In this document: positions 1 to 59,807 of the stretch, one piece after another
Numbering within the stretch: the stretch's first letter is position 1
Layout: each line of letters opens with the position of its first letter
DNA from: a virus
Strand: one strand, 5' to 3'
DNA: 59,807 nt
Virus record (IMG/VR): IMGVR_UViG_3300045988_174840
Made by a program: the position numbers and the translations under genes
Notes under the pieces: model-generated
Seen by the model: the letters and a program-made list of their open reading frames with translations, nothing else
Told to the model about the DNA's origin: nothing
The model's database searches: none

Positions 1-55
1 AACTTGTTACAATGGTATTATATCGCACCTTAGCTTAAAAGTCAAGCATTTTCGT

Positions 56-235
56 TTATTTTTTAAAATCTTTTAACTGCTGGTTTGTAGACAACTCTTT
101 AATTTTATATTTATGTAATCTGTTGTTTAAACAATAAATGCATGAACCATGGTTTCTGCACTGCATTGATATTGCTTTTGCTTTGCGGTATTCTTTTCTA
201 TGCTCTTTACCACTTTTAATTGCTTTGTCCATCAT
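56..235 (-). CDS. small Cys-rich hypothetical protein (59 aa, MMDKAIKSGKEHRKEYRK...CRNHGSCIYC)
   Basis: Minus-strand ORF below the 60-aa cutoff of the track. The ATG is preceded by an AGGTGG ribosome-binding site. Found by manual translation. Confidence 0.35.
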   Translation of the reverse strand: MMDKAIKSGKEHRKEYRKAKAISMQCRNHGSCIYCLNNRLHKYKIKELSTNQQLKDFKK

Positions 236-252
236 GTTTAACCACCTACTTT

Positions 253-726
253 CTATAAGAAATTTTTTAATACTTCCATGATATTGTTTACATCAAAACT
301 ATTTTTGCCCCACTCTTTTCTATTGCGTTCCTCGTCATCAAAAAGCCATCCCTTACAATCAACGACAGTACTTTTTGGTGTACCATAGTTTACAATTTTG
401 ATTTCATCCCATTCAATACTAGGCAAGTGTTTTTCAAGCCATGCAAGTTTTACACTTGTTACCGCCGTATTATAAGAAGCTGACCCGCTTTTACTTAACC
501 AGCTTACAATACCGATTCTATAGCCATTAGCTTGTAACTTGTGAAGCACTCTTGCGAAAGCTGAAAAATTGAAAAGCGGTTTTGCTACTTTGTATGGTGT
601 AGTATCTTCTTTTTCCAAATATGCTAACCAGTTTTCCACGCCGTAGAAATTAGCAAGTGTGCCGTCCATGTCAAAATAAATAGTTCCCTTTGTGTTCATC
701 ATTTCTTTAATTGTATTATTCATCAT
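253..726 (-). CDS. HAD-superfamily 5'(3')-deoxyribonucleotidase-like hydrolase
   Basis: Track ORF 253..738. HAD motif I FDMDGTLA (DxDxT) lies near the N-terminus. The track start is TTG; the first ATG (MMNNTIK) at 726 follows an AAGGGAAGGA ribosome-binding site. Confidence 0.6.
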   Translation of the reverse strand: MMNNTIKEMMNTKGTIYFDMDGTLANFYGVENWLAYLEKEDTTPYKVAKPLFNFSAFARVLHKLQANGYRIGIVSWLSKSGSASYNTAVTSVKLAWLEKHLPSIEWDEIKIVNYGTPKSTVVDCKGWLFDDEERNRKEWGKNSFDVNNIMEVLKNFL

Positions 727-844
727 AATATCTACCAATCCTTCCCTTTTTGATTATCGCAAGTGCTTTGCGATTGACCGACCAATGATTATGTGAACCT
801 TGCTTTGTTTCTGTTTTTTAAGTTTAATGTCCTTCGACAAGTAT

Positions 845-873
845 ATATTACTACATCTTAGCGAAAAAGTCAA
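845..873 (-). promoter_or_regulatory. sigma-A-type promoter (TTGACT-17-TAATAT) for the HAD hydrolase gene, followed by a leader with a 7-bp hairpin
   Basis: Reverse complement reads TTGACT, a 17-nt spacer, then TAATAT. The leader contains the hairpin ATCGCAA-AGCAC-TTGCGAT. Confidence 0.5.
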
Positions 874-1170
874 ATTTATTTTTTATTGTGCAAAGTGATG
901 AAAATTTTACATAAAAATCATAGTATTTTTGTTAAAATGTACAAATGTAGAAAAATAATGCGGATTTAGGCAGATTTTTGTGCATTTTGCTATCTTAAAT
1001 ATCACATATTGTGTTTCTGCGTGTCAAAAAAGGTATGATTTTTTATTAAAATTTCGTCACTTTGCACAAGGTGTAGAAAATCTTAGCATTATTTTATTAA
1101 ATTTTGTACATTTTGTACACCATGTCAAAAAATGGGATTTTTTTAATTTATTTTTTGTGCAAATTGCCTA

Positions 1171-1200
1171 TTGACAAAAAGGTGCTAGATGTGGTATAAT
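1171..1200 (+). promoter_or_regulatory. consensus promoter P1 (TTGACA-17-TGG-TATAAT, extended -10)
   Basis: Exact TTGACA and TATAAT hexamers with a 17-nt spacer and TGn. The promoter reads into the GC hairpin CGGGGTGCCCCG at 1208..1219. Confidence 0.7.
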
Positions 1201-1245
1201 AAAATTTCGGGGTGCCCCGACCCCGAACGGAATTCGTCTACTTCC

Positions 1246-1274
1246 ATTATAGCATACTCGAGCCACCTTGTCAA
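1246..1274 (-). promoter_or_regulatory. consensus promoter P2 on the minus strand (TTGACA-17-TATAAT), left arm of an inverted repeat
   Basis: Reverse complement of 1246..1274 reads TTGACA, a 17-nt spacer, then TATAAT. It is convergent with P1 across the 1208..1219 hairpin. Confidence 0.65.
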
Positions 1275-1332
1275 GAGAAAAAATGCACAAATTTTAGGAT
1301 AAAAATTTTGAAAAATTTGTGCATTTTTTCTC

Positions 1333-1361
1333 TTGACAAAATGTCTCAACTATGCTATAAT
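1333..1361 (+). promoter_or_regulatory. consensus promoter P3 (TTGACA-17-TATAAT), right arm of the inverted repeat
   Basis: Exact hexamers with a 17-nt spacer. The predicted transcript starts in the GC-rich hairpin 1366..1398, which contains the perfect palindrome GCTCGCGAGC. Confidence 0.7.
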
Positions 1362-1445
1362 GGAAGGCTCGGCTCGCATGGGCTGCTCGCGAGCCGGCTA
1401 TTATAACACATTTTCCGCGACTTGTCAACCCCTTTTAAAAAATTT

Positions 1446-1522
1446 TTTTATTTTCGTCATTTTGCATAAAAATAAAATTCAGCATTTTGCACAAATTTTA
1501 TTTTCGTCATTTTGCATAAAAA
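1446..1522. repeat. two copies of a 27-bp direct repeat TTTTATTTTCGTCATTTTGCATAAAAA, 50 bp apart
   Basis: Identical copies at 1446..1472 and 1496..1522. A related copy (TTTCGTCACTTTGCACAA) sits at ~1052..1073. Confidence 0.8.
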
Positions 1523-1549
1523 AACAAAAGCCTAAATTATATAGGCTTT
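1515..1549 (-). terminator. Rho-independent terminator for minus-strand gene 1568..1774; may also stop plus-strand transcripts from P1 and P3
   Basis: Hairpin AAAGCCTA-AATTATA-TAGGCTTT, followed on the minus strand by TGTTTTTTTATG. Confidence 0.65.
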
Positions 1550-1567
1550 ATCATTACTCTTATTAAG

Positions 1568-1774
1568 TTATTTAGTATTACATTTACATTTTGCTTCTGT
1601 AATAATTTCTGTCTGATTAATTTCTGTATTGCTATTGTTATTAAAAAAATGGTCTGAGCCTTTTGCTAAAAAAACTATTATAGTTGCTAGAATCATTCCG
1701 ATTATAAGAAAACCAATTAGACCATTCAAATCTCTTCTAAATTCTTCATCTGTTGGGGCTTTTTCTTCTCTCAT
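1568..1774 (-). CDS. small membrane protein (68 aa, one transmembrane helix)
   Basis: Track ORF with the hydrophobic segment LIGFLIIGMILATIIVFLA. Confidence 0.45.
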   Translation of the reverse strand: MREEKAPTDEEFRRDLNGLIGFLIIGMILATIIVFLAKGSDHFFNNNSNTEINQTEIITEAKCKCNTK

Positions 1775-1820
1775 TTATTTTTTCCTTTTTTTAGAGTTGT
1801 GAGTTGTGAATTTCATGGAC

Positions 1821-2000
1821 TTAATTATTATTAAGTCCATGAAACTTTTTATTTTCTCGTTTCATTATTGTTTCATAAGCAATCTCTACTATTTCTTTTG
1901 AAATATTTTGATTTTCTGCTATTTTACAGAACATAATCACTGTATCATTTTCAAACCCTTTTACTTTAATTACATTATCCATCATCTCTGTTCTTGTCAT
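1821..2000 (-). CDS. small early protein (59 aa, MTRTEMMDNVIKVKGFENDTVIMFCKIAE...)
   Basis: The first 7 codons of track ORF 1821..2021 lie inside the conserved promoter leader. The true ATG at 2000 follows an AAGAGAGG ribosome-binding site. Confidence 0.5.
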   Translation of the reverse strand: MTRTEMMDNVIKVKGFENDTVIMFCKIAENQNISKEIVEIAYETIMKRENKKFHGLNNN

Positions 2001-2032
2001 TATTGCTTTCCTCTCTTTCATTTGATAATGTT

Positions 2033-2061
2033 ATTATACTATAAAGTCGGCTACTTGTCAA
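2033..2061 (-). promoter_or_regulatory. early promoter-leader cassette copy (TTGACA-17-TATAAT plus leader AACATTATCAAATGAAAGAGAGG)
   Basis: Reverse complement shows the consensus hexamers. The leader is shared with cassette copies at 2956, 3438, 3784, 4170, 4921 and 5977. Confidence 0.7.
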
Positions 2062-2159
2062 CTACATTTTTTAAATGTTTAATTGCTTTTTCTCATTTTT
2101 ACTATCTTTTTCTTTTTTCTTTGTCGCATGAGTTTTTAAAACTCATGCGACTTTTACTA

Positions 2160-2285
2160 TTATTTTATTACTACTGCGTAAGCAAGTTCTACTGTTGTAT
2201 TTGAAACTTCACTTTCTGCTAATTTACAAAACCAGATTGTCAGTTCATCTTCAAAGCCTCTTGCTTTAATCACATTGTCCGTCAT
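2160..2285 (-). CDS. truncated paralog (41 aa, MTDNVIKARGFEDELTIWFCKLAESEV...) of the 1821..2000 protein
   Basis: Manual translation. It shares DNVIKxxGFExxxxIxFCKxAE with the neighbouring gene and has its own promoter at 2318..2346. Confidence 0.4.
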   Translation of the reverse strand: MTDNVIKARGFEDELTIWFCKLAESEVSNTTVELAYAVVIK

Positions 2286-2317
2286 TTCTTTTTTTACTGT
2301 TGTCTTTGACTGTTTTT

Positions 2318-2346
2318 ATATTATCACAAAAGCTTGATTTTGTCAA
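2318..2346 (-). promoter_or_regulatory. promoter (TTGACA-17-TAATAT) for the 41-aa paralog
   Basis: Hexamers found on the reverse complement. Confidence 0.5.
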
Positions 2347-2364
2347 GTTTTTGTGATATTTTTT

Positions 2365-2697
2365 TTACTTTTTTTGTTTAAAATTACTATGTAATTCAAT
2401 TACTTTACCGCAGTTGTCACAAGTCCAATAGTAAATTGTTCCGACATTTTTTATATAGTCTGCGTTTGCAAATCTCCATTTATTTCCGCACTCTACACAG
2501 TAGCCATTGTTCCAATTTACTTTATCGGATGATTGTTCAATTTTAATTAGCCATGTAAAAGTGCATCCTATTAAAAGAGCTAAGATAATGCCAATTACTG
2601 TTTTAATGATTCGATTTCCATTTTCATAAAAGATGTTTACCATAAATCCGCCAACGAATATTGTCATAAGAATCGTTACTAAAATTGTTCTAATCAT
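2365..2697 (-). CDS. membrane protein with two transmembrane helices and a C-terminal CxxC...CxxC zinc ribbon (110 aa)
   Basis: Hydrophobic N-terminal half, then CVECGN...CDNCGK. A promoter TTGACA-17-TATTAT lies upstream at ~2730-2760. Confidence 0.5.
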   Translation of the reverse strand: MIRTILVTILMTIFVGGFMVNIFYENGNRIIKTVIGIILALLIGCTFTWLIKIEQSSDKVNWNNGYCVECGNKWRFANADYIKNVGTIYYWTCDNCGKVIELHSNFKQKK

Positions 2698-2720
2698 TTT
2701 TTAATTCCTTCTTTCTTTAT

Positions 2721-2921
2721 TTATTTATTATTACTATCTCTCTTAACTATATTTATAATATCACATTTTTCGGTTTTTGTCAAGCCTTTTTCCTCTTTTA
2801 AAATTCTATTGATTTGGTTTTTAATATCCTTCAAATCTTCAAGACTGCAATAAACTTTATCACCCCAACCGCCTTTAATTGTATAAGGATAACTCTTATC
2901 ATCACTTTTTTCTACTGTCAT
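2721..2921 (-). CDS. small early protein (66 aa, MTVEKSDDKSYPYTIKGGWGDKVYC...)
   Basis: The first 21 codons of track ORF 2721..2984 are the translated promoter cassette. The true ATG at 2921 follows the conserved leader and an AGAGAGAGG ribosome-binding site. Confidence 0.5.
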   Translation of the reverse strand: MTVEKSDDKSYPYTIKGGWGDKVYCSLEDLKDIKNQINRILKEEKGLTKTEKCDIINIVKRDSNNK

Positions 2922-2955
2922 TTTTATCAACCTCTCTCTTTCATTTGATAATGTT

Positions 2956-2984
2956 ATTATACTATAGGTCTTAACAAAAGTCAA
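2956..2984 (-). promoter_or_regulatory. early promoter-leader cassette copy (TTGACT-17-TATAAT). The -35 sits inside hairpin GGTCTTAAC-AAAA-GTCAAGACC, followed on the plus strand by TATTTTATTTTTT
   Basis: Seen on the reverse complement. The hairpin plus T-run reads as a terminator on the plus strand. Confidence 0.65.
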
Positions 2985-3002
2985 GACCTATTTTATTTTT
3001 TC

Positions 3003-3404
3003 TCAAATTTTTGTTATTCCTCTGTCTTTCAAATATTCACAAAAACTATCAGAGTCAAGCATTTTCGCAATGTCTTTCATTGAAACGTTCATTTTGTTAT
3101 ACACACAACGTACTTCAATAGGTTTAAATTTTTTTTCTGTAATAGCTGTTGATAAAGAATCTTCTACATTGCTTAATCGAACAACTCTTTTTTTAAAGAA
3201 ATTTTTTGAAATTTCAGCATTTATAAATAAACCTTTTTCAACTAAATTAATCAGTTCGTCAAAAGTGTTGATTGTAAAGTTCCTTGTCTTTGCTTCTGCT
3301 TCTTCTGGGGTAAGGTATCTTACGTGTTCCCAGATACTTGTATCAACAAAGTTTTTTCGACCCTCTATTCTGTACTTGAATCTATAATCATAAACTTCTT
3401 TCAT
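3003..3404 (-). CDS. hypothetical early protein (133 aa)
   Basis: Track ORF 3003..3413 starts at TTG. The ATG (MKEVYDYRF) at 3404 follows the leader AAGAAAGAGGTTGATAAAA. Confidence 0.5.
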   Translation of the reverse strand: MKEVYDYRFKYRIEGRKNFVDTSIWEHVRYLTPEEAEAKTRNFTINTFDELINLVEKGLFINAEISKNFFKKRVVRLSNVEDSLSTAITEKKFKPIEVRCVYNKMNVSMKDIAKMLDSDSFCEYLKDRGITKI

Positions 3405-3437
3405 TTTTATCAACCTCTTTCTTTATTTTCTATATTT

Positions 3438-3466
3438 ATTATACAGTATCTATTGACTTTTGTCAA
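3438..3466 (-). promoter_or_regulatory. early promoter-leader cassette copy (TTGACA-17-TATAAT)
   Basis: Reverse complement. The same downstream element TCAAGACCTATTTTATTTTTT occurs as at 2984. Confidence 0.65.
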
Positions 3467-3481
3467 GACCTATTTTATTTT

Positions 3482-3742
3482 TTATTTTGGAAGGATAACC
3501 TCAGCTTCGACAGGTACTACTTTCTCAGATGCCATAAAAGCTTTCATATATCCCGTAGCAAGATTAACCGCAATGAATCTACCTTTTTGTCTTTCCAAGA
3601 AAAAACCGCTATTCCTATCAATAATCATGTACAACCCGATTTCATCAATACCACCTCTTTGACTAATACTGAAAAAAGTTTTTCCTATTGTCAAGTCATT
3701 GATGCAAATTTCTGTTGCTTTTTTATCATAGTTGATTTTCAT
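3482..3742 (-). CDS. hypothetical early protein (86 aa, MKINYDKKATEICIND...)
   Basis: Track ORF with the cassette promoter 3784..3812 upstream. Confidence 0.5.
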   Translation of the reverse strand: MKINYDKKATEICINDLTIGKTFFSISQRGGIDEIGLYMIIDRNSGFFLERQKGRFIAVNLATGYMKAFMASEKVVPVEAEVILPK

Positions 3743-3783
3743 TTTTGTTTTCCTCTCTTTTTCTTTCTTTTATTTCTGTATTT

Positions 3784-3812
3784 ATTATATCATGTAGGGG
3801 CTGAAATGTCAA
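3784..3812 (-). promoter_or_regulatory. early promoter cassette copy (TTGACA-17-TATAAT). The -35 is embedded in hairpin AGGGGCTGAAATGTCAACCCCT (3796..3817)
   Basis: Reverse complement. The plus strand shows the hairpin followed by ATTTATTTTTTAAT. Confidence 0.65.
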
Positions 3813-3826
3813 CCCCTATTTATTTT

Positions 3827-4135
3827 TTAATGATTAAACCGCAGATAATTTTTAATCCAGTTTTTACCAAACTCTTTTTCTAACTGTTTTTCCTCTTCTG
3901 GGTTCGTTTCCATGATTGAGATTTTCATAATTGAATCCCAGTCCATAGTTGTAAACCACGTTCCCTCTTTCATGCCTTTACTAAAGTGAAAAGTGTCAAG
4001 AATAAAATCCATTGTTTCCTGTCGTTTAATTGTTTTCATACATTCTTCTAAAGAAAGAACCCGATTGTCAAAAACTGGTTTAGTTTCAAAACCTGTTACT
4101 TTCCATCCGCTAATTTTACTTTTAATTTTTAACAT
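3827..4135 (-). CDS. hypothetical early protein (102 aa)
   Basis: Track ORF 3827..4144 starts at TTG. The ATG (MLKIKSKISGW) follows the leader AAAAAGAGAGGTTGATAAAA. Confidence 0.5.
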   Translation of the reverse strand: MLKIKSKISGWKVTGFETKPVFDNRVLSLEECMKTIKRQETMDFILDTFHFSKGMKEGTWFTTMDWDSIMKISIMETNPEEEKQLEKEFGKNWIKNYLRFNH

Positions 4136-4169
4136 TTTTATCAACCTCTCTTTTTCATTTGATAATATT

Positions 4170-4198
4170 ATTATACACTACTTTTGAAAATCTGTCAA
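4170..4198 (-). promoter_or_regulatory. early promoter-leader cassette copy (TTGACA-17-TATAAT)
   Basis: Reverse complement of TCATTTGATAATATTATTATACACTAC...TGTCAAGAC. Confidence 0.65.
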
Positions 4199-4300
4199 GA
4201 CTTTTTTATTTTTTTCTTAACTATTTTTTTTACTTTCAACCATGTTTTTTGTTGTTGCTTTTTTATCATAATTAATTTTCATTTTAATTACCTCTCTTTC

Positions 4301-4483
4301 TTATTTAATTTCTTTAAAGATACTTTCATCTGTGGCATTACATAACTTATTATTTACGTTATACTTAGCATAAAGCCACTTTTTACAATCCCATTTTAGC
4401 GGACAATGATAACAAGTTGTAGTAAAAGCCGTGGTTTCCATCGGAATTGCAAGAAATATCTTTTTAAGTTTTTTAGTTATCAT
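4301..4483 (-). CDS. hypothetical early protein (60 aa, Cys-containing)
   Basis: Track ORF with a strong AAGGAAGGAG ribosome-binding site. Promoter 4517..4545 lies upstream. Confidence 0.5.
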   Translation of the reverse strand: MITKKLKKIFLAIPMETTAFTTTCYHCPLKWDCKKWLYAKYNVNNKLCNATDESIFKEIK

Positions 4484-4516
4484 ATTATTTTTTTCTCCTT
4501 CCTTTTAACTATCTTT

Positions 4517-4545
4517 ATAATACCATATTAAAATTATTTTGTCAA
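4517..4545 (-). promoter_or_regulatory. promoter (TTGACA-17-TATTAT)
   Basis: Hexamers on the reverse complement. Confidence 0.5.
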
Positions 4546-4624
4546 TCCCCTTTTATAAAAAATTATAAAAAAGGAAGATTTTTTATCTTCCTTTTACTTT
4601 TGTTTTATTCTTGTTTTTTTATTT

Positions 4625-4786
4625 TTATCTTAATAATCTTAATAAATAGTTATTTTCATGCTCTTTCAAAAAAGCGTTAATTTCTTCTATTGTTTCAGCG
4701 TAAATCTCGCCTGTCTCAGTGTCTACAAGCATCAATTTTTTACTTCCTAAAAATAATCCTAAATCTAACATATTTAAGCCCTCCAT
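4625..4786 (-). CDS. small hypothetical protein (53 aa, MEGLNMLDLGLFLGSKKLMLVDTETGEIYAETIEE...)
   Basis: Manual translation of an ORF below the track cutoff. Its start overlaps the stop of the upstream 39-aa ORF (TAATG). Confidence 0.3.
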   Translation of the reverse strand: MEGLNMLDLGLFLGSKKLMLVDTETGEIYAETIEEINAFLKEHENNYLLRLLR

Positions 4787-4905
4787 TAAGAAATTTTTAC
4801 CAGATAACCGTTTGTATTTTTTTCTACTGAAAAAATGTATTGATTATCTTTTAAGTATTTTTTTACAGTTTCAAATGCTTTTCGAGTTGTCAGTAACATT
4901 GTCAT
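4786..4905 (-). CDS. small hypothetical protein (39 aa, MTMLLTTRKAFETVKKYLKDNQYIFSVEKN...)
   Basis: Manual translation. It follows cassette leader ...AAAGAGAGGTAAAGGGAT and a promoter near 4921..4970. Confidence 0.3.
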   Translation of the reverse strand: MTMLLTTRKAFETVKKYLKDNQYIFSVEKNTNGYLVKIS

Positions 4906-5083
4906 ATCCCTTTACCTCTCTTTCATTTGATAATACTATGATACTATATTTCTTTGCTTTTGTCAAGCATTTTAGGAAAATTTTCTAAAGATTTTTTTAT
5001 GCGGATTTCCGCTGGAAAAACCTGAACTTAAAGAGATTATAGGCGAACCGACTCCAGAACTATCAAGTTCGGGAGTCCCTTTT

Positions 5084-5254
5084 TTATTTAAGGAATGATT
5101 CTAAAGCCTTGTAGCATAAATCAGCGTTTTCTTTATCTTTTATGCTAGTACCTTTAGAAAAGTCATTCATAGCGGCTGTCAGTAGTTCTGGTACTGAAAT
5201 AAATTCAAATACCAACTGTAAAGCCGCCAATTCATTAAGATTGACTTTTTTCAT
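5084..5254 (-). CDS. small hypothetical protein (56 aa, MKKVNLNELAALQLVFEFISVPELL...)
   Basis: Manual translation. An AAAGGAGATAAG ribosome-binding site and a TATAAT -10 lie upstream. Confidence 0.35.
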   Translation of the reverse strand: MKKVNLNELAALQLVFEFISVPELLTAAMNDFSKGTSIKDKENADLCYKALESFLK

Positions 5255-5400
5255 CGGTTCTTTCTTATCTCCTTTTTAAATATTTTATTTTCTTTACATT
5301 ATTATTATATCAAATTTTTTAATAAAAATCAAAAAAGATACTTTATCTAAACAAGCAAAGAAAAGGGCTGAACTTATTCCGCCCTTTTCCCGCTTCCCCG

Positions 5401-5667
5401 CTATCCTATTATCTCTGCATTTGTAATAATATCATCTGTCACGTTGTCAGTCCCTAAAGAATCCATGTATAATTTAACTCTATCTTTTGCTTTAAAACCG
5501 TCTCCATAGAAACTCCAAACATGTCCGTAGCTATCCATAACCACCACCTCATCATTAAAAGAGCTAATCACTTTAGCTTCTCTTGTATACTTAGTAAAGC
5601 TACCAAAACCGCAAATACTACTTAAAACTGCACTTACTGCTAATCCTAAAATCACCTTTTTCATCAT
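5401..5667 (-). CDS. secreted or lipoprotein-like small protein (signal peptide MMKKVILGLAVSAVLSSIC)
   Basis: Track ORF 5401..5679 starts at TTG. The first ATG at 5667 is followed by a hydrophobic signal sequence. Confidence 0.45.
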   Translation of the reverse strand: MMKKVILGLAVSAVLSSICGFGSFTKYTREAKVISSFNDEVVVMDSYGHVWSFYGDGFKAKDRVKLYMDSLGTDNVTDDIITNAEIIG

Positions 5668-5669
5668 AT

Positions 5670-5948
5670 CTAACTCCAACCTCTTTCTTTCTTAATCTTT
5701 TCGTATCTTTCTTTTGCTTCTTTTTCAATCTTCTTTTTGTCATACATTCTAATTTTCATTCTAGTATATCCGTCTCTTTTTAAACACCAACGTTCTGTTT
5801 TACGTTGTACTACTATTTTATCAATAGCTCTTTGCTGTACCTCTTGCTTATGAGTGTTGTAATATTTGATACTCTCAATTTCTAATAAAGTACTTATTGG
5901 TCTGTACTTATTGGTTACACTAAACAAAGTGCATTGAATTGTTATCAT
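5670..5948 (-). CDS. hypothetical basic protein (92 aa, K/E/R-rich C-terminus)
   Basis: Track ORF. Cassette promoter 5977..6005 and leader AAAAGAGAGGTGATAAGAAG lie upstream. Confidence 0.5.
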   Translation of the reverse strand: MITIQCTLFSVTNKYRPISTLLEIESIKYYNTHKQEVQQRAIDKIVVQRKTERWCLKRDGYTRMKIRMYDKKKIEKEAKERYEKIKKERGWS

Positions 5949-5976
5949 CTTCTTATCACCTCTCTTTTCAAGTATT

Positions 5977-6005
5977 ATTATACTACCTTATTATACCATT
6001 GTCAA
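5977..6005 (-). promoter_or_regulatory. early promoter-leader cassette copy (TTGACA-17-TATAAT)
   Basis: Reverse complement reads CTTGACAATGGTATAATAAGGTAGTATAATAATACTTGAAAAGAGAGG. Confidence 0.65.
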
Positions 6006-6412
6006 GCGTTTATTTATAGTATTTTTATTCGTCTTAATGCATATTTATTTATGTATATTTATTCACATTGCTAGTTAGCTTTACATATTTTATATTTATA
6101 TCCTTTTATAAATTTTATAAATTAAATTATAAAATAAAATATAATATATCAGTTATTGCATTGTTTTACTTAATATTTATTTAAGCATATCTTTCTTATT
6201 ATACTATTATGTTATTCTATTATAACTATTATAAGACAAGAGTCTTACGTTGAATACACTATTATTATTATTGTAACACTTCTATAAAAGTAATTACATA
6301 ATATAAAATATTATTATACTTATACTTTGTATGTATTGTTATAGTATAATATTATTATACTGTTATTATTATTATTATTATTATCTTTCCTTTATCTTAA
6401 GCTTAATCTCTC

Positions 6413-6441
6413 ATTATAACACCTTTAGCTCATTCTGTCAA
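6413..6441 (-). promoter_or_regulatory. consensus promoter (TTGACA-17-TATAAT) reading leftward into the 6000-6400 AT-rich non-coding block
   Basis: Reverse complement reads TGTCTATTGACAGAATGAGCTAAAGGTGTTATAATGAGAG. The -35 lies within a TGTC-N4-GACA palindrome. Confidence 0.65.
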
Positions 6442-6720
6442 TAGACATTTTACACAATTTTTTCTTTTGATTTTCGTGCAGATTGACCATTGACATTTCT
6501 TGTCTATTGACATTTTGTACAAAAATCAAATTATATTTTTGTATACTTTTACCATTGACAGGACTTGTCAATAGACATAATGCACAAAATTTTCCTTGCA
6601 TTTTTGTGCAATTTTACCTATTGACAAACTCATTTTAGGAAAATATCTTTGTGCATTTTTTACAAAAATTTAGCCAAAAATTTGTGCATTTTGTCTATTG
6701 ACAGGCTTCTCGGAGCGTTG
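6420..6720. repeat. cluster of 7 YTATTGACA sites in both orientations, including two TGTC-N4-GACA palindromes, interleaved with TTTGTGCA motifs
   Basis: CTGTCAATAGACA at ~6436 and ~6566. CTATTGACA at ~6503, ~6618 and ~6695. CCATTGACA at ~6487 and ~6553. Confidence 0.75.
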
Positions 6721-7261
6721 CGAAAGTATACGCTCCGATGGTAGATGGCAAGCTACCAATAGCCAATAAAATTCTAATCTTCTTGCTTTATTTTAATTAT
6801 TTAAAGAATTTATTTTATTAGTTTAACTCTTTCTCCTCTTTATTTAAAATAATGTGTTCAAAATCCTTCTGAACAAAAAACATATCCTCTTTGGAAAATG
6901 ATTTGAAAAATTATTTGTTAGGCGGTGTTTTGTTGCTTCTTACTCAAAAGAAAAGACCAATCTACAGACCATACCCAAACATAATACCCGGGCTATATTA
7001 AAGGATTAAAATTTTTTACTTTTATAAAAAGATAGTGTTCTCCACAATTCTCTCTCCAAAAAAATTTTTAAATCTAAAAATTGAAGAAAATGAAGAAGAA
7101 AAAATTGAAATAATTCTCCTTCCAAAAATTTTAGAATCTAAGAATCTAAAATAAAAACTTTAAGGATTCTAAATATTAAAAAATTTTCTTCTTCTTCTTC
7201 TTTAAAAAATGCGTGAGTGTCAAGTTAATCTCCGAAATACGTTTAAAAGCTTAGTAATCAT

Positions 7262-7486
7262 CTAAAACATCGCGTTTGCCTGTTCATAATATTTTAATTC
7301 TTGAATCCAAGCGATTGGAATTACCATTTCCGCTTTAGCGTATCTTTCTATAGCATCCATGATTTCATGTCTCCTAGTATTGATTATTTCTAATCTAAAA
7401 GTTTCACGCGGAACCAATCCTGCAACTGCAACTGCAACTGTTTTCTTTGCTTTCCCTGTTTCGTTATTCATAGTCATATTACTCAT
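7262..7486 (-). CDS. hypothetical protein (74 aa)
   Basis: Track ORF. Confidence 0.4.
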   Translation of the reverse strand: MSNMTMNNETGKAKKTVAVAVAGLVPRETFRLEIINTRRHEIMDAIERYAKAEMVIPIAWIQELKYYEQANAMF

Positions 7487-7498
7487 ATTATTTTCCTC

Positions 7499-7843
7499 CT
7501 ATTTTACTATTTTAATTACTTTACCATGTTTTCCGCTCATTTTCATTTTCATAATAATCTTTCTAATTATTGCGTCTTTTCCATCATAAAAAAGTATAGC
7601 AAAATCAATATTATCTACCATTTTCTGAATTAATTTATCTATATTGCGATCAAATATATATTCAATAGGAGCACCATTATTTTCTGCCCATATTTTTCCA
7701 ATAGACTCCGAGAGCTTCTTCTCCGTATTCCCGCAAACAACAGTAAACAAGTAACACTGCGTTTCACAGATAAAATCTTCCATAGCTGCGGAGACTAGGC
7801 GATTATCCGCGAAACCGCGACTTCCAAGAATACTAATTCTCAT
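7499..7843 (-). CDS. SLOG/YpsA-like (DUF1273-type) Rossmann-fold protein
   Basis: The pattern ILGSRGF...GN...FAILFYDG...KIIM resembles the B. subtilis YpsA layout (LTGYKAHELGIF...GGAMGVD...ALLAIYDEE). AAGAGGAAAAAGAG ribosome-binding site. Confidence 0.4.
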   Translation of the reverse strand: MRISILGSRGFADNRLVSAAMEDFICETQCYLFTVVCGNTEKKLSESIGKIWAENNGAPIEYIFDRNIDKLIQKMVDNIDFAILFYDGKDAIIRKIIMKMKMSGKHGKVIKIVK

Positions 7844-7924
7844 CTCTTTTTCCTCTTGTTTTATTTATAAAATAATTATAACAAAAATTTTTTAAAAAAT
7901 CCAATTAAAGTGCTTTAATCAAAT

Positions 7925-7953
7925 TTGACAAAAAAATTTTTTTGTGGTATAAT
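7925..7953 (+). promoter_or_regulatory. consensus promoter (TTGACA-17-TGG-TATAAT) for the morphogenesis operon
   Basis: Exact hexamers with an extended -10, almost identical to P1 at 1171. AAAGGAGA ribosome-binding site and ATG at 7981. Confidence 0.65.
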
Positions 7954-7980
7954 ATAATTGTAAATTAGAAAGGAGAAATT

Positions 7981-9138
7981 ATGACACCAATAATAATAGA
8001 AGATGAAGCTTTTGAGGAGAATATTTTAGAAGAAGAAAAAACAACAGAAAAACAAATCAAAGAAGAAAATATACAAACTACTATTAAATTAGATTATTCT
8101 TTAGAGACTCCTGAAGAGCGGAATGAATTAGTTAAAAAAATTATAAATAATACTCCTTCTGAGCAATTAACACCTAGATATTTAGAAATATTGTCAGATT
8201 ACATTATTTTTGCTATGGATAAACAAGAGCGGAAACAAAAGCAAATATTAACTGATAATCACATGGTCACAGTTAACAAAAGAGAAACTTCTTTTGAAGG
8301 ATTAGTTGGTCGCTTAGAGAATGGCGAAGATGGCATTTATAATATGATTGCTAATGATAAGAATATTATCTTTACACCTAAATTTCAAATAACTCAACAA
8401 GATATTGCGGAAATCCCCGAGTTAAAGCAACTTGTAGACGCGATTGCGGAAGTTGAAAAAGCTGAGAAAAAAGCAGTTGGTAAAAAGAAATTTTTATTAA
8501 AAAAGCAACTTATTGCTATGAGACAAGATCAATATGTAATTAGAAGTGCATATAAGCCGCCAATTTATTGTATGAACGCAATTAAAAGTTTTAGCAAAAT
8601 TGATTTTGATGAAAATGTTTCTATTAGCGGAGATGATGAAATTGAAGATAATAGCTTAGTTTCTTTTTTTAATCCTAAGCACGTATCTGCGTTATTATGT
8701 AACTATTCCCGCCTAAAAGAAGATGCATGGGGAAAATTCTATAGTGATTCATACTTTTTAATGGAAGATTTAGATACATTAATAGAAAAGACTTTAAGAG
8801 ACAGCTATCCAATGTATTATGACCTCTTGATTTATAAAATAGATGGAAAACAAAATCTTGAAATTCAAAGCCTATTGAATCAAAAGCATAATGTAAAACA
8901 TTCAGTGGAATATATATCATCTTTGTGGCGGAATAAGATACCTAAGCTATTGTCAGAGCAAGCTCAGGAAGACTACTTAATTTGGTATTATACGACTCAG
9001 AAGAAGGGAAAATGGAAAAAATGTTCCCGCTGTGGGGAAATCAAATTAGCTCATAATAAATTTTTTTCAAAGAATAAGACAAGCAAAGATCATTTTTACA
9101 GTATATGTAAATGTTGTCGAAATAAGAAAAATAAGTAA
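7981..9138 (+). CDS. hypothetical protein with a C-terminal Cys4 zinc ribbon (385 aa)
   Basis: CSRCGEIK...CKCCRNKKNK at the C-terminus. First gene of the late operon. Confidence 0.55.
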   Translation: MTPIIIEDEAFEENILEEEKTTEKQIKEENIQTTIKLDYSLETPEERNELVKKIINNTPSEQLTPRYLEILSDYIIFAMDKQERKQKQILTDNHMVTVNKRETSFEGLVGRLENGEDGIYNMIANDKNIIFTPKFQITQQDIAEIPELKQLVDAIAEVEKAEKKAVGKKKFLLKKQLIAMRQDQYVIRSAYKPPIYCMNAIKSFSKIDFDENVSISGDDEIEDNSLVSFFNPKHVSALLCNYSRLKEDAWGKFYSDSYFLMEDLDTLIEKTLRDSYPMYYDLLIYKIDGKQNLEIQSLLNQKHNVKHSVEYISSLWRNKIPKLLSEQAQEDYLIWYYTTQKKGKWKKCSRCGEIKLAHNKFFSKNKTSKDHFYSICKCCRNKKNK

Positions 9139-9150
9139 AGGAGGCTAATA

Positions 9151-10350
9151 ATGAATTATACTTGCAACAAATGCGGAAAATCAATGGATGAAATAAATTT
9201 TTATACATATAAAAATGGTAAAAAAACAGAATTATGTAAAAAATGTTTAACTATGCATATAAATAATTTTGAACCTAATACTTTCCTATGGGCATTAGAA
9301 AAGATGGATGTTCCATATGTTCCAGAAGAATGGAATATTTTAAGGGATAAAGCCTATGCAAAAGATCCTTATAAAATGAATGGGATGTCAGTATTTGGAA
9401 AATATCTTTCTAAAATGCGGCTAAAACAGTGGAAAAATTATAGTTGGGCAGATACAGAAAAGATTGCTCAAGAAAAAGAAAAAAAGACTCAAGAGGATCT
9501 CGAACAACAGAAAAAATTTGAAGAGAGTATGAAGCAACAGCTTGAAAAAGGGGAAATTTCTGAAGCTGAATACAAAACAATGGTTTCTACCCCTACTCAG
9601 AACGCGGAATTGGCGGTAAAAGCTCCTAAGAATGAGATTGGAACTGACAATTTTTATGATGAAAATAATTTTATAAGCGAGGATGAATTAATTGATCCCG
9701 CCGCGGAATTAACTCAAGAAGATAAGATTTACTTAGCTATGAAATGGGGACGTTTATACAAACCAAATGAGTGGGTTGAATTAGAGAAAAAATATGAAGA
9801 GATGACTAGTTCTTTTGATATTCAAGATTCAGATACTACAGGAACTTTAATTCTTATTTGTAAAACCTATTTAAAGATGAATCAGGCGATCGATTGCGGT
9901 GACATGGATGGATACCAGAAATTATCTAGAGTATACGATTCATTGCGTAAATCCGCAAAATTTACAGCCGCACAAAATAAAGAAGTAAAAAGTGATTTTG
10001 TAGACTGTATTGGAGAGATGGTTGCCTATTGTGAAAAAAATGGCGGTCAGATTCCAAGAATGAAGATAGAGGCTCCAAATGATATAGTAGATAAGGTTAT
10101 CATGGATTTAAAAGAGTATACGAGATCATTGATTTATGATGATAAATCCCTTGCTCAACAGATAGAAAATTATATTAAGCAGAGAGAAAATGCGGATGCG
10201 ATGAAGAAAGATAGAGAAGAAGCTAAAGAAAAAGGCTATAATCAAATAGAATTAAAAGATAGAGATTATCAAACTTATTTTGACAATATTGCAAAAGAAA
10301 AAGAAAATGATGAAAAAATTTATATAGGAGAGGATGAAGACTTTATATGA
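9151..10350 (+). CDS. hypothetical protein with an N-terminal zinc ribbon and a charged coiled-coil; terminase small subunit cannot be excluded
   Basis: CNKCGKS...CKKC in the first 35 aa. It lies immediately upstream of, and overlaps, the large terminase gene. Confidence 0.45.
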   Translation: MNYTCNKCGKSMDEINFYTYKNGKKTELCKKCLTMHINNFEPNTFLWALEKMDVPYVPEEWNILRDKAYAKDPYKMNGMSVFGKYLSKMRLKQWKNYSWADTEKIAQEKEKKTQEDLEQQKKFEESMKQQLEKGEISEAEYKTMVSTPTQNAELAVKAPKNEIGTDNFYDENNFISEDELIDPAAELTQEDKIYLAMKWGRLYKPNEWVELEKKYEEMTSSFDIQDSDTTGTLILICKTYLKMNQAIDCGDMDGYQKLSRVYDSLRKSAKFTAAQNKEVKSDFVDCIGEMVAYCEKNGGQIPRMKIEAPNDIVDKVIMDLKEYTRSLIYDDKSLAQQIENYIKQRENADAMKKDREEAKEKGYNQIELKDRDYQTYFDNIAKEKENDEKIYIGEDEDFI

Positions 10351-12089
10351 GTTTAAAAGGTTTATTAGATTTATCTGAATCTAGAACCCTTAAGAAGCAG
10401 GGCATGTCAGAAGAAAGACTGAAAGCTCAACTTCCTCATTTAAGAAAACTAATCGCTTATTATAGAGAATATCCAGATCTTTTAGTAGACTTTATGAAAG
10501 GTCCTGAGAGTACTTTTAAATTCTTTTTTTACCAGAGAATATTCTTAAGAATTACAATGCGGCATAGATATGTGTATGCCACTTTTCCACGTGCGTATAG
10601 TAAATCATTCTTATCTATGATGATTCTTATGTTAAGATGTATTCTCTATCCTAACTCACATTTATTTGTTACTACTGGCGGTAAAGAACAAGCTGCTAGT
10701 ATTACCATAGCAAAGATTGAAGAAATATGTAAGCTCATTCCCGCACTTAATAATGAATTAGATTGGTCAAGAGGAGCTTCTAAGAAATCAAAAGACGATG
10801 TTAATTATATCTTTAAAAATGATTCTTCTATTAATATATTAGCTGCGAAACAATCTTCTAGAGGCCAGCGTAGGACAGGTGGTTTAATGGAAGAATGTGT
10901 TCTTATAGACGGAGATATATTAAATGAAATAATAATTCCTACGACAAATGTTGATAGATTATTACCAGATGGAACTAGACATAAAGAAGAAATAATTAAT
11001 AAAAGTCAAATATATATTACAACAGCTGGGTGGAAGAATTCATTTGCATATGATAAACTGATGGAGCTTTTGGTTCAGTCAATGATTGAACCTGATAAAG
11101 TTATGATTATGGGTGGAACTTATGAAACACCTGTTGCAGAAGGTCTTTTGGATGAAGACTTTGTAGAGCAACTCAAATTACAAGGTACATTTAAAGAAGA
11201 TTCTTTTGATAGGGAATATCGTTCTAAATGGAGCGGAGATGCAGAAAATGCATTTTATTCTTCTGAAAAGTTTGATAGGTATAGAGTGTTATCCCAACCA
11301 GAATACGAATATAGCGGAAGAAGTAGTAAATCAGCTTATTATGTTATAGGGGTGGACGTCGGACGTATAGGCTGTACAACTGAAGCTTGTATATTCAAAG
11401 TTACCCCTCAACCGCAAGGAGCAGCTTTAAAGAGTTTGGTTAATATCTATACTTATGAAGCAGAGCATTTTGAAACTCAGGCAATCAATTTAAAGAAATT
11501 ATATTATAAGTACAAAGCTAAAATTATTTCGATTGATGCAAATGGCTTGGGTATTGGACTCATCGACTTCATGACAAGGGCACAGATTGACCCTGAAACA
11601 GGGGATACCCTTCCGCCGTTTGGAGTTGAAGGAGGAACATCAGAGGATGCTATTGCTCCTTATAGAAAAATTAAGGGCGGAGATGTGGAAGATAATGCTT
11701 TATATTTAATTAAAGCAAATGCACCAATTAATACTGAAGCTTATTCATATACTCAGACTCAAATGTCTAGCGGAAAAATTAAATTTTTGAAAGATGAGTC
11801 TGAAGCTAAAGCTAAGCTAATGTCATCAAAAGTTGGTCAGAATATGGATGCAGATAAAAGAAATGAATATTTAAAACCTTTTGTTTTAACAACGATTTTA
11901 AGAGAACAAATGCTAAATCTAGTTGAAGAAAATGAAGGAGTTAATATTATTTTAAAACAATCTTCAAGAGGTATAAAAAAGGATAAGTTTTCTGCTTTTA
12001 TATATGGACTGTACTATATAAAACAGGAAGAAGACCATAAGAAAAAGAGACGAAGTAGAAATATATCAGATTTTATGTTCTTTAGCTAA
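10347..12089 (+). CDS. terminase large subunit
   Basis: Deviant Walker A ATFPRAYSKSF near the N-terminus. RNase-H-like nuclease motifs VIGVDVGRIG and IISIDANGLGIGLIDF in the C-terminal half. Positioned before the portal gene. Confidence 0.7.
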   Translation: MSLKGLLDLSESRTLKKQGMSEERLKAQLPHLRKLIAYYREYPDLLVDFMKGPESTFKFFFYQRIFLRITMRHRYVYATFPRAYSKSFLSMMILMLRCILYPNSHLFVTTGGKEQAASITIAKIEEICKLIPALNNELDWSRGASKKSKDDVNYIFKNDSSINILAAKQSSRGQRRTGGLMEECVLIDGDILNEIIIPTTNVDRLLPDGTRHKEEIINKSQIYITTAGWKNSFAYDKLMELLVQSMIEPDKVMIMGGTYETPVAEGLLDEDFVEQLKLQGTFKEDSFDREYRSKWSGDAENAFYSSEKFDRYRVLSQPEYEYSGRSSKSAYYVIGVDVGRIGCTTEACIFKVTPQPQGAALKSLVNIYTYEAEHFETQAINLKKLYYKYKAKIISIDANGLGIGLIDFMTRAQIDPETGDTLPPFGVEGGTSEDAIAPYRKIKGGDVEDNALYLIKANAPINTEAYSYTQTQMSSGKIKFLKDESEAKAKLMSSKVGQNMDADKRNEYLKPFVLTTILREQMLNLVEENEGVNIILKQSSRGIKKDKFSAFIYGLYYIKQEEDHKKKRRSRNISDFMFFS

Positions 12090-12162
12090 AACAAAATGGA
12101 CAAATGTTTATAAAAAAGAGGAAGTATTTTTAAAGTATTATGAAAAAGAAGGGAGAAATGCT

Positions 12163-12519
12163 ATGCGAGCAAGTAGAGGTGAAATAAAAATTGAAGAAAT
12201 TCTTCAAGAATCAGGTTTGAATTTTAAAGAAGAGTATATTTTTTCTGACCTTGTAAGTTCTAGCGGTCGACCCCTCAGATTTGATTTTGCGATTTTAGAT
12301 GATAATAATGAATTAGATTTTTTAATAGAGTTCCAGGGTATTCAACATTATGAACCAAAGAGCAAATTTGGTGGAATCTCTGGATTGCGGAAGCAACAAT
12401 ATAATGATATGAAGAAGAGAGAATATTGTGCTAAGCACAATATTCCTCTTGTAATCATTCCTTATTGGGATGAAGGTAGACTTGATTATGATTATATTAT
12501 GACTGCCGCAGGATATTAA
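12163..12519 (+). CDS. DUF559/Vsr-like PD-(D/E)xK endonuclease, candidate free-standing homing-type nuclease
   Basis: RFDFAILDD...LDFLIEFQGIQHY matches the PDFA...IEVDGxQH pattern of Vsr/DUF559 nucleases. It is inserted between terminase and portal. Confidence 0.45.
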   Translation: MRASRGEIKIEEILQESGLNFKEEYIFSDLVSSSGRPLRFDFAILDDNNELDFLIEFQGIQHYEPKSKFGGISGLRKQQYNDMKKREYCAKHNIPLVIIPYWDEGRLDYDYIMTAAGY

Positions 12520-12635
12520 AATTTTTATTTTAATAAATTAGATAAAATTGTATTTTATGTTATACTATACTTAGAAAGGTTAAGGTGTATATCTTGATAA
12601 ATAGAGTAGCAGAAATAAAGAAGAAGGGGTTCCAA

Positions 12636-14177
12636 ATGAGTATTAATGACTCCACAGAAGATATATATGCTCAATCTTTTAATGCAGTAGACTTTTCTAA
12701 AATCAAGGTCGGGATAAAAACTTTAGATGACGCTATTGTAAACTTAGGAGAACTAAAAAAAATCAATCCTAGGTTAGCTGATAAAAAAGAAGTTTTACGA
12801 GCTATTAATAATGGAGACTATGAAACAATGAGAGATATATCTAATTTCTTTTATAAAACTAGTGGTATTTATAATAGACTTTGTAGATATATGGCATATT
12901 TATATAGATATGATTGGTTAATTACTCCTTATATTAATTCAGATAATTTAAAGCCAGAAAAAGTATTAGATGGATTTAATAAAGCTTTAATGTATTTAGA
13001 TAACTTTGAGGCTAAACGTTTTTTTGGGGAAGTTGCATTAAAAGTTATTAAGAATGGCTGTTATTATGGATATTTGATCCCCCAAAAAGATCGAATGGTA
13101 ATACAAGAATTGCCGCCTAAATATTGCCGTTCAAGATTTAGTGTTAATGGACGTCCTGCGGTAGAGTTTAATATGAGATTTTTTGATGAAGCATTTAGAG
13201 ATACAACTCAAAAGATGAAAATGCTAAATCTGTTTCCCGCGGAATTTAAGAAAGCTTATATTCTTTACAAAGAAGGAAAATTAAAAGCTGATTTTGCTGG
13301 AGATACATCTGGGTGGTATCTATTAAACATTGATAACGTAATAAAATTTAACTTGAATGGAGATGACTTTCCGGCTTTTATTTCAGTCATTCCCGCAATT
13401 ATAGATCTAGATGCTGCACAAGAGCTAGATAGAAAGAAAATGCAACAAAAACTATTAAAAATTATCATTCAGAAAATGCCTGTTGATAAAAATGGAGATT
13501 TGATTTTTGATGTAGAAGAAGCTCAACAGTTACATAATAACGCTGTGAAAATGTTAGGAAAAGCGATTGGGATAGATGTTTTAACTACTTTTGCTGATGT
13601 TGAAGTTGCGGATATGGCTGATAAGAGTTCCACCACTACTGTTGATGAATTGGAAAAGGTTGAGCGTGCAGTTTATAATGAAGCTGGAGTTTCTCAGATG
13701 CAATTTAACACAGATGGAAATATTGCCTTAGAAAAATCTATTTTGAATGACGAAGCTTCCATGTATAATTTATTAATTCAATTTGAAGGGTTTTTAAATA
13801 CATTATTAAAACCTTTTAATAAGAATCCAAAAAAAGTATACTATAAAGCACAGATTTTAACTACAACAATTTATAATTATAAAGAGATGGCTAAATTGTA
13901 TAAAGAACAGACTCAATTAGGTTATTCTAAGATGTTACCGCAAATAGCTCTAGGTCAATCTCAAAGTTCAATTTTAGCTAATGCTTATTTTGAAAATGAC
14001 GTTTTAGATTTAGTAAATCTATTTATTCCGCCTTTAATGTCTAGCACTATGAACGTGGAAGCATTAAGCCAAGCAAAAACTGCGGAAGATGGAGAAGAAA
14101 AGAAAGCGGGCAGAAAAGAAAAAGCTGATGATGAGAAAAGTGAAAAAACTATGAAAAATATAGAATCTCAAGGTTGA
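12636..14177 (+). CDS. portal protein (candidate)
   Basis: ~510 aa, directly downstream of terminase, with an acidic C-terminus. Track ORF starts at GTG 12585; the ATG at 12636 has a better AAGAAGGGG ribosome-binding site. Confidence 0.55.
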   Translation: MSINDSTEDIYAQSFNAVDFSKIKVGIKTLDDAIVNLGELKKINPRLADKKEVLRAINNGDYETMRDISNFFYKTSGIYNRLCRYMAYLYRYDWLITPYINSDNLKPEKVLDGFNKALMYLDNFEAKRFFGEVALKVIKNGCYYGYLIPQKDRMVIQELPPKYCRSRFSVNGRPAVEFNMRFFDEAFRDTTQKMKMLNLFPAEFKKAYILYKEGKLKADFAGDTSGWYLLNIDNVIKFNLNGDDFPAFISVIPAIIDLDAAQELDRKKMQQKLLKIIIQKMPVDKNGDLIFDVEEAQQLHNNAVKMLGKAIGIDVLTTFADVEVADMADKSSTTTVDELEKVERAVYNEAGVSQMQFNTDGNIALEKSILNDEASMYNLLIQFEGFLNTLLKPFNKNPKKVYYKAQILTTTIYNYKEMAKLYKEQTQLGYSKMLPQIALGQSQSSILANAYFENDVLDLVNLFIPPLMSSTMNVEALSQAKTAEDGEEKKAGRKEKADDEKSEKTMKNIESQG

Positions 14178-14196
14178 TTAAATTGGAGGTAGCTAA

Positions 14197-15606
14197 ATGT
14201 CAAGAATGAGTATAGCTACGATAGATAGTCCAGAATTTATAAACGTTTCTCCATATAATCCTTTAATTTCAGAATGTGAAATTAAAGTTTTGTATTTGGG
14301 AGAAAATAGAAATCATAGCTATATAAGTAAAGAAGTAGCTACAGAGATGGCTAATTCGTTACCTGGATGTCCTATTGTAGGTTATTTTAAACAAGATGTA
14401 AAAGATTTTGGCGATCATGGGGATCAAGTAGTAATTGATGAAAATGGAATACATTTTAATTGTCTTACAAAACCTTATGGATTTGTAGCTCCTAATGCTA
14501 AAATTTGGTTTCAAAAATTTGAGGATACAGACGATTTTGGAAATTCTATTATTAGAGAATATTTAATGACTACTGGGTTTTTGTGGACAGGGCAGTTTGA
14601 AGAGGCTCAAGCTGTTGTTGAGCAGGGAAAACCACATTCTATGGAATTAGATGAAGATTCCTTAGAAGGAGAATGGTCAAAAAATTATAAAACAGGTATA
14701 GAGTTTTTTATTATAAATGACGCAATATTTTCAAAATTATGTATTTTAGGAGATAATGTTGAACCTTGTTTTGAAGGTTCAAGTGTAACAGCTCCATGTA
14801 TAAGTACATCGTTTACTAAAGTAGATGATAATTTTAAAAAGACTTTATATACTATGATGCATGAATTAAAAGATGCATTAGAAGGAGGACAAATGGCTTT
14901 AGAAAAAGATAATAAAAAAGTTTCTGATGAAAAGGACAAAAAAGAACAAAACTTTTCCGCAGAAAATCAAAATTCTACAGAGGGATTAAATCAAACTGAT
15001 TTTGTAGCTTCTGATAAAGATAAAGATAAAAAAGAAGAAGAAGTTAAAGAAGATCAGCCTAAAAATGATGAAACCACAAAGACAGAAAAAGATGATGAAG
15101 ATAAAAAGAAAAACTTTGTAAAAAAAGAAGAAGATGAGACTGTTAAAGAAGAGTCTACTTCAAATGAAGATAAAAAAGATGATAATAAAGCACCTTCTGA
15201 TAAAGAGGAAGAAAAAGAGAAGAAAGATAAATACGCTTTATTAGAAACTCAATATCAAGATTTACAAAGTAAATACTCTGCATTAAAAGAGGATTTTCAA
15301 TCATTAGTAGCTTTTAAAAATCAAATTGAAAACGAGAAAAAAGATGCTTTAATCAATAGCTTTTATATGCTTTCAGATGAAGATAAGAAAGATGTAATTG
15401 CAAATAAAGCTAAATACTCTTTAGATGATATTGAAGCAAAGTTATCTGTAATTTGTGTTAGAAAGAAAGTTAATTTTGATTTAGAGGATACCTCAAAAAA
15501 TGAAAAAGATAATCCTGTTGCAACTTTTAATTTAGAAGAACAGGATAGCTCTATCCCAGCGTGGATAAATGCTTTAAAAAATACTCGAAACAGTAGAAAT
15601 GATTAA
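14197..15606 (+). CDS. scaffold-like protein with a long K/D/E-rich coiled-coil tail, possibly a protease-scaffold fusion
   Basis: An N-terminal ~220-aa globular part is followed by a low-complexity KDKDKKEEE...KKDDNK region. Lies between portal and capsid. Confidence 0.45.
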   Translation: MSRMSIATIDSPEFINVSPYNPLISECEIKVLYLGENRNHSYISKEVATEMANSLPGCPIVGYFKQDVKDFGDHGDQVVIDENGIHFNCLTKPYGFVAPNAKIWFQKFEDTDDFGNSIIREYLMTTGFLWTGQFEEAQAVVEQGKPHSMELDEDSLEGEWSKNYKTGIEFFIINDAIFSKLCILGDNVEPCFEGSSVTAPCISTSFTKVDDNFKKTLYTMMHELKDALEGGQMALEKDNKKVSDEKDKKEQNFSAENQNSTEGLNQTDFVASDKDKDKKEEEVKEDQPKNDETTKTEKDDEDKKKNFVKKEEDETVKEESTSNEDKKDDNKAPSDKEEEKEKKDKYALLETQYQDLQSKYSALKEDFQSLVAFKNQIENEKKDALINSFYMLSDEDKKDVIANKAKYSLDDIEAKLSVICVRKKVNFDLEDTSKNEKDNPVATFNLEEQDSSIPAWINALKNTRNSRND

Positions 15607-15619
15607 GGAGGATATATAG

Positions 15620-16204
15620 ATGGCTGCTACAACAATTAAAAGAGTTGGTTTTGGTCAAGTTGAACCTAATCATTTGTCAGCTCAAAGAACTTCTCAGATT
15701 TATGCACAGTTACCAGCAAAATCTGATATTAGTATTCTTGAAAATGGTCAGTATGTAAAATATGACTATGCTAATGGAGAAGTTAATTTTACTGGCAAAG
15801 GCGAATGGATGATGGTGTTCAACGAAGTAAAATTATACGATGATAAGTGGAGAGAGTCTTATAAAGACTTTGCTATGATTAAAGATAATTATACAGCGGG
15901 AAGCGATGATATTACTCATGGTGGCTTAGGTCCACTTAAAGGTCAGATGGTTCCGCGTGTAATTAAAACAAATGTTGGAGATATTTATACTACTAATGCT
16001 GTTGGTGCTGCGAATACAAGCGGAAAAGCAGAATATGCTGGTATTGCTCTTGAAGTAGGAGACTTTTTAAAAGTTGACACAACAGGCTTCTTAGTAAAAG
16101 ATGAAACAGCAGAAGCTTCAACAGAAAGTATGTTATGGCAAGTAGTAAAAATTTATACTATGGCAGATGGACAACCAGCTGTTAAGGTAATGAGAGTTAA
16201 ATAA
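15620..16204 (+). CDS. head protein, hypothetical (194 aa)
   Basis: Track ORF between scaffold and capsid genes, with a GGAGG ribosome-binding site. Confidence 0.4.
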   Translation: MAATTIKRVGFGQVEPNHLSAQRTSQIYAQLPAKSDISILENGQYVKYDYANGEVNFTGKGEWMMVFNEVKLYDDKWRESYKDFAMIKDNYTAGSDDITHGGLGPLKGQMVPRVIKTNVGDIYTTNAVGAANTSGKAEYAGIALEVGDFLKVDTTGFLVKDETAEASTESMLWQVVKIYTMADGQPAVKVMRVK

Positions 16205-16219
16205 GGAGGATTATAAGAG

Positions 16220-17248
16220 ATGGCTTTAAGTAGAAAAGATTTATTTACATTAGCTAAAACCGTAGCAAAAGCTAATCCTTCTTCTCAGGTTGCTTATTCT
16301 TTCGGTAATGAAAAATTTAGCTATTCAGATTTAAACGATACATTGAGAAACGAATTAAGAGAAATCGCGGGAACATACGCACTTTATCGCGAAAATAAGA
16401 ATACAATTTTTGCTCTTATGGAAGAGACTATTGACGATATTCTTCCAAAAAAAGTATTAGAGCAGTATGGTCAATTTGCTGAAATTAAGACATTTAGCCA
16501 GGGAGACAAACCTGTATTCACTCAGAGAATTACGGTTGCTTCAAAGAGACGTGCAAAACAATTTATTACAAAAGTTGGATTAGCAGGTATTTATGAAGTA
16601 TTCAAACTGGATGGTAAATCTTATGAAGTTCCTACAAGTGCTTTTGGTGGAGCTGCTCAGATTGGATTTGAAGAGTTCTTAGATGGACGTATAGATTTCG
16701 CAGATGTTCTTGACATTGTTATGGAAGGATTAGACGAAAGCGTTTATCTTGAAATTGAAAGAGCTTTGAAAGGTGCTGTAACTAATTTACAAGCTAATAA
16801 TAAAACCACCCAAGGTTCTTTTATAGAAGCTGAAATGGATAAATTGTTAGCTGTAGCAGATTCTTATGGACAAGCTACTATTTATTGTACGTATGAATTC
16901 GCAGCTACCATGGTACCTGCTGAAGGTTGGGTTTCAGACGCTATGAAAGACCAGAAATGGAATAATGGTTATTTAGCAAATTATAAAGGACATAGAGTAA
17001 TTGTTTTACCTCAGTCTTATGAAGATGAAACTAATAGTAAAAAAGTTATCGACCCATCTTATGCATGGATTATTCCTACTGGCGGAAATGATAAACCTGT
17101 AAAAATTGCTCTTGAAGGACAGACTATCGTTAGAGAAATTGAAAATGCTGATATGTCAAGAGAAATTCAGGTTTACAAGAAAATGGGTGTTGCTGCAATT
17201 ATTACTAATAATATTTGCGTATATAGAAACACTGGTTTGACTCAATAA
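16220..17248 (+). CDS. major capsid protein (candidate)
   Basis: 342 aa with a strong AAGGAGGA ribosome-binding site. A strong terminator follows immediately, as is typical for a high-copy structural gene. Confidence 0.55.
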   Translation: MALSRKDLFTLAKTVAKANPSSQVAYSFGNEKFSYSDLNDTLRNELREIAGTYALYRENKNTIFALMEETIDDILPKKVLEQYGQFAEIKTFSQGDKPVFTQRITVASKRRAKQFITKVGLAGIYEVFKLDGKSYEVPTSAFGGAAQIGFEEFLDGRIDFADVLDIVMEGLDESVYLEIERALKGAVTNLQANNKTTQGSFIEAEMDKLLAVADSYGQATIYCTYEFAATMVPAEGWVSDAMKDQKWNNGYLANYKGHRVIVLPQSYEDETNSKKVIDPSYAWIIPTGGNDKPVKIALEGQTIVREIENADMSREIQVYKKMGVAAIITNNICVYRNTGLTQ

Positions 17249-17255
17249 TTTAATA

Positions 17256-17290
17256 TGGGGAAGATATTATCTTCCCCAATATTTTTATAT
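17256..17290 (+). terminator. Rho-independent terminator after the capsid gene
   Basis: Hairpin TGGGGAAGATATTATCTTCCCCA followed by ATATTTTTATAT. Confidence 0.7.
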
Positions 17291-17315
17291 ATATTTAGAG
17301 ATAAAAGGAGAAAAT

Positions 17316-17885
17316 ATGTTAGAGAAAGATACTTTAATCAAAGTTATAAATAGAGATAATGGAACTGTTGGTTATACAATTCCTGACTTAGGAAATTTAC
17401 ATCGTAATTTTCAGCCAAGAGAAGAAAAAGAAGTTACTATGGACGAGTTGAGAAAGCTATCTTATTTACCAGGCGGAATAGTTATTTTAAAAGACTGTTT
17501 AATCATTAAAAACAAAGAGGCTTTAGAAGAATTACTTCCAGAAGTCGAGCCAGAATATTTTTATTCAGAAGAAGATATTAAAAAATTACTTTTAACAGGT
17601 TCATTAGATCAGCTTATGGATTGCTTAGACTTTGCTCCTATTGGTGTTATTGATTTAGTCAAAGAGTTAGCAGTTAAATTAAAAATTAATGACATTAGTA
17701 AGAGAGAAGCTATTTTTGAGAAGACTGGTTTTAATGTAAGCAAGGCTATTGAAATCAATAAAGAGACAGACGAAAATGAAATTCCTAAAGAAAAAATTAG
17801 AAGAGCTACTCCAGTTTCTTCAACATCAACTTCGACAGGAAGAAGAACAGCTCCGCCAAAATACAAAGTAACAGTTACAAAATAA
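17316..17885 (+). CDS. hypothetical head-tail connector-region protein (189 aa)
   Basis: Track ORF, placed by gene order. Confidence 0.4.
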   Translation: MLEKDTLIKVINRDNGTVGYTIPDLGNLHRNFQPREEKEVTMDELRKLSYLPGGIVILKDCLIIKNKEALEELLPEVEPEYFYSEEDIKKLLLTGSLDQLMDCLDFAPIGVIDLVKELAVKLKINDISKREAIFEKTGFNVSKAIEINKETDENEIPKEKIRRATPVSSTSTSTGRRTAPPKYKVTVTK

Positions 17886-17904
17886 AACATAAAGGGAGGC
17901 AATT

Positions 17905-18474
17905 ATGAATAATATTAATAAAACTCCTTTTTCTAAAGTTTATGATTGTTTTTTATCAACTAAGGTAACAGACGATATGTACTTAGAATTAACTGAATTA
18001 GAGACGTTTCGTATGTTGCAAGACCTCTTGCTTTCCGCAATGCATAAGTTTGAATTTCCGCGAGTTAATCTTTACGATTATGAAGAAGATTCTTTTGTAG
18101 ACGAATCTATTTATAAAGGAGTTGAAAGTAATAATATAGAAGTTAAAGCTTTTATTTATTCGGGTGGTTTTTTTAATAGTTTTTTAACTCAAGAGGAAAT
18201 CAATATTCTCGCGGTTTACATGGTTGTAGAGTGGATAGGATATCAGTTAGCTTCGATTGAGAATACTAGACTTAAATATAGCGGTTCAGATTTTAAATTT
18301 ACTTCTCAGGCAAATCATATGCATAAATTATTAGCAATTAAGAAAGATTATGAAAGAGAAGGATTTCATTTACAGAGATTGTATAAAAGAAGAAAAGCTG
18401 ATAAAAAAGGTATTGTGCGTTCAACCTTCAATATTATTATGGAACCAATAGAGGAGGAGCGTTATGATACTTAA
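17905..18474 (+). CDS. hypothetical head-tail connector-region protein (189 aa)
   Basis: Track ORF with a GGGAGG ribosome-binding site. Confidence 0.4.
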   Translation: MNNINKTPFSKVYDCFLSTKVTDDMYLELTELETFRMLQDLLLSAMHKFEFPRVNLYDYEEDSFVDESIYKGVESNNIEVKAFIYSGGFFNSFLTQEEINILAVYMVVEWIGYQLASIENTRLKYSGSDFKFTSQANHMHKLLAIKKDYEREGFHLQRLYKRRKADKKGIVRSTFNIIMEPIEEERYDT

Positions 18475-18769
18475 ATATGGTGCGGAAATAGATAAATCCG
18501 CTATTGATAAAAACTTAAATAGAATTACAAATCAAATCTATAAGTTATTGCCAAGTAGAGAAGAAAAAACAGATTGGCAAAAGCCATTAACTACTATTAT
18601 TGAAGAGCTTGCGGGAATGGATAGACTGTTATTTGACCAGCATGAAGTTCTGTTTCCGCTCTTGTGTAAATTAGAAGGATTATTCCTGCTATCAGAAGAT
18701 AAAGATTTTTTTCTTTATAGAAGGACTATCTTCGAATGTTTAGGATTGATAAATAATATAAAGATATGA
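18464..18769 (+). CDS. hypothetical small structural protein (101 aa)
   Basis: Track ORF overlapping its neighbours (translational coupling). Confidence 0.4.
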   Translation: MILKYGAEIDKSAIDKNLNRITNQIYKLLPSREEKTDWQKPLTTIIEELAGMDRLLFDQHEVLFPLLCKLEGLFLLSEDKDFFLYRRTIFECLGLINNIKI

Positions 18770-19725
18770 GTGGATTAGATAATTTAAAAACTAGACTTAA
18801 TTATTATGGCGGAAGTAAGGAACGAAGGCTTATTAATGATAAACTTAGATCATTAAAAAAAGCTATGTATTCTTATCAAGGTCAAACCGCGATTCTTGAA
18901 GACGGACGAGAGTTTAAATGCTTAATTAACCCAAATAAGTTAAATCCAGATTACGATAATAAAATACTTTCTATACCTTATAAAGATGTATGTTTAAATA
19001 AAGACAGATTAGGAAAAACTTCTGAAGCAGAAGAGGAGTTGGGGATAAAGTCTGGAGACATTATCTCTTGGAAAGAGACTAATACTAAATGGATTATTTA
19101 TTTACCTTTTTTAGAAGAAGTTGCTTATTTTAGAGCGGAGATTAGAAAGTGCGAGGCTCAAGCTGAATTAAACGGGAAGAAATATTGGATTTATATTAGA
19201 GGTCCGGTAGAAACTACTATTCAATGGAATAAAAAGAATAATACAGTTTGGAATGACTTAAATAACACCTTAGTTTTTTATATTACTAAGAATGAGGAAA
19301 CTTTAGATTTTTTTCATAGATTTAAGTTATTGAAAATAGAAGGACAAACTTGGGAAGTCCAAGACACGAATATCTTTTATGGGGAAGGTATTATTAAAGT
19401 TACTGTAAAAGAATATTATGAGAATCCGCTTCAAGATTATTATGAAGAAAGAGAAAAAGAAAAAAAAGAAGATTCAACAACAGAATCTGATATAGTAGGA
19501 GATGTTGAAGTATATCCATATGATATAAAAGAATATTCTTTAAAAGGAGATTTTAAAGAAGGTACTTGGAGCATAAATAATAATAAAGCGAAAATTATAG
19601 AAATAAAAAATAATTCTGCTATTGTAGAGGTAGTAACTGGAAAAAGTGGAGAATTTATTTTAACTTACAGTGAAAAAGATCAAGGAAAGGTTTTAACTTT
19701 AAAAGTAAAAATCAATTCTTTGTAA
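18766..19725 (+). CDS. hypothetical structural protein (319 aa)
   Basis: Track ORF. Confidence 0.4.
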   Translation: MSGLDNLKTRLNYYGGSKERRLINDKLRSLKKAMYSYQGQTAILEDGREFKCLINPNKLNPDYDNKILSIPYKDVCLNKDRLGKTSEAEEELGIKSGDIISWKETNTKWIIYLPFLEEVAYFRAEIRKCEAQAELNGKKYWIYIRGPVETTIQWNKKNNTVWNDLNNTLVFYITKNEETLDFFHRFKLLKIEGQTWEVQDTNIFYGEGIIKVTVKEYYENPLQDYYEEREKEKKEDSTTESDIVGDVEVYPYDIKEYSLKGDFKEGTWSINNNKAKIIEIKNNSAIVEVVTGKSGEFILTYSEKDQGKVLTLKVKINSL

Positions 19726-19752
19726 GATGTGAATAGAGATAAAAGGAGTAAT

Positions 19753-20337
19753 ATGAAAAGAAATTTAGCCGTAACGAATATTCAATCATCTTTTCTCTCT
19801 TGTGAAAAAGATACTGAAAGAATATTAAAAAAACTTTTTGTTGAAAGTAAACCTTATAGTGACGATCTAAAAAGACTTTTGGTAATAAATACTAAAGACT
19901 GTTTAGATAATAAAGAAGATGAACAGTATAAAAAAAAATTAACTGAAATGACTCTTGGAAAAATGATTGAGCAGGGTTATGTTAAATTAAAACCTAAGCT
20001 TAGACTTCCTGAACATGAAGAAATTAAATCTTATATAATTGTTTCTTATGATAATTTTACACCCAATAGAACAAATCCAGAATTTAGAGATTGTACGATT
20101 AATTTTGACGTATTATGTCATACTGATTATTGGGATATAGGAAACTATAGAGTGAGACCGCTTAAAATTTGTGGTTATATAGATGGGCTTTTGAATAATA
20201 CAAAATTAACAGGAATTGGAGAATTGCAGTTGGCAAGATGTAATGAATTACTTTTAGATGAAGACTTAAGCGGATATAGTTTAACTTATAAAGCAATTCA
20301 TGGCAGTGATGATAAGATTCCTTCTGAGGAAGAATAA
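19753..20337 (+). CDS. hypothetical structural protein (~194 aa)
   Basis: The first ATG of track ORF 19729..20337 lies inside the AAAAGGAG ribosome-binding site. The likely start is MKRNLAV at 19753. Confidence 0.4.
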   Translation: MKRNLAVTNIQSSFLSCEKDTERILKKLFVESKPYSDDLKRLLVINTKDCLDNKEDEQYKKKLTEMTLGKMIEQGYVKLKPKLRLPEHEEIKSYIIVSYDNFTPNRTNPEFRDCTINFDVLCHTDYWDIGNYRVRPLKICGYIDGLLNNTKLTGIGELQLARCNELLLDEDLSGYSLTYKAIHGSDDKIPSEEE

Positions 20338-21080
20338 TGAATAATGATTTACTTTTATTGTCTGGTAATGATATTGCTTTTACAGAAGCTCAACTCACTG
20401 TACATCAACCTATTATTAAAGAAATTGCTTATATTGGAGAAGAAACTTTTTTTATGGGATGCGAATTTCTAAATTTTTCAAAAGATAATTTAAGTAAAGA
20501 GGACAAAGTTAATTTAAGAAATAAAACTAATTTTGAAATATTAATGTCAATAATGAAAAGCAAAAATGTTATTGCCCAACAGAATAAAAACTGTGCTTTA
20601 TTAGTGCTAATGTTATTATTCCCAGAATATAGTTTATCATTAGATATGTTTATGGAACAAATTGTTCTAAAAAAAGATGGGAAAGAATATTTTATCAATA
20701 ATAAAAATTATGAAGCATTTAAAAGTATTCTAATTTCTGTCTTTTGTTTAGATAAAAACAAAGATGATGTATCTTCATATAATCCTGGTAATGATTCAGC
20801 TAGAAAAATCGCGGAAAAGCTGAAAAAAGGTCGAGCTAAAGTTGCATCTTTAAAAGGTGATTCTCAAAAAATTTCTATTTTAGAAAGATATATTTCTATC
20901 TTAGCTGTTGGAGAAAATAAAGATATAAATTCTTTAATGCAATATACTGTTTATCAATTATTTGACGAGTTTCAGCGGTTTGAATTAAAACAAAGCTATG
21001 ATATATATTTTAAAGCTAAATTAGCTGGAGCTAAAGATTTGGATGAAGTAGAAAATTGGATGAAAAATATCCATCCATAA
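20337..21080 (+). CDS. hypothetical structural protein (247 aa)
   Basis: Track ORF. Confidence 0.4.
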   Translation: MNNDLLLLSGNDIAFTEAQLTVHQPIIKEIAYIGEETFFMGCEFLNFSKDNLSKEDKVNLRNKTNFEILMSIMKSKNVIAQQNKNCALLVLMLLFPEYSLSLDMFMEQIVLKKDGKEYFINNKNYEAFKSILISVFCLDKNKDDVSSYNPGNDSARKIAEKLKKGRAKVASLKGDSQKISILERYISILAVGENKDINSLMQYTVYQLFDEFQRFELKQSYDIYFKAKLAGAKDLDEVENWMKNIHP

Positions 21081-21163
21081 TATTACTTTATGTATAAAGA
21101 TAACTTAAAAAAGTTATTTTTAAAAGATAAATTAAGAATTTTATATAAGGAGGATAATGCGTT

Positions 21164-22108
21164 ATGAAGTTTGGCGTTAGAGAGATTTGTGATGTAGTGT
21201 TTAAAGCGAAAGCAAATGTCACTATTGGTAATACTAAATTCGTCAAAGGTCAGCCTGTACTTTATATAGATACAGCAAAAACTTCTACCTTAGAAGGTGC
21301 TGCAACCACAGTCTATGCACAGGGTGGAAAAGGAAACACTAGACTGATCGCATGGGAAGGTGAAAAGACTTTAACTTTTACAGTTGAAGATGCTCTATTA
21401 TCACCTATTGGTTTTGCTGTACTTTCTGGAGCAGGCTTAGTTAAAGCTGATAGTAAGAATTTAGTCCATGTTCATATGACAACTGATGTAATCGCGGGAG
21501 CAGAAGGTGTTTGTGAAATCACTTATGAAGCTTTTGATGATGAAACAACAACAATCTGTAATACAACAGATGTTCCTGTATTTGGTACTGTTTTAGATGG
21601 TTCTGGCTCAGGCATTAAATTCTTAGGAGCAGGTACATTTGAAGCAGCAACCGCAACGGTAAATGTAAAATCTACTACTATAGAAAATGCTATTGAAGTA
21701 TCAAACGGAAAAACTTGTCAGATTAAATTTACAGGTGCGGTTGAAGGTCAGGTAGTAAGAATTGATTATTACATCATTAAATCTGCAGGTGCTCAGACCA
21801 TTACTATTGATGCTGAAAACTTTGCTGGTTACTACTATGTAGAAGCTAGTACATTATTTAGACGTCAGGATACTGGAGTAGATATGCCTGCTGAATTAGT
21901 TATTCCGAATGTAAAAATTCAGTCTAACTTTACATTCACTATGGCTGCTACCGGAGATCCATCTACATTTACTTTTACGATGGATGCCTTCCCAGGATAT
22001 ACAATGTTTGATAGAACAAAGAAAGTCCTTTGTGCAATTCAAATTATTGGCACTGACGCAGTAGATGGTGTTGAAGATACAGGTCATACAAACCATCAAA
22101 AAGGTTGA
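21164..22108 (+). CDS. major tail (tube) protein (candidate)
   Basis: 314 aa, T/G/A/V-rich with a beta-rich composition. AAGGAGG ribosome-binding site. A strong terminator follows and it lies upstream of the tape-measure region. Confidence 0.5.
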   Translation: MKFGVREICDVVFKAKANVTIGNTKFVKGQPVLYIDTAKTSTLEGAATTVYAQGGKGNTRLIAWEGEKTLTFTVEDALLSPIGFAVLSGAGLVKADSKNLVHVHMTTDVIAGAEGVCEITYEAFDDETTTICNTTDVPVFGTVLDGSGSGIKFLGAGTFEAATATVNVKSTTIENAIEVSNGKTCQIKFTGAVEGQVVRIDYYIIKSAGAQTITIDAENFAGYYYVEASTLFRRQDTGVDMPAELVIPNVKIQSNFTFTMAATGDPSTFTFTMDAFPGYTMFDRTKKVLCAIQIIGTDAVDGVEDTGHTNHQKG

Positions 22109-22114
22109 TAATTA

Positions 22115-22150
22115 AATAGGAGAGTTTAATAACTCTCCTATTTTTTTTAT
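22115..22150 (+). terminator. Rho-independent terminator after the major tail gene
   Basis: Hairpin AATAGGAGAGTTTAATAACTCTCCTATT followed by TTTTTTTATTT. Confidence 0.7.
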
Positions 22151-22168
22151 TTATGGAGGAAGTGTAAT

Positions 22169-23356
22169 ATGGCAAAAACTAAAATGGATGTTAATGAGAA
22201 AGATATTGATAAAATGGAAGATACTGTTTTAGATGCTATGGACGAACCTGTTAAAGAAGTTGTTAAAGGCAATTTAAAAAAAATGAGAGAGGAAGCTCTA
22301 GCCTATTTAAATAAATTAAAAGAACTAAAAAAAGATATTGAAGATATAGAAGATAGGATTAAAAAGTTAAAAGAATTTAGACATCAATATTCTAATAAAG
22401 TAAAAGTTCCAGGTAGAAAAAAAGCAGTGTCAGAATATGAATTAATGGATGAGTATGTGCATGCAAGAGCGGAAAAGAATAGACTTTTAGCTGGAGATAT
22501 TCCTAAACAACTTTATGAAAGTAGTTTTAAGTTTCAAAAAGCTTTGAATGAATTTTTAGGTCAAAAAGTAACAATGGTTTATGTATATAGATATAAAAAT
22601 CAAGCACCTGTTTTATATGAAATACTGAATGAAGATATATTAAAATTTGGAGATGCTTCAAAGTCTGGATTTACAGCTAGATATAAGGCAACTCAAAAAC
22701 AAATAGAAAATATGTTAGAAAGTAAGGCTATTCAGCAGTTAGAAACAGGGAATGATTTTAATTTCAATCTTAATAACTTAAATCAAACATATGATGAAGT
22801 TATGTTTAGATTTAGAAAAAGTAAAAAAGTAACAGGTGGTCATTATATTATACTATGGCAAAATCCATTAAAGACTTGGCATCAGGCTTTTATATCTTCA
22901 GAAGGTGATATTAATGAAGCTTATGCTTCTATTGTTTTGGCGAATAGACAAGAGCCTAGCTTTGAAATAACCGAAAGCAATATTCTGTTACAATTAGAAC
23001 TTTTTGTAAAGGACTTTATTGACGAAGTTTTAAAAGTAGATAGTTTACCTGGGGCATTAGAAGGAGATTTAGAGATGGGAGAAATTGAATATGGAATTAA
23101 ATCTGCTGGTGCTTCAGCATTAGGGTTGCAACAATTAGCAGATTTAGCCAAAAGTATTGTAGAAGATGAAAATTATAGTGAAGAAGAATTATTAAAGAAG
23201 AAAAAAGAATTTAAAGAGAACAAACAGACAAGAAATAAACTTTTAGAATCATTAGAAGATCAAGTTGATAAGAGTATAAAAGAAGCAATAATAGATGCGT
23301 ACCAGATGGGCGGAAAAAGAGCTTTAAACAGAGCAAAAAAATTAACTAAAAATTAA
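22169..23356 (+). CDS. coiled-coil K/E-rich hypothetical protein (395 aa)
   Basis: Track ORF with a GGAGG ribosome-binding site. Confidence 0.4.
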   Translation: MAKTKMDVNEKDIDKMEDTVLDAMDEPVKEVVKGNLKKMREEALAYLNKLKELKKDIEDIEDRIKKLKEFRHQYSNKVKVPGRKKAVSEYELMDEYVHARAEKNRLLAGDIPKQLYESSFKFQKALNEFLGQKVTMVYVYRYKNQAPVLYEILNEDILKFGDASKSGFTARYKATQKQIENMLESKAIQQLETGNDFNFNLNNLNQTYDEVMFRFRKSKKVTGGHYIILWQNPLKTWHQAFISSEGDINEAYASIVLANRQEPSFEITESNILLQLELFVKDFIDEVLKVDSLPGALEGDLEMGEIEYGIKSAGASALGLQQLADLAKSIVEDENYSEEELLKKKKEFKENKQTRNKLLESLEDQVDKSIKEAIIDAYQMGGKRALNRAKKLTKN

Positions 23357-23357
23357 C

Positions 23358-23386
23358 TTGACAAAAGAAAAATTTTATAGTATAAT
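23358..23386 (+). promoter_or_regulatory. internal consensus promoter (TTGACA-17-TATAAT) ahead of the chaperone-like and tape-measure genes
   Basis: CTTGACAAAAGAAAAATTTTATAGTATAAT. Confidence 0.55.
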
Positions 23387-23423
23387 ATTCTTATAAGATG
23401 AGACAAAAGGAGAAATAAATAAA

Positions 23424-23957
23424 ATGAAAGTAAGTTATGCAAATTTAAAATTAAAAACTAAAGATGAAATTAAAACTTTTAATTTTAATAATACAGAAAT
23501 AGAAGTTAAACAATATTTACCTATTGAAGATAAATATGATTTAGTTATGATTACTTTACAAAAAGCAGAAGAAAATGGTATTTATAATGCTTTAAAATTA
23601 GATATGTATTTTCATCTACATTTAGTTTATATGTATACCAATTTAAGTTTTACAGAGAAACAAAAAGAAAATGAAATGAAAATTTATGATACTTTAGAGA
23701 GTAATGGTTTTATTGATAAAATGATTGAAATTATTCCTGAAGAAGAATATAATGCTTTATTTACTTTTATGGATGAAATAATGCTTAATACTTTAAATTA
23801 TACCAATACTGCGGGAGCTGTTATTCAAAGTATTATAAATGATTTACCTAAAAACGCAAAGATTGCTAAAGATATAGTTGATTCTTTTGATAAAGAAAAA
23901 TATCAAGAGGTAATTGAATTTGCGAAAGCGGCTAATGGAAATCGTCCGATTGGGTAG
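23424..23957 (+). CDS. tail assembly chaperone-like protein (177 aa, directly upstream of the tape-measure gene)
   Basis: Position and size only. No overlapping -1 frameshift ORF was seen. An attenuator-like hairpin plus T-run lies at ~23975-24010. Confidence 0.35.
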   Translation: MKVSYANLKLKTKDEIKTFNFNNTEIEVKQYLPIEDKYDLVMITLQKAEENGIYNALKLDMYFHLHLVYMYTNLSFTEKQKENEMKIYDTLESNGFIDKMIEIIPEEEYNALFTFMDEIMLNTLNYTNTAGAVIQSIINDLPKNAKIAKDIVDSFDKEKYQEVIEFAKAANGNRPIG

Positions 23958-24040
23958 AATAAATTAATAAAAATGCCTTTATTATCATATTATGGTAGTA
24001 AAGGTATTTTTTTATGCGTAATTTTAGGAGGTAAAAGGAT

Positions 24041-27000
24041 ATGGCGGCTACAAATCGTATTGATTTTACAGTTGGCTTTAATACAGATCAAAGCGGTTTA
24101 TCAAGTATTAAGAAGGCATTAGAAGAAATTCAAAAAATGACTTCTGGTGATTTGATGAGCTTAAATAAAGGAATGGATTTAAGTGAAGCCAATAGCAGAT
24201 TATCTCAAATAAAAGAATCTGCTAGCCAAGTTCAAAAAGCGTTAGAAAAAGCTTTTAACGCGGATTTAGGAACATTAAATGTATCTAAATTTAACAATGA
24301 ATTAAAAAATTTAGATATAAATAAAATTTACAATGATTTTAATAGTGCGGGTTCGGCAGGACAAACCGCTTTTAAAAATATGACAACTCAGATTTTAACT
24401 ACTAATATGCAGTTAAAACAAACTCATAGCTTCTTAGAGAATATGGCTACAACTCTATCCAATACTATTAAATGGAATATTGCATCTGGAGCCATGAATG
24501 CATTAACTAATAACGTTCAACAAGCAGTTAATTATGTTGAAAAATTAGATACTTCATTAAATAATATTAGAATTGTAACTGGCAAATCTGCGGAAGAAAT
24601 GCGTGATTTCGCGGAATCTGCGAGTCAAACCGCTCAAGAGCTATCCGCGAGTACAAGAGATATAACTGAAGGAGCTTTAATTTATTATCAACAGGGTGAT
24701 ACAGATGAAGATGCTCTTGCTAAAGCTGAGATTACTCAGAAAACCGCGAATGTATCTCAGATTAGCTCAGAACAGGCTGCGGAATATTTAACTGCGGTTT
24801 GGAATGGTTATAAAGTAGCTAATGAAGCTGCGGCTGAAGGAATGGACGTTTATGAAAAATATGTAGACAAGTTAGCGGCTGTAGCAGCTACAACTGCGTC
24901 AGACTTAGCTGAATCTTCTATGGCTATTTCTAAAGTAGCTTCCGCAGCAAGTTCTATGGGCGTTGATTTTGACCAATTAAATGCTCAGATTGCGACTATT
25001 ATTTCTGTTACCCGCCAAGCACCAGAATCAGTAGGTACAGCCCTAAAGACAATTTATGCTCGTATGGGTGATCTAGCTGTTGATGGTGTTGATGAATTTG
25101 GAGTTTCTCTTGGTGAAGTTTCTGGAAAGATGAAAACAATGGGCATTGACATCTTAGATGAGAATGGTCATCTAAAAGAGATGGGAAATGTTATTGAAGA
25201 AGTAGCAGGTAAGTGGAGTACTTGGACAGACGAACAAAGACAAGCGGCAGCAGTTGCAATCGCAGGTAAGAGACAGTATAATAACTTAATTGCTTTATTT
25301 GATAACTGGGATATGTATACTGATGCTTTAGATACTTCTAAAAATGCATTGGGAACTCTTGAAGAACAACAGGACATCTATTCTGAAAGAACAGAAGCTC
25401 ATATCCAAAGAATGAGAACTACTTTCGAGGATTTATATGATTCTTTATTAAAGCCAGAAGCCATTAATAAAGTTGTCGACGGAATTACTTTTGTTGTAGA
25501 TAAAATTGCAACATTAGTTGACAATATCGGCGGTGGCAAGACTGTTCTTGCTGAGCTAGGATCTTTAGGTGTAAGAGTATTTAGTAAACAAATCGCTGGT
25601 GGTATTTCTACAACTATAGCTAATTTTAAAAATGTAAAATCTAATGCTGAACAACTTAATGCTCAATTAGAGATTTTACAACAGTATAAAGGATTATCTG
25701 CGTTAGATGAAGATACTAAAGAATTAGTAAATATGAAGCAAGAGATTGTGGATTTAGGATCTGTTGCTACTACTGAACAACAGAACATTGCTAACGGTTT
25801 TATTGAACAAATAAATGCTTTGCAAAATCAAAAGAAACAGTTAGAAGAGAATGAGGAAGCTGCAAAAAATCTTTATAAGGCTTTAACTAATGAAGAATTA
25901 GACTTAGATAGCCTTAGAGGAAAGGGCGAAGAAGCAGAAAAAACAGATACATATAAAGAAGTTCAGAAGCAAGTAGCTGAGACTCAGAAGCAGTATAAAA
26001 GTTTGAATAAAGAAGCTTCTAATTATGCTGGGGCTTTGACTTTAGCTACTTTTAATCAAAGACAAGCTTCTAAAGATAGTTCAAAGCAAGAAGAGGCAAT
26101 TAAATCTTATGAAGCTTTAACTATCGCTGTAAAAAAATATAATGATGAAGTAAAAAAAATAGTTTCTTCAAGTCCAGAAGTCGCAAGTGCTTATGAAAAT
26201 TTTAATAAGAAATTAAAAGAGTATAGTGAACTCACAGGAAATGCTGAAAAATCGGTAGGAGAATTAATTGCGACTTACCCAGAATTAAGCAAAGCTTTCA
26301 AAGAGGTAACAGAAGTAAGTAAAGATTATGCTAGCCAAGCGGCAAGTGATGCACAGAAGGTCATGAAAACTGCACAAGATGTCGCTGCAGGGATAGGGGA
26401 AAAAGTAAAAGAAAAATTAGATGAGTCTCGCTCTGCATGGAAAAGCTTTATAGATGATGTAAGAAATACTGCGGTTATTCAATCAGCCCTAGACATTGCG
26501 GGTTCTATTGGAGAAATAGGTTCTTCTATAGTTAGTTTAAAAGGAATATGGGATGTTTTTTCAGATGATTCTTTATCTATAACAGAAAAATTAGGACAAT
26601 CATTTACTGTTTTGCTTTCTACTTTACCACTTCTCATAGATGGGATTCAAGGACTTCGAGCAGGTCTTATAACTTTGGCTCAAAATGCAATTCCAGCTTT
26701 AGCTGGCTCTTCTTTGACTGCGTGGGAAGCGATTGGAGCATTATTTTCAGCCTCTTGGATTGGTTGGGCTGCGGCGGCAGTAGGTGCGATTGCACTAGTA
26801 GTATTCGCTATAGATCATTTTACGGTAAGTGCAAAAGAGGCAAAAGAAGCTTTAGAGAGTCAATTTGAAGAGTATGAAAAAGCTCAACAGGAAGTAGATG
26901 AATTAAATTCTAAGTTAGAAACAACACAAGAAAGATTAAAAGAATTATATCAAATTTCTCCAGATGAGCTTACTCTTGCACAAAAAGAGGAACTAAAAAC

Positions 27001-30000
27001 CTTAGAAGCCCAAAATGCGGCGTTGACAACACAGCTTGAGCTAAGAAAGAAAGTTGCAAAAGCTGAGGAAAAGAAAACAGTAGAAGCCGCAGAACAAGCC
27101 GCAAAAAAAGACGCATATGGTAAAGAACTTGAGACAGCATCGGTAGACGCGTCAGTAGATAGGAGCCAATTAGCAGAAGTATCTGGAATAAATATTGGAA
27201 ATGGAAGGAAAGTTCAAGATATACTTCTTGATGATTCTGTTGCTAAGTTTCAACTAGGCGATGAGAAAGCTTATGAGGAATATAAAGCTCAAGCAGAATA
27301 TTCTATTTCCGAAATTAGAGATCTATTAGCGAAAGAGAATACTGGAATTAATTATGACCAGAGAGAAGCTTTAAAGGCTTATGTAAGTAATTTAGAATTC
27401 ACTCTGTCTTCAGTAAATAAAAAATGGGAAAATTCTTCTGGTGAAGTTTCTAAAAGTTTAACAGACGCGTATAATAACGCTTTAAAACAGATTCCTCTGT
27501 TAGAAGAAGCTGGTTCAAAATATGTTGACTACTATTATAATATTGTTGAACAATATTATAGAAAAACAGATACATTAGGTTTTGCTACTAAGCAAGCTTT
27601 CGGTGAAGCTTTAAGTGAAAATAAAGAAGCTTTTGATAAAATGAAAGCAGAGATAGAAAAAGAAGGCGGAATTGATGTATTATTAGCGGATGATGGTAAA
27701 AAGCTACGAAATGTTATAGGTAGTAATGCTTTTGAATCTTTAAAAGAATACTCTACTCAAACAGGACTTTCTTTAGAAATTTTATTAAAGAGTCTTGATG
27801 AGATTGATGCTAAATATGATGATATTAAAGATGGGGCATCTATTGCGGCTAATACAGAGAAAAAAGAAATTGAAGAATTAACAAAAAAACAAGAACAGTA
27901 TCAAGAGGAATTAGATAAAAAATCTGTAATTAGTGAAATTTCTACTCAATTAGCTAGCGAAGGTAGCTTAGATAAATTAAGTAAAAGTAAAGAAGGAAAG
28001 GCTACTTTAGAGACTTTTAATCAGATGCTAGAGGAAACCGCAGGCATTTATAATAAAAATGTAAGTGCGGCTCAAGAGTTTGAAGAAGCTGCTGCTAGAG
28101 GCGTTCTTGGACAAATAGAATATTTAGAAGATTTAAGAGAAGCAGATTCTAATTATTATACTGAAGTTATCGAGTTAGAAAAACAAAAATTAGAAGCGGA
28201 ATTAGATTCTAATAAAAAAATATTAGAAGGATATGCACAGAGAAAAACTGAATTAACTATGCATATCAATCAGCTAGAGGATATAAGAGAGAAAGAAGGT
28301 TCTCTTAGCAAAGAACAACTAGATGAACTTAGTAATGCTCAAGTTGAATTGGAGGCAGTTACAGAAAAATATAATGAATATCAAAACGCTGTTTCAGATA
28401 CAAAGAAAGAGATAGAGGATACCGATTGGGAATTAAAAATTGATTTAGCTGGTGCGGAAGAAATTTTAAGTATCGGTGATTCTATTTTAAGTGAATCTGA
28501 TAAGATTAGAGAAGCAGCAATGATGATTGGTGAAGGATATGTTGTTGCGTCTGAGGATGCTAAACAGTTAGCAGAAGTTTTTCCAGAAATTATGGAAAAT
28601 GCGGAAGTGTTAGCAGATGGACAAATTCAATTAAATCAAGGTGTAGTTGAAGAAACTTTAACTGGACAGCAATCTATTCTTCATGGAGATGTAACAACCG
28701 CTTTGTCTAGAATAGATAGTCAGGTTAAAATTTTAACTGCACAAAAAGAAGCGGCTGAGGCAGAGTTAGAATTATGGCAATCTGTATATCAAGGAAAAGT
28801 AGATATGGACTCTCAGGCTTTGGAAGCTATGGCGGGAGGACAGAAATCTTTTACTGAGTATTTGGTTGATTTAGGTGTTAAAGAATCTGATGCAGATAAA
28901 GCAGTTAAAGAAGCTATGGCGGGAAACTACGATGAGTTAGCTCGAATAGCAAAAGATGCTTCTATCAATATGGATCAAAACCTTAGTCAGGGTATTCAAG
29001 ATGCAGCCAATAACTCAAAGACTAATTTAGGTGCTATCGTTACTAACTTTATGGCTGTTATGAGAGCTGCTCAAGAAGCGGGAAAAGCTGCATCCGCGTC
29101 TATGAATGGAAAGGTAGCAGGAGAATACATTTCTCCAGATAGTCTCTCTGGCGGAGGTTGGTCACAGAATTTTACCGGAAAAACTCTGGACGCAAAGTTT
29201 AAAGGTGCTGAAAACAATATAACCACAACAACAAAAGAGTTTGCGGCAGATAAAATTAATGAAGCTAAAATAAGAATAAATAAGTATACAAAAGCAATAT
29301 CTGAAATGGAGGCTTTAGCGTCAAGACTTCGTGAGAATGAAGCTAATTCTAATTTAGCTCTTGAAAGTGCAAAAGCAGGGACTGGTGGTTCAACGCCTTT
29401 TGAGAAAGATAAGAGCAGTAAAGGCGGAAAAGGTAGCGGAGGAAAAGGTGGTTCTTCATCAGATGCACAAGCTGACAAAATAGATTTATTGCAAGATGAA
29501 TCTGAAGTATATCACGACATAGATCTTGAAATTAAAAATATCACAAGAGATTTAGATGCTTTACAGAAAAAACAAGAAAAGCTTACAGGTAAAGAATTAA
29601 TTAAAAATCTTCAAGAGCAGTTAGACTTATTGGAAAAACAAAAGAAAGCTTATGGTGAAAAGATAGAAGTAGCCGAAATTCAGTCAGGAGCATATAAATC
29701 TGCATTAAAACAAGAAGGGGTTACTTTTGATGCAGATGGAAATATAACCAATTATTTTAATATTATGAAAACCAAGCTGGATAATGTCAATAAAATGATT
29801 ACTAAATATAATGGCATGTCCAAAGCAGAGCAAAAGAAATATAAGCAAACGGTTGAAGATGCTAAAAAGGATTATGAGAATTTTAAAAAGATTCTTAGCA
29901 AATATGAAGACTTAAAAGCAGATGAAAAAGAAATAAAAAAGCAACAGCAAGAGGCAGAAGATAAGGCTACAGAAGTAAGGATTAAGAAGTTTACCTTAAA

Positions 30001-32572
30001 AGTTGACTTAGCTCTTGATACGGCTCAAGCAGAGAGAGATTTTAATGCTTTTAAAAAGAAAGTTATTGATGGTATAAAAGATGACGATTTTTCGGGTCAA
30101 GTTAATGCTTTACTATCTAATTTTAGTTCATATGTAAAGCCAGATGGTACAGGTGAGATTCAAGCTTTAACAGATCAGCTTAATAAAACTAAGAGTGAAA
30201 TTGAAATTATGAAAGCTGGTGGAAAATCAACTATTTATGGAGATAATCTTGCTAAAGCTTATGAAGACTTAGAGAAATATGAAAAAAATGCGGAGACCGC
30301 GTTAGAAAACTATGCACAAATATCAAAGGATATTGAAGAGACTTACCTAAGTGCAATAGATAAAGCTCAAGAAAAACTAGATGAGCAATCAGAGCAATAT
30401 GAATTTATATCTGATTTGATTGACCATGATAAAGATGTAATTGGTTTAATCTATGGCGATAAAGCTTATTCTCAATTAGCTAAATATTATGAGATGCAAA
30501 GAAAAAATAATAATGACAATTTAGACTTTGCAAGAAAACAAGTAGAATTCTGGAAACAGAGAATGGATAACGAAGAAAAAGATTCCAAAGCTTGGAAAGA
30601 ATATAAAGCTAATTATGAAAAAGCGGTTACTGATTTAAACTCAAAAGTTAAGAGTTCTATTGAAGAAGTTATTGAAGAATATAAAAATACTATAAATAAA
30701 ATCTTTGAAGACATTAACAAGAGATTAACTAACGGAAGCGGATTAGATTATGTTAAAGATCAATGGGATTTAATTAACAAAAATGCAGATATGTATTTGG
30801 ATAGTATTAATTCTTCTTTTGAAATTCAAAAACTTCAAAATAAGTATTTAGATTCTATTGATAATACAAGTAGCTTATCTGCTCAAAAGAAATTAAATAA
30901 CTTGATGAATGAGCAGATTGAAATGCTTAAAGCTAAAGAAAAGTTAACTCAATATGATGTAGATCGTGCTAATGCGTTATATGAAATAGCCTTAAAAGAA
31001 ATTGCTTTACAAGATGCTCAAAAAAATAAGTCAAAAATGAGATTGAGACGTGATTCTCAAGGAAATTATAGTTATCAATATGTTTCTGATGAAGATAGTA
31101 TAGCTCAAGCACAGCAAGAGCTATTAGAAGCTCAAAATTCTCTCTATAATTTGGATAAAGACAAGTATAAGAGTAATTTAGATGAAATCTATAGCACTTA
31201 TTCTGAGTTCCAACAGAAATTATTAGAACTGTATTCAGATACCACTCTTGCAGATGAAGAAAGAGAAGAAAAGAAAAAGTTATTAGCAGAACAATATGGC
31301 GAAATAATAAATAACTTAGTTGAACAAAATGAGCAAGTTAAGCAGAATCTCCAGGATACAACTTTCCAAGAATTGGCTAAAAAATATAATACCGATGTAG
31401 CTAACTTCCAAGGAATGTCAGATGAGGAAAAGAGAATCTTAATGGAGAGTATGATTCCGCAATGGAATTCAGGCGTTCAGCAAATGGCTGATAAATTTGC
31501 GGGAGAAGGCGGTTTTATTCCAACTTGTGAAAATGCCTTTAAACAGCTAGATGAAGCTTTACTTACTTATAGAAATAACTTGAGTGAGACAAGCGAGCGT
31601 TCAGGGGTAGATTTTAACAAGATTGCTGAAGGATATGATATGAATATCCAAAAAGCTAAAGAACTTCTTGAGGAAAATGATAAGTTACTTGAAAAATACA
31701 AGGCTCAATTAGAAGCTGTTCAAGATGTACTTCAAGAAGTGAAACAGCTAGAAGAAGCTTATAGAGGTGTTGCGGCAGCTGCTATTTCTGCGGTTACAGA
31801 AGCTAATAAATTAAAGCAACAGAAGGATAAGGAAGCGAGAGAAGAAGCAGATAAAGATGCTGCTGGAAATGGCAAAAGCGGAGATAATAAAAAGAATAAC
31901 AAAAGTAATAAAGGTGGAGGAAAGAATACAATCGTTGATGTCAAAGCGGATCCTTCTGATACTCCAGCAAGTGCAGTTGACATGGACGAAGGTAGTAAGA
32001 AATTTAAAGTTGGAGATAAGGTTAAATTACTAAAAGGAAAAAGATATTATTATACGTCTGAAGGAGCTGAACCTTCAGGAAATAGAGGAGCTGGACAGAA
32101 TAAACCTGGTACGATTACTCAGATTGAAAAGGGAGCTAAAAAACCTATTCATGTTCAGAGTAACGATGGTCCGTTTGGATGGCTTACAAAAGATGATATC
32201 AAGAAATTTGATACTGGTGGATATACTGGAGCATGGAGTGGAAATGAAGGAAAAGTTGGTATTCTTCATCAGAAAGAGTTAGTCTTAAATAAAGAAGATA
32301 CTAAAAATTTCTTATCTGCTATGAATGTTGTTAGAAGTTTAGATAGTGTTTTAGATACAATTAATGCATCTATGATGAATAGATTAGTTGGATTGTTAAC
32401 TAAGACTACTACTTCTTTGAGCGGAATTTCCGCGTCTCAGGATTTAACTGTTGACCAGAAAGTTCAAATAGAAGCTTCTTTCCCAAATGTTCAAAACTCT
32501 GGAGAAATTGAAGAGGCATTTAAAAATTTAGTAAATTATGCAAGTCAACATGCATATGACACTAAACGTTAG
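24041..32572 (+). CDS. tail tape measure protein (2843 aa)
   Basis: Very long helical A/E/K/Q-rich protein. The C-terminal motif FDTGGYTGAWSGNEGKVGILHQKELVLNKEDT is typical of tape-measure C-termini. AGGAGG ribosome-binding site. Confidence 0.85.
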   Translation: MAATNRIDFTVGFNTDQSGLSSIKKALEEIQKMTSGDLMSLNKGMDLSEANSRLSQIKESASQVQKALEKAFNADLGTLNVSKFNNELKNLDINKIYNDFNSAGSAGQTAFKNMTTQILTTNMQLKQTHSFLENMATTLSNTIKWNIASGAMNALTNNVQQAVNYVEKLDTSLNNIRIVTGKSAEEMRDFAESASQTAQELSASTRDITEGALIYYQQGDTDEDALAKAEITQKTANVSQISSEQAAEYLTAVWNGYKVANEAAAEGMDVYEKYVDKLAAVAATTASDLAESSMAISKVASAASSMGVDFDQLNAQIATIISVTRQAPESVGTALKTIYARMGDLAVDGVDEFGVSLGEVSGKMKTMGIDILDENGHLKEMGNVIEEVAGKWSTWTDEQRQAAAVAIAGKRQYNNLIALFDNWDMYTDALDTSKNALGTLEEQQDIYSERTEAHIQRMRTTFEDLYDSLLKPEAINKVVDGITFVVDKIATLVDNIGGGKTVLAELGSLGVRVFSKQIAGGISTTIANFKNVKSNAEQLNAQLEILQQYKGLSALDEDTKELVNMKQEIVDLGSVATTEQQNIANGFIEQINALQNQKKQLEENEEAAKNLYKALTNEELDLDSLRGKGEEAEKTDTYKEVQKQVAETQKQYKSLNKEASNYAGALTLATFNQRQASKDSSKQEEAIKSYEALTIAVKKYNDEVKKIVSSSPEVASAYENFNKKLKEYSELTGNAEKSVGELIATYPELSKAFKEVTEVSKDYASQAASDAQKVMKTAQDVAAGIGEKVKEKLDESRSAWKSFIDDVRNTAVIQSALDIAGSIGEIGSSIVSLKGIWDVFSDDSLSITEKLGQSFTVLLSTLPLLIDGIQGLRAGLITLAQNAIPALAGSSLTAWEAIGALFSASWIGWAAAAVGAIALVVFAIDHFTVSAKEAKEALESQFEEYEKAQQEVDELNSKLETTQERLKELYQISPDELTLAQKEELKTLEAQNAALTTQLELRKKVAKAEEKKTVEAAEQAAKKDAYGKELETASVDASVDRSQLAEVSGINIGNGRKVQDILLDDSVAKFQLGDEKAYEEYKAQAEYSISEIRDLLAKENTGINYDQREALKAYVSNLEFTLSSVNKKWENSSGEVSKSLTDAYNNALKQIPLLEEAGSKYVDYYYNIVEQYYRKTDTLGFATKQAFGEALSENKEAFDKMKAEIEKEGGIDVLLADDGKKLRNVIGSNAFESLKEYSTQTGLSLEILLKSLDEIDAKYDDIKDGASIAANTEKKEIEELTKKQEQYQEELDKKSVISEISTQLASEGSLDKLSKSKEGKATLETFNQMLEETAGIYNKNVSAAQEFEEAAARGVLGQIEYLEDLREADSNYYTEVIELEKQKLEAELDSNKKILEGYAQRKTELTMHINQLEDIREKEGSLSKEQLDELSNAQVELEAVTEKYNEYQNAVSDTKKEIEDTDWELKIDLAGAEEILSIGDSILSESDKIREAAMMIGEGYVVASEDAKQLAEVFPEIMENAEVLADGQIQLNQGVVEETLTGQQSILHGDVTTALSRIDSQVKILTAQKEAAEAELELWQSVYQGKVDMDSQALEAMAGGQKSFTEYLVDLGVKESDADKAVKEAMAGNYDELARIAKDASINMDQNLSQGIQDAANNSKTNLGAIVTNFMAVMRAAQEAGKAASASMNGKVAGEYISPDSLSGGGWSQNFTGKTLDAKFKGAENNITTTTKEFAADKINEAKIRINKYTKAISEMEALASRLRENEANSNLALESAKAGTGGSTPFEKDKSSKGGKGSGGKGGSSSDAQADKIDLLQDESEVYHDIDLEIKNITRDLDALQKKQEKLTGKELIKNLQEQLDLLEKQKKAYGEKIEVAEIQSGAYKSALKQEGVTFDADGNITNYFNIMKTKLDNVNKMITKYNGMSKAEQKKYKQTVEDAKKDYENFKKILSKYEDLKADEKEIKKQQQEAEDKATEVRIKKFTLKVDLALDTAQAERDFNAFKKKVIDGIKDDDFSGQVNALLSNFSSYVKPDGTGEIQALTDQLNKTKSEIEIMKAGGKSTIYGDNLAKAYEDLEKYEKNAETALENYAQISKDIEETYLSAIDKAQEKLDEQSEQYEFISDLIDHDKDVIGLIYGDKAYSQLAKYYEMQRKNNNDNLDFARKQVEFWKQRMDNEEKDSKAWKEYKANYEKAVTDLNSKVKSSIEEVIEEYKNTINKIFEDINKRLTNGSGLDYVKDQWDLINKNADMYLDSINSSFEIQKLQNKYLDSIDNTSSLSAQKKLNNLMNEQIEMLKAKEKLTQYDVDRANALYEIALKEIALQDAQKNKSKMRLRRDSQGNYSYQYVSDEDSIAQAQQELLEAQNSLYNLDKDKYKSNLDEIYSTYSEFQQKLLELYSDTTLADEEREEKKKLLAEQYGEIINNLVEQNEQVKQNLQDTTFQELAKKYNTDVANFQGMSDEEKRILMESMIPQWNSGVQQMADKFAGEGGFIPTCENAFKQLDEALLTYRNNLSETSERSGVDFNKIAEGYDMNIQKAKELLEENDKLLEKYKAQLEAVQDVLQEVKQLEEAYRGVAAAAISAVTEANKLKQQKDKEAREEADKDAAGNGKSGDNKKNNKSNKGGGKNTIVDVKADPSDTPASAVDMDEGSKKFKVGDKVKLLKGKRYYYTSEGAEPSGNRGAGQNKPGTITQIEKGAKKPIHVQSNDGPFGWLTKDDIKKFDTGGYTGAWSGNEGKVGILHQKELVLNKEDTKNFLSAMNVVRSLDSVLDTINASMMNRLVGLLTKTTTSLSGISASQDLTVDQKVQIEASFPNVQNSGEIEEAFKNLVNYASQHAYDTKR

Positions 32573-32573
32573 A

Positions 32574-32605
32574 TAAGAGAGGTTTATACCTCTCTTATTT
32601 TTTTG
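32574..32605 (+). terminator. Rho-independent terminator after the tape-measure gene
   Basis: Hairpin TAAGAGAGGTTTATACCTCTCTTA followed by TTTTTTT. Confidence 0.7.
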
Positions 32606-32665
32606 GACATTTTTATTTAAAAATCTTTAATAAAAAATTATATTTTATATAAAGAGAGAAAAGGA

Positions 32666-35600
32666 GTGTATAAGTTGAGTAATAACATAGAAAGCAATAT
32701 TTGCAAAGCTATTGATATTATTGTAAAGAAAGCGGTAAATCAAGCTAGCTATGATAAAACAATTCAAGCAACAATTCTTTCATGTGTAGATGCTACTATT
32801 GGTAAATACAAAGTAAAGTATCAAGATAGCACTTTTTATGCGTACTCAGGAAACTCTGATACCACTTATACAGATGGTTCTAATGTCTATATACTAATTC
32901 CTGGTAACGATATGAAAAAAGATAAGACTATTTTAGGTACAACGAAAAAACTAGGTATTAACTATATAGCTACTTCAGAAGGAGAAGAGAGTTATGAACC
33001 TATTGGAAATAACTGTATTTCTTCATCTATTACTTTTGGATTAAGTTCATATTCAAAAGTTGGACAAGAGAAAATCTTATATAGCAGAGATTTTCCAAAT
33101 AAGAATTTAATAAAAGTAGACAGTGCATCTGCGGAAGAGTATATAAAACAATCTGCAAATTTAATTTGTAGCATGAAAGTAAGAACATCTTTACCGCCAG
33201 AGCAACAAAGTAGGGGTAATTATGGTATTATTTTTGCATTAGATTTTTTAGATAATGCTACTAATAAAACTATAACAAGAAATTATGTTATAGATGTGGA
33301 TAAAATGACAGGTAACCCTTATAAACTAGTTTATTCAACTAAACAATATGGTATTTTTGATATAGATGGAATAAATTTCAAATCTATAAAAGAAATTAAA
33401 TTATTCTGTTATAATTTCCCGAATAGCAAGGAAAATTATATTGATGATATTTTTATAGAAGATTTGCAATTTTATGGAGTTGCAAAACTTAGCGAGGAGG
33501 ATATTAATGGTTGTAGTTTAAGTATCATAACTCCGCAAGGTAATTTTTTCAATAAAAATGCGAATAAAAATGATTATAAAAAGTTACAGGCTCAAGTTAG
33601 AGTCAAAGGAAAAGTTATAGATAATAATTCTCAAAAACTTCCTTTCTATTGGTTTGTAGAAGATATTAATATTACATCGAAAAGTTTAGGTTATCATAAG
33701 TATGGCGGTCAGGGCTGGAGATGTTTAAATAAGTATAATATTATTCAAGACGCGAATGAAGAAAATGGAGAAGCCGCAATAGTAGAATATGTAGCTCTTG
33801 ATTCTGAGTACAAGGTCTATTTTGAAGATGTAATTGCGAAAGAGACTAAATATAAATGCGTTGTTATTTATGATGAGAGTGCTTTAGAAAAACAGATTGT
33901 GATTAAAAATTATAATTCTAATTATCAATTTTCATTAGTATCTGATTTAGGAGAGCAGTTTTATTATGATGTTGGTTATCCTACTTTAACTTGTTTAATG
34001 AATGGAGAACAAATAAAAGATACGGGTAATTATGAATTCTCTTGGATTACTGTTGATAGCATAGGCGGTTTTAGTAATCTTGAAGAGACGACCGCGGAAA
34101 ATGAAGAATATAATAAGGCAGTTAAGAATAAAAAAAATTTAGAAAAAGCTATTAGTGATGGTACAAAGTATTACGAAGTTGTAAAGGATGAATTAGACAG
34201 ATATAATGCTGTTATAGAGAAATATAATACAATAACAAGAGTAGAAAAAGATAAGATTATTCATATAGATGTACGCTCTATTACACGAAATAAAACTTAT
34301 AAATGTGCGGTATATTATATTAGAAATGGAAATAAAACCTTCTTAGGTTCAGCATCAATCACTTTAACTAACTCCTTAGGCACAGAAGGTTCATATACTT
34401 TAGTTATTAACAATGGTATACAAACTTTTAAATATAATGAAAATGGAATTAGCCCAGCTTCTAAGTCATTGGAAAAGCCTATCATTTTACAAGCTTTAAC
34501 TTTTACTATTTATAATAATTTAGGTCAGCCTATTGATGATGAAGTGGCTAAGCACTGTAAAATTAAATGGATTGTTCCTTCTAAAAATACTATGTTAAAG
34601 ATTTCATCAGATTATAATAATGTTAAAAAAGATGAAGATTTAATCAATAATACAACAACATATAATAATATTACAACTTTGACATATGGTATTGAAGATA
34701 AGTATTCTGTTAATAAAGTTAGAAATAATATTCAATTAGCAGTAGAATATAAAGAGATGAATTTAATTGCGGAAACTAACTTTACTTTTGTTAAAGAAGG
34801 AGAGTCTGGAACAAATGGGACTGACATTGTATGTAAAATAGTTCCAAATGTTGAAGATGGAAAACCTATTCCAGTATATCCAATTCTTACTAAAAGTGGT
34901 GCTACTTATAGTTTTAATTTTGAGAAGAAAAAAAATGCAGAATCAAATTTTAAAATTGAAATATGGAAAGATGGAGAAATAGTTTTTAGCGGAAGTACTA
35001 CGTCAGGTAATACGACAGTAGTTTGGAGCGTATTAAAAAATAAATATGGACTTGATTATGGGAATTCTAGCGGTACAGATTATTCTTTTATACAAATTAA
35101 TGCTCAAAATGGAAATGTTACTGAAGCGGTTACTGGAAAAGAGCCAAAAGAGCCTTTGGCTTGGGGTCGCCTAGGAGTTGCTAATATTATAAAAGCTACA
35201 GTAAAATATGATGGAGTAACTTATTATGTTACTATGCCAATCATAGTTGCGGAAATTTATGATTACAACTATAAAGTTAATTTAAAGGATTATACTGGTT
35301 TTAGGTATGTTATTTATAATGCGGATGGAAGGAAACCTAAATATGATAATGCTACTCCTTTTACTTTAGAAGTTAAGAAACGTATGCAAGAAGCTAATGG
35401 CTATGTGGATATTAGCACCAATTCAAAAACTAATTATACATGGGATAGAAAAGGAAGCATTTTAGAATATCACCAGAGTTCTGGAACTAATGATTCAACT
35501 TGTTGGGAAGAAAAATCTTCTCTACATTTAATAGATATTAGTCCAGAAAACATTTCAATAAATCAGCATAGTTATAAACCTATTGATAATTATGATGGAC

Positions 35601-37279
35601 AATGTGTAAATAATGGTATAGTGTGTACCATAAAAGATGAAAATAATAACAATAAAAAAGTTGCAGATATCTATATACCAGTACATTTATATTTGAATAG
35701 ATTTAATAATGCGGCTATAAATGATTGGGATGGTAATAGTGTTAATGTAAATAGCAATGGCGGATTTATCCTATCCCCGCAAGTTGGAGCAGGAATAAAA
35801 GATAATAGTAATGCTTTTACAGGTATTGTTATGGGAAAAGTACAAGAAGCTAATCAGAATAATATTGAGGTAGGATTATTCGGATATAATAAAGGTCAAA
35901 GAAATATATTCTTAGACGCGGAAACGGGTAAAGCTATTTTTGGTGTTAATAATGGCGGACAAATTATTTTAGATCCTTCTGATGGAAAAGCTGAAATAAA
36001 GTCTGGAAATTATAAAGATGGAGTAGGTGGCATGTTAATTGATTTAACTACGCCAGAAATTAAATTTGGGACAGGCTATTTTAGTGTTAATAGTAGTGGC
36101 TATTTAACAGCAAAAGGTGGAGGAAGTATTGCTGGATGGAATATTGGTGAAAATACTCTATCTAAAGGTAGTGTAATTTTAAGTTCAGACAATTCTGAAC
36201 AAACTAACAAAGCTTTTAAAGTGGGAAATGTTTTTAGTGTAGATTATAATGGATTTTTAGTAGCTCAACAAGCAACCATAGGTAGTGGAACAGCCAAAAT
36301 TACTGTGGGTATGAATCAAACAAAAGCATACAGTGCTATTTATAGTGGGGATAAAAATGGATTACAAGTAAAGGAAAAAGGCTTTTACTTAGGAACAAAT
36401 GGAATTGGGCTTGGAACGACCGAAAAAGTAAAAAGTAAAATAGTAAGCAAATTTCAAGTAGATGATGAAGGAAATTTTTATGCCGCTTCAGGATGTATTG
36501 GTTTTGGAAAGGATCCTTTAGAAATAACAAGTAATGGTTTGTGTAAAGGTAAAACAACCTATAATGATAATAACGAAGGAGTTTATTTAGGGTCGAATGG
36601 AATTGGATTAGGTGCGAAGAATTTTACAGTTAATGCTGCTGGATATTTAACTGCAAAGAGCGGAAAAATTGGAGGCTGGGAAATTAGTGACTCTAGTTTA
36701 GTAGGAACAGAGAAGAAAAAAGATAAGGAAGAAAAGAAAATAACTTTAAATCCAGCAACAGGCATAAATTTTAATGATCTTTTTACAGTTAATCAAAATG
36801 GATACTTAACTGCAAAAAGCGGAGAGATTGGAGGCTGTACTATAACAGGTAGTGGCATCTCTGGCTCTACTAAAGGAGGAGCATCTTGGAGCATACAAGG
36901 AGATGGCACAGCTAGCTTTACTAATGTATTAATAAATGGAAAGTCAATTATATCAGCAGGTACTCAAATTGGCACGGAATATGATAGTAATGGAAATGTT
37001 TCAAAACAATCAGATTTGCCTAAGTATATAGGAAGTCAATCTGGGGGAGCTTTGTCATCTAATTTAGGTAATAATGATTATGTAAAAAATAGAGCTTCAG
37101 AATCAGATCAATATGAGGTAGGTTGGTTTTTAGGAATTGTACAAATAGACAAAATATCTCTTGATGTAAAAAATAAAACTGCATCATTATGGTATAAACG
37201 GATGCCTTTTTTAAGTAAAGGATCAGTGTCAAGCAGTGATGCCCATGGATTAGCTTTTGATTATATAGGAGAAAAATAA
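32666..37279 (+). CDS. large distal tail/baseplate protein (1537 aa) with a thrice-repeated C-terminal module
   Basis: Follows the tape-measure gene. Three ~30-aa modules F(S/T)VNxxGYLTAK(G/S)GxIGG(W/C)xI recur at ~36085, ~36610 and ~36790. The start is probably TTG at 32675 after AAAAGGAG. Confidence 0.5.
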   Translation: MYKLSNNIESNICKAIDIIVKKAVNQASYDKTIQATILSCVDATIGKYKVKYQDSTFYAYSGNSDTTYTDGSNVYILIPGNDMKKDKTILGTTKKLGINYIATSEGEESYEPIGNNCISSSITFGLSSYSKVGQEKILYSRDFPNKNLIKVDSASAEEYIKQSANLICSMKVRTSLPPEQQSRGNYGIIFALDFLDNATNKTITRNYVIDVDKMTGNPYKLVYSTKQYGIFDIDGINFKSIKEIKLFCYNFPNSKENYIDDIFIEDLQFYGVAKLSEEDINGCSLSIITPQGNFFNKNANKNDYKKLQAQVRVKGKVIDNNSQKLPFYWFVEDINITSKSLGYHKYGGQGWRCLNKYNIIQDANEENGEAAIVEYVALDSEYKVYFEDVIAKETKYKCVVIYDESALEKQIVIKNYNSNYQFSLVSDLGEQFYYDVGYPTLTCLMNGEQIKDTGNYEFSWITVDSIGGFSNLEETTAENEEYNKAVKNKKNLEKAISDGTKYYEVVKDELDRYNAVIEKYNTITRVEKDKIIHIDVRSITRNKTYKCAVYYIRNGNKTFLGSASITLTNSLGTEGSYTLVINNGIQTFKYNENGISPASKSLEKPIILQALTFTIYNNLGQPIDDEVAKHCKIKWIVPSKNTMLKISSDYNNVKKDEDLINNTTTYNNITTLTYGIEDKYSVNKVRNNIQLAVEYKEMNLIAETNFTFVKEGESGTNGTDIVCKIVPNVEDGKPIPVYPILTKSGATYSFNFEKKKNAESNFKIEIWKDGEIVFSGSTTSGNTTVVWSVLKNKYGLDYGNSSGTDYSFIQINAQNGNVTEAVTGKEPKEPLAWGRLGVANIIKATVKYDGVTYYVTMPIIVAEIYDYNYKVNLKDYTGFRYVIYNADGRKPKYDNATPFTLEVKKRMQEANGYVDISTNSKTNYTWDRKGSILEYHQSSGTNDSTCWEEKSSLHLIDISPENISINQHSYKPIDNYDGQCVNNGIVCTIKDENNNNKKVADIYIPVHLYLNRFNNAAINDWDGNSVNVNSNGGFILSPQVGAGIKDNSNAFTGIVMGKVQEANQNNIEVGLFGYNKGQRNIFLDAETGKAIFGVNNGGQIILDPSDGKAEIKSGNYKDGVGGMLIDLTTPEIKFGTGYFSVNSSGYLTAKGGGSIAGWNIGENTLSKGSVILSSDNSEQTNKAFKVGNVFSVDYNGFLVAQQATIGSGTAKITVGMNQTKAYSAIYSGDKNGLQVKEKGFYLGTNGIGLGTTEKVKSKIVSKFQVDDEGNFYAASGCIGFGKDPLEITSNGLCKGKTTYNDNNEGVYLGSNGIGLGAKNFTVNAAGYLTAKSGKIGGWEISDSSLVGTEKKKDKEEKKITLNPATGINFNDLFTVNQNGYLTAKSGEIGGCTITGSGISGSTKGGASWSIQGDGTASFTNVLINGKSIISAGTQIGTEYDSNGNVSKQSDLPKYIGSQSGGALSSNLGNNDYVKNRASESDQYEVGWFLGIVQIDKISLDVKNKTASLWYKRMPFLSKGSVSSSDAHGLAFDYIGEK

Positions 37280-37546
37280 ATGAGTAATAATAACAATAAT
37301 ATAGATCTAAATATTCAATGTTATAAATTTTCACAAGATTTAATAACATTAATAAGCAATAGCGGTTTGCCTATTACCGTAGCTTATTTAATTTTAAAAG
37401 ATACTTGTCAACAAGTTGAAAAAACAAAAAATAATTATTTATCAATGCTATCTTCAGAATCTATAGAAAAAGTTTCTGTGCCTTTAAGTATTAATGAAGA
37501 AGATAATCAAGATAATAAAGAAGATTTAGAAGAAAAGGAGAATTAA
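37280..37546 (+). CDS. hypothetical acidic small protein (88 aa)
   Basis: Track ORF with a TAAATG stop-start overlap with the upstream gene. Confidence 0.4.
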   Translation: MSNNNNNIDLNIQCYKFSQDLITLISNSGLPITVAYLILKDTCQQVEKTKNNYLSMLSSESIEKVSVPLSINEEDNQDNKEDLEEKEN

Positions 37547-37547
37547 T

Positions 37548-37931
37548 ATGGTAGATGTATTAATGGTATTTTTAAAATTAGTTATTATGGTTGTTGTTCC
37601 AGTAGCAACATCAGTTTTAACATTCTTATTAAAAACTTATCTTGAAGAACTAATTAACAAAAATGTTCAAAATGAAACTGCGGATGCTCTAAAGAAAGGA
37701 CTAAATATTATTTTAGATTCAGTTAATTATGTTCAACAGACATACGTAGATAATTTAAAAAAAGAAGATAAGTTTACCGCGGAAGCTCAGTCTAAAGCTC
37801 TTCAAAGTGCGAAACAACGTGCTATTGAATTAATGAATACTGATGTCCAATCCGCGATTGAAGCTAGTTACGGTAACTTAGATACTTATGTTACTACAGT
37901 AATAGAAAGTTTAATAAAGAAAAATAAATAA
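37548..37931 (+). CDS. small membrane-anchored protein (127 aa, one N-terminal transmembrane helix)
   Basis: Hydrophobic stretch VLMVFLKLVIMVVVPVATSVLTFLL followed by a charged helical region. Confidence 0.4.
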   Translation: MVDVLMVFLKLVIMVVVPVATSVLTFLLKTYLEELINKNVQNETADALKKGLNIILDSVNYVQQTYVDNLKKEDKFTAEAQSKALQSAKQRAIELMNTDVQSAIEASYGNLDTYVTTVIESLIKKNK

Positions 37932-37942
37932 GAAAGGAGAGA

Positions 37943-37966
37943 GGCGGGTTCATCCCGCCTATTTTT
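37943..37966 (+). terminator. GC hairpin GGCGGGTTCATCCCGCC plus TATTTTT, located between a ribosome-binding site (AAAGGAGAGAGG) and the ATG at 37970
   Basis: Acts as a terminator or attenuator. The downstream gene has no other ribosome-binding site. Confidence 0.5.
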
Positions 37967-37969
37967 AGT

Positions 37970-39370
37970 ATGGATAAAATTAAATCAGCAAAAATATCTT
38001 TAGATGATGGTGCTAGTTATAGTGAAGAAATTCCTATTGGGGCAGAAGCTTCTAATGTAGACCTACCAGATGGAACTAACTTAGGTGAATATTTAGAAGA
38101 TATGAAAATTGCAAATGAACTTAAAGCAAGTTTAAAATCCGCCAGATTACGTAATTATCAAGGAGAAGTTCCTGTTGGAGCGAGAAGCTTGACCATTGGA
38201 TTAAACAATAGGGCAGTTGGAGAAGATTCTTTTGCAGAAGGAAAAGCAACTTATGCAGTAGGTAATTTTTGTCATGCTGAAGGTAATGGTACTACTGCGG
38301 GTTTCAAAAATACTGCTACTGGTAAAACAACTTATGCAGCACATGCTGAAGGCGGTAATACTCAAGCTTTAGGTATGTACTCTCATGCACAGGGATATAA
38401 TACAATAGCTAGAGCGGATATGTCTCATTGTGAAGGATTCTGTGGAGAAGCAAAAGGTACCGCCTCTCATGTAGAAGGGCTTGGAACTATTTCTCACGCT
38501 TCATATCAACATGTACAAGGAAAGTATAATATAGAAGATGTTGAAAATAAATATGCCCATATTGTAGGTGGTGGTACAGGTAGCTCTGAAAATCAAAGAA
38601 AAAATATTTATACTCTTGATTGGCAAGGTAATGCAGTATATTCAGGAGATGTAATCATAACTGTTGGAAATGAACAAATATTTCTCTCTTCTATAATGAA
38701 TTTTCTTCAACCTGGAGCCGCAGCTCATAATTCTATATACAGAGGAAAATTTTTAGGAGATACTATTACTTCAGAACAAGCTTCTGCAATTAGTGATGGA
38801 ACTTTTAGAGATTTATATTTAGGCGATTATTGGACTGTTAATGGAGTTAATTATAGGATAGCAGATTTTGATTATTGGATAAACAAAGGCTTTCCAGAAG
38901 TTGATAAAACAAAAGTTCATCATCTTGTTATTGTTCCAGACAGTTATTTAGCTACTGGGCAGATGAATTCTTCCCTTACTACCAATGGTGGATATATAGG
39001 TTCTGGAATGAAAACGAATATATTAAATACCGTTACATCAAATTTACCAGATACTTTTAAATCAAGAATACTATCTCGTAGAATTATGGCTGAAGGGACT
39101 TGGACTGTCGCTACATTAGATTTGATGAATGAAGTGATGGCATACGGTTGCTATATTTATACCCATAACAATAATAAACAAACCTCTGACAATAGGCAAT
39201 TAAATTTATTTCGTTTCAATTCAGGTTTACTAAATATCAATAGCGATTATTGGTTGAGAGATGTATCAAGCGAAACTAGGTTTTGTTTAATTTCTCAATA
39301 TGGAGATGCGAGTAGAGATGATGCTACTAGCACTTATGGCGTTAGACCTGTTTTTGCGATAGGTGGTTAA
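37970..39370 (+). CDS. tail fibre protein with YadA/Hep_Hag-like short beta-helix repeats
   Basis: Reiterated xHAEG, SHAQG, SHCEG, SHVEG and QHVQG heptad-like repeats (FAEGKATYAVGNFCHAEGNGTTAG...). Confidence 0.5.
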   Translation: MDKIKSAKISLDDGASYSEEIPIGAEASNVDLPDGTNLGEYLEDMKIANELKASLKSARLRNYQGEVPVGARSLTIGLNNRAVGEDSFAEGKATYAVGNFCHAEGNGTTAGFKNTATGKTTYAAHAEGGNTQALGMYSHAQGYNTIARADMSHCEGFCGEAKGTASHVEGLGTISHASYQHVQGKYNIEDVENKYAHIVGGGTGSSENQRKNIYTLDWQGNAVYSGDVIITVGNEQIFLSSIMNFLQPGAAAHNSIYRGKFLGDTITSEQASAISDGTFRDLYLGDYWTVNGVNYRIADFDYWINKGFPEVDKTKVHHLVIVPDSYLATGQMNSSLTTNGGYIGSGMKTNILNTVTSNLPDTFKSRILSRRIMAEGTWTVATLDLMNEVMAYGCYIYTHNNNKQTSDNRQLNLFRFNSGLLNINSDYWLRDVSSETRFCLISQYGDASRDDATSTYGVRPVFAIGG

Positions 39371-39468
39371 TATAGGTTTTTAGTAGCTCTATATGGGTAA
39401 AACTATTTAATTACTTTTTTCTTTTTTTAAAATATTGTGAAGAAAGATAAAATAGGAGGGTAAGTTTT

Positions 39469-39951
39469 GTGATAGAGCTATTAGCAAAATATTCTTTATC
39501 AGAAATTGTTGCTTTTTTAGTTACTTTTGCTTTGGCTATAAAAGGAGTTATTTCTTTTTATGATTGGGCAACTGAACGATTAAAAAAAGCTTTTAGTAAA
39601 GAAACTCAAAGAGATAAAGAAAAAGAGGTATTAGAAGAAAGATTAGTTTATGGAGCTGATAAAATGCGGGCTTTAGATAAACAACAGAAACAAACTAATG
39701 AACAATTAAAGGCAATTCATAAACAACTAGAAATGTTAATTTCTTCTGATAAAGATGATATAAAAGCTGATTTAACTAAAGATCATCATTATTTTTGTTA
39801 TAAAAAAAAGTGGATAGATGATTATAGTTTAGATTGTATGCAAAGAAGATTTGAAAGATATGTAGAAGAAGGCGGCAATTCTTTTATTGAAAAATTGATG
39901 GATGAAGTTAAAGATTTACCAAACCAGCCGCCTTCTGGTTTAGATAGTTGA
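39469..39951 (+). CDS. membrane-anchored coiled-coil protein (160 aa, GTG start)
   Basis: N-terminal transmembrane segment IVAFLVTFALAIKGVISF followed by a coiled coil. AGGAGGG ribosome-binding site. Confidence 0.4.
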   Translation: MIELLAKYSLSEIVAFLVTFALAIKGVISFYDWATERLKKAFSKETQRDKEKEVLEERLVYGADKMRALDKQQKQTNEQLKAIHKQLEMLISSDKDDIKADLTKDHHYFCYKKKWIDDYSLDCMQRRFERYVEEGGNSFIEKLMDEVKDLPNQPPSGLDS

Positions 39952-39983
39952 ATTGAATTAAAGAGAAAAAAGGAGAAAATAAT

Positions 39984-42704
39984 ATGGCAAGCATAGGAAA
40001 TAATTTATATCCCCCAATTATAGATACATTTATGCCAGCCTTTGTACGAACTCAAACTTGTAGAGTTTATTTTTCATTGTCAAGATATAATGATATAAAA
40101 GAAATAATGAACGCACAGATTATCGTAAGTAATCAAAGTACTAACGCATCTGTACTAGATTCCGTCGCTTACCCCGTGGGCATAAAAGTATCTAATATTT
40201 TGATTGATTCAGAAAGAATTACTGATGATAAATATTATGTAGAAATAAATCCCTCAGATTTAGCAGGAAATAGGGGGTTTGGAGTTAATCAATTTTATAA
40301 AGTTCAAATTCGTTTTACTAGTACAAATGCTACTAGTTTTCCAAGCGATACCAATAAAATAGCTAGTTGGTTATCAAGTAATGAAAGTTATTTTTCTGAA
40401 TGGTCTACGGTTTGTGTTATTAAAGGCATAGAGAAGCCACAATTATCTATTGTAGGATTCGAGAATGGACTAGACCAAGAAATTATTTTTACAAATCAAG
40501 TTACATCAATAGTAGGTTCAATGTATTATTCTGCTAATTCTACTCTTGAAAAAGAATTTTTAAAAACCTATCAGATTCAAATTTATAATAGTGAGACAGA
40601 GGAAGCAAAGCCTGTTATAGATAGTGGGATTTTATATTCTAATCCATATAGTCCTAATGAAATTAATTATACTTTAAATTATCAATTAGAAGAAGGAACT
40701 CAGTATAGAGTAGATATTACCTATACTACAAATAATTATTATACTTCTACACAATCGTATAATTTCATTATTATTAGTTATGGAATAGATAGGTTAAATG
40801 CCACTATAACCGCATTAGATGATCTTGATGAAGGGCGAGTTAAAATTCATATATTAAGTACAAAAGATGAAACTTTTTTTGGAAACGTTACAATCAGAAG
40901 AACCTCCAGTAACAGTAATTTTCAAGTTTGGGAAGATATATATACAATTAGTATTGTTGCGAGTGAAAAACTGGATTTGACTTGGTACGACTATACCGTT
41001 GAGAGCGGCGTTTGGTATAAGTATTGTGCCCAGAAAACAAATGAGCGTGGAGACCGAGGTCCGATAATTCAAATTGATAGTCCAATCATGCTAAATCTTG
41101 AAGATAGTTATTTAAGTGCGAATGGAAAACACTTAAAATTAAAATTTGATAATCAGATTTCTTCTTTCCAACATACTATTTCAGAAACTAAGACGGACAC
41201 CATAGGCTCTCAATTTCCATATATTAGAAGAAATGGCAATATGAATTATCGTCAGTTTCCTATCACTGGATTGATAACTAGCTTTTGCGATGAACAAGAA
41301 TTATTTACTAGCAAAGATGAGATTTATGGTGAAAGTAAAAATCTTTATAAAGAATATAACAGTGAACAGAATATTTCTGATTATAGAGATTTTATATATG
41401 AGAAGAAGTTTCGAGATAAGGTATTGGATTTTTTATATGAAGATTCTGTTAAACTTTTTAGGTCAACAACAGAAGGAAATATATTAGTTAAGTTAATGGA
41501 TATTACTTTAACCCCTAATCAAACGTTAGGTAGAATGTTATATTCATTTTCCGCGAACGCATATGAAATAGATGAAAGTAATTTGGTCAATTATAATAAA
41601 TATAATATTCAATTAAGTGGAGAAACAGTATCATATATAGAAGGTACTTTTTCTAAAATTGGTCAACTATATGGAGAATTTAGAAAGAATACCAATATTT
41701 TTTCTATAATTTCAGAAAAATATGTAGAATCTAGTAAAACAGGTGTAATAAATGTTCCTCAATATTTAAGCTATTTGAAAGTTGAATTTAATTCAAAGCC
41801 TTATTTAATTGTAGATGGAAGTAATCCCCGCCCTGCGTTACCAAATGAAAAATCAAATAACTTAGTTCAAGGATATATAATGACGATTAATGGAAAAAAT
41901 GTTATAGTAAAAGAACGCGGTTTTTATGAACTAAGAGATGAAGGTATTAACATAACTTTACTAGTTTTCCCTGTTGACTGTAATGTTACTATTGATTATG
42001 TTTATGTTTATACAAAAGAAGAAGATACTCGCAGAAAAGTTGATAGAGTTTATTATACTCAAAAGGTTGGTCAATTATTTGGTACTTTTGATATAAAAGA
42101 TCTTTTAATAAATAAAGTTTACTCAAAATATTTTGAAGATACTAAAACGTATTATCAAAAATTAGTTTCTATAAATGGAATTAATGTAGAAGCTAATCCA
42201 GGAGTTGTTATTTATGTACAAGATTCAGAAGATGAAAGTTTATTTAGACACGTAATTGGAGAAACTGGAGTTTTACAGCTATATAGTGATGACGCAGTTA
42301 TTCAAGGTTTTTATTTTGGCGGATTTCACCTAACTGAATTTACTGGAGAGAATTTAGAAGTTATGAACTTGGATAGTCAATATATAGAAACTGGCATTGA
42401 AGCGAATGATTTTAATAAGATAAAAAATCCTATTCCGAATGGAGTTTACAAAATAAGAGATTATAGTATACATAGTGATAGATATGAAAATCCGATGTTA
42501 TTTTTGTCATCAAATAAAGGAATAGTTAAAGATTCAGTAACTCAAAAGTATATATTGCTATTGAGACAGTTAATCAATAATAGATTCATTTATTTTAGAG
42601 ACAAATGGTATGTATTTAATGATAATGGAGATGTTCTTTGTCCAATAGATGCATTAATAGATTATTTTTGTGAAATAGAGAAAGGAGAGTATTCAGCAAC
42701 ATGA
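39984..42704 (+). CDS. large baseplate or tail-associated protein (906 aa)
   Basis: Track ORF within the tail module. AAAGGAGAAAA ribosome-binding site. Confidence 0.4.
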   Translation: MASIGNNLYPPIIDTFMPAFVRTQTCRVYFSLSRYNDIKEIMNAQIIVSNQSTNASVLDSVAYPVGIKVSNILIDSERITDDKYYVEINPSDLAGNRGFGVNQFYKVQIRFTSTNATSFPSDTNKIASWLSSNESYFSEWSTVCVIKGIEKPQLSIVGFENGLDQEIIFTNQVTSIVGSMYYSANSTLEKEFLKTYQIQIYNSETEEAKPVIDSGILYSNPYSPNEINYTLNYQLEEGTQYRVDITYTTNNYYTSTQSYNFIIISYGIDRLNATITALDDLDEGRVKIHILSTKDETFFGNVTIRRTSSNSNFQVWEDIYTISIVASEKLDLTWYDYTVESGVWYKYCAQKTNERGDRGPIIQIDSPIMLNLEDSYLSANGKHLKLKFDNQISSFQHTISETKTDTIGSQFPYIRRNGNMNYRQFPITGLITSFCDEQELFTSKDEIYGESKNLYKEYNSEQNISDYRDFIYEKKFRDKVLDFLYEDSVKLFRSTTEGNILVKLMDITLTPNQTLGRMLYSFSANAYEIDESNLVNYNKYNIQLSGETVSYIEGTFSKIGQLYGEFRKNTNIFSIISEKYVESSKTGVINVPQYLSYLKVEFNSKPYLIVDGSNPRPALPNEKSNNLVQGYIMTINGKNVIVKERGFYELRDEGINITLLVFPVDCNVTIDYVYVYTKEEDTRRKVDRVYYTQKVGQLFGTFDIKDLLINKVYSKYFEDTKTYYQKLVSINGINVEANPGVVIYVQDSEDESLFRHVIGETGVLQLYSDDAVIQGFYFGGFHLTEFTGENLEVMNLDSQYIETGIEANDFNKIKNPIPNGVYKIRDYSIHSDRYENPMLFLSSNKGIVKDSVTQKYILLLRQLINNRFIYFRDKWYVFNDNGDVLCPIDALIDYFCEIEKGEYSAT

Positions 42705-44728
42705 GATATCCTTATTTAAAAGACTCTTCTTTTTTAAAAGAAATTGATAAATTAAAAATAAAGGAGCAATTTGTAAAGATTATATTATTAGATTTTTATG
42801 AGAACCCAATAAGAGAAATACAGGGAAAAGCTATAAGTGGTAGCTTAAATTTAGAAGGGGAATCAAATATTAGAAGGACTTGCAATTTAACTATGGTTGC
42901 AAGTCCTTTTGAAAATGATCTAACTAATATAAATAATCTTATTTCTATAAATAAAAAGATTCAATTAGAAATAGGAATTTTAAATACTACAAAAAAATAT
43001 CAAGAGTATAAAATAATCTGGTTTCCGCAAGGTATTTTTGTTAATATTAACTCATCTATTTCACATTCTACTAGTGACGTAACTATATCATTACAGATGA
43101 AAGATAAAATGTGTTTACTTAATGGAGAGTGCGGAGGCATTATTCCTGCTTCTACAACTTTTCACGAATATGAGACAACTGATGAAAATGGTAATACAGT
43201 AATAAGTAATCCAACAATTTATCAGATTATTCAAGAGGTAGTTAATCATTTTGGCGGAGAACAGCTAAGTAAAATTATTATTAGTGATATTGATCTCCGC
43301 ATTAAGAAGGTTATGAAATGGACAGGAAGTTCTCCTTTCTACTTGATAAAAAAAATGAAAAATAATACTATTCAATATTTGCCTACTACTAACGCAGATG
43401 AACTTACAAAAGAAGATGTTCAAGAGTATAAAATATATGAATATGGAGAAGATATAGGATATGTATACACAGACTTCGTCTATCCAGGAGAATTAATTGG
43501 AGATGCTGGAAGCACTGTATGTGATATTTTAGACTCTATTAAAGACACTTTAGGGAATTATGAATATTTTTATGATGTAGAAGGAAATTTTATTTTTCAA
43601 GAAATTAAAAATTATTTAAACAATTCTCAAACAAAAGTTGAATTAAATAATATGACAAATGACAATTATTTAATTGATATGAGTAAAGGCAAGTCAGTTT
43701 ATACTTTTGATGATAGTTGTTTGGTTACTTCTTATTCAAATAGCCCGCAATATGGAATGATAAAAAATGATTTTATAGTATGGGGTATGAAAGAAAATGA
43801 GAATGGAAACACAATGCCTATTCGTTATCATTTAGCTATTGATTCTAAGCCTAAAGTTGGAAATACTTATAAATGTTTTTTCTATGAAGATCCAGATGAT
43901 AAAATTAAAAAGGCTAAATGCCCTATTACTTTTCCTACTTTTTCTGACTTTCCAAAGGAAGGTAAAGCAGATGTTTTTTACATGGCTAAAGATTCAGGTA
44001 TAATATATAAATGGGTTACTTCAGAAAATGGAGATGAAAAATATATTGCTATAGAGAATCAATTAACTTCCATTATTACTTCTGATTGGCGGACTGAGTT
44101 ATATCTATCTGGTGTTAACGGAGAGCCTTTAGGTTCAGATTCTAATTATTATTATACTGAGCTATTGAATGAGTGGCCCAAGCTCTATGATATTGAGAAC
44201 GGGAAATTTTATGATGAAAATTTAAAGACACCAAGTGATATAGATTATTTTTTAGATTTTATAGACTCTTCAGCGTCAATTTCTGAGCTTAGTATATCTA
44301 ATATAGGAAGAAGAACTAAAGTTATTAACGATGATAAGATAAACTGTATTTTTGAGCCAGAGATTCCAGACTTAGTATTGTTAAATTTAGCGGATAAGAA
44401 TGTCGAAGAGCTAAGGACAGAATGTGATAACAAAGGACAAGATTATGTACAACTGGAAGATAGAATTTTTAATATGATTGTTGCAGGAGGAAAATCTAAT
44501 TCCGCGTATAATATGGTTCGAGAACTTCTATATCAATATACTAGTTATAATGAAAGTATTACAATAGATGCATTACCAATTTATTATTTAGAGCCTAATG
44601 TTAGAATTACAGTAAGAGATAGTCTAAGTGGAATCTACGGAGACTATATGATAAAAAGTATTTCTCTTCCATTAGACATATCTAGTACAATGTCGATATC
44701 TTGTACAAGAGCTTTAGAAAGATTTTAA
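42701..44728 (+). CDS. baseplate protein, hypothetical (675 aa)
   Basis: Track ORF overlapping the upstream stop. Confidence 0.4.
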   Translation: MRYPYLKDSSFLKEIDKLKIKEQFVKIILLDFYENPIREIQGKAISGSLNLEGESNIRRTCNLTMVASPFENDLTNINNLISINKKIQLEIGILNTTKKYQEYKIIWFPQGIFVNINSSISHSTSDVTISLQMKDKMCLLNGECGGIIPASTTFHEYETTDENGNTVISNPTIYQIIQEVVNHFGGEQLSKIIISDIDLRIKKVMKWTGSSPFYLIKKMKNNTIQYLPTTNADELTKEDVQEYKIYEYGEDIGYVYTDFVYPGELIGDAGSTVCDILDSIKDTLGNYEYFYDVEGNFIFQEIKNYLNNSQTKVELNNMTNDNYLIDMSKGKSVYTFDDSCLVTSYSNSPQYGMIKNDFIVWGMKENENGNTMPIRYHLAIDSKPKVGNTYKCFFYEDPDDKIKKAKCPITFPTFSDFPKEGKADVFYMAKDSGIIYKWVTSENGDEKYIAIENQLTSIITSDWRTELYLSGVNGEPLGSDSNYYYTELLNEWPKLYDIENGKFYDENLKTPSDIDYFLDFIDSSASISELSISNIGRRTKVINDDKINCIFEPEIPDLVLLNLADKNVEELRTECDNKGQDYVQLEDRIFNMIVAGGKSNSAYNMVRELLYQYTSYNESITIDALPIYYLEPNVRITVRDSLSGIYGDYMIKSISLPLDISSTMSISCTRALERF

Positions 44729-44749
44729 TAATAAGAAAGGAGAAAACTT

Positions 44750-45490
44750 ATGTATCAAATAGGTCAATTTCGTAGAACTCAATTACCTATAGATAGATAT
44801 AAAATTACCAAACAAGGTGAAATTGTAAGCGTAAAAAGTACCTTCAAAAGCAGTAATGGTGAAGAAGATGACTCTTTTGTTTTTGAAAATAAAGGACTTT
44901 TATTAGAAGGTAGTAATGTTTTAGATAATCAAACTAGTTATTATTTAAAGTTTACTGTTTATAAGAAAACTTCTGGAGAACAAAGTTTTGACTTAATTTT
45001 AAAGAATAGTGATGTTTCAAACAAAGAAACTCAGACTATAGAGTCTTTTGTTGCGGCGAAGTTAGTAGAGGGAGAAAAAAATAATAAAGTAACTTTCGAA
45101 GTAATTATTTCTCCTAATTCAACATATAATCAAATTGTTTTCGATTTAGATAGAACTTCAATAGATTTAAAAGAAGCTAATCAAGAGAAAGAGGATGTAG
45201 TTGGAAGAGTTATGAATATTGAAGTTAATGATTTTTATGCTATTCATAACATAATTGAAGATTTATCTTCTAATCTTAATTATTCTGATTTAGAAGAGCT
45301 AGCTAAAATCGGCGTACAAGGACCGCCTGGATTGATTATGTGTATCAACAGGGAACAGATTAGAATAGGTAGAACTGGAATATATGAATTAAATAATGGG
45401 ATGAAGATTCAATCTATTGGTTTTGTTTTAAAAAAATCTGATTTTTATTTAGATGGAACTGATTATTTCATAATGGATTTCCAGTATTAA
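44750..45490 (+). CDS. hypothetical tail protein (246 aa)
   Basis: Track ORF. Confidence 0.4.
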   Translation: MYQIGQFRRTQLPIDRYKITKQGEIVSVKSTFKSSNGEEDDSFVFENKGLLLEGSNVLDNQTSYYLKFTVYKKTSGEQSFDLILKNSDVSNKETQTIESFVAAKLVEGEKNNKVTFEVIISPNSTYNQIVFDLDRTSIDLKEANQEKEDVVGRVMNIEVNDFYAIHNIIEDLSSNLNYSDLEELAKIGVQGPPGLIMCINREQIRIGRTGIYELNNGMKIQSIGFVLKKSDFYLDGTDYFIMDFQY

Positions 45491-45500
45491 GGAGGTTAAA

Positions 45501-47093
45501 ATGTTAGGAAGTTTTTATGGAGGTAAACCAGGAGTTTCTTTTATCATTGTAAAGAGTTATTTGTCTATCGAGGCAATGAAAAATGATTTTAGACAAGGTC
45601 CGCTTTTTAGTGAAGTTACTTTTGGGGAATATGTTTTAATTAACACTGAGAACAAAAATGATCCTGATAATGGAAAGATTTTTAGAAGAGGATTAAATTA
45701 TACTGATACGAAAACTGCGGGAGCTATTTATGTAGGTACTGTTGTTGGTCCCGCGGGAAGAGCTCCGATGCTAGAAGTTACTACTTTAGATATAATAAAA
45801 GATAAACAAAATGAAGAAGGTTTTGAATATAGAAAAGGTGAAGGCTCTTATGCCTTAAGCGGAAAAGATTTATTACCAGGTAAGGTAGATGGAGAAGACC
45901 AGTATAATGATGAAATTCAATGGGGATACTGCTCTGTTAGAAATGCAAATGGAGAAGATACTACTGCATATATTGGTTTTAAATTTCCTTATTTAGTAGT
46001 TGACTTTAAAGCTAATTCAGTTAGTCCATATTATAATAGAAGTAATGACACAGCTAATTTTACTAATAATAATTTAGTTGAAAGAGCTGATGATAAGTCT
46101 CATCCTTTTTATGAAGAATGGGATATTAAAATTCCAAAAGGAATAAAAGGAGACTCTTTAAAGAACTTAAGAGTAATGGTTGCTGATGATTCAGTTCAAT
46201 ATGAAAACTTAAGTAAAAAAGCAGATGATATTGCTAATAGTAGAAAAGTACTAGTATATGATTATTATAATTATGATGCTAATGCGAATGGTGAATTAAC
46301 TCCTATTTACTTAGGAGATTATAATATGATTGAAGATATCTATATAGATGGAGTAACAGGCAAGATTACTATTAATTATACACATGATGATGACTATGGT
46401 AAATTTTTACAATTTGTTAATGGAATTTCAATAGCGGAAAATGGAACTGTCACTCTTAGCTATACAGGCGGTGCTTCAGATGTAGTTTTATCTACTAAAT
46501 TAAAATGGATTTCTAATGTAACGGTAAACACTGGAACTCAAGAGGGGAATGGCACTCAGAAAATCGCTGTAACTTATAATGATGGAACTTCTAGTGAAAT
46601 TGGAAATCCATTAAATTATATTATGAGAATGGCGGTAAATGAAGAAAATTATCATTTGTTAATTCTTTATAGTGATCCCGCACGTAGACAAAGTTTAATT
46701 TCATCTGGACAAGCAGTTACTTATAATGGAATTCAAGGATGGTTAGATTTAGGTTCAGTAAAAGATAAGGGTGGATTATTAGTAGGTCCGCGTATAAAAA
46801 TCTCAGACTTAGGATTGACAAGTAGTGCAACTACACAACAGATTGCTGCGGCTTTAAAACGTTTATATCCAAATGGTTTTTCAGATGCAGATAAAGGAAA
46901 AGTTGCAGTTATAGAGTTTGATGAAACAATAAAAGACTATTATGGATTCGATTATGATAGTAATGAATGGTATTACATCGCAGGTTCTGCTTTAATTAAT
47001 ATTCCTATTGTAGTAGGTAAAGAGAATGATGCAGATATAGAATCAAAGATAAATGATTTACCTGAAGGCGGTATCTGGTTTGTAATAGACTAA
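45501..47093 (+). CDS. hypothetical tail/baseplate protein (530 aa)
   Basis: Track ORF. Confidence 0.4.
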   Translation: MLGSFYGGKPGVSFIIVKSYLSIEAMKNDFRQGPLFSEVTFGEYVLINTENKNDPDNGKIFRRGLNYTDTKTAGAIYVGTVVGPAGRAPMLEVTTLDIIKDKQNEEGFEYRKGEGSYALSGKDLLPGKVDGEDQYNDEIQWGYCSVRNANGEDTTAYIGFKFPYLVVDFKANSVSPYYNRSNDTANFTNNNLVERADDKSHPFYEEWDIKIPKGIKGDSLKNLRVMVADDSVQYENLSKKADDIANSRKVLVYDYYNYDANANGELTPIYLGDYNMIEDIYIDGVTGKITINYTHDDDYGKFLQFVNGISIAENGTVTLSYTGGASDVVLSTKLKWISNVTVNTGTQEGNGTQKIAVTYNDGTSSEIGNPLNYIMRMAVNEENYHLLILYSDPARRQSLISSGQAVTYNGIQGWLDLGSVKDKGGLLVGPRIKISDLGLTSSATTQQIAAALKRLYPNGFSDADKGKVAVIEFDETIKDYYGFDYDSNEWYYIAGSALINIPIVVGKENDADIESKINDLPEGGIWFVID

Positions 47094-47105
47094 AGGAGTT
47101 AAAAT

Positions 47106-47396
47106 ATGAGTGATACAAGTGTTAATAAATTCTTTGGTCAGATACGAGGACCTTTTACCAAAGACCAAGAAATTATAGAATTGATTAGAACTGTGACTAA
47201 CTATAGAAATTTAAGTTATTTAAAAAAAGTAGGTATTCAAACAGATGTAAGAAACGAGATAGAAATAAATGGTCATATCTTTGAAATAGGCAAAACTGGT
47301 ATTTTGGAGAGCGATTATGATAATAAAATTACTTCTTTAAAATTTAAGCAGGATGTTGATGAATATACTATTGTAGATTTTATTTGTAATAAATGA
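47106..47396 (+). CDS. hypothetical small tail protein (96 aa)
   Basis: Track ORF. Confidence 0.4.
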   Translation: MSDTSVNKFFGQIRGPFTKDQEIIELIRTVTNYRNLSYLKKVGIQTDVRNEIEINGHIFEIGKTGILESDYDNKITSLKFKQDVDEYTIVDFICNK

Positions 47397-47410
47397 AAGG
47401 AGTGTGTTAG

Positions 47411-47974
47411 ATGGCGGAAACAAGCAGTTCATTTAAAGTTAAACAAAAAGATGGCACTTTTAAAGATTTTAAATTTAAAGTAGATACAATAAATGTAAAG
47501 TTATCCGACCAGTATCAAGGTACTCAAGGATTGGATAATTTAGAAGATTTTTTAAAGGCTGAAAAAGAATGGACAAGTAGCGGAAATCTTAATTATGAGA
47601 TCTCAGATGGTACTGTCATTAGATTGACTATTACCCCAGCCGCGAAAAAATTAGCAAATTGTCTTTATATTTTTTCTGAGTATAATGGTCATCCTATGGA
47701 AGTAAAACAGATTCCTGTAAATATGGTAAATTATGAAAATAAGATAATTCAATTATCCTATACCATTGTAGATCCTATTACCCATGCTATGACTATTTTT
47801 CAATATAATCTAACTTGGGAAAATGATAAAAATACTTTAACAGTTTCTGATGTTCGTACAGCAGAATTAAAAGTAATTATAGAATCCGATGGTAGCAAAA
47901 ATTTAGATTTTCAAGTGGTAGAAGGAAAAAATAATAAAGCTTATAGATTAAGACAATTATGCCTTTCAAGATAG
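47411..47974 (+). CDS. hypothetical tail protein (187 aa), last gene before the operon terminator
   Basis: Track ORF. Confidence 0.4.
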   Translation: MAETSSSFKVKQKDGTFKDFKFKVDTINVKLSDQYQGTQGLDNLEDFLKAEKEWTSSGNLNYEISDGTVIRLTITPAAKKLANCLYIFSEYNGHPMEVKQIPVNMVNYENKIIQLSYTIVDPITHAMTIFQYNLTWENDKNTLTVSDVRTAELKVIIESDGSKNLDFQVVEGKNNKAYRLRQLCLSR

Positions 47975-47983
47975 TAAAATGCT

Positions 47984-48030
47984 AGCCAAGAATAATATTT
48001 ATTGTTATTCTTGGCTATTTTTTTGTTTTG
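47984..48030 (+). terminator. strong Rho-independent terminator ending the morphogenesis operon
   Basis: Hairpin AGCCAAGAATAATATTTATTGTTATTCTTGGCT followed by ATTTTTTTGTTTTG. Confidence 0.75.
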
Positions 48031-48181
48031 TACAGAATTTTAATATATGCTTTTTATTTTCTTACTTTAGGAGCCAAATTTACTTTTTAAATAAATTTTA
48101 ATGAAAATTTCGGGCAAAGTGTAAAATTTATTACCAGCTATTTTTCATATACCATTGCAAGGGAAAGGAGTGAAAAGTAAA

Positions 48182-48664
48182 ATGTATCAAAATTTACAAC
48201 AACTGCAAAACAGTCCTTATTACCAATACCCTTATAATCAACAATATCAACGCCTGGCACAATTAGAACAACAACAACAGATGAATACTCCATATAATAC
48301 TATGGTTTCTCAAAATCAAAGTTTTTTAAAAGGTAGACCAGTAGTATCCATGGAGGAAGCCCGTGCCGCACAGATTGATTTAGATGGTTCGTTGTTTATT
48401 TTTACTGACATAGGAAATAAGAAGATTTATACTAAACAGATAAATCTTGATGGAACTGCTACTTTGAACACTTACTCTCTTGTAGAAAATGTAGCACCAA
48501 TAGAAAGTTATGTCACTAAAACTGAATTTGAAAAAGCCATCTCATCAATTAGGGAAGAAATGGTTAAAAAGGAAACATTAGAAAGGAATGTAGATAATGA
48601 CTCAATTAAACAGCAACAATCTGGAACAACTAAAAAAGCAGTTTGCAAACCATCCTCTTTTTAA
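48182..48664 (+). CDS. protein with a Q/Y/N-rich prion-like N-terminus (~160 aa)
   Basis: Track ORF 48155.. starts at TTG; the ATG is at 48182. The N-terminal 50 aa read YQNLQQLQNSPYYQYPYNQQYQRLAQLEQQQQ. Confidence 0.45.
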   Translation: MYQNLQQLQNSPYYQYPYNQQYQRLAQLEQQQQMNTPYNTMVSQNQSFLKGRPVVSMEEARAAQIDLDGSLFIFTDIGNKKIYTKQINLDGTATLNTYSLVENVAPIESYVTKTEFEKAISSIREEMVKKETLERNVDNDSIKQQQSGTTKKAVCKPSSF

Positions 48665-48794
48665 TAGAGCAGAACAAATGGTATCTGGAAAAACGTCAGA
48701 AGAGATAGAACAAATTGCGAAAAATTTATGCCAGCAAAGAGGAATTAATTTTGATGAAGCATGGAAAATGTTTCAACAACAATTTAGATTTTAG
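48597..48794 (+). CDS. small hypothetical protein (65 aa) overlapping the upstream gene by 68 nt in another frame
   Basis: Track ORF with a GAAAGGAATG-type ribosome-binding site. It is unclear which overlapping frame is expressed. Confidence 0.35.
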   Translation: MTQLNSNNLEQLKKQFANHPLFNRAEQMVSGKTSEEIEQIAKNLCQQRGINFDEAWKMFQQQFRF

Positions 48795-48848
48795 CGTACA
48801 AGGCTTTTATGGAAAACAAATTATAAATTATAAAAAAGGAGATTTATT

Positions 48849-49598
48849 ATGGGAATGATGAATGATGGATTAAGTATCGCTGATGCTATGGCTTTAGCAA
48901 AAGATGGAGATTGCACTGGATTCGGCGGAAATGGTACTTGGATTTGGGTATTTTTCTTATTTTTCTTGTTAGCTTGGGGCGGAAATGGCTTCTTTGGTAA
49001 TAGAAGTGGAGTAGATAGTGCCGCAGTTCAAGGAGCTTTAACAAGAGCAGACTTATTTGAGGGATTTAACAACAGCGACGTTCAAAGACAATTACAAGGA
49101 TTATCTAATGGACTTTGTGATGGATTCTACGCTCAAAACACAACTATGTTAAATGGTTTTAATACTGTTGGTAGAGAACTTTGTCAAGGTTTTGGCGGAG
49201 TTAATAGTAATATGAGTTTAGGTTTTGCAGGAATTCAATCTGCAATTAATGATGCAAAATTTGCGGATCAGCAATGCTGCTGTGAAACGAATCGCAACAT
49301 AGACGCGGTTCGCTATGAAAACTCTCGTAATACTTGCGATATTGTAAATGCAATTCGTGAAGATGGAAATACTACAAGAGCGTTAATCAATGCTAATACA
49401 ATGCAGGATTTAAGAGATAAATTAGCGGATAGAGATAGAGATCTTATGACTGCAAATTTCCAACTAAGTCAACAGGCTCAAAGTGCTAATTTGATTGGAA
49501 CATTAAGACCTTATCCACAACCAGCTTATATTACTTGCTCTCCATATGAAGCTTCCTTATTAGGAAACAGAATTTATAATGGATGCGGCTGCAATTAA
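48849..49598 (+). CDS. Cys-rich protein with one transmembrane helix (249 aa); function unknown, possibly lysis- or membrane-related
   Basis: GFGGNGTWIWVFFLFFLLAWGGNGFFGN transmembrane/glycine-zipper segment. The C-terminus is CCCETN...GCGCN. Confidence 0.4.
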   Translation: MGMMNDGLSIADAMALAKDGDCTGFGGNGTWIWVFFLFFLLAWGGNGFFGNRSGVDSAAVQGALTRADLFEGFNNSDVQRQLQGLSNGLCDGFYAQNTTMLNGFNTVGRELCQGFGGVNSNMSLGFAGIQSAINDAKFADQQCCCETNRNIDAVRYENSRNTCDIVNAIREDGNTTRALINANTMQDLRDKLADRDRDLMTANFQLSQQAQSANLIGTLRPYPQPAYITCSPYEASLLGNRIYNGCGCN

Positions 49599-49650
49599 TC
49601 TTAATAGAATACGGGCGGAGATTCTCCGCCCAAGAAAGGAAATGTAAAAT

Positions 49651-50100
49651 ATGGGATATACAATAAACAAAGCATATCAAAAAAGCGTATTAAATGCTGT
49701 ATCTACTGCGACTGAAACCTTAACAACAGGACAACTTTTACCATTTACTAATATCAATATTTTAAATGGATGCTCTATCAATTATATTGCTGGTTCCTCT
49801 TCAATTCAACTAAAGAAACCAGGAGTCTATTTAATCAGTGTAGATGCTACCGCCGCAGAATCTGGAACCGCGGGAACTGTTACTATGCAATTACAGAAGA
49901 ATGGAGTTAATGTAGAAGGGGCAAAAAGTAGCTCTAATTCCGCGGCAGTAACAGACTTTAATGGAATGTCTTTTTCAACTGTTGTCAAAGTTTTACCTTC
50001 TTGTGCTTCTATTGATAATACTACTACTTTGACTGTATTAAATACTGGCGTAGGAGCTATTTATTCTAATACTAATATAACTGTAGTTAAATTATGCTAA
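49651..50100 (+). CDS. small T/S/N-rich beta-sandwich-like protein (149 aa), resembling BclA-C/C1q-like exosporium or fibre-tip domains
   Basis: Composition and C-terminal pattern ...TTTLTVLNTGVGAIYSNTNITVVKLC. Preceded by GC hairpin GGGCGGAGATTCTCCGCCC. Confidence 0.3.
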   Translation: MGYTINKAYQKSVLNAVSTATETLTTGQLLPFTNINILNGCSINYIAGSSSIQLKKPGVYLISVDATAAESGTAGTVTMQLQKNGVNVEGAKSSSNSAAVTDFNGMSFSTVVKVLPSCASIDNTTTLTVLNTGVGAIYSNTNITVVKLC

Positions 50101-50115
50101 TAAGGAGGCTATATT

Positions 50116-50661
50116 ATGGCAGAAATAGTATCTCCAAAAACAATAGTGGAAAATACGAGCGAAGATATAATGATTAAGATGATGGAGCAAAATTTAGAAG
50201 GAGTAATGTTTCATTTATTTGAAACAGACTTATATGATTTATTAAAATTACCTGGATTTAAGGCTTTACATCATCACCAATCACAAGAAGAGACTGAAAC
50301 TCTTGAACTTTTAAAACATAAATATATTGAGAAATATAAAAAATTTCCAATCTTAAAAACAAAAAGTATTGACCGTTGGGAAGAAAACGAGGATTTATAT
50401 AAAGATTTATCTGAAGAAAAAATTATTTCTTTAGTGAAAGAATCTATGAAACAATACGCTGATTGGGAAAGCGAAGTTTTAGAACATCTATTACAATGGA
50501 AAAGAAATGTAGAAGATAGAAAGATCGTGCATAAAATGATAGAAGATGTCATGCAAGAGATAAAGCATATAGAAACATTAATGGACATCTTAGAAGAACA
50601 TGATTATAATTATCAATGTATCTGTGAAATCTCTGATTACCTTAGTCGTAGATATAAATAA
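50116..50661 (+). CDS. hypothetical helical acidic protein (181 aa)
   Basis: Track ORF with an AAGGAGG ribosome-binding site. Confidence 0.4.
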   Translation: MAEIVSPKTIVENTSEDIMIKMMEQNLEGVMFHLFETDLYDLLKLPGFKALHHHQSQEETETLELLKHKYIEKYKKFPILKTKSIDRWEENEDLYKDLSEEKIISLVKESMKQYADWESEVLEHLLQWKRNVEDRKIVHKMIEDVMQEIKHIETLMDILEEHDYNYQCICEISDYLSRRYK

Positions 50662-50662
50662 T

Positions 50663-50692
50663 GGGAGCTATTTAGCTCCCATATTTTTTTAT
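50663..50692. terminator. bidirectional terminator between convergent gene blocks
   Basis: Hairpin GGGAGCTATTTAGCTCCC flanked by an A-rich and a T-rich tract (ATATTTTTTTATT). Confidence 0.7.
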
Positions 50693-51183
50693 TCCCAAAT
50701 AATTTTATTATTTAAAAGAATATATGCATAACCTATTCCTATAGCATCTGCTTCATCATCATTTACTTTAATATTAAATTTTTCTTCTACAAATCGAATA
50801 TCTTCAAGCTTTAATTCTTCTCTTTTGATTCCTTTTCCTGTGCGGATTCCACATGCAGAACGCCATTCACTTGGGTATAAATATTCAATTTTTATTTGTG
50901 GAAAATTATCATGTACAGTAAAAGCTATCGCTGCTTGAAGCCACATCAAAACACGATGAGTTTGAATATTTTGCAATCCATTTTCTGGTCTAACTTCCTC
51001 CAAAATAATTTTATCTATAGAATATTTCTTTAAAATTTCAATTAGTCCTTCTATCATTTTTTTTATTCTTGCGATAACATCTTTTGAAGAAGCCGTAATA
51101 CAAGTATGATAAGTTAGTTTATTATTTTCAAAAATAGCAAATCCGCTACTTTTAGAACTTGCATCTATTGATAATATGTTCAT
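50689..51183 (-). CDS. RuvC-like Holliday junction resolvase
   Basis: N-terminal ILSIDASSKSSGFAIFENN (catalytic Asp motif). ~164 aa, as expected for phage/A22-type resolvases. Confidence 0.65.
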   Translation of the reverse strand: MNILSIDASSKSSGFAIFENNKLTYHTCITASSKDVIARIKKMIEGLIEILKKYSIDKIILEEVRPENGLQNIQTHRVLMWLQAAIAFTVHDNFPQIKIEYLYPSEWRSACGIRTGKGIKREELKLEDIRFVEEKFNIKVNDDEADAIGIGYAYILLNNKIIWE

Positions 51184-51211
51184 ATTTAATCTCCTTTATT
51201 TTTCTATCTAA

Positions 51212-51240
51212 ATTATAACATATTATTCTAACTCTGTCAA
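51212..51240 (-). promoter_or_regulatory. consensus promoter (TTGACA-17-TATAAT) for the resolvase gene
   Basis: Reverse complement reads TTTGACAGAGTTAGAATAATATGTTATAATTTAG, followed by an AAAGGAGA ribosome-binding site. Confidence 0.6.
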
Positions 51241-51249
51241 ATTTTATTT

Positions 51250-51298
51250 AAATAAAAAAAATAGAGTATATAATAATATATATATTATTATATACTCT
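51250..51298 (-). terminator. Rho-independent terminator after the dUTPase gene (minus strand)
   Basis: A 16-bp AT-rich perfect stem AGAGTATATAATAATA...TATTATTATATACTCT, followed on the minus strand by ATTTTTTTTTA. Confidence 0.6.
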
Positions 51299-51307
51299 AC
51301 TTAATAT

Positions 51308-51751
51308 TTATTTGGAACCGGTAGAACCAAAGCCCCCTGCCCCTCTGTCGGTATCCGTGAGAGAGTCGGTCTCTTCAAAAGTAGCTGGAATAAAAGGCAT
51401 AATAATCAGTTGTGCTATTCTTTCTCCAGCCTCTACTACCATTGTTTTATCAGAATCATTATGAACGGCTACAATATACTCACCCCGGTAGTCTGGGTCA
51501 CAAGCACCTACACAGTTAGCTGGACGTAATCCTTTTTTCGTAGCCAGTCCGCTTCTCGCGAAAATGGCTCCAAAAGTATTTTCCTCTAATTCAATAGCAA
51601 GTCCCGTACCTATTTTTACAGTTTTGTGAGGAGGAATTTCTATATCATATGCGGTCGCCGCGTATAAATCATAGCCTGCGGCATACTCACTTCCGCGAGT
51701 AGGAATTTTCGCTAAATCATTTAAACGCTTTATTTTTATTTTATTTGCCAT
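51308..51751 (-). CDS. dut: dUTP diphosphatase (dUTPase)
   Basis: Conserved motifs AAGYDL, ARSG, GxxDPDYRGE, and a C-terminal RGAGGFGSTG. Confidence 0.85.
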   Translation of the reverse strand: MANKIKIKRLNDLAKIPTRGSEYAAGYDLYAATAYDIEIPPHKTVKIGTGLAIELEENTFGAIFARSGLATKKGLRPANCVGACDPDYRGEYIVAVHNDSDKTMVVEAGERIAQLIIMPFIPATFEETDSLTDTDRGAGGFGSTGSK

Positions 51752-52002
51752 TAAAAAGCTCCTTTTTTAGTATATTCAATGTCAATCTCACTATCTGGTT
51801 CTTGTTCATTATTAAAAAGTTTTACAACTTCAAAACGAATCCATTCATCGATGATTTCGCCTTTTGATTTTTTTTCTTTTTTGGTACTACTATATTTAGC
51901 TACCGTAAAATGCGGATCAGCTTTTAATTCTTTAAGAAAATCTTCTACTTCTCTTTCATTACTTAATCTATATGTTTCTACTACTTTTGTTAAATATCTC
52001 AT
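51751..52002 (-). CDS. hypothetical protein (83 aa)
   Basis: Track ORF. Confidence 0.4.
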   Translation of the reverse strand: MRYLTKVVETYRLSNEREVEDFLKELKADPHFTVAKYSSTKKEKKSKGEIIDEWIRFEVVKLFNNEQEPDSEIDIEYTKKGAF

Positions 52003-52013
52003 TATAATTCTCC

Positions 52014-52271
52014 CTAAATTAAATTAATTTGAATTGAGTTTTTATTATATTTAGAAAATTCTGCTTCTTTAATTTTTTTACTAATGCCTTTTGTATATTG
52101 CTTAGGTCCAGTCAAGTCTACCTGAGTAATATTATACTTTTCTACAAAAGTAAAGATGGTATCGTTTACTTCATCTATTGTAGGATAAGCCATATCAATT
52201 TTATTACCATTTTCATAAACGTAAAAGCTTTGTTCCAAATCAAAAGGTCTTAATATTCCAATTATTTTCAT
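52014..52271 (-). CDS. hypothetical protein (85 aa)
   Basis: Track ORF. Confidence 0.4.
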   Translation of the reverse strand: MKIIGILRPFDLEQSFYVYENGNKIDMAYPTIDEVNDTIFTFVEKYNITQVDLTGPKQYTKGISKKIKEAEFSKYNKNSIQINLI

Positions 52272-52272
52272 A

Positions 52273-52641
52273 TTACACCTCTATAATAGCTTCATCATAT
52301 GGAAATAAATAATAGCAGTATGCATCATTATTCGTTTTAATCCAAATTTCAAAAGCTTCTTGTATTTCGTCTACTTTACTAATGCCTAAAATTTCTCCTC
52401 TATTGAGTAAACATTCTTTTAATTCTTCTGTTGCCTTTTCCGCGGAAGCATGATTGTTTATTTTAAAAATAGTGTAATCCTTTGCTTCATTGCAAAGTAG
52501 CATAAAATACATTTTATTATTTTTAAAAAATTTAGTTACCTGTTTTAATTTATTAGTTAAAGCAGGATAAGAAAGTTTTTTTTCTTTTTTCATAAGATTT
52601 TTATTAATCTCATATAAAGTTCCTAAACTAATTTCTCCCAT
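52273..52641 (-). CDS. hypothetical protein (122 aa)
   Basis: Track ORF. Confidence 0.4.
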   Translation of the reverse strand: MGEISLGTLYEINKNLMKKEKKLSYPALTNKLKQVTKFFKNNKMYFMLLCNEAKDYTIFKINNHASAEKATEELKECLLNRGEILGISKVDEIQEAFEIWIKTNNDAYCYYLFPYDEAIIEV

Positions 52642-52676
52642 ATTTCTTACTCCTTTTAATTATAATATATTTTTAT

Positions 52677-53138
52677 TTAAAAGTCAATTCCTTTTTTTAA
52701 TATTCGTTGATTACGACTACCCCTCCAAGACAGCCCATATTCATATTCGTCCTGTTTAAATTGTCCATCTATTAGGATATCTACATATTCTAATATTGGC
52801 AAATTTTTAATATCTTCTAAGACAAAACCAGTCCAAAGCCATATTGTTTTATCTGGAAAATTTTTCTTAAAGTCAGCACATAATTTAGTAACAGTACTTA
52901 AATTATATTGACTTAAAGGCTCTCCGCCCAAAATTGATATTCCACTGATATGATCGTTAATAGAATTAAAAATTTCTTGTTCTTTTGTTTCAGTATACTC
53001 TTCTCCATAATTAGGATTCTGTAATTTATAATTAAAACATCCTTTACAATGAAAATCGCAGCCTGAAAAAAAGATAGCGGTTCTTAATCCTTCTCCATTT
53101 GATATGCAATATTTTTTAATCTTTGCTATATTAGCCAT
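52677..53138 (-). CDS. nrdG: anaerobic ribonucleotide reductase activating protein (radical SAM)
   Basis: CDFHCKGC (CxxxCxxC) near the N-terminus. Located directly downstream of nrdD. The likely start MANIAKIKKYC overlaps the nrdD stop (TAATATG). Confidence 0.75.
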   Translation of the reverse strand: MANIAKIKKYCISNGEGLRTAIFFSGCDFHCKGCFNYKLQNPNYGEEYTETKEQEIFNSINDHISGISILGGEPLSQYNLSTVTKLCADFKKNFPDKTIWLWTGFVLEDIKNLPILEYVDILIDGQFKQDEYEYGLSWRGSRNQRILKKGIDF

Positions 53139-53139
53139 A

Positions 53140-55263
53140 TTATTCTTCCTCTTCTGGATCAATGTGATAAACTCTTGCGGCTATATCTGCTGCTCTACCT
53201 TCGCTAAAAGGATTAGTACTTATATACCCACATATACGAACTGCAACATTCATTTTATCAAAGTCATCATTTCCGCAACAAGGACAAACGAATTTTAATT
53301 TATTTTTATCCATTTTAATATCTGTACTTCCGCAAACTTGACAGTAAGATGTAGTAGTATTAATTTCTGCATACATATTAGTTTCATAAATATGTTTAAT
53401 AATTTCCAATAGTGCAGGAATATTATTTTCCATATTTGGTGTTTCACAATATGTAATTTGACCTCCTTCGCTATATTTAGCGAAATCACTTTCAATAGTT
53501 AATTTCTCAAAAGCATCTATTGAAAATGCAGGATTTATATGATAAGAATTAGTAATATATAATTTATCATTAACACCTTTTATGATAGGATATTCTTTCA
53601 ACGCTTTTGCAAATTTAGTTGTAGTATTTTCAATAGGAGTCCCATATAAAGAAAAACCTATATTTGTTTTATTTTTCCATTCTTTACATTTTTCATTAAG
53701 GTGCTTCATAATAGACAGAGCCATTTCTTTTCCTTCTGAAGTAGTTAAGCTTTTATTTGTTAAAGCTAATACTGTTTCCCACAGTCCTGCATAGCCAAGA
53801 GAGATAGATGAATTTAATCCATATAATAAAGGATCAATTACTTCTCCAGGTTTTAATCTTGCACAAGCACCATGTTGCCATAATATCGGGGCTACATCAG
53901 ACTTTGTTCCTAGTAATCTATTATGCCTAATCATTAATGCTCTATAGCATAATTCTAGTCTTTCGTCTAGCACACTCCAGAAATCTTCCTTACTATTGAT
54001 AGCTTCTAATGCAGCTGCCGCCAGATTTATAGTGACTACGCCCTGATTAAATTTCCCCCAATATCTATGTTCGATTGGATCTCCTGCGAGAAAAGATCTA
54101 CATCCCATACATCCGTAGACGTCGCCTTTTAACTCTTTCATCTTCTTTGCAGAGATATAATCTGGAACTAATCTTTTTGCACTACACTCCGCGGCTAATT
54201 CTGTTAAATACCAATATTCGCTATCTTCTGTAATGTTATTTTTATCTAAAACATAAAGTAACTTTGGAAAAGCTACAGTTACGTAAACACCCTGTTCATT
54301 CTTAATTCCTTTAATTCTTTGTTTTAAAATTTCTTCTATTATTAGAGCTAAGTCTTTTTCCTCTTGTTTATTTTTAGCATCTTTTAAATAAAGAAATAAA
54401 CTTGCAAATGGAGACTGACCATTCGTACTAGACATTGTAATTAATTGATACTGAATTGTCTGAACGCCATCTGAGATTTCATCTCTTATTAACCTTTCAA
54501 TTTCAGGATCACTCAAAAAAGGAAATTTTCTTAAATACCTTTCTCTTGATTTTTGAACAAGAGGGGCTAAGTGAGCTATATTGATAGTTTGTCCTCCATA
54601 CTGAGAGCTTGCAACTTGAGCAGCAATTTGAGTTGCAACAGTACAACCTGTTCTAAAACTATTTGGAGGGTCTATCTTAGAGCCGCTTATAACAGTACCA
54701 TTCTGTAACATATCTTCAAGATTAACTAAACAACAATTAGTCATTGGCATAGCAGGACTATAATCCATATCGTGAAAATGAATCCATCCTTTGTTGTGAG
54801 CATCTAATATGTCTTTATCAATATGAAATTCCGCTAATTCCTTACAGGTAAATCCAGCAATATAATCTCTCATAGTTGGAATAATTCTAGTATCTTTATT
54901 AGAGTTTTCGGTTTTAGATTCTTTATCTGTCCCATCAATTAGATTAAGAATTTTTTCATTCTTAAATTTTAATGTTCCTTTCATTTCTCTAAGATGAGTT
55001 CTTTCATCTCTATACACAATAAAAGCTTTTGCAACATCTTTTCTCTTAGTAGACATTAGTCCTTTTTCAACTAAATCTTGAATTTCTTCTACTGTTAAGT
55101 CTTTTGTTTTTGCTATATCTGAAATATAATCTGCAATATTACCAGCTTTAATTAAAGCATAATCAGATATATCATTATCAATTTGCTTAAAAGCAGCAAG
55201 AACCGCGTCTACAATTTTCATCTTATCAAATTTTACTGTTCTATTATCTCTTTTAATTACCAT
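53140..55263 (-). CDS. nrdD: anaerobic ribonucleoside-triphosphate reductase (class III)
   Basis: N-terminal ATP-cone (VIKRDNRTVKFDKMKI). C-terminal Cys4 cluster CQVCG...CPCCG and glycyl-radical motif RICGY. Confidence 0.85.
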   Translation of the reverse strand: MVIKRDNRTVKFDKMKIVDAVLAAFKQIDNDISDYALIKAGNIADYISDIAKTKDLTVEEIQDLVEKGLMSTKRKDVAKAFIVYRDERTHLREMKGTLKFKNEKILNLIDGTDKESKTENSNKDTRIIPTMRDYIAGFTCKELAEFHIDKDILDAHNKGWIHFHDMDYSPAMPMTNCCLVNLEDMLQNGTVISGSKIDPPNSFRTGCTVATQIAAQVASSQYGGQTINIAHLAPLVQKSRERYLRKFPFLSDPEIERLIRDEISDGVQTIQYQLITMSSTNGQSPFASLFLYLKDAKNKQEEKDLALIIEEILKQRIKGIKNEQGVYVTVAFPKLLYVLDKNNITEDSEYWYLTELAAECSAKRLVPDYISAKKMKELKGDVYGCMGCRSFLAGDPIEHRYWGKFNQGVVTINLAAAALEAINSKEDFWSVLDERLELCYRALMIRHNRLLGTKSDVAPILWQHGACARLKPGEVIDPLLYGLNSSISLGYAGLWETVLALTNKSLTTSEGKEMALSIMKHLNEKCKEWKNKTNIGFSLYGTPIENTTTKFAKALKEYPIIKGVNDKLYITNSYHINPAFSIDAFEKLTIESDFAKYSEGGQITYCETPNMENNIPALLEIIKHIYETNMYAEINTTTSYCQVCGSTDIKMDKNKLKFVCPCCGNDDFDKMNVAVRICGYISTNPFSEGRAADIAARVYHIDPEEEE

Positions 55264-55343
55264 AATTAATATTATCCTCCTAATTATATTATTATTTTAA
55301 GGCTTATAATATATATTAAATTTTACTTATTGATTATTATTAG

Positions 55344-55904
55344 TTATTGTCCATGTATAAAATCTGCAATAGGTTCAAAAGAGTCAAACATACTAGGAGC
55401 ATAATCAGATTCATTATAAAAAGTTATATATTCAAAATTAATGTCTGAAAAATCTCTTTCGTCAGCAAGAAATCTTCGACAAATTTCTCTGCAATCTGGG
55501 TTATGTTCTCTTCTTAAAGCTCTTTTTAATCTTTCTTTTCCTGGTGCTTCTATTAAAACTGGTAGTACCTCTATTCTTTCATCTTTCAATAATTGCCTAA
55601 TCCCTGAGATACTAAAAACACCAATATTTATTTTATCTTTATCTAACTCTTGGATAGAAGTGCCATATAGCCATTTTTTAAAATAAACCGCATCTATTAT
55701 ATCTTTATTGCGAACCCGTCTTTCAAAATCATCACGATATAGAAAATAATAATCTATGCCATCTCTTTCGTATGCTCTTGGTGATCTAGTAGTACAACTA
55801 ATAATTTCTTTTATTTCTGAATGATTGTAACACATTCGTTTTTTTATAGTATCTTTTCCTGCACCGCTCTTTCCGAACAGTGCAAGAACTTTATATTTTG
55901 ACAT
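55344..55904 (-). CDS. gmk: guanylate kinase-like nucleoside monophosphate kinase
   Basis: P-loop LALFGKSGAGKDT followed by CTTRSPRAYERDGIDYYF, which parallels the Gmk motif TTRxPRxGExDGxDYxF. The start MSKYK uses a ribosome-binding site inside the end of dnaE. Confidence 0.6.
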   Translation of the reverse strand: MSKYKVLALFGKSGAGKDTIKKRMCYNHSEIKEIISCTTRSPRAYERDGIDYYFLYRDDFERRVRNKDIIDAVYFKKWLYGTSIQELDKDKINIGVFSISGIRQLLKDERIEVLPVLIEAPGKERLKRALRREHNPDCREICRRFLADERDFSDINFEYITFYNESDYAPSMFDSFEPIADFIHGQ

Positions 55905-55905
55905 T

Positions 55906-57322
55906 TTATTCTCCTTCCATACCATATCTAACATGCTCTAGTTTCATATCTGAACCATTGACGTCAATAATCTTGTAGAGCTGATGGGTAGGGGTATGTT
56001 TATACGATTTAGTCTGAAATGTATCTCCACGCCTAAACCCAGTACACATTACTTTTGTTCCTCTTTGAAACCAGCCTTTTTCCATAACTTTTTTAGTTCC
56101 ATCTTCTTGCTTTTCAGAAATTTGTCTCCCAAACATAGCAAAGTAATCTTTTGTAAATTTTACATTAACAACTCCAGAAGTTGTTAATAATGATATTGAA
56201 GAACGAGCATCATTTTTACTGATTACAGTGCCAATGATTTTATAAGTCTTATAAATAGGGATTTCTTTTCCATTTCTTTTGAAAAAATAATCTACAACAG
56301 GCTCTTCGGGTAATTTAGAAAAATCTGAAATTCCATACTTTAAAGTATCAATATTTATTAATTCATGTGGATGATAATAAAAACATAAGCTTTCCATTTC
56401 CCACGCGGAAATATTTCCTTTAGCATATTTATTCCAAGAGTCAAGAAATAAAGCCTCATTAAATTCTTTTAATACTGTCTGTTGATTCTCTTTAAGCCAA
56501 TCTCTAGCTCTATCCATGCCTTTTTGATACTTTTTATCCCATTTGTTTTGTAAAATACAAACGCATCCGTTTATCACTTCAAGGTCTTCCATATCGTATC
56601 TTTGATTGTAGAATTTTTCACAAGCATCATCAAAGACATAATATTTTCCAACTTTTTTCTCAGTTTTTAGATACTTATTAAAGAAAAATAATCTTTTCAT
56701 ACTATCTAAAGAAGGTGGAATTAAGTCTTTTTGAATTAAACCATTAAAGTTTTGTAGCGTTAATTTCTTTTTTGGTTCACTAACAACAGACAGATAATAT
56801 ATCATTACAAGCACTCTTGGTTCAACATTTAATTCTTTTGCCCATTCTAATTCCAGTTTATCAAAAGCTCCGCTCTTTATTAAGGAAATCATTGCAGATT
56901 TATTTAAAGGACATCTTATCATAAAGTCTTTAATGCTTTTATATGGTCTACCAGAAAAAATCTGCTCAATAATTGGTGCACCTACATTACTCAATGCTTT
57001 CATTCCAAAAAGAATTTCGTTGTTTTCAACATCTGGCTTAAAGCTATAGTCAGATTTATTTATATCAACTAAAGAAATTTTTATTCCTCTTGATAAAATA
57101 TCTCCAATAGCCTTAGCTATTTTACTATAATCCGTAGATTTTTCTTTCTTTTTACTTTCTTCTGTTTCTTCTTCATTTTCAATATTATCTTCTTCTAAGG
57201 CTCCACTATTTACAATTAAACACGCGGTATTCCAATAGATAGGATTCCATCTTGTGGCTATGTATATAGTTTGAAATCCTATGAAAGAGTAAGCCAGGGC
57301 ATGTATGCATAATTTAAAATTA
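55906..57322 (-). CDS. dnaE: DNA polymerase III alpha subunit (DnaE-type), C-terminal exon or segment
   Basis: The open frame extends upstream of track ORF 55906..57003 to the stop at 57334. It encodes ...FNFKLCIHALAYSFIGFQTIYIATRWNPIYWNTACL (cf. DnaE GYGFNKSHSAAYALVSYQT..HYPAEFMAA). The HhH region ALSNVGAPIIEQI...SLIKSGAFD and a C-terminal OB-fold follow. Confidence 0.7.
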
Positions 57323-58539
57323 CTGACTATTTTTTACAGACGTTGTAGTGAGATTTTGGCTTTTCTCTTGTCTGCACACTATTTCCCAAAACGTATCAAT
57401 AGTTTCAGTACTCCCCGTCTAACCAGGGATAGTCGATACAACATTTTTCTTTTAATAGATTTATTTATTATCTCTAAGAGGGTATTTATATTTTTCTTTT
57501 TTATGAGAACGTCCTGCGTTAATATTTTTAATTGTTGCATAGCTTTTATTCCATTTTTTTGCGATATCTTTTAAAGATAAATCTGTTTCTAAAATATCTT
57601 TTATAATACCTTGAATCCAGATTTCATTTTTAGCTTTATTACCACCTTTATCACAAAGAGGGTAGTTATCCTTATCACTATAAAAATATTTTCCTGTATT
57701 TATCATAGATAAAAATCCAGCTGATTTAATTCCAAAATCTTCTTGAATTGTTTTATATTTTTCTCCGCTTTTAATTCTATCTTTTATTTCTCTAATTTCT
57801 TTTTGAGAAAAGCGGCTTTTAGAATTTTTCTTTAAAGGATAATCAAACTCTTCATTAAAATAATTTGTTCCAGTATTTATATTAACTAAAAACGTTCTTT
57901 TTAACTTAGGAAAATAAATTTTTTCAATATCATCATATTCTTCATCATTCATTAGACGATTTTGGATATCAATAATTTCTTCTTTTTTAAAGAGTTTAGA
58001 TCGGTTTAATTTTTCTTCATACGTTAAAGGTTTTCTTTTATATCCTTGTCCGCCTAAAGTAATATTATATCCATTTTCATCTTTTAAAGAATGATAATAT
58101 TGAATAAAATAAATTTCTCTTTCGTCAATATATTCTTGAGATTCTCCATCAGCAATCTCTTCAAGAATATCAAAATTAAAATTATCCCAACCATATTTTC
58201 TTATGGCTGCGTGAAATGGCAAATTATAGCCAGAAGTTTTTTCATTAAAAGACTCACTTTTATGTCCATTTTTTCTTTTTTGAACATTATTAGTTTGTCC
58301 GATATAAATTTTACCATTTGTTTTATTTGTAAATTTATAAATATAGTACATAATATTCTCCTTATACATTGTTTTACTATTCTCATGTATAACTGAAAAA
58401 TACTATACCTCTATTAAAGAAATTTGTCACGAGATTTAACCCTCGTTAGCAATTAAAACCATATTTGCCAAATATGTAAATGTTTTAATTACCCCACTGA
58501 TAAGTGGTTAAGTGTGTAAGCACCATTCACACAATGCTA
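57323..58539 (-). other. ~1.2-kb intervening sequence interrupting dnaE; candidate group I intron carrying a homing endonuclease gene
   Basis: The upstream frame ends in-frame with ...GYSF then SIV-stop. The downstream frame has no nearby ATG or ribosome-binding site. The proposed junction, with the 5' exon ending in T and the intron ending in G, restores GYSFNFKLCIHALAY. Confidence 0.5.
57461..58351 (-). CDS. GIY-YIG homing endonuclease, free-standing inside the dnaE intervening sequence
   Basis: N-terminal YYIYKFTNKTNGKIYIGQT...KRKNGH (GIY-YIG motif). Perfect AAGGAG ribosome-binding site 6 nt before the second ATG at 58351; track ORF starts 6 codons earlier. Confidence 0.8.
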   Translation of the reverse strand: MYYIYKFTNKTNGKIYIGQTNNVQKRKNGHKSESFNEKTSGYNLPFHAAIRKYGWDNFNFDILEEIADGESQEYIDEREIYFIQYYHSLKDENGYNITLGGQGYKRKPLTYEEKLNRSKLFKKEEIIDIQNRLMNDEEYDDIEKIYFPKLKRTFLVNINTGTNYFNEEFDYPLKKNSKSRFSQKEIREIKDRIKSGEKYKTIQEDFGIKSAGFLSMINTGKYFYSDKDNYPLCDKGGNKAKNEIWIQGIIKDILETDLSLKDIAKKWNKSYATIKNINAGRSHKKEKYKYPLRDNK

Positions 58540-59807
58540 AAGCTATATCCCATCTGCGGACCTATGCCATATTTCCATACATAGTCTCCGAGTTCTTTTC
58601 TTTTAGCTTGTTCAATAACCTTCTTTTTCAATTCTGGAATTTTACTCATTTGTTTTTTACCAACAATTTTTCTCGCGGTGTTGGCTTCAGATAACTTAAA
58701 ACCGCAAATATCCTTATCCATTAACATACTCATTAATTGTTCTTGACTTGGCGGAACACCATAAGACTTTAAGAAATAAGGTTCTAATGTTTTCATCTCT
58801 TGAGGAGATAACCCCTCTCTTCTCATTTCTTGATACCAAAGATCAATATTTTTTTTATATCTTACATATTTTTCCATTGGCGTTTCTTGACCTTTTTCAC
58901 TAGTCATAAGTCTCATTAATCCATTAGCATCTGACATTTCAATTATTGAGGCTGGCTTAATTTTTTTTGCAGCCTGACTGCCTACATCGCTATCAAATTG
59001 AAAAATATTTAAAACTGAGTTGTTTTGCAGTGCTTTCCAACATTTTTTATCTTCGATAGGTAAAACACTTGGATGAAAATATTTTTCATACACTTCTTTT
59101 AAAGATAAATCTGATTCAATTTCATTATTAGCCTGTAGTAATTTAATTGTTTCTGCTAATTTATCCTGGACTTCAGTTACTAAGAAGTCATATTTTGTCA
59201 TACCTGCTGCTTCGCACATATGAAGATCCCATTGCGTAATAATTTCTCCTTTAGGAGTCCGCATAAAACATCCAAATTCATATGGGTCTTCATCAAAAAG
59301 GATTACTCCAGAAGCATGAGAACTCCTTTTGTTTACTAACCCTTCAATAGCAATCATAATATCTAATAAGCCAGGATATTTTTCTACCTCATTAGTAAAC
59401 ATCTTAATAGGCTTTCTATCTTTATCTGGGTTACCATTAATGGCATCTGATAAAGACCATAAAAAACCTCTTTCACTTGGAATTAAAGAAGATAAAAATT
59501 GAGCAGTGTCAACATCAATTCCGTCTGGATACTCTTCACTTCTATATCCGCGACAAGCAGTTAAAATAGTTGATCGAGTACCTTCAGTTCCAAAAGTGGC
59601 TATCAACGTACATCCTAAATTTTTTCGAGATAAAACATCAATATCTTTTTTAAAATTTTTTCCGCGTTCTTCCTTTATTTTCTTTAAAATTAAAGGTCTT
59701 TTACTTGGACTTAAATCTAAATCTATATCTCCAAGCTCTATACGCTCTTTATTTAAATATCTCCAGAAAGGAAGCTCCCATTCAATCGGATCTAGTTGAG
59801 TAATTCC
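58540..59807 (-). CDS. dnaE: DNA polymerase III alpha subunit (DnaE-type), upstream exon or segment, 5' partial (continues beyond the window)
   Basis: Track ORF 58527..59606 (IATFGTEGTRSTILTACRGY...) stays open in the same frame to the window edge at 59807. It ends at the conserved GYGF position. Confidence 0.7.

Follow-up and report, generated by a model that had tools for sequence, protein, structure and literature searches.

Host-type promoter units ahead of tiny phage genes as probable early expression signals and recombination sites in a large gut siphophage

Introduction

Compact promoter units standing among small genes have been described in several groups of phages. T4-type phages carry such units in the form of PeSLs, the stem-loop of which was shown to stop sense transcription (PMC2839356). 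In Staphylococcus Kayvirus, 58 host-dependent early promoters have been mapped by RNA-seq, with the structure TTGACW, 17 bp, TRTGN and TATANT and a start site 6 bp past the -10 (PMC7698491). A further case is SPO1's host-takeover module (PMC6873191).

Here we describe an array of this kind in a 59,807-nt stretch of viral DNA (IMG/VR record IMGVR_UViG_3300045988_174840; hereafter, the window), in which nearly all of some 15 tiny genes, their functions unassigned, follow a near-identical host-type promoter, predicted to be strong, and a short leader. The promoter architecture equals that of the mapped Kayvirus early promoters, and the layout recurs, -35 hairpins included, in the cultured relative EF1. 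With many small genes beside a phage sigma-factor gene, and a separate consensus host-type promoter for each gene or gene pair, the array resembles the SPO1 module in layout alone; the original prediction had likened it to that module, and the arrangement of genes and promoters agrees with this, whereas takeover-linked protein families are missing from the small proteins. Gene shuffling has crossovers at these repeats, and this makes the T4-type PeSL the nearest system described so far. Hybrid cassettes and promoter units fit that system, but its stem-loop part is matched only partly, because a hairpin accompanies 4 of the 14 promoters. By analogy, the units are the Gram-positive-phage counterpart of the T4-type PeSLs; T4-like and SPO1-like phages are already known to use this strategy, which is found here in a different lineage. 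We propose, with a probability of roughly 0.78, that these are immediate-early promoter/leader/ribosome-site units read by host RNA polymerase and, at the same time, portable recombination sites.

The phage and its genome

Eight kilobases of the window are 100% identical to a 135,112-bp human-gut contig, and the source is a large siphophage (~135 kb) of a Bacillota-phage group from the human gut that encodes its own sigma factor. The sigma-factor gene (7981-9138) matches phrog_5767 (E 4.5e-52) and is itself preceded by a perfect sigma-A promoter; the window also has gene matches to terminase, portal, NrdD and a DNA polymerase that is split. Amino-acid identity of the portal and sigma-factor proteins to those of Enterococcus phages EF1, VRE9 and H1 is 32-39%, phAss-1 falling within the same set via its portal protein only; on protein sequence, the phage is a distant relative of EF1. 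The region can be read as the immediate-early gene array of a virulent-type siphophage with a low-GC Bacillota host.

The promoter array

On the minus strand between 2000 and 6005 lie 11 sigma-A/sigma-70 consensus promoters, all with a 17-nt spacer and each 50-85 nt from the small ORF downstream; six of them follow the consensus at all 12 positions. The 5.3 kb from 1201 to 6500 hold nine perfect (12/12) N17 sites, against none in 300 dinucleotide shuffles, and 13 N17 sites with at most one mismatch, against a shuffle mean of 0.09. A chance origin of the array is excluded, and the repeated TTGACA-N17-TATAAT units that the original prediction had seen ahead of the small minus-strand genes are real. 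The perfect and near-perfect sites are on the gene strand except one (+1333), those inside the array are each directly upstream of an ORF, and perfect sites are nearly missing from the remaining 50 kb of the window.

The cassette positions first given (2033, 2956, 3438, 3784, 4170 and 5977, with degenerate copies at 2318 and 4517) are the 3' ends of -10 hexamers. Another cassette, placed at about 4921, exists, but that position falls in the leader and the -10 ends at 4938; promoters with -10 ends at 2755, 5304 and 6413 are additional. The gene starts proposed at 2000, 2921, 3404 and 4135 are right: they have correct Shine-Dalgarno (SD) spacing and fit the genes called in public contigs, where the homologues are 59, 66, 133 and 102 aa long. 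The longer ORFs are artefacts, as suggested; the ATG or TTG with which they open lies in the leader or at the -35. The cassettes, in the order of transcription, are as follows.

5946..6030, minus strand: cassette P6005; A-rich upstream; -35 6005-6000; -10 5982-5977; SD GAGAGGTGAT; ATG 5948
5252..5345, minus strand: weaker cassette P5332 (10/12 match); -35 TTGATT 5332-5327; TG-extended -10 5309-5304; ATG 5254
4903..4990, minus strand: cassette P4966; -35 4966-4961; -10 TATCAT 4943-4938; exact leader 20-mer 4934-4915; ATG 4905
4481..4568, minus strand: cassette P4545; -35 4545-4540; -10 TATTAT 4522-4517; leader differs; ATG 4483
4133..4222, minus strand: cassette P4198; perfect promoter; -35 4198-4193; -10 4175-4170; leader 4166-4147; GAGGTTGATAAAA; ATG 4135
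3740..3832, minus strand: cassette P3812; perfect promoter; 10-bp hairpin 3818-3795 with the -35 in its 5' arm; alternative, A/G-rich leader; ATG 3742
3402..3490, minus strand: cassette P3466; perfect promoter with a weak hairpin over the -35; leader AAATATAGAAAATAAAGAAAGAGGTTGATAAAA; ATG 3404
2919..3008, minus strand: cassette P2984; A-tract; -35 hairpin 2996-2959; -10 2961-2956; leader 2952-2933; GAGGTTGATAAAA; ATG 2921
2695..2783, minus strand: promoter P2783, within the 3' end of the 66-aa ORF; -35 2783-2778; -10 TATTAT 2760-2755; ATG 2697
2283..2368, minus strand: decayed cassette P2346; -10 TAATAT; 17-bp hairpin 2358-2322; no SD; precedes the 41-aa truncated paralogue
1998..2085, minus strand: cassette P2061; perfect promoter; exact leader 20-mer 2029-2010; ATG 2000

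Each small orphan gene or gene pair would have its own compact expression unit. P6005 (SD duplex -15.7 kcal/mol) is predicted to drive the 92-aa and 88-aa genes, P4966 the 39-aa and 48-aa genes, and P2783 the 110-aa gene. From its 5' end, a unit would consist of an A-rich UP-like tract and a sigma-A consensus promoter (TTGACA, 17 nt, often TRTG, TATAAT). The transcript probably begins at the A of ATCAAA, 6-7 nt past the -10, a position suggested by consensus; across 11 loci, 29 of 171 unique strong promoters have ATCAAA at offset 6 past the -10, and the ATG follows the -10 at a median distance of 31 nt. There would follow a leader of ~24 nt, of which the 3' half, GAAAGAGAGGTTGAT, reads as an interrupted complement of the 16S rRNA 3' tail, with the start codon 7-10 nt beyond. 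With a sigma-A-type unit of its own for each gene or pair, host RNA polymerase would express all of the genes together and strongly, ahead of the takeover by the phage sigma factor; we infer promoter activity and early timing from the consensus and from the analogous phages.

The cassette had been described as a single unit in at least eight copies. Aligning the copies, a check proposed with that description, yields instead a mosaic of three homology blocks: the A-tract with the -35; the -10 with leader ATTATCAAATGAAAGAGAGG, present four times; and GAGGTTGATAAAAATG, present three times. The promoter and A-rich upstream sequence are common to all, but the leader is confined to P2061, P2984, P4198 and P4966, and GAGGTTGATAAAAATG to P2984, P3466 and P4198, so that P2984 is the sole copy with all of the components listed. 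The identical stretches common to units are 17-38 bases long. For example, P2061 equals P2984 over ~33 nt, from TATAG through the -10 into the leader.

The small genes

The genes behind these promoters are the following.

5670..5948, minus strand: 92-aa orphan gene, kept in all sister genomes
5401..5667, minus strand: 88-aa gene with an N-terminal signal/lipoprotein-like segment, kept in sister genomes
5084..5254, minus strand: 56-aa orphan gene
4786..4905, minus strand: 39-aa orphan gene
4625..4771, minus strand: 48-aa orphan gene
4301..4483, minus strand: 60-aa orphan gene, Cys-rich
4217..4282, minus strand: 21-aa chimeric scar ORF
3827..4135, minus strand: 102-aa orphan gene; identical protein on 83 contigs
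3482..3742, minus strand: 86-aa gene, phrog_7431 (function-unassigned family)
3003..3404, minus strand: 133-aa orphan gene, carried by some sister genomes and missing from others
2721..2921, minus strand: 66-aa orphan gene, one module with the 110-aa gene
2365..2697, minus strand: 110-aa membrane/zinc-ribbon protein; two membrane helices predicted; CxxC...CxxC motif
2160..2285, minus strand: 41-aa remnant paralogue of the 59-aa gene, with 69% nucleotide identity to the relatives' single-copy orthologue
1821..2000, minus strand: 59-aa orphan gene (MTRTEMMD...), in all sister genomes, promoters differing
1568..1774, minus strand: 68-aa small membrane protein; last array gene, missing from L010, L011 and L017

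The array had been named as the place to look for anti-defence or host-shutoff effectors. Among the 17 small proteins there is no match to any PHROG, Pfam or solved-structure family linked with host takeover or anti-defence, which lends that idea no support, and structure prediction gave confident models for the 102-aa and 133-aa proteins, yet no known fold was matched.

Hairpins and terminators

A hairpin containing the -35 had been ascribed to each cassette. Folding finds it stable at three promoters only (P2984, -17.1 kcal/mol; P3812, -15.6 kcal/mol, z -5.8; P2346, -14.9/-20.3 kcal/mol) and weak at P3466 (-7.4 kcal/mol); the remaining 10 of 14 promoters have no hairpin over the -35. Other hairpins of the array are listed below.

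5353..5395, minus strand: terminator-like hairpin after the 88-aa gene, -20.6 kcal/mol
5050..5077, plus strand: hairpin following the 56-aa gene, T-run confined to the plus side, -14.4 kcal/mol
4569..4595, both strands: bidirectional terminator following the 48-aa gene; homology with L010 and L011 breaks here as well
2123..2151, plus strand: stand-alone 13-bp hairpin, plus-only T-run, -18.3 kcal/mol
1811..1844, plus strand: antisense-facing terminator, 15-bp hairpin, plus-only T-run, -18.5 kcal/mol
1527..1549, minus strand: sense-oriented intrinsic terminator that ends the array

Several -35 hairpins with their T-runs show the intrinsic-terminator pattern on the plus strand only. The reading of the cassettes as plus-strand terminators fits the four -35 hairpins and the separate ones at 1811-1844, 2123-2151 and 5050-5077. 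Where present, the hairpins lie directly past the upstream stop codon and could bring plus-strand (antisense) transcription to an end; their effect on sense transcripts would not go beyond attenuating read-through or protecting 3' ends.

It is possible, though we consider it doubtful, that hairpin and A-tract were mainly selected as directional insulation that stops antisense transcription and lets sense transcription pass. Plus-strand consensus promoters, e.g., the perfect ones at 1171 and 1333, aim into the array, and seven intergenic hairpins have a plus-only T-run (1811-1844, 2123-2151, 2322-2358, 2959-2996, 3443-3473, 3795-3818 and 5050-5077), the first two belonging to no promoter; 4569-4595 and 5353-5395 are bidirectional or sense-oriented, and 1527-1549 alone is clearly sense-only. 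However, the sense strand of the array is A-rich all along (AT skew -0.17 to -0.24) and the hairpins have A-rich flanks on both sides, so any hairpin here resembles a plus-strand terminator. Most promoters have no hairpin, and the equivalent stem-loop of the T4-type PeSLs stops sense transcription. What reads as a T-run on the plus strand is the A-rich upstream element common to all the promoters, on an A-rich strand; antisense insulation may therefore be a by-product.

Gene shuffling among sister genomes

The near-identical sister genomes, which are metagenome assemblies, differ by whole-gene insertions, deletions and allele swaps, with crossovers in each of the three blocks that leave hybrid cassettes. 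L010, L011 and L017 are collinear with the window at 88-93% nucleotide identity on both sides of 2022-4567, while the segment itself is exchanged for other small genes and only the cassettes match. The P4198 promoter precedes the 102-aa gene in the window and a different, 53-aa gene in L010 and L011; in L017, that gene stands behind another promoter. The 53-aa gene has a leader copy on either side. Contigs with the identical 102-aa protein show at least six gene orders. At least two independent losses removed the 133-aa gene, by crossover in GAGGTTGATAAAAATG in L037 and in AAAAAATAAAATAGGTCTTGAC in L044, and the 66-, 110- and 41-aa genes were lost in L042 via the ~33-nt identical -10/leader block of P2984 and P2061. 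The 86-aa gene is replaced in sister genomes by 83- or 91-aa alleles with 56-74% nucleotide identity, between cassettes that are 98-100% identical on both sides. That the repeats are crossover points in shuffling between sister genomes was no part of the original prediction. Chimeric assembly is an unlikely source of the hybrid junctions: the contig names suggest final k-mers (k127, k141) that exceed the shared blocks (17-80 nt) in length, and one arrangement recurs in four samples.

The three shared blocks of identical bases would make the units portable homologous-recombination sites. A crossover between two cassettes of one genome would delete the intervening genes, and one between genomes would insert genes or swap alleles; each product would retain a working promoter and ribosome site.

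Alternatively, the units could be purely expression signals of a SPO1-type host-takeover module, alike through convergence on an optimal sigma-A promoter and ribosome site and with no special role in rearrangement. The consensus promoter and extended SD complementarity account for most conserved positions, the same 20-mer occurs in unrelated phages and ahead of one bacterial ABC-transporter gene, and similar arrays exist in Schiekvirus TJE1 and Kayvirus. We nevertheless hold convergence to be improbable: five rearrangements have both ends within cassette blocks, leaving in-register hybrid cassettes, although cassettes take up only ~16% of the array region. Non-functional positions are identical too, namely TATAG before the -10 (P2984/P2061) and the AGGTC hairpin arm before the -35 (P2984/P3466), and such identity within one genome indicates copying.

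The leader and ribosome site

The 20-nt leader occurs four times in the window (2010, 2933, 4147 and 4915), against 0.02 expected. The exact 20-mer has 27 occurrences on 25 IMG/VR contigs (GC 0.28-0.46), always 0-3 nt past a -10 and 7-10 nt ahead of a start codon, the promoter spacers being unrelated; in bacterial genomes (596 Gb), 6 of 10 matches have the same promoter/start context. Leader and 16S tail form a duplex of -12 to -16 kcal/mol over 12-13 nt of the tail. By duplex energy, early-gene ribosome sites are not stronger than late-gene ones (medians -11.4 vs -10.7 kcal/mol, p = 0.24).

Exact identity over 20 nt, in fixed register and in at least 14 different genomic contexts, together with a 5' half, ATTATCAAAT, that 16S complementarity leaves unexplained, could mean that leader AUCAAAUGAAAGAGAGG serves as a dedicated recognition element for some phage or host factor, which binds or cuts it and so shuts the early class off jointly. 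Such a factor might be a translational repressor, an endoribonuclease acting as T4 RegB does on early mRNAs, or a protein using the leader as a DNA operator. This is very unlikely. Most cassettes of the same arrays use other leaders, so the early class would not be regulated as a whole via AUCAAAUGAAAGAGAGG; the leader does not fold into a stable RNA structure (self-fold of -2.4 kcal/mol, or no fold), an Rfam search of it returned zero matches, and no candidate regulator was found among the genes.

Descent from a small mobile element (MITE-/IS-like or homing) carrying a promoter would suit the many dispersed copies and the presence/absence polymorphism of the flanked genes, but it deserves next to no credence, as terminal inverted repeats, target-site duplications and any transposase or nuclease gene in the region are absent, the orientation is always single and in frame with gene starts, and the junctions are simple in-register crossovers in shared sequence. 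Some rearrangements have boundaries outside cassettes: deletions of 138 nt in L043 and of 92 nt in L044, and the 21-aa scar at 4217-4282, in which an MKINYDKK-family leader and N-terminus are fused to the C-terminal codons of the relatives' MENKK gene.

An array of probable early promoters

Approximately 15 small ORFs of 21–133 aa lie on the minus strand between positions 1568 and 6005 of the window. A scan with the pattern TTGACA-N16-18-TATAAT returned the following predicted promoters on that strand, which are named here by P and the first base of the -35 box (e.g., P2984).

Minus-strand promoters, by first base of the -35 box
6441, minus strand, promoter
6005, minus strand, promoter
5332, minus strand, promoter
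4966, minus strand, promoter
4545, minus strand, promoter
4198, minus strand, promoter
3812, minus strand, promoter
3466, minus strand, promoter
2984, minus strand, promoter
2783, minus strand, promoter
2346, minus strand, promoter
2061, minus strand, promoter
1428, minus strand, promoter
1274, minus strand, promoter

The array is far beyond chance, and the feature is real. The spacer is 17 nt in all 14 promoters, and eight of them match the consensus at 12 of 12 positions. The 11 sites within 2000–6005 (six with the 12/12 match, every spacer 17 nt) each lie approximately 50–85 nt, counted from the start of the -35 box to the ATG, 5' of the start codon of an ORF on the same strand. Between 1201 and 6500, there are nine perfect sites with an N17 spacer, against a mean of 0 in 300 dinucleotide-preserving shuffles, and 13 such sites with at most one mismatch, against a mean of 0.09 in the same number of shuffles; the remaining 50 kb of the window holds only three perfect sites. 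A-tracts are located at -37 to -60, both in the alignment of the cassettes and in a profile of 171 promoters. Stop codons are found 5–30 nt upstream of the cassettes, and the 3' ends of the cassettes carry the Shine–Dalgarno sequence (SD) and the start codon of the downstream gene. We consider the array to be best explained as immediate-early promoter/leader/ribosome-site cassettes that double as recombination modules.

The positions assigned to the cassette copies in the original prediction proved in the promoter scan to be precisely the 3' ends of -10 boxes, and three sites had been overlooked (-10 boxes ending at 2755, 5304, and 6413). Its proposal that several genes start later than called, at 2000, 2921, 3404, and 4135, agrees with the SD spacing, with how long the genes are called in public contigs, and with homologue lengths. 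Correct gene starts are gained for about 15 orphan genes, which are likely the immediate-early set for host-takeover and anti-defence screening.

Cassette blocks and the conserved leader

It had also been claimed that one cassette recurs in at least eight copies. The promoter units do recur; on alignment, they form a mosaic of the following blocks and not a single unit.

Blocks common to minus-strand cassettes
Block 1: A-tract, one hairpin arm, and -35 box, AAAAAATAAAATAGGTCTTGAC, common to P2984 and P3466
Block 2: -10 box and leader, TATAATAAYATTATCAAATGAAAGAGAGG, common to P2061, P2984, P4198, and P4966
Block 3: GAGGTTGATAAAAATG, common to P2984, P3466, and P4198

Among the other promoters, likeness stops at the consensus hexamers and an A-rich region upstream. 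The 20-mer of the leader occurs four times in the window (0.02 expected) and, as an exact match, 27 times in IMG/VR, on 25 contigs with a GC content of 0.28–0.46. In IMG/VR it is always 0–3 nt 3' of a -10 box and 7–10 nt 5' of a start codon, and the promoter spacers and downstream genes of these copies are unrelated. Only 10 matches were found in 596 Gb of bacterial genomes: six that share this promoter context, located on MAG or prophage-like contigs of Bacillota, one of the six being upstream of a bacterial ABC-transporter gene; one in Paenibacillus (contig L028), followed by a start codon and without an obvious promoter; and three that are chance occurrences in other sequence.

The promoter profile was built from 171 unique strong promoters at 11 loci, excluding those used to fish the loci. 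It displays upstream phased A/T tracts, a TRTG extension, and a start region rich in A, with ATCAAA at offset 6 after the -10 box in 29 of the 171 and a median distance of 31 nt from the -10 box to the ATG. This offset agrees with the start sites of Kayvirus early promoters, mapped by RNA-seq 6 bp after the -10 box (PMC7698491). In its 3' half, which includes TTGATA, the leader is predicted to pair with 12–13 nt of the 16S 3' tail (one or two bulges, -12 to -16 kcal/mol), and its self-hairpin is negligible. Because of the match in start-site register and the pairing to the 16S tail, most of the leader's conservation is accounted for by the context of the start site together with an extended ribosome site. 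The compact promoter and leader should be very strong in low-GC Gram-positive bacteria, and the string TATAAT, approximately 3 nt, then ATTATCAAATGAAAGAGAGG can serve as a signature in metagenome searches for such early regions.

Without a single change, and in one constant register, the leader recurs in at least 14 unrelated Bacillota phage or prophage contexts. It is improbable, in our estimate, that AUCAAAUGAAAGAGAGG, which begins at the putative transcription start, is a docking sequence for cassette movement or an early-class recognition site. As a docking sequence, it could let orphan-gene cassettes pass from one phage to an unrelated one, e.g., in the form of excised mini-circles with one hybrid cassette, and gene capture would then be integron-like and recombinase-free; as a recognition site, it could be bound by one factor controlling the whole early class. 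A role of the leader as a structured RNA was rejected: the inverted repeat TTATCAA...TTGATAA surrounding the SD gives a fold of just -2.4 kcal/mol, TTGATA is also present without its partner, and the extended 16S complementarity is the better explanation. Exceptionally strong ribosome sites were rejected as well, early and late genes showing no difference.

Gene exchange at the cassettes

Three IMG/VR relatives (L010, L011, and L017) have 88–93% nucleotide identity to the window and are collinear with it at 1–1495, 1825–2022, and 4567–9200. Between these stretches they carry different small genes, and matches are limited to cassette-sized stretches. For example, the promoter with the spacer GATTTTCAAAAGTAGTG precedes the 102-aa gene (3827..4135, minus strand) in the window but the 53-aa gene in L010 and L011; in L017, the 53-aa gene is preceded by a different promoter. 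Promoter 6621 of L011 is promoter 5146 of L010 fused, inside the leader, to the gene that is two cassettes further on in L010. Wherever the 53-aa gene is found, base-level alignment places it between two copies of block 2/3, of which the window has one. Contigs encoding the identical 102-aa protein (131–136 kb, human gut) have at least six gene orders.

Losses and replacements were also traced in related contigs. In L037, the 133-aa gene (3003..3404, minus strand in the window) is absent, and the lone cassette is P3466 through GAGGTTGATAAAAATG, followed by the 66-aa gene. L044 also lacks the 133-aa gene; its crossover lies in block 1, so this loss is independent of that in L037. L042 lacks the 66-, 110-, and 41-aa genes, and the cassette found there has P2984 sequence upstream of a stretch of approximately 33 nt, identical in both promoter units, and P2061 sequence downstream of it. 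The body of the 86-aa gene is only 56–74% identical to its 83/91-aa alleles; around it, identity is 100% as far as the P3812 leader and returns, at 98%, from the P3466 -35 box on. Five events have both ends inside cassette blocks, which take up roughly 16% of the region, and left chimeric repeats behind, and gene content differs among genomes of 88–100% identity. Several independent natural rearrangements have been caught at base-pair resolution. Some scars were formed without cassette use, namely a 21-aa chimeric ORF (4217–4282), a decayed 41-aa paralogue with a degenerate promoter (2160–2346), and two short deletions. A mobile element was discarded as a candidate, as terminal inverted repeats, target duplications, and a transposase are all missing.

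Hairpins and possible plus-strand termination

Stable hairpins containing the -35 box are predicted at P2984 (-17.1 kcal/mol), P3812 (-15.6 kcal/mol), and P2346 (-14.9 kcal/mol sense, -20.3 kcal/mol antisense), and a weak one at P3466; folding gave none at the other 10 of the 14 promoters. A separate upstream hairpin is found in most of the other intergenic regions, and many -35 hairpins occur in relatives and in Enterococcus phage EF1. The original prediction read the -35 hairpins on the plus strand as terminators that may insulate against antisense transcription. As a description, the terminator reading holds, with seven intergenic hairpins having a T-run on the plus side only; the form of a rho-independent terminator on the plus strand is predicted for only four of the 14 promoters.

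Predicted plus-strand stem-loops (GC-containing stem, direct T-run)
1811–1844, plus strand, stem-loop with T-run
2123–2151, plus strand, stem-loop with T-run
2322–2358, plus strand, stem-loop with T-run
2959–2996, plus strand, stem-loop with T-run
3795–3818, plus strand, stem-loop with T-run
5050–5077, plus strand, stem-loop with T-run

Two or three further intergenic hairpins are bidirectional or sense-oriented, and the hairpin at 1527–1549, which closes the array, is the only clear sense terminator. Perfect plus-strand promoters at 1171 and 1333 are aimed into the array. The plus-facing orientation of the hairpins may simply follow from base composition, because the gene strand is A-rich everywhere.

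Comparison with known systems

The closest likeness is to the promoter-early stem-loops (PeSLs) of T4-type myoviruses (Arbiol et al. 2010, PMC2839356; Comeau et al. 2014, PMC4122927). A PeSL is a repeat of approximately 100 bp with an AT-rich upstream region, sigma-70 consensus -35 and -10 boxes, and a 3' SD and start codon; its stem-loop varies in position and may overlap the -35 box or sit between the boxes (PMC2839356). PeSLs are concentrated in hyperplastic regions before ORFans, and they bound the indels between close relatives (PMC2839356). Promoter and terminator activity, demonstrated by experiment, and excised mini-circles also count among the PeSL characters. The window cassettes have all of these defining features, except that the stem-loop is present in only a minority (4 of 14): a sigma-70 promoter, an A-rich upstream region, SD and start codon, a hyperplastic orphan-gene region, and indels or replacements between close relatives that are bounded by cassettes, with chimeric cassettes remaining. 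In contrast to PeSLs, the optional stem-loop of the window has its T-run facing antisense, and a conserved transcribed leader is among the crossover blocks. The window lineage is a large siphophage of a low-GC Bacillota host, whereas PeSLs belong to T4-like myoviruses of Gram-negative bacteria, and the cassettes have no sequence homology to PeSLs. Judged by sequence anatomy, the cassettes are an analogue of PeSLs rather than a homologue, because the phage lineage is unrelated. The searchable literature reports PeSLs mainly from large phages that infect Gram-negative hosts and cyanobacteria, T4-like ones among them, and from no Bacillota phage. The regulatory cassette as a recombination module, a mechanism recorded so far in that literature only for T4-like phages of Gram-negative bacteria, also shapes the early region in an abundant uncultured family of large Bacillota gut phages.

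Among Bacillota phages, the host-dependent early promoters of Staphylococcus Kayvirus vB_SauM-515A1 (TTGACW, 17 bp, TRTG extension, TATANT; PMC7698491) have the same consensus as the window cassettes, whose start site is predicted at the same 6 bp. A cassette of Enterococcus Schiekvirus TJE1 is 80% identical over 89 nt to the P3466 unit, including TATAATAAATAT..AAAGAAAG..TGATAAAAATG; the likeness concerns the cassette only, not the genes. The Kayvirus and TJE1 papers describe promoters, but no shared leader or cassette-mediated gene shuffling. Comparable cassette arrays occur in the cultured relative EF1 and in the unrelated TJE1; therefore, the strategy is general among large virulent Bacillota phages.

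The array had also been likened to SPO1's host-takeover module. As far as the summary of Stewart et al. 1998 in PMC6873191 goes, SPO1 belongs to the large virulent phages of Bacillota and turns later to sigma factor(s) of its own; its module clusters early genes, most of them small, into many short operons whose promoters and ribosome sites are of the kind seen in highly expressed genes. The module is further marked by a place in the genome's terminal redundancy and by products that shut off host processes. The likeness stands for the layout (small genes, short operons, host-type promoters and ribosome sites) but not for the products: PHROG and Pfam searches of the small proteins of the array link none to SPO1 proteins and found no homology to gp37–gp60. 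Early ribosome sites in the window are no stronger than late-gene sites, and in the assembled contigs the array is seen mid-contig. In addition, the window phage is siphovirus-like and outside the Herelleviridae.

The likeness to integrons is a functional analogy only. In integrons, small genes, most of them orphans, form arrays whose content varies and are swapped as units at short conserved sites, with an integrase, attC structure, and one Pc shared by all genes. The window has neither integrase nor attC structure, each gene has its own promoter, and exchange is by general homologous recombination.

Phage identity and proteins

Beside the array, the plus strand carries genes for a phage sigma factor, terminase, and portal, which tie the phage to the large siphophages of the Enterococcus EF1/VRE9, phAss-1, and Brevibacillus Sundance type, a group of approximately 135–140 kb. 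Two unannotated human-faecal fragments come nearest among deposited phages; next, at 32–39% amino acid identity, are Enterococcus phages EF1, VRE9, and H1 (portal, sigma factor) and phAss-1 (portal), with Brevibacillus Sundance more distant (24–28%). DNA similarity to deposited phages is limited to short cassette-sized matches. Over the 8 kb that were compared, the window (GC approximately 30%) shows 100% identity to L038, a contig of 135,112 bp from a human-gut metagenome; ERR1190585 is among the samples that contain the phage. Contig starts are arbitrary, and the array is found at varying internal positions in the assembled contigs. The window also encodes NrdD and a 2843-aa ORF (24041–32572) that matches in length the tape measure of phAss-1 relatives. 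PHROG and Pfam searches assigned no function to any of the small proteins, and no tRNAs were found.

The sigma factor (phrog_5767, E 4.5e-52; no Pfam match) lies within 7925–9138, with a perfect TG-extended sigma-A promoter at 7925, in divergent orientation to the early array. The C-terminus of the protein contains a CxxC...CxxC motif, with a faint endonuclease VII-like match. The sole perfect sigma-A consensus promoter in the long plus-strand structural block, at 23358–23386, is just 5' of a 177-aa gene preceding the 2843-aa ORF, and no shared late-promoter motif was seen by eye in plus-strand intergenic regions. The DNA polymerase gene (55906–59606, minus strand) is split into ORFs 58527–59606 and 55906–57003 by a free-standing GIY-YIG homing-endonuclease gene (57461–58369). 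In L044, a 202-aa PARG-like gene (PF10021; 127–735) heads the early array where the window has 114-aa and 74-aa genes, which hints at the array region as a host for counter-defence cargo.

Elements flanking the array

Eleven of the 19 TTGTGCA copies in the window fall into two clusters that bracket the early array, at 886–1494 and 6457–6682 (12 sites if the TTGTGTA variant at 6457 is counted). Seven clustered sites lie 9–10 nt 5' of a -35 box, e.g., TTGTGCAAATTGCCTATTGACA, and the arrangement of box and promoter also occurs in the distant relatives L002, L015, L025, and L027. The box looks like a putative transcription-factor binding site, or the mark of a second promoter class. Right after the -10 box of several such promoters in distant relatives (L002, L008, L012, and L025), there is a second conserved leader, TTTACAAGGTAAGGRAAG, which is absent from the window.

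At 1171–1428 there are two face-to-face pairs of perfect promoters (+1171/-1274 and +1333/-1428), each enclosing a GC-rich palindrome of approximately 40–45 nt amid 30%-GC DNA. The predicted transcript from -1274 is approximately 50 nt, ending at the called terminator 1227–1206. Relatives have the same architecture with other GC-rich stems, often starting GGAAAUUUCG; the orientation of the insert is reversed between L010 and L017, its length is reduced in L011, and a 92-nt deletion falls in this place in L044. Some of the relatives' units, with a hairpin and then ATTGAAAC, may loosely resemble CRISPR repeats. Rfam searches of 1–8000 and four related loci found no CRISPR-repeat or sRNA family, only spurious miRNA-hairpin matches on a 55-nt inverted repeat (1241–1366), and give no support to the idea that these small GC-rich hairpin units beside the array are RNA anti-CRISPRs.

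Between the early array and the 74/114-aa genes, approximately 1.2 kb (6010–7260, GC 0.26) is without a convincing ORF; it contains 65-nt-spaced repeats with TTGTGCA boxes in both orientations (6436–6705) and an (ATA)n run at about 6364–6393, and a regulatory hub and an origin are possible readings of this stretch. Immediately downstream of the array-closing terminator, 1446–1527 contains a 50-nt sequence, TTTTATTTTCGTCATTTTGCATAAAAA, in two nearly perfect direct copies (94% identity) that enclose a related one.

Follow-up and report, generated by a model that had tools for sequence, protein, structure and literature searches.

A conserved array of paired promoter half-sites with 65-bp spacing in the early region of a common gut phage: anatomy, conservation and possible function

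Genomic setting

The window analysed here is a stretch of phage DNA of 59,807 nucleotides (IMG/VR record IMGVR_UViG_3300045988_174840) with a G+C content of ~ 30%. Short leftward (minus-strand) genes occupy positions 1–7900, while the rightward genes, starting at 7981, encode a 385-aa protein, a YonG_N protein that is probably the small terminase, the large terminase, the portal, a tape measure of 2843 aa, and others. Nucleotide-metabolism and replication genes are leftward again, starting past ~ 50.7 kb. The early region, from position 1 to ~ 8 kb, contains eleven perfect sigma-70-type promoters (TTGACA, 16–18 nt, TATAAT; 12/12 matches), eight of which point leftward, and includes a weakly supported 5′-deoxyribonucleotidase-like gene at 253–738. 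The packaging/head module is SPbeta-like (Pfam YonG_N, YonD_N and YonB), and the closest cultured relatives are siphoviruses of Enterococcus, Brevibacillus and Geobacillus with genomes of 134–142 kb. The phage is very common in the human gut; an exact copy of the 385-aa protein is present in more than 240 contigs, the longest being ~ 139 kb, and one NCBI copy carries the label Megamonas funiformis, which suggests this species as a candidate host.

The array under study sits in a 1.26-kb non-coding stretch (6000–7260) separating two groups of leftward genes, and the small- and large-terminase-like genes begin 2.4 kb to its right. The coordinates of its parts, and of the related cluster discussed below, are collected in Table 1. 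Two open reading frames that cross the array (6425–6601, minus; 6483–6638, plus) were rejected as genes, since conservation tracks the 65-bp site pattern and no similarity was found to proteins of two distant relatives, the lineages L017 and L035. No tRNA genes were found, and no known RNA family was detected at gathering thresholds; the matches at relaxed thresholds were spurious microRNA-hairpin assignments on a 55-nt inverted repeat at 1241–1366. When positions 5500–8000 were compared with deposited phages, no similar DNA was retrieved except for a 61-bp promoter match in phage phAss-1, which lacks the array motif despite this match. A literature search on the motif words returned only primer noise.

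Table 1. Positions of the array, its single complete promoter, the adjoining features and the second cluster of two-part sites in the window
Feature	Position	Strand	Description
A+T-rich tract	6010–6405		Non-coding, 84% A+T, 396 bp, directly downstream of the 6441 promoter; (ATT)n run at 6364–6385
Sole full consensus promoter of the array (6441 promoter)	6413–6441	minus	TTGACA (-35, 6441–6436), 17-nt spacer, TATAAT (-10, 6418–6413), TG before the -10; 12/12; leftward into the A+T-rich tract
Unit 1	6436–6500		12-mer TGTCAATAGACA 6436–6447, holding the minus-strand -35 TTGACA 6441–6436
Unit 1, upstream elements			TACACAAT 6451–6458 (minus); TTCGTGCA 6473–6480 (plus); then CCATTGACA 6487–6495
Unit 2	6501–6565		TGTCTATTGACA 6501–6512; TGTACAAA 6516–6523; TTTGTATA 6538–6545; CCATTGACA 6552–6560
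Unit 3	6566–6630		TGTCAATAGACA 6566–6577; TGCACAAA 6581–6588; TTTGTGCA 6603–6610; CCTATTGACA 6617–6626
Tail	6631–6703	plus	Orphan TTTGTGCA 6648–6655; last complete half-site, TTTGTGCA 6681–6688 plus TGTCTATTGACA 6692–6703
Two G+C-rich hairpins	6711–6757		CGGAGCG/CGCTCCG 6711–6737; GGTAG/CTACC 6740–6757; z = -4.0
Second cluster of two-part sites	1154–1428 (cluster spans ~ 950–1500)	both	With perfect -10 hexamers

Anatomy of the array

The array consists of three tandem palindromic units of 65 bp, starting at 6436, 6501 and 6566, and a tail of 73 bp. Repeat finding recovered the three copies with start-to-start distances of exactly 65 and 65 bp. Each unit is an imperfect palindrome of ~ 60 bp composed of TGTCWATWGACA (with the minus-strand -35), 3 nt, TGYACAAA, 14 nt, TTTGTRCA, 9–10 nt and TTGACA, and the starts of its back-to-back upstream elements are separated by 22 bp in every unit (6451/6473, 6516/6538 and 6581/6603). 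The third unit is the best palindrome of the three, with a z-score of -4.6 for its single-stranded DNA fold. In total the array holds eight half-sites, whose -35 part is usually CTATTGACA. Both TTTGTGCA-type elements of the tail are found at the same register in L017 and L035, one of them being a base short in L017. On the left, the sequence of the A+T-rich tract is weakly conserved and its composition is retained; no minus-strand ORFs were found in it. On the right, the two G+C-rich hairpins adjoin the last half-site, and the stem of the second (6740–6757) is indel-polymorphic and not kept in the close relative L001.

An initial annotation of this DNA had listed seven YTATTGACA sites, lying in both orientations and overlapping -35 hexamers. 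The orientations, the overlap and the total of seven stand, with seven YYATTGACA sites in 268 bp (6436–6703); only five of them match YTATTGACA exactly (6436-, 6504+, 6566-, 6618+ and 6695+), the other two being the CCATTGACA copies at 6487 and 6552. Across the whole window YTATTGACA occurs eight times against 1.84 expected, a number reached in none of 100 shuffles. The same annotation had counted two TGTC-N4-GACA palindromes, which was too few: there are four copies of the 12-mer TGTCWATWGACA (6436, 6501, 6566 and 6692), all of them within the array and with 0.00 expected in the window. Exact TTTGTGCA is present in the array at 6581-, 6603+, 6648+ and 6681+, with degenerate copies at 6451 (TACACAAT), 6473 (TTCGTGCA), 6516 (TGTACAAA) and 6538 (TTTGTATA). 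The window as a whole contains 13 exact copies (2.57 expected), four in the array and five at 977–1495. Our analysis revealed that the two motifs constitute a single two-part half-site, TTTGTRCA-N9/10-TTGACA, with six exact occurrences in the window against 0.00 expected, all confined to the two early-region clusters.

Based on 35 aligned sites with a 9-nt gap, taken from the window and its relatives, we derived the consensus AAAWW-TTTGTGCA-WWWTnnCTA-TTGACA. The half-site spans promoter positions -57 to -30, of which -57 to -53 form an A-tract. Within TTTGTGCA the G, G, C and A hardly vary (conserved in 27–35 of the 35 sites), which points to base-specific recognition and may speak against a plain A/T-rich UP element. 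The spacing of back-to-back upstream elements was 22 bp in 11 cases and 32–33 bp in nine, and 68 further phage sites gave a similar picture, with 22 bp in 17 and 31–32 bp in 15; these spacings are one helical turn apart, as would suit proteins that meet on the same face of the helix. The upstream motif differs by lineage, being ACTTTACATGTAAAGT instead of TTTGTGCA in L012, while in L008, L009 and L011 TTTGTGCA is absent and no upstream motif could be recognised. Such differences fit a co-evolving phage factor. All lineages show enrichment of CTATTGACA in their early regions.

Promoters with and without a -10

The initial annotation had proposed that promoter-like elements fire both ways from this region. 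Leftward this holds, with the single 12/12 promoter of Table 1; rightward it is weak, as the two candidates, at 6507 and 6621, score 10/12 in total and have the poor -10 hexamers AATTAT and TATCTT. At the seven half-sites other than that of the 6441 promoter the best -10 scores 2–4 out of 6, short of what defines a sigma-70/sigma-A promoter. Nor are bidirectional promoters a conserved trait, given that the arrays of L017 and L035 have no usable promoter; they contain one and zero promoter-like pairs, respectively, compared with 3.1 and 2.1 in shuffled sequences, despite six to eight -35-like hexamers.

Elsewhere, the same half-site is part of complete promoters. In the second cluster, three promoters bear the upstream element (plus-strand 1171, plus-strand 1333 and minus-strand 1274), each with TATAAT at 17–18 nt past the two-part site, and with a fourth promoter, at 1428 on the minus strand, they make up two convergent pairs that enclose G+C-rich hairpins. 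The two-part site also stands before a perfect -10 in L004 (5407), in L014 (1015 and 6438) and at several places in L001. It follows that the half-site corresponds to positions -52 to -30 of real early promoters of the sigma-70 consensus type. This favours the earlier suggestion of operators overlapping promoters: in the window, L001, L004 and L014 one short site lies over the core of several early promoters, the two-part site at -52 to -30 of perfect early promoters outside the array is what a protein-binding site would look like, and the array itself is linked to transcription by the one real promoter at its left edge, which opens a leftward early transcript.

Conservation among lineages and strains

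The array is kept in the close relatives L001, L002 and L007, which have 96–97% identity in the neighbouring protein. In L017 (63% protein identity) and L035 (63%; on the same contig as L010) we found the same layout of three 65-bp units and a two-element tail, at a distance from the 385-aa gene that differs from that in the window. A lack of conserved site spacing in relatives had been named beforehand as refuting; the 65-bp spacing is kept in three lineages, and this check did not refute the proposal. Over 255 bp the window can be aligned to L017 without a gap, with 77% identity in site columns and 41% in non-site columns (Fisher p = 3e-9), the latter value being about background; the register of this alignment is unique, the runner-up registers being those shifted by +/-65 bp. 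No protein encoded within 5 kb of the arrays was common to the window lineage and L017/L035 at E = 1e-5, so the array outlasts its neighbouring genes. The suggestion that the region is a master early-control region fared less well: the L017 array lies ~ 9 kb from the divergence point, within the early region, so a position at the head of early transcription is not conserved.

Among 14 near-identical strains, variable columns made up 44% of the A+T-rich tract, 28% of the right non-coding part, 23% of the hairpins, 11.6% of the array and 6.7% of the 6441 promoter core. The 6441 promoter was the least variable segment (2/30 columns), and the array with its promoter was the least variable part of the ~ 1.3-kb non-coding region. 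The TTGACA hexamers were invariant in all 14 strains, and the changes within sites fell mostly at the R/Y positions of TTTGTRCA. A looser array of two units, again with a 65-bp period, is present at the end of L029, an unrelated phage contig of 48% G+C from the same metagenome. The array is real and far beyond chance, its sequence and spacing are conserved, and its function is putative.

Occurrence in other genomes

A scan of 185,579 species genomes (596 Gb) for TTTGTGCANNNTNNCTATTGACA identified at least 120 loci. Most of the matches listed were from metagenome-assembled genomes (MAGs) of gut Clostridia. Among these listed matches, ~ 58 loci were phage-like early regions with 5–21 consensus promoters per 8 kb, evidently mis-binned, as they were assigned to very different taxa; in them the two-part site usually drives a short G+C-rich hairpin. 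Another ~ 55 of the listed loci look chromosomal, and a good -10 follows 30 of 53 such sites, which recur at acyl-carrier-protein (~ 11 promoters), iscS-like and hisZ-like genes and include MarR-type genes. The 22/32-bp partner element of the phage sites is absent from the chromosomal ones. An Rfam scan of 18 chromosome-like loci found no rRNA, which rules out rRNA promoters as their identity. By our estimate, chance together with shared descent would yield about as many independent chromosomal promoter families in a scan of 596 Gb as were counted. Given this estimate and the absence of the partner element, host use of TTTGTGCA, which is possible and unproven, is not relied on below.

Discussion

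The explanation that we tentatively prefer, short of even confidence, is that the array is a cluster of operator or docking sites for a putative factor reading TTTGTRCA beside a -35 hexamer. Each site would be the upstream half of an early promoter of a special class, in which TTTGTRCA at about -52 to -45 is followed by 9 or 10 nt and TTGACA. Since a full -10 is present at only one of the eight half-sites, and a usable one at none in L017 or L035, we infer that the conserved job of the array is being bound rather than starting transcription. The binder would recognise TTTGTRCA next to the -35 in a sequence-specific manner, and a phage-encoded regulator is favoured by analogy with the SPBRE operator and the MrpR repressor of SPbeta. 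Such a factor may occupy the array cooperatively, and the occupied array would control the 6441 promoter as well as other promoters with the upstream element, either by blocking sigma-A from the -35 or by holding RNA polymerase in place.

Against the operator model, no DNA-binding protein could be assigned to the sites: the early ORFs of the window and of its left neighbourhood gave no convincing Pfam or PHROG match to a DNA-binding protein. A winged-helix protein is encoded nearby only in L017/L035, at 1.4 kb from the L017 array, and blastp found no homologue of it among ORFs within 5 kb of the window array. The neighbouring 385-aa protein carries the PHROGs label 'sigma factor'; this assignment was rejected, as the protein has no Pfam match and a profile of eight sequences matched no solved structure, and its phylogeny does not track the upstream motif. 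Two further observations speak against the model. On chromosome-like contigs of gut Clostridia the motif also stands at genuine promoters, and this would be easier to reconcile with a host factor, or with RNA polymerase itself, than with a regulator from the phage. In addition, the array does not keep its place relative to the early/late divergence point.

The closest documented parallel in logic comes from the ~ 134-kb Bacillus phage SPbeta, in which SPBRE, a short element at about ten early or regulatory promoters, is bound by the master repressor MrpR, also named YopR (PMC10516654). SPbeta, like the window phage, has the packaging/head genes YonG_N, YonD_N and YonB. From seven SPbeta promoter regions we derived SPBRE as (C)AAATACAAAAAATATGTATAWAA, located over the spacer and the -10, whereas the array site sits upstream of and over the -35; the two sequences are unrelated, and in the published account and promoter regions consulted here SPBRE takes the form of single copies linked to promoters and does not build a phased 65-bp array of promoterless sites. 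SPBRE was therefore rejected as the identity of the array, AAATACAAAAAATATGTATAWAA having no resemblance to the half-site, and no MrpR-like protein was seen in the window. Sigma-70/sigma-A promoters with UP elements, or with factor sites abutting the -35, share with the array a perfect -35 and the A-tract at -57 to -53; in contrast to UP elements, the upstream element of the array has conserved G/C positions, and most of the array is without a -10. In its general form the array would be a set of repeated binding sites linked to promoters.

The array could instead be a replication origin, either with the phased repeats as initiator iterons or with the 6441 promoter priming an R-loop in the A+T-rich tract; we consider this unlikely, while giving it some weight. 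Origins made of a promoter and an A/T tract are found in T4 and T7, and here a perfect promoter reads into an A+T-rich tract free of ORFs. The regularly phased repeats (three units, 65-bp period) adjoin that tract of 396 bp and 84% A+T, a likeness to iteron-type origins such as lambda ori and those of iteron plasmids, and L017 has an A+T-rich stretch (79% A+T, 601–800) on the same side of its array. Moreover, the element is better conserved than its flanking genes, as expected of an essential cis-acting site. However, the repeats of iteron origins are direct repeats of ~ 20 bp, compared with a 65-bp period of alternating orientation in the array; no initiator-like gene was recognised within 5 kb (Pfam and PHROGs, most ORFs being without any match), and the replication genes are more than 40 kb away on the map. 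Many ordinary promoters also carry the half-site, which forms at least three clusters in each genome; in iteron plasmids, too, iteron-like half-sites act as operators at promoters. In L017 and L035 no promoter points into the A+T-rich side. The cumulative GC-skew minimum near 8 kb, which might be taken as support, coincides with the switch in gene orientation and is therefore uninformative on the origin. Strict DnaA boxes (TTWTNCACA) were dismissed as the identity of the sites: they are not enriched (12 against 8.2 expected in the window, one of them in the array at 6448), and at the positions that the TT end of the box would need, the alignment has T in place of A.

More doubtful still is an explanation in which the array, without a dedicated phage regulator, serves host sigma-A RNA polymerase or a host promoter factor as a docking pad or decoy. 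The anatomy would be unchanged and the binder another: polymerase would be captured through the -35 and upstream contacts without initiating, which would concentrate it near the early promoters, or would draw it, or a host factor, off host genes. The invariant part of every site is indeed the -35 hexamer, CTATTGACA is enriched across lineages, and the arrays of L017 and L035 contain fewer -10 hexamers than expected by chance. Further points in favour are the good -10 that follows the two-part site at 30 of the 53 chromosome-like sites, and the looser 65-bp array in the unrelated L029 contig. A related Enterococcus phage, VRE9_2, bears cre-like, Rex-like and ARG-box-like palindromes at the equivalent non-coding position. 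On the other hand, the chromosomal promoter families are near chance plus shared descent by our estimate and their sites have no 22/32-bp partner of the phage type, while the conserved G/C positions misfit UP-element recognition by the alpha subunit. We know of no precedent for DNA-based trapping of polymerase by a phage.

A bolder version, which we regard as just as doubtful, would make the array a non-productive trap, that is, phased front halves of promoters purged of their -10 that act as a DNA sponge or an entry checkpoint. Such a trap might soak up host RNA polymerase or a promoter factor, or might hold the entering genome at a defined point, in the manner proposed for the T5 injection stop signal; this, too, we think quite unlikely.

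Some other cis-acting site for DNA handling, such as a T5-like injection checkpoint, a plasmid-type partition centromere or a packaging/terminus signal, is improbable. The injection stop signal (iss) of T5-like phages, which are large siphoviruses, is a repeat-rich untranslated early region that is better conserved than the adjacent genes; it has direct repeats of 66 bp, pairs of 9-mers separated by 3 bp, and related copies at a distance of a few kb (10.1101/866236). The array is formally parallel, being a complex, repeat-rich segment within a large untranslated part of the early region and better conserved than the neighbouring genes, with units of ~ 65–66 bp, paired 9-mers 3 bp apart and related clusters a few kb apart, and the early region encodes a 5′-deoxyribonucleotidase-like protein, as in T5. 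There is, however, no sequence similarity; the iss is defined by DnaA boxes, whereas the 9-mers of the array fail that consensus, the TT not being kept at the required end, and the function of the iss in T5 itself is only a hypothesis (10.1101/866236). A partition site would be in line with the plasmid-prophages among the relatives of this group and with the ParA of phage Sundance (PMC4909266), but no partition gene (ParA/ParB, ParM/ParR or TubZ/TubR) was found in the ORFs on either side of the arrays in the window, L017 and L159–L162. The terminase-like genes that begin close to the right of the array might suggest a packaging or terminus signal; this was rejected, because long contigs start at many positions with no fixed end at the array, and the distance to the terminase is not conserved, being ~ 10 kb in L017.

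Finally, an ordinary two-way cluster of early promoters, or decayed and functionless tandem duplicates of a divergent promoter pair, is very unlikely, for although the region belongs to the 8-kb stretch with eleven 12/12 promoters and the unit resembles a divergent promoter pair upstream of its -35s (compare 1269–1338), a usable -10 is present at only one of eight half-sites and at none in other lineages, and the sites and their exact spacing are kept while the spacers are randomised, in what is the least variable non-coding segment of the population.

An element kept across lineages whose flanking genes all differ is probably essential to the infection programme. Under the operator/docking explanation, the 65-bp unit offers a defined probe with which to fish out the protein that would run early gene control. 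Provided that the sites bind without firing, they would give a clear example from nature of promoter halves put to a second use purely for binding, and a warning that counts of -35-like hexamers overcall promoters in phage early regions. Should the trap be true, it would represent a new class of cis-acting phage element made of promoter parts, one that would go with the widespread early-region modules in which a strong promoter is combined with a G+C hairpin, often in convergent arrangement.

Equivalent regions in related phages

Enterococcus phage VRE9_2, a cultured relative, carries an equivalent non-coding region of 1.5 kb (PP680568.1, 131.2-132.5 kb; 8500-9700 of its locus, L022). It contains two copies of TGTAAGCGCTTACA, which fits the CcpA cre consensus, as well as three Rex-like palindromes of the TTGTGAAATATTTCACAA type and further palindromes that are ARG-box-like. 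The locus has a third TGTAAGCGCTTACA copy at a distance of about 8 kb. Given these cre-matching, Rex-like and ARG-box-like palindromes, the VRE9_2 region looks like a cluster of host-regulator sites. In the sister lineage L012, another palindrome, ACTTTACATGTAAAGT, is densely arrayed at 700-780, 2130-2560 and 5700-6160, with TTGACA hexamers interleaved and G+C-rich hairpins adjoining; the architecture is shared, and the motif differs. Within the window itself, a 32-nt stretch starting with CATTTTAGGAAAAT is common to the array tail and a second position; it bears a loose likeness to the CodY box (consensus AATTTTCWGAAAATT). The array-tail copy is kept in close relatives and is not conserved in the diverged lineage L017.

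Early-region genes, interrupted genes and contig starts

The gene of the 385-aa protein, the first rightward gene beyond the array, is predicted to be driven by a perfect promoter. The protein had no Pfam match and, with an eight-sequence profile, none among solved structures; its C-terminal tail is Cys-rich and zinc-ribbon-like. Like the T5 pre-early region, the early region encodes a 5'-deoxyribonucleotidase-like protein, and SPbeta YoqJ may belong to the same family as the small YspA/SLOG-like protein.

Features of the window, with coordinates
Feature	Position	Strand	Remarks
5'-Deoxyribonucleotidase-like protein	253-738	minus	NT5C just under Pfam cutoff; PHROG E = 1e-11
Convergent promoter pair 1	1171 versus 1274	plus versus minus	around one G+C-rich hairpin, 1207-1227
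Convergent promoter pair 2	1333 versus 1428	plus versus minus	around one G+C-rich hairpin, 1371-1395
32-nt stretch, second position	4968-4999
32-nt stretch, array tail	6631-6662
Small YspA/SLOG-like protein	7499-7843	minus	early region
Perfect promoter	7925-7953
385-aa protein	7981-9138		PHROGs label 'sigma factor', putative
DNA polymerase, two pieces	58527-59606 and 55906-57003	minus	whole span 55906-59606
Homing-endonuclease gene	57461-58369		between the polymerase pieces

Besides the DNA polymerase, which is split around a homing-endonuclease gene, the YonG_N gene of the relative L160 is interrupted by a NUMOD3 endonuclease, and the large-terminase ORF of the close relative L001 is shortened. 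Three independent assemblies (L166-L168) start at most 25 bp from window position 1 (within 1-30), and many contigs of this phage measure 59-64 kb. The shared starts do not look like a genome end, because other contigs read through this point; they suggest that assembly repeatedly breaks here, probably at one of the clusters of repeated promoters.

Promoter and hairpin modules

Between 1154 and 1440, the window has two convergent pairs of perfect sigma-70-type promoters. RNA from the minus-strand promoter at 1274 would be only about 40 nt long, with a terminator at its end. The second hairpin retains its stem in close relatives, while its loop is inverted in L007 compared with L002 and deleted in L001.

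A module consisting of a TTTGTGCA-type consensus promoter, GGAAAtTTCG and a G+C-rich hairpin, in that order, is present on at least 58 phage-like contigs among the matches listed (L039-L158; for example L050, L055, L067, L128 and L144), where a convergent promoter often faces the hairpin. Binning has placed these contigs in MAGs from taxa as unrelated as Bacteroidales, Treponema and Methanobrevibacter, and the stem sequences vary from copy to copy. In the same matches, the first 55 transcribed nt at the module have a median G+C of 0.53, and their median folding energy is -14 kcal/mol, versus -8 at chromosome-like sites. The module may represent an undescribed small-RNA or DNA-hairpin family.

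Follow-up and report, generated by a model that had tools for sequence, protein, structure and literature searches.

Within 59,807 nucleotides of viral DNA (IMGVR_UViG_3300045988_174840; the window in what follows), the five genes p1 to p5 make up what, judged from the sequence, is a self-contained and separately transcribed accessory operon of the moron type. Comparison with other loci showed that p1-p4 form a core module to which p5 is loosely attached as a ferritin-like extra, and that the predicted p1-p2-p3-p4 module is strictly syntenic in very many gut phages of unrelated architectures and hosts. We tentatively propose, at a probability of about 0.4, that this moron-type operon builds a membrane complex anchored by p3, perhaps for the exclusion of other phages.

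Layout of the cassette and its predicted transcription signals

The genes and predicted signals of the cassette are:

47983..48030, + strand: intrinsic terminator (hairpin 47983-48017, 15 pairs, then a T-run)
48076..48181, + strand: promoter-like 5' region and p1 ribosome-binding site, kept in the relative L012
48182..48664, + strand: p1, 160 aa
48597..48794, + strand: p2, 65 aa
48849..49598, + strand: p3, 249 aa
49612..49632, + strand: G+C-rich 9-bp hairpin between p3 and p4, directly upstream of the p4 ribosome-binding site
49651..50100, + strand: p4, 149 aa
50116..50661, + strand: p5, 181 aa
50661..50682, both strands: bidirectional terminator (9-pair hairpin with T-runs on both strands)

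The sequence-only reading had described five genes behind a strong terminator at 47984..48030, and both points held: five + strand ORFs extend across 48182-50661 with terminators at both ends, and a terminator scan and direct reading of the sequence gave the hairpin at 47983-48017 with its T-run. This predicted terminator ends the structural (tail-fibre) operon and sets the cassette apart, and a terminator hairpin is found at the equivalent position also in the relatives L012 and L163. At the other end, the terminator at 50661..50682 is common to the cassette and a convergent RuvC-like gene (50689-51183, - strand); the convergent genes downstream in the window comprise RuvC, dUTPase, NrdDG and PolIII.

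The ATG of p1 at 48182 is preceded by GGAG and yields an exact match to a 160-aa database protein, while the mechanical ORF start is a TTG at 48155. The p1 leader holds CCAAATTT...AATAAATTTTAATGAAAATT..GGGCAA..TAAAATTTATTAC, an arrangement that is kept between the window and L012 despite a protein identity of 60-76%, and a 20-mer of this stretch occurs a single time in the window. Sigma-70-like matches in the region upstream of the cassette are weak only; we infer promoter activity for the 48076..48181 stretch. The hairpin between p3 and p4 was found on the - strand by the terminator scan and was then read on the + strand. It is kept with a loop change in L009, a different G+C hairpin is present at the same place in L012, and it could serve as a stabiliser or attenuator. 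All five genes are under purifying selection, with dN/dS values of 0.0-0.3 each.

Products of the core module and of the variable downstream genes

p1 consists of a Q/N/Y-rich disordered N-terminus, a small, conserved beta-plus-helix domain (residues ~49-100) with the motif KGRPV..EEA.AAQID.DGS...F.D...KIYTK...LDG....Y, and a long helix. As many as 28 of residues 1-50 are Q, N or Y, in agreement with the earlier description of a Q/Y/N-rich protein. p2 is a small helical protein, encoded in a different frame by a gene that overlaps the 3' end of p1. The overlapping 65-aa ORF noted earlier proved to be a real gene: its family is present in 131 of 169 loci, invariably placed ahead of p3 and behind p1, which it overlaps or abuts, and relative to L009 it exhibits six synonymous and one non-synonymous differences. 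Both p1 and p2 are Q-rich in composition, and direct reading of the N-termini of p1, p2, p4 and p5 revealed no signal peptide. No profile or fold search gave a function for p1, p2 or p3, which have no characterised relative, Pfam family or fold match.

The core protein p3, a predicted membrane protein, comprises, in order, an acidic N-terminal tail, a single aromatic TM helix between GFGGNG and WGGNG, amphipathic 'GF' repeats of 11 residues each in tandem (~75-130), a CCC motif that is invariant across family alignments, a long conserved helix (146-219), a Pro-rich segment with PAYITCSPY, and a Cys-rich C-terminus. The Cys-rich character and the GFGGNG...WGGNG segment had been noticed before, and both were confirmed as 10 Cys residues (family median 10) and a flanked hydrophobic helix, the membrane location being predicted. 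Residues 75-120 show a hydrophobic periodicity of 3.65 that none of 500 shuffles reached. Heptad periodicity was not significant in p3 146-219 or in p1 113-143, and the term 'coiled coil' is unproven for these long helices. The AF2 model of p3 contains helices only and is of low confidence (pLDDT 53, pTM 0.19); a fold assignment was abandoned, the model being too poor and a BFVD search giving no match at E<=0.001. The charge distribution of p3 is compatible with either topology.

Neither Pfam, NCBIfam nor PADLOC holds a family for p3, which corresponds to PHROG 16490 (annotated function: unknown), and profile searches of the PDB gave no match for p1, p3 or the accessory protein c6. The p3 family is nonetheless large, with >7,800 matches at 90% clustering and 2,378 clusters at 50% identity, and is tightly constrained: 26 synonymous and no non-synonymous differences separate the window protein from that of L009, and 40 synonymous and two non-synonymous from that of L004. 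In sibling phages p3 is split by a group I intron with a homing endonuclease; the window's PolIII-alpha gene is split too, and a search there detected no group I intron. A leader-like LS..D..AL helix raised the idea of a double-glycine-leader bacteriocin, which was dropped because there is no aligned GG site, the motif is unconserved and no C39-ABC transporter is present.

p4 is a stand-alone protein with a BclA-C-terminal/C1q-like domain and no collagen stalk. The earlier C1q/BclA-like assignment holds at the level of the family, whose profile gave E=4.8e-7 for a nearly full-length match to 9H38 and an E-value of about 1e-3 (1.5e-3) for BclA; Pfam BclA_C (PF18573) matches seven of 13 p4 homologues (best 2.5e-7), and the window p4 sequence by itself gave no match above threshold. 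9H38 is the C-terminal domain of F-BclA, located at the tip of a spore appendage (PMC12357932). The p4 family aligns with BclA and F-BclA (1WCK, 9H38) along almost all of the domain, and its ~140-150 aa correspond to one C1q/TNF-like head. Unlike BclA and F-BclA, p4 lacks a collagen-like GXY stalk and an exosporium-targeting N-terminus (the 149 aa contain no GXY repeats and an N-terminal extension of only ~20 aa), carries conserved Cys, and is encoded by phages of non-sporulating hosts, alone beside a membrane protein. In addition, many cassettes have an unrelated protein in its place. The p4 family is present in 118 of 169 loci, and elsewhere the slot is held by c4, a Cys-rich beta protein unrelated to p4, for which a profile search of the PDB gave a weak match to a surface-protein repeat and nothing else.

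The acidic helical protein of the sequence-only reading, p5, has a pI of 5.1 and is distantly ferritin-like. Its profile A10 aligns with >20 prokaryotic ferritin chains at a marginal E~1e-3 (profile positions 18-155), and Pfam gave no ferritin match. The profile aligns with helices A-D of prokaryotic ferritins (1S3Q, 1VLG, 2JD6 and others), with which p5 shares a motif of the type '..FD..GL.GF......Q..EE', but the canonical di-iron ligand set can be made out only in part; H33, E118 and E148 are invariant in the p5 family and H52 is found in at least 90% of the sequences. p5 is a variable add-on outside the core, with its family in only 25 of 169 loci, and it occurs in phage phiCP13O, where p1-p3 are absent. 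Downstream slots are swappable: p4 or c4 is followed by a ferritin-like, DUF7841 or RGG-rich protein, and then by a papain-like or HExxH peptidase. Among the products of extended cassettes are RGG/Tyr-rich proteins, an HTH protein of the GerE type and one protein that carries a Cys-His-Asp triad. Many copies have a putative regulator of their own, encoded directly ahead of them by a ~80-aa gene with a GerE/sigma-70 region 4 HTH.

Distribution of the module and its relation to lysis genes

The order p1-p2-p3-p4 was fixed in the 169 fetched loci, and identically so in the 88 fetched first and the 81 added later. The carriers include the C. perfringens phage isolates XP41-N3, 17DYC, CPD1 and HMD-PC1, the Crassvirales phage cr116_1, and contigs binned to Clostridia, Negativicutes, Bacteroidales, Treponema and Gastranaerophilales; by type they are sipho-like, podo-like, crAss-like and large phages. 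The phage of the window is ~136 kb in size, and its p1 and p3 proteins are in RefSeq under an assembly of Megamonas funiformis, the likely host, which is non-spore-forming (PMC8638592). In different carriers the cassette follows tail fibres or lysis genes, lies in an early region, or sits beside integrase or at a prophage end. In prophages it often adjoins a recombinase or the prophage end, in the C. perfringens phages and Dulem virus 39 it lies among early or lysogeny genes, and in many phages, apparently virulent ones being among the carriers, it follows straight after the tail-fibre genes. The module is described in no paper found in the literature.

Close relatives differ by the presence of the module. 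Between 17DYC and phiCP13O the flanks are 94-98% identical, while p1-p3 and c4 are replaced, and p1-p3 are missing from phiCP13O, phiCP34O, phiCP9O, phiCP39-O and phiCP26F. The comparison of these genomes showed that C. perfringens phages can form plaques without the module. Of the earlier proposal of a moron or lysogenic-conversion cassette it is the moron anatomy that stood, with terminators on both sides, a conserved promoter-like leader and varied neighbours. Known moron, conversion and exclusion genes, such as HK97 gp15, lambda lom/bor and Sie2009/Ltp of Firmicutes phages, resemble the cassette in being terminator-bracketed units that are present or absent in close relatives, encode a membrane protein, and sit at an operon end or near attachment or recombinase genes. 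These known functions are mostly encoded by single genes with a narrow host range, in contrast to the four to seven genes here, whose order is fixed and whose identity stays at 40-70% even between phages from different bacterial phyla. None of HK97 gp15, lom/bor or the Sie2009/Ltp-type genes showed sequence similarity to the cassette.

The cassette is not the lysis system of the phage. It had been suggested that no holin signature occurs anywhere in the window and that the cassette might be a highly divergent lysis system, and of these the first is wrong and the second is not supported. The ORF 37548-37931, 10 kb upstream of the cassette, encodes a holin (Phage_holin_6_1, E=4e-10, above the Pfam cut-off; phrog_13712, 1.2e-21), p1-p5 matched no muralytic or holin family in Pfam, NCBIfam or PHROGs, and a spanin test gave no lipobox in p1, p2, p4 or p5 and no Rz/Rz1 profile match. 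Other carriers own separate lysis genes, namely Phage_holin_4_1 and GH25 in L005-L008, amidase and holin in XP41-N3 and 17DYC, and holin and L,D-carboxypeptidase in cr116_1, and the near-identical phages of the phiCP13O type lyse their host without p1-p3. A canonical holin-endolysin pair elsewhere in the genome had been named as counter-evidence to a lysis role; its holin was found, and its endolysin was not found within the 75 kb covered of the ~136-kb genome, where the scanned ORFs and ~7 kb on either side contained no endolysin domain. Three lysins from other carriers, used as phmmer queries, gave no match. The gene after the window holin was considered as an endolysin and rejected, as it encodes a YadA-like fibre. 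The annotation of a relative, phAss-1, is too sparse to point to an endolysin.

Possible functions of the module

In the favoured model, the aromatic glycine-flanked helix of p3 would be an anchor in the cytoplasmic membrane, and the uncharged amphipathic segment of 11-residue repeats would lie along the membrane surface. The long, highly conserved, Cys-rich helical domain would self-associate into a platform on which p1 (with its disordered tail, novel beta domain and helix), p2 and p4 could dock, the C1q/BclA-like domain of p4 presumably being trimeric. Firmicutes avoid cysteine in exported proteins; since they do, and since the partners have no signal peptide, assembly on the cytoplasmic face is most likely. 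The occurrence of the module in both monoderm and diderm hosts suggests that the target is probably the cytoplasmic membrane itself. Our guess is that the complex has an exclusion or defence-type function, by which the infected or lysogenic cell may be protected from competing phages, and this guess pairs a conserved core with exchangeable downstream partners. A known defence system was rejected, as PADLOC gave no meaningful match: p1, p3, p4, p5, c4, c5, c6 and c20 matched nothing in PADLOC-DB, p2 had only a chance-level match to Cas3b (E=0.011) and the HTH protein only a generic one. Nor was similarity to known exclusion proteins found in the cassette products. Exclusion is also argued against by the fact that known exclusion functions usually reside in single genes, and a function directed against variable competitors would not usually leave the C-terminal half of p3 at 40-70% identity across phyla. 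Moreover, apparently virulent phages carry the module too, and its placement after tail fibres in many phages would fit a late or virion role equally well.

A supplementary part in lysis, with p3 as a large single-TM holin-like protein or membrane disruptor that is assisted by the others and adds to the canonical holin, is rather improbable. It would suit the position of the cassette at a late-operon end, the glycine-flanked TM helix, membrane-proximal amphipathic repeat and large C-terminal Cys domain of p3, the absence of an endolysin from the 75 kb examined, and the neighbours in some carriers: in cr116_1 the holin and L,D-carboxypeptidase genes precede the cassette by 1.2 kb, in L005-L008 it is downstream of holin and GH25, and a minority of loci adjoin wall hydrolase or holin genes (amidase, M15, M23, 3D). 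T4 holin T, a class III large single-TM lysis protein, and the i-spanin Rz likewise combine an N-proximal TM helix with a ~200-aa helical domain and conserved cysteines, and are encoded near the end of the late genes. However, p3 has no profile match to them and no outer-membrane lipoprotein partner, and the module occurs in monoderm hosts too, alongside ordinary holins and endolysins, and is dispensable. The bona fide holin of the window, the complete lysis cassettes of the carriers, the lack of holin, spanin or muralytic profile matches for p1-p5, the early/lysogeny-region location in C. perfringens phages and Dulem virus 39, and lysis by phiCP13O-type phages devoid of p1-p3 all speak against this role. 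It is likewise improbable that the products are virion accessories put together in the cytoplasm late in infection, whether p4 caps a short fibre or decoration or the proteins are ejected and p3 supplies a segment that inserts into membranes. Tail-fibre genes lie directly upstream in the same orientation here and in many loci, fibre tips typically bear BclA_C/C1q-like heads (PMC12357932), and the absence of signal peptides, the strong purifying selection and the targeting of p3 by a group I intron and homing endonucleases, as is often the case for highly conserved phage genes, would all be in line with it. On the other hand, the structural operon is cut off by a strong terminator before the cassette begins, several phages have the cassette among early or lysogeny genes, near-identical viable phages lack it, and portability across sipho-like, podo-like, crAss-like and large phages is unlikely for parts fitted to a particle.

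The best PDB match of p4, a spore-appendage tip domain, points in yet another direction, namely to a cross-linkable, self-assembling layer or fibre, similar to an exosporium or endospore appendage, on the membrane of infected gut anaerobes. Such a structure would combine C1q-like heads with Cys-rich connectors (p3 as well as the alternative protein c4), Q-rich substrates (p1 and p2) and, in extended versions, a papain/transglutaminase-like enzyme; the Cys-His-Asp triad protein, RGG/Tyr-rich proteins and GerE-type HTH of extended cassettes and the ferritin-like p5 agree with such a composition. Each of these resemblances is by itself generic, however, Bacteroidales and Treponema phages carry the module too, the likely host forms no spores (PMC8638592), and the endospore appendage and exosporium families (Ena DUF3992, F-ENA DUF4183, ExsY/CotY) are unmatched in Pfam by p1-p5 and c4; we regard such a layer as very unlikely. 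A sporulation-linked cassette, an idea prompted by p4 (BclA-like), p3 (Cys-rich) and the GerE-like regulator, was rejected as a general explanation because M. funiformis is non-spore-forming and the carriers include Crassvirales as well as contigs binned to Bacteroidales, Treponema and Gastranaerophilales. Equally far down the scale is a membrane-anchored organiser of replication or assembly sites, or a device interfering with host division, in which low-complexity tails might act as scaffolds. A membrane anchor, long helices and low-complexity partners (with Q/N- and M/Q-rich tails) could serve such an organiser, and recombination or replication genes adjoin the cassette in C. perfringens phages, Dulem virus 39 and this window, but the adjacency is inconsistent across loci, the products lack a DNA-binding or NTPase domain, phages can do without the module and the C1q-like partner would have no obvious role. 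The membrane-anchored replication organisers p16.7 and p1 of phi29 are comparable in being small anchored proteins with self-associating helices at the inner membrane face and non-essential accessories. They have no sequence relationship to p3, which is much larger and Cys-rich, lacks a DNA-binding domain and has at least three dedicated partners.

In practical terms, the cassette should not be annotated as a lysis module. As conserved gene sets of gut phages go, the module is one of the more widespread, and it spans host phyla and phage morphotypes. A function that is common to monoderm and diderm hosts and freely exchanged by phages would fill a gap in the annotation of the gut virome, and could expose a new phage action on the cytoplasmic membrane. 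It is an unlikely idea that the p1-p2-p3 core with its swappable heads and enzymes represents a hitherto unrecognised kind of phage machinery that works irrespective of the envelope type, either a cross-linked assembly or a membrane effector. If true, this machinery would be common to phages of Firmicutes, Bacteroidota, Spirochaetes and Melainabacteria. The assembly form would be a membrane-anchored, exosporium- or ENA-like structure in infected gut anaerobes, cross-linked by Cys and possibly by transglutaminase, and the effector form would be a new membrane system for phage-phage competition. With cultured C. perfringens phages at hand that do and do not carry the module, the question is directly testable.

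Genes of the cassette and their surroundings

The phage segment has a G+C content of ~30%, and all five open reading frames proposed in the sequence-only reading, here called p1-p5, are present on the + strand between two terminators.

Features of the window
7981-47974, + strand, long structural operon
47983-48017, terminator closing the structural operon (15-pair hairpin and T-run)
48182-48664, + strand, p1
48597-48794, + strand, p2 (65 aa, overlapping p1)
48849-49598, + strand, p3
49651-50100, + strand, p4
50116-50661, + strand, p5
50661-50682, bidirectional terminator at the far end of the cassette
minus strand, replication/nucleotide-metabolism block (RuvC-like, dUTPase, NrdD/NrdG, guanylate kinase, DNA polymerase III alpha)

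The p1 protein is 100% identical to RefSeq WP_440972061.1 from Megamonas funiformis. This Firmicute is Gram-negative-type, does not form spores and has 31.5% G+C (PMC8638592). The window phage is found on contigs of 135-139 kb, and distant kinship with the ~136-kb phAss-1 group was observed (52% identity between the 342 aa encoded by 16220-17248 and a phAss-1 protein); in contrast to phAss-1, the standard genetic code reads through. The tape-measure protein (24041-32572) is very long, 2,843 aa with a PhageMin_Tail domain, and downstream of it a 1,537-aa protein (32666-37279) gave no family match. The RuvC-like gene (50689-51183) converges on the cassette terminator and has a perfect extended sigma-70 promoter upstream (TTGACA, 17 nt, TG, TATAAT; 51212-51240, - strand). 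The DNA polymerase III alpha gene (55906-59606, - strand) is split into a PHP/NTPase/finger piece and a 365-aa HHH_6 piece, with a GIY-YIG ORF of 296-302 aa (57461-58369) between them; Rfam detected no group I intron in this gene at E<=0.01. The p3-p4 spacer holds a G+C-rich 9-bp hairpin (49612-49632) in a genome of 30% G+C, and L012, a relative at 60-76% protein identity, has a different G+C hairpin at the same position, so that the structure is kept and the sequence is not.

Composition and predicted folds of the proteins

The compositional features described earlier for the individual products were borne out: 28 of the first 50 residues of p1 are Q, N or Y, p3 contains 10 Cys residues and, between GFGGNG and WGGNG, an aromatic, hydrophobic helix, and p5 is acidic (pI 5.1). 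A profile of p4 homologues matched the crystal structure 9H38 over nearly its full length (E=4.8e-7) and BclA with E about 1e-3. Among 13 homologues, 7 are recognised by Pfam BclA_C. As published (PMC12357932), 9H38 is the tip of a spore appendage of Bacillus thuringiensis, namely the C1q-like domain at the C-terminus of F-BclA; the label C1q/BclA-like is therefore correct for p4 at the family level. A collagen stalk is absent from p4. Matches of the p5 profile to more than 20 prokaryotic ferritins were consistent but marginal (E~1e-3), spanning all four helices. As judged from such profiles, p4 (BclA_C) and, weakly, p5 (ferritin-like) are the only members placeable in known families.

Structure prediction for p3 gave helices only, with a low pLDDT of 53. 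In the sequence, an acidic N-tail comes first, then one predicted transmembrane helix, and then tandem 11-residue 'xxΦΦxGFxxxx' repeats at residues ~75-130 (window 49073-49250; units GLCDGFYAQNT, TMLNGFNTVGR, ELCQGFGGVNS and NMSLGFAGIQS). Their hydrophobic periodicity of 3.65 was equalled in 0 of 500 shuffles, and they make up a nearly uncharged amphipathic helix adjoining the transmembrane segment; heptad periodicity was not significant, so that a coiled coil in p3 is unsupported. Lineages of p3 differ by indels of exactly 11 residues: the extra repeat of the window lineage is an exact 11-residue insertion, and L012 and P0016 carry one at another position. Downstream of the repeats follow an invariant CCC motif, a highly conserved helix of ~75 residues, a PAYITCSPY stretch and, last, a Cys-rich end. 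The charge distribution of p3 gives no decision on its topology.

Purifying selection acts on all five genes. Compared with two ~99% identical sibling contigs, p3 showed 26 synonymous and 0 non-synonymous, and 40 and 2 substitutions, respectively; for p2 the numbers were 6 and 1 against a sibling contig, and dN/dS was 0.15-0.32 against the relative at 60-76% identity.

Comparison of the window with the siblings L004 and L009, phages otherwise ~99% identical to it, gave a synonymous divergence of 0.17-0.26 for p3 and p4 but of only 0.03-0.04 for p1, which points to a tract of recombination or gene conversion, perhaps tied to intron homing. An insertion of ~1.1-1.2 kb interrupts p3 behind '...QQCC' in several siblings of the phage (L011, 6435-7620; L170, 17397-19213; also L115 and L120). 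It carries a 247-aa GIY-YIG homing-endonuclease-like ORF and a match to the Rfam group I intron model RF00028 (E=1e-9; 44.5 bits, just under the gathering score of 50). The corresponding position in the window is ~49280, after the QQCC codons, and this copy is intron-free, while the M. funiformis RefSeq record represents the split form, WP_440972060 and WP_440972058 being the two exon products. Free-standing HNH/NUMOD-type endonuclease ORFs lie between p3 and p4 in L118, L145 and L152 and before p1 in L165, a second sign of homing elements using the conserved p3 region.

A module of fixed order in diverse phages

Searches with tblastn and HMMs revealed a very large, unnamed p3 family, with >7,800 matches among 90% clusters and 2,378 clusters at 50% identity (E<=1e-3). 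No family was found in Pfam or NCBIfam, and PHROGs matches were only of unknown function. From viral contigs, genomes, annotated phages and assemblies 169 loci were taken and scored with iterated local HMMs; p1 was present in 161, p2 in 131, p3 in 167, p4 in 118 and p5 in 25, and the order p1-p2-p3-p4 was invariable. Because its family recurs in this constant place, with the start overlapping or abutting the p1 end, the overlapping 65-aa frame p2 is indeed a genuine gene. When neighbours were clustered, the module proved in many phages to be part of a longer arrangement built of slots.

Modular layout, by slot
1, ~80-aa GerE/sigma-70-region-4 HTH protein (many copies)
2, p1
3, p2 or its variant c9
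4, p3
5, p4 or the unrelated Cys-rich beta protein c4
6, one of p5, DUF7841 and RGG/Tyr-rich proteins
7, c6 (small, with Asn...Asp-Cys...His...Asp invariant), HExxH SprT-like protein, or unknown

The immediate neighbours were very diverse among 74 representative loci (tail proteins, HNH endonucleases, AgrB, few wall hydrolases, host genes, dUTPase/RuvC), with integrases or recombinases adjoining the cassette in 8. In 3 of the 74 the gene directly upstream is AgrB-like (accessory gene regulator B; best match E=1.4e-8), a hint that phages carry agr-type signalling genes in this hot spot. L003 (Dulem virus 39, ~8715-9371) and L165 each encode another, shorter p3 paralogue of ~218-221 aa, downstream of the first cassette and a few genes away from it.

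Other carriers include cultured C. perfringens phages, lemur and rodent gut phages and a Crassvirales genome. Binned carrier contigs were assigned to Clostridia, Negativicutes, Bacteroidales, Treponema, Gastranaerophilales, Bacilli and Mycoplasmatota, with MAG binning being imperfect; even without these contigs, isolates and the crAss-like phage cover monoderm and diderm hosts. This span argues against a sporulation-specific or wall-specific role.

Lysis and the possible role of the cassette

The sequence-only reading had seen no holin in the window and offered a divergent lysis system as one explanation of the cassette. This does not hold, since an ORF at 37548-37931 (+ strand) matches Phage_holin_6_1 of the LL-H type above threshold (E=4e-10) and the PHROG holin family phrog_13712 (1.2e-21). 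It sits amid tail/fibre genes, between neighbours at 37280-37546 and 37970-39370, the latter encoding a 466-aa YadA-like fibre in which repeats resemble the YadA head and DUF6273 matches weakly. The window and ~7 kb on each side of it, out of a genome of ~136 kb, yielded no recognisable endolysin. Carriers have lysis genes of their own: Phage_holin_4_1 and GH25 lie upstream of the cassette in loci L005-L008, where it adjoins a prophage end or a serine recombinase, and the pair is an amidase and a holin in XP41-N3 and 17DYC, both phages of C. perfringens, and a holin and an L,D-carboxypeptidase in the crAss-like cr116_1. None of p1-p5 matched muralytic, holin or spanin profiles. Moreover, phiCP13O is 94-98% identical to 17DYC in both flanks but has unrelated DNA instead of the p1, p2, p3 and c4 segment, retaining a p5-like gene, and the core p1-p3 is therefore dispensable; coverage patterns suggest the same replacement in phiCP34O, 9O, 39-O and 26F. 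Together with the varied neighbours, these results show that the cassette is not the lysis system.

The cassette is thus an apparently independent, horizontally mobile and dispensable operon with a fixed-order core, in line with the other earlier suggestion, a moron, as it is mobile, dispensable and bracketed by terminators. We put the probability of an accessory operon unrelated to lysis at roughly 0.8. By sequence, p3 combines a hydrophobic helix of membrane type with an amphipathic repeat, p4 is C1q-like, the partners appear to lack signal peptides and the downstream slots are swappable. We propose that p3 would anchor an assembly in the cytoplasmic membrane, with p1, p2 and p4 docked on it and the membrane itself as the target. 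Firmicutes generally avoid cysteine in exported proteins, and as the partners would be cytoplasmic, the conserved Cys-rich domain of p3 is probably on the cytoplasmic side. Based on moron anatomy, hot-spot locations, a dedicated HTH gene and a conserved core with variable effectors, the likeliest role would be exclusion of, or defence against, rival phages; this remains a guess, and taken by itself is unlikely. The statement as a whole, an accessory operon with a membrane-anchored p3 complex serving exclusion, is tentative and has somewhat less than even odds.

Other roles are each less probable than exclusion. A role as virion-associated proteins would fit the tail genes, which are found among the neighbours together with many other types, and the cassette of the window lies beyond the terminator of the structural operon. 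An exosporium/ENA-like cross-linked assembly recalls the kinship of p4 with a spore appendage tip and the cysteines of p3, and the carriers include a phage of a non-spore-forming host. A lysis accessory, or a membrane organiser of replication or assembly, could employ the predicted helix of p3; for both, the natural loss of the core in phiCP13O has to be accommodated.

Compared with described morons and exclusion genes, the cassette differs in being multi-gene, fixed in order and conserved across phyla. Its protein families are already catalogued in PHROGs with no function attached, and a literature search found no paper on them. Accessory genes of unknown function in a phage are no surprise; it is the breadth and conservation of the module, and the natural plus/minus pairs of C. 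perfringens phages, that make it a worthwhile target.

What the first reader, a model, noticed from the sequence alone, without database searches (positions are those of the whole stretch)
55906..59807. DnaE-type replicative polymerase gene split at its conserved GYGFNKSH motif by a 1.2-kb element carrying a GIY-YIG homing endonuclease
The minus-strand polymerase frame ends at ...KYGIGPQMGYSF followed by SIV-stop at 58527. About 1.2 kb downstream the same protein resumes at FNFKLCIHALAYSFIGFQ..., open from 57333 with no ATG or ribosome-binding site. Between the two halves sits an intact GIY-YIG endonuclease with a textbook ribosome-binding site. Joining after ...AGCTT (5' exon ending in U) and after ...TAGTCAG (intron ending in G) gives the in-frame sequence GYSF-NFKL..., reconstituting the most conserved DnaE active-site-proximal motif. 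That pattern matches a self-splicing group I intron with a homing endonuclease gene in a peripheral loop. A GACTA...TAGTC pair next to the proposed 3' splice site could form P7, but I could not fold P1 or P10 by eye. If the element does not splice, this would be a replicative polymerase made as two polypeptides, which would be more unusual still.
Basis: partly seen in the sequence, partly recalled or inferred. Interest (0 to 1): 0.85.

Follow-up and report, generated by a model that had tools for sequence, protein, structure and literature searches.

The report
Group I intron in phage dnaE

Summary
The minus-strand DnaE-type polymerase frame stops at 58527 and resumes downstream, and an intact GIY-YIG gene lies between the two parts. 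The proposed junction is wrong. All 120 best uninterrupted homologues read GYSFS[I/V]IHALAYSF, so exon 1 ends at 58534 (...AGCAU), the intron is 58533-57308 (ending ...AUG), and exon 2 starts at 57307. I collected 31 distinct variants of this intron from viral and metagenome contigs. Each has a single in-frame U|...G| junction and a 5-6 bp P1, and the exon sequence and the internal guide sequence change together. On 20 ORF-deleted copies, 96% of cells pair against about 40% with slid partners, and 42 of 76 pairs change on both sides. P7 (GACUA/UAGUC), P7.1 and P7.2 resemble the T4 td intron, and the endonuclease gene sits in the P6a loop as in td. Rfam's Intron_gpI model misses it, but it also misses T4 td. 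A model built from this family hits an Rfam-positive sister intron. There are oddities: no P2 before P3, two hairpins between P3 and P4, and P5 reduced to an 8-nt loop. Splicing itself is inferred, not shown. Verdict: a new member of a known kind, of moderate interest.

The parts
58534..59807 (-). dnaE exon 1. It is partial because the gene runs off the window end. Last bases are ...UUUAGCAU.
   Evidence: The frame is open to the window end. Pfam finds DNA_pol3_alpha and the finger domain. Homologues run straight through the junction.
57308..58533 (-). Group I intron, 1226 nt. It starts UGUGUGAAUGG and ends ...UAAAUUAUG, with the terminal (omega) G at 57308.
   Evidence: There is a single in-frame U|...G| junction in all 31 variants. 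Structure covariation is shown.
58533..58538 (-). P1 5' strand: exon AGCAU plus the first intron U. The U.G wobble at the splice site is U58534 with G58523.
   Evidence: Exon and guide sequence covary. The combinations seen are AGCAU/GUGCU, AGCGU/GCGCU, AGCUU/GAGCU, UGGGUU/GACCCA, ACGCGU/GCGCGU and GAGCCU/GGGCUU.
58519..58526 (-). Internal guide sequence 5'-AUGGUGCU-3'. GUGCU forms the P1 3' strand. AUG pairs with the first three bases of exon 2 (CAU) to form P10.
   Evidence: P10 is read directly from the sequences: three pairs in most variants and two in L040 and L048.
58511..58516 (-). P3 5' strand, CACACU. It pairs with 57380-57375.
   Evidence: Three independent compensatory changes: CAUACU/AGUAUG, CACGCU/AGCGUG and CACACC/GGUGUG. 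RNAalifold predicts the pairing independently.
58494..58507 (-). Hairpin A (CCACU-UAUC-AGUGG), lying between the P3 5' strand and P4. This is a non-canonical position, which would be named 'P3.1'.
   Evidence: Two pairs covary with 4-5 pair types each.
58450..58491 (-). Hairpin B, a long stem-loop ('P3.2') between hairpin A and P4.
   Evidence: Seven of the 8 outer pairs change on both sides and 99% of cells pair.
58429..58446 (-). P4 (ACGAG/CUCGU) closed by an 8-nt loop, GGUUAAAU. No P5 helix is present.
   Evidence: Invariant in all 31 variants. The assignment rests on sequence similarity to T4 td (CUAAACGGGG...AAUCCCGUG) and to the EF1 and L040 sister introns, which have a P5 at this place.
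58410..58428 (-). P6 (GACAA) and P6a (UUUCUUUAAUAGA) 5' strands.
   Evidence: They pair with 57435-57459 across the ORF. The P6a sequences differ widely between variants but stay complementary.
57461..58351 (-). GIY-YIG homing endonuclease gene, 296 codons from the second ATG at 58351, with RBS AAGGAG at 58363-58358. The mechanical ORF starts at 58369.
   Evidence: Pfam GIY-YIG E 9e-11. PHROG 7168 'homing endonuclease' E 9e-41. I-TevI catalytic domain, PDB 1MK0, E 0.0015. Homologues are 74-97% identical at the same place in 11 viral contigs.
57435..57459 (-). P6a 3' strand (UCUAUUAAAAGAAA, immediately after the endonuclease stop codon) and P6 3' strand (UUGUAUC).
57430..57434 (-). P7 5' strand, GACUA. 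It pairs with UAGUC at 57329-57325.
   Evidence: Invariant. The sequence is identical to P7 of the T4 td intron. Model R1 aligns td here.
57412..57429 (-). P7.1 hairpin (UCCCUG/CGGGGA).
   Evidence: Four of 6 pairs change on both sides and 100% of cells pair.
57386..57408 (-). P7.2 hairpin (CUGAAAC/GUUUUGG) with the invariant loop UAUUGAUAC.
   Evidence: Six of 7 pairs change on both sides.
57375..57380 (-). P3 3' strand, AGUGUG.
   Evidence: See the P3 5' strand entry.
57337..57374 (-). P8: outer stem CAGAC/GUCUG and inner stem GAGA/UCUC.
   Evidence: All 9 pairs change on both sides in some sequences.
57325..57336 (-). J8/7 (UAAAAAA) and the P7 3' strand (UAGUC).
   Evidence: Invariant. It matches the classical 'S' element, which reads GAGAUAUAGUC in td.
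57310..57322 (-). P9 hairpin (UAAUU/AAUUA), followed by U and the omega G at 57308.
   Evidence: Three of 5 pairs change on both sides.
55906..57307 (-). dnaE exon 2. It begins C AUA CAU GCC, coding (I)IHA..., and the stop codon is included.
   Evidence: The spliced product is one open frame of 891 residues plus the stop and reads ...GYSFSIIHALAYSF.... Pfam finds HHH_6.

Best explanation
A mobile group I intron (window 58533-57308, minus strand) interrupts the phage's DnaE-type polymerase gene. The insertion lies inside the codons for the conserved GY(G/S)F..H motif.

Inferred mechanism:
- The pre-mRNA folds so that the last exon bases, AGCAU, pair with the internal guide sequence GUGCU. This is P1, with a U.G wobble at the cleavage site.
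- An exogenous guanosine bound at P7 (GACUA/UAGUC) attacks after U58534.
- The first bases of exon 2 (CAU) then pair with the AUG just 5' of the guide (P10).
- The terminal G57308 occupies the G site and the exons are ligated to ...AGC AUC AUA CAU....
- The result is one continuous polymerase reading GYSFSIIHALAYSF.

The GIY-YIG endonuclease gene is looped out of P6a, as I-TevI is in the T4 td intron. It presumably cuts intron-less dnaE alleles, so that repair copies the intron into them (homing).

What is shown: the exact junction, the conserved and covarying RNA structure, the presence/absence polymorphism of the intron, and the intact endonuclease gene.

What is inferred: splicing itself, whether splicing needs no protein, and the endonuclease's target.
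For: - Junction. All 120 best homologues are uninterrupted and read GYSFS[I/V]IHALAYSF. The window's ligated exons give exactly this in one open frame. An intron-less allele (L058) codes the same peptide.
- Family. The same intron with its endonuclease gene sits at the same site in 11 viral contigs, and more copies came from DNA pattern scans. Together they give 31 distinct variants. Each has one in-frame U|...G| junction and a 5-6 bp P1, with six different exon/guide combinations that always match.
- Structure. On 20 ORF-deleted copies, 96.2% of cells pair against 39-42% when partners are slid. Forty-two of 76 pairs change on both sides. The covariation score is 0.425 against 0.05-0.09, and 0 of 500 shuffles reach it. 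RNAalifold independently recovers P1, the long-range P3, hairpins A and B, P4, P7.1, P7.2 and P8. P6a closes the ORF loop and covaries.
- Relation to accepted group I introns. The T4 td intron shows the same order of 3'-core elements, the same P7 and similar P7.1, P4/P4' and S-element sequences. A covariance model of this family's 3' half hits the 3' half of an Rfam-positive intron: RF00028 scores 57.8 bits against a threshold of 50 at L040 377-593, and model R1 hits it at E 1e-13. R1 also hits unannotated introns in Enterococcus, Lactococcus and Enterocloster phages at E 1e-7 to 1e-17. With filters off, its best hit in 7.3 kb of T4 is the td 3' core, E 0.002.
- Endonuclease. Pfam GIY-YIG, PHROG homing endonuclease and the I-TevI catalytic domain all match.
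- ORF loss. An ORF-less copy exists in L040, with 19 nt in the loop in place of about 976.
Against: - There are no RNA data, so splicing is inferred.
- Rfam RF00028 gives no hit on the window at gathering threshold or at E<=10. It also gives none on the ORF-less copy in L040 at E<=10.
- The core is atypical. There is no P2 between P1 and P3, two hairpins lie between P3 and P4, and P5 is replaced by an 8-nt loop.
- P4, P6 and P7 never vary, so they are supported only by resemblance to other introns.
- The link to td through model R1 is weak (19 bits).
Confidence: 0.9

Rival explanations
1. A free-standing homing endonuclease gene has split dnaE. Nothing is spliced and the polymerase is made as two polypeptides that assemble, as in gene pairs of T-even-type phages that are split by mobile endonuclease genes.
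For: Exon 1 ends in a stop codon two codons after the junction. Rfam finds no group I core. No P5 is present.
Against: Exon 2 has no in-frame start codon or RBS for about 100 codons past the junction. Independent translation would therefore lose the conserved IHALAYSF...WNTACL segment. The 300 non-coding bases around the ORF are a conserved, covarying structure that includes pairing between exon 1 and an intron guide sequence. A free-standing gene has no need for that. An ORF-less copy still interrupts dnaE in L040.
Confidence: 0.04
2. The intron is real but the ribozyme is not self-sufficient. Having lost P5, it splices only in vivo with help from a host or phage protein.
For: P4 is capped by an 8-nt loop where td, EF1 and the L040 sister intron have P5. 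In a study of Bastillevirinae phages, four of eight spliced introns spliced only in infected cells (PMC11878797).
Against: Nothing here speaks against it directly. This is a refinement of the best explanation rather than an alternative to it. The A-rich P4 loop could still supply the J4/5 contacts. The invariant GGU in that loop could pair with the invariant AUC in the hairpin A loop, but invariant bases cannot be tested by covariation.
Confidence: 0.35
3. The gene is a decaying pseudogene, inactivated by the insertion.
For: None beyond the interruption itself.
Against: Both exons are intact and 73-79% identical to full-length homologues over their whole length, with no frameshifts. The same arrangement is kept in 31 diverged variants with compensatory changes.
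Confidence: 0.02
4. An intein or a split-intein 'fractured gene' joins the halves by protein splicing.
For: DnaE is a classic intein host, and fractured genes carry a homing endonuclease gene between split-intein halves (PMC2677866).
Against: Exon 1 stops two codons past the junction and exon 2 resumes at the junction, so there is no room for intein halves. Pfam finds no Hint/intein domain in either part. Several stop codons separate the endonuclease ORF from the exon 1 frame, so it cannot be read through from exon 1.
Confidence: 0.005

Closest known systems
Phage T4 td group I intron (subgroup IA2) with I-TevI
   Same: Both have a GIY-YIG endonuclease gene looped out of P6a. P7 is the identical GACUA/UAGUC. 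P7.1 and P7.2 lie between P7 and the P3 3' strand. The P4/P4' and J8/7-P7' sequences are similar, and a stop codon lies just inside the 5' end of the intron.
   Different: td has P2 before P3 and a small P5. This intron has no P2 there, two hairpins after the P3 5' strand, and no P5. It also lacks the P9.1/P9.2 extensions. Its host gene is dnaE rather than thymidylate synthase. The covariance-model link is weak (19 bits).
Unannotated introns in dnaE of Enterococcus phage EF1 (MF001358) and Enterocloster phage CB457P1 (OP172753). In EF1 one insert is annotated 'HNH homing endonuclease # Phage intron'.
   Same: They are in the same host gene. EF1's second insert lies in the same motif (GY|SF). 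It shows the same P1-P3-hairpin A-hairpin B-P4 order and the same P7-P7.1-P7.2 sequences. Model R1 scores them at E 2e-10 and 6e-7.
   Different: The insertion points differ: EF1's is 14 nt upstream. EF1 keeps a P5. The intron ORF is different.
Group I introns in DNA polymerase genes of other phages (SPO1/SP82, Twort and T7-like cyanophage Pf-WMP3) and the Bastillevirinae introns
   Same: All are self-splicing IA-type introns carrying homing endonuclease genes in essential replication genes, at conserved sites (PMC3428280, PMC11878797, PMC2814812).
   Different: Those polymerases are family A. Here the host is a family C (Pol III alpha) polymerase. I found no paper describing a group I intron in dnaE.
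Cyanobacterial split DnaE intein
   Same: As I recall, not tested here, it interrupts DnaE at ...AEY|CFNKSH, which is the same conserved motif.
   Different: It is a protein-splicing element, it involves no RNA structure, and its two halves are encoded far apart.

Membership tests
Group I intron | P1: the 5' exon end pairs with an internal guide sequence, with a U.G wobble at the splice site | tested here: met
   There are 5-6 bp in all 31 variants. Six exon/guide combinations all match. Three of 6 P1 pairs change on both sides and 100% of cells pair.
Group I intron | Terminal guanosine (omega G) at the 3' splice site, with P10 adjacent to P1 on the guide | tested here: met
   A G precedes the only in-frame junction in all 31 variants. 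The first three bases of exon 2 (CAU/UAU/CAA/CAC) pair with the three bases 5' of the guide in most variants, with two pairs in L040 and L048. This is read from the sequences.
Group I intron | P3-P7 pseudoknot with P8 (catalytic core, G-binding P7) | tested here: met
   P3 shows three compensatory changes and all P8 pairs covary. P7 is invariant and identical to td's.
Group I intron | P4-P5-P6 domain | tested here: inconclusive
   P4 and P6 are present but invariant. P6a covaries. P5 is absent, with an 8-nt loop in its place.
Group I intron | Match to Rfam RF00028 at its gathering score | tested here: not met
   No hit on the window, and none on the ORF-less copy in L040 at E<=10. The control also fails: the T4 td and nrdB introns get no hit at gathering threshold. 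A different intron in L040 passes at 57.8 bits.
Group I intron | Homology to accepted group I introns | tested here: met
   Model R1 hits the 3' half of the RF00028-positive L040 intron at E 1e-13. It hits the td 3' core as the best match in 7.3 kb of T4, E 0.002.
Group I intron | GTP-dependent self-splicing | not testable with these tools
   Requires RT-PCR or an in vitro assay.
Subgroup IA2 (td/Twort type) | P7.1 and P7.2 between P7 and the P3 3' strand | tested here: met
   Both hairpins covary.
Subgroup IA2 (td/Twort type) | Peripheral helices in the canonical order P1-P2-P3-P4-P5 | tested here: not met
   The P3 5' strand follows P1 after 1-2 nt. Hairpins A and B lie between P3 and P4. 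No P5 is present.
GIY-YIG homing endonuclease (I-TevI-like) | N-terminal GIY-YIG catalytic domain | tested here: met
   Pfam PF01541 scores 42 bits against a cutoff of 22.6. The alignment to I-TevI (1MK0) keeps the IY...YIG, R, E and N positions.
GIY-YIG homing endonuclease (I-TevI-like) | C-terminal DNA-binding domain and cleavage of the intron-less allele | not testable with these tools
   There is only a weak HTH_38 hint, E 0.004 and below the cutoff. Cleavage needs an enzyme assay.
Intein / split-intein fractured gene | In-frame intein (Hint) segments flanking the break | tested here: not met
   No Hint domain is found, and the exons abut the junction directly.
Group II intron | Reverse-transcriptase ORF and domain V/VI RNA | tested here: not met
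   The ORF is GIY-YIG. There is no Rfam group II hit.

The most novel reading that the evidence does not exclude
This would be a natural lineage of group I ribozymes that works without a P5 helix and has its peripheral hairpins moved to between P3 and P4. That architecture would explain why it escapes the standard covariance model. The lineage would also have retargeted itself repeatedly, through matched changes in the guide sequence and flanking exon, to at least four staggered positions within 10 nt of a single polymerase motif, or five within 17 nt if the EF1 intron is counted. The same intron class has colonised dnaE up to 3-4 times in one phage.
Probability: 0.4. Interest if true: 0.55.

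Novelty: new member of a known kind. Interest (0 to 1): 0.35.

Why it matters
Annotation pipelines call this polymerase as two truncated genes plus a stray endonuclease gene. GenBank phage records show the same error: EF1, CB457P1, and the gyrase gene of Lactococcus phage AM1. Recognising the intron restores one replicative polymerase. It also adds family C polymerases to the list of phage replication genes invaded by group I introns.

The family offers a set of natural variants with matched exon and guide changes at staggered sites. It also offers a core without P5. Both could be used to test how group I introns change target site and which core elements are dispensable. It is a concrete example of a phage intron class that RF00028 does not detect.

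Tried and rejected
- Rfam scans. I scanned the whole window at gathering threshold and 57200-58650 at E<=10, and found no Intron_gpI hit. I do not count this as evidence against an intron, because the same scan misses the T4 td and nrdB introns.
- Megablast of the region against the phage collection found no match.
It adds four residues that no homologue has.
- A 5' splice site one base later (AGCAUU|, a 6-bp P1) is rejected. With a terminal G it is out of frame.
- I considered making the 3' strand of hairpin B the P3 5' strand, and a P4 built from AAUUGCUA/UGACAAAU. Both are rejected because covariation supports the local hairpin B, and the L006 change would break the alternative P4.
- I considered pairing of the intron-start GUGUG with ACACAC. 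It conflicts with P1 and P3, both of which covary.
- Three hits of the 16-mer scan (L015, L026, L027) are chance matches without intron context.
- Literature searches for a group I intron in dnaE found only inteins. A search for 'CFNKSH', to confirm the split-intein site, found nothing, so that parallel rests on my memory only.
Full report
**What is in the sequence.** On the minus strand, a frame open from the window end (59807) reads ...GPQMGYSFSIV and stops at 58529-58527. A second frame is open from 57333 to 55906. Between them lies a 302-codon ORF at 58369-57461.

Pfam assigns DNA_pol3_alpha and DNA_pol3_finger to the first part. It assigns HHH_6 to the second and GIY-YIG to the ORF.

The surroundings are a phage replication and nucleotide-metabolism module. 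It contains a guanylate-kinase-like gene, NrdD, an NrdG-like radical-SAM activase, dUTPase and a RuvC-like gene. A long plus-strand block of large ORFs lies next to it.

The nearest cultured relatives of the polymerase are Enterococcus phages and SPbeta-type Bacillus phages, at about 45% identity.

**The two halves are one gene, and where they join.** The joined halves align over 100% of their length to more than 100 uninterrupted proteins of about 1310 aa, at 73-79% identity. All 120 of them read GYSFS[I/V/L]IHALAYSF across the break.

The window has GYSFSI(V*) upstream and (..KLC)IHALAYSF downstream.

Only one junction is in frame, ends the exon in U and ends the intron in G:
- Exon 1 ends at 58534 (...AGCAU).
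- The intron is 58533-57308 (UGUGUG...UUAUG), 1226 nt long.
- Exon 2 starts at 57307.
- The ligated sequence is AGC AUC AUA CAU, giving one open frame of 891 residues plus the stop.

An intron-less allele (L058) codes the same peptide.

**Relatives.**
- The endonuclease protein found the same arrangement in 11 viral contigs, at 75-90% DNA identity across the whole insert.
- A 16-mer from the 3' core and a 27-mer from P4 found more copies.
- In all there are 31 distinct variants.
- For every one, a script found a single in-frame U|...G| junction and a 5-6 bp pairing between the exon end and a G-started segment inside the intron.
- Six exon/guide combinations occur, and they always match: AGCAU/GUGCU, AGCGU/GCGCU, AGCUU/GAGCU, UGGGUU/GACCCA, ACGCGU/GCGCGU and GAGCCU/GGGCUU.
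- This is P1 of a group I intron. The three bases 5' of the guide pair with the start of exon 2 to form P10.

**Structure.** I aligned 20 ORF-deleted copies (A1) and wrote down P1, P3, hairpins A and B, P4, P6, P7, P7.1, P7.2, P8 and P9. The counts are:
- 96.2% of cells are standard pairs, against 39-42% when the 3' partners are slid by 1-3 columns.
- 42 of 76 pairs change on both sides.
- The covariation score is 0.425 against 0.05-0.09.
- None of 500 shuffles reaches any of the measures.

RNAalifold, which was not given my structure, recovers P1, the long-range P3, hairpins A and B, P4, P7.1, P7.2 and P8.

The bases flanking the ORF form a 9-14 bp duplex, P6a. Its sequence differs widely between variants but stays complementary. 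The endonuclease gene therefore sits in the P6a loop.

P4, P6 and P7 never vary. Their assignment rests on resemblance to other introns.

**Is it a group I intron?**
- Rfam's RF00028 finds nothing in the window. It also finds nothing in the ORF-less copy in L040.
- The same scan also misses the T4 td and nrdB introns, so a negative result means little. A published survey notes that endonuclease loops break such hits and that current models may miss phage introns (PMC11878797).
- The positive evidence starts with T4 td. It has the same order P7-P7.1-P7.2-P3'-P8-J8/7-P7' and the identical P7 (GACUA/UAGUC).
- The P7.1 context is similar (CGACUAUCCC...GGGGAGUA), and so is the P4/P4' context (CUAAACGGGG...AAUCCCGUG in td against CUAACGAGGG...AAUCUCGUG here).
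- A covariance model of this family's 3' half (R1) hits a second intron in L040 at E 1e-13. That hit lies inside an RF00028 match of 57.8 bits.
- R1 also hits unannotated inserts in Enterococcus phages VRE9_3 and EF1, Lactococcus phage AM1 (where the insert splits a gyrase gene) and Enterocloster phage CB457P1, at E 1e-7 to 1e-17.
- With filters off, R1's best hit in 7.3 kb of T4 is the td 3' core at 19.3 bits, E 0.002.

**What is unusual.**
- The P3 5' strand follows P1 after 1-2 nt. Two covarying hairpins lie between it and P4, where canonical introns have only J3/4.
- The same order is seen in EF1's intron and in the Rfam-positive L040 intron. It is therefore a feature of this phage intron class.
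- In the present lineage, P4 is capped by an 8-nt loop (GGUWAAAU) where td, EF1 and the L040 sister intron have P5.
- Whether the ribozyme is self-sufficient is therefore open.

**Endonuclease.** The ORF matches Pfam GIY-YIG and PHROG 7168 'homing endonuclease' (E 9e-41). It also matches the I-TevI catalytic domain (PDB 1MK0, E 0.0015), with the motif residues aligned. The likely start is the second ATG at 58351, behind the RBS AAGGAG.

The intron is present in some alleles and absent from many close homologues, and an ORF-less copy exists (L040). This is the pattern expected of a homing intron.

**Rivals.**
- Separate translation of exon 2 is unlikely. There is no in-frame start for about 100 codons, and the only nearby ATG is out of frame.
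- An intein is excluded, because the exons abut the junction and no Hint domain is found.
- A pseudogene is unlikely given intact exons in 31 diverged variants.

**Novelty.**
- Group I introns with GIY-YIG or HNH genes in phage replication genes are textbook cases (T4 td, SPO1, Twort, Pf-WMP3, Bastillevirinae).
- I found no paper describing one in dnaE.
- However, GenBank's Enterococcus phage EF1 record already labels one dnaE insert 'Phage intron'.
- This is a new member of a known kind with an atypical core. Interest is moderate.

Noticed in passing
L007 1-4100 (IMGVR_UViG_3300010347_000503): In the closest relative, the same dnaE is broken several times. A second GIY-YIG-like ORF (421-1320) is followed by an R1 hit at 1321-1440, at the site EAAG|MTKYDF. 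An ORF-less R1 hit lies at 1978-2094, at the site ADANG|LMRLM. An exon fragment ends at 2389, which may mark a fourth insert. This intron is at 3924-4064. The window's visible part of dnaE has only one R1 hit.
   Followed up: partly
L022/L049/L057, L048, L050, L040 and L037 (EF1), compared with window 58534/57307: Closely related introns sit at staggered positions within 17 nt of the GY(G/S)F..H motif, each with a matching guide sequence. Relative to the window's site they are at -14 (EF1), -6, 0, +2 and +4 nt. In L040 the exon codes the odd AEP where the others have S(I/V)I, as if the flanking exon had moved with the intron.
   Followed up: partly
L040 377-593 and 1268-1538: One metagenome dnaE carries two ORF-less introns of this class. 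Rfam RF00028 recognises the upstream one (57.8 bits). The downstream one is an ORF-less copy of the window's intron and is not recognised.
   Followed up: yes
L052 (JAEEGL014419456.1), dnaE exons flanking the intron: In-frame TAG codons occur where homologues have Gln (GP*MGY and IAT*). This suggests a phage that reads TAG as glutamine.
   Followed up: no
L034 (Lactococcus phage AM1, KY554768, 53.3-54.3 kb); L033 (Enterococcus phage VRE9_3); L037 (EF1); L038 (CB457P1): Deposited phage genomes hold unannotated introns of this class. One splits 'DNA gyrase' in AM1 (AM1_097/099). Others split dnaE in EF1 and CB457P1 into pieces annotated as separate or hypothetical proteins.
   Followed up: partly
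window 58536-58538 compared with L058: Intron-containing alleles at this site use AGC for the Ser just before the splice site, as P1 pairing requires. The one intron-less allele I examined uses TCA ATT for the same Ser-Ile.
   Followed up: partly
window 58527-58532: The exon 1 frame runs into a stop codon (UGA) five bases inside the intron. T4 td likewise has UAA at its intron start. This would keep ribosomes out of the ribozyme core.
   Followed up: no
window 55906-55934: The guanylate-kinase-like ORF as listed (55934-55344) starts 29 nt before the dnaE stop codon. A later ATG at 55904 would give an overlap of the ATGA/TAAAATG type instead.
   Followed up: no
window 58429-58446 and 58494-58507: The invariant GGU at the start of the P4 loop is complementary to the invariant AUC in the hairpin A loop. 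A loop-loop contact could stand in for the missing P5. Both are invariant, so covariation cannot test this.
   Followed up: no
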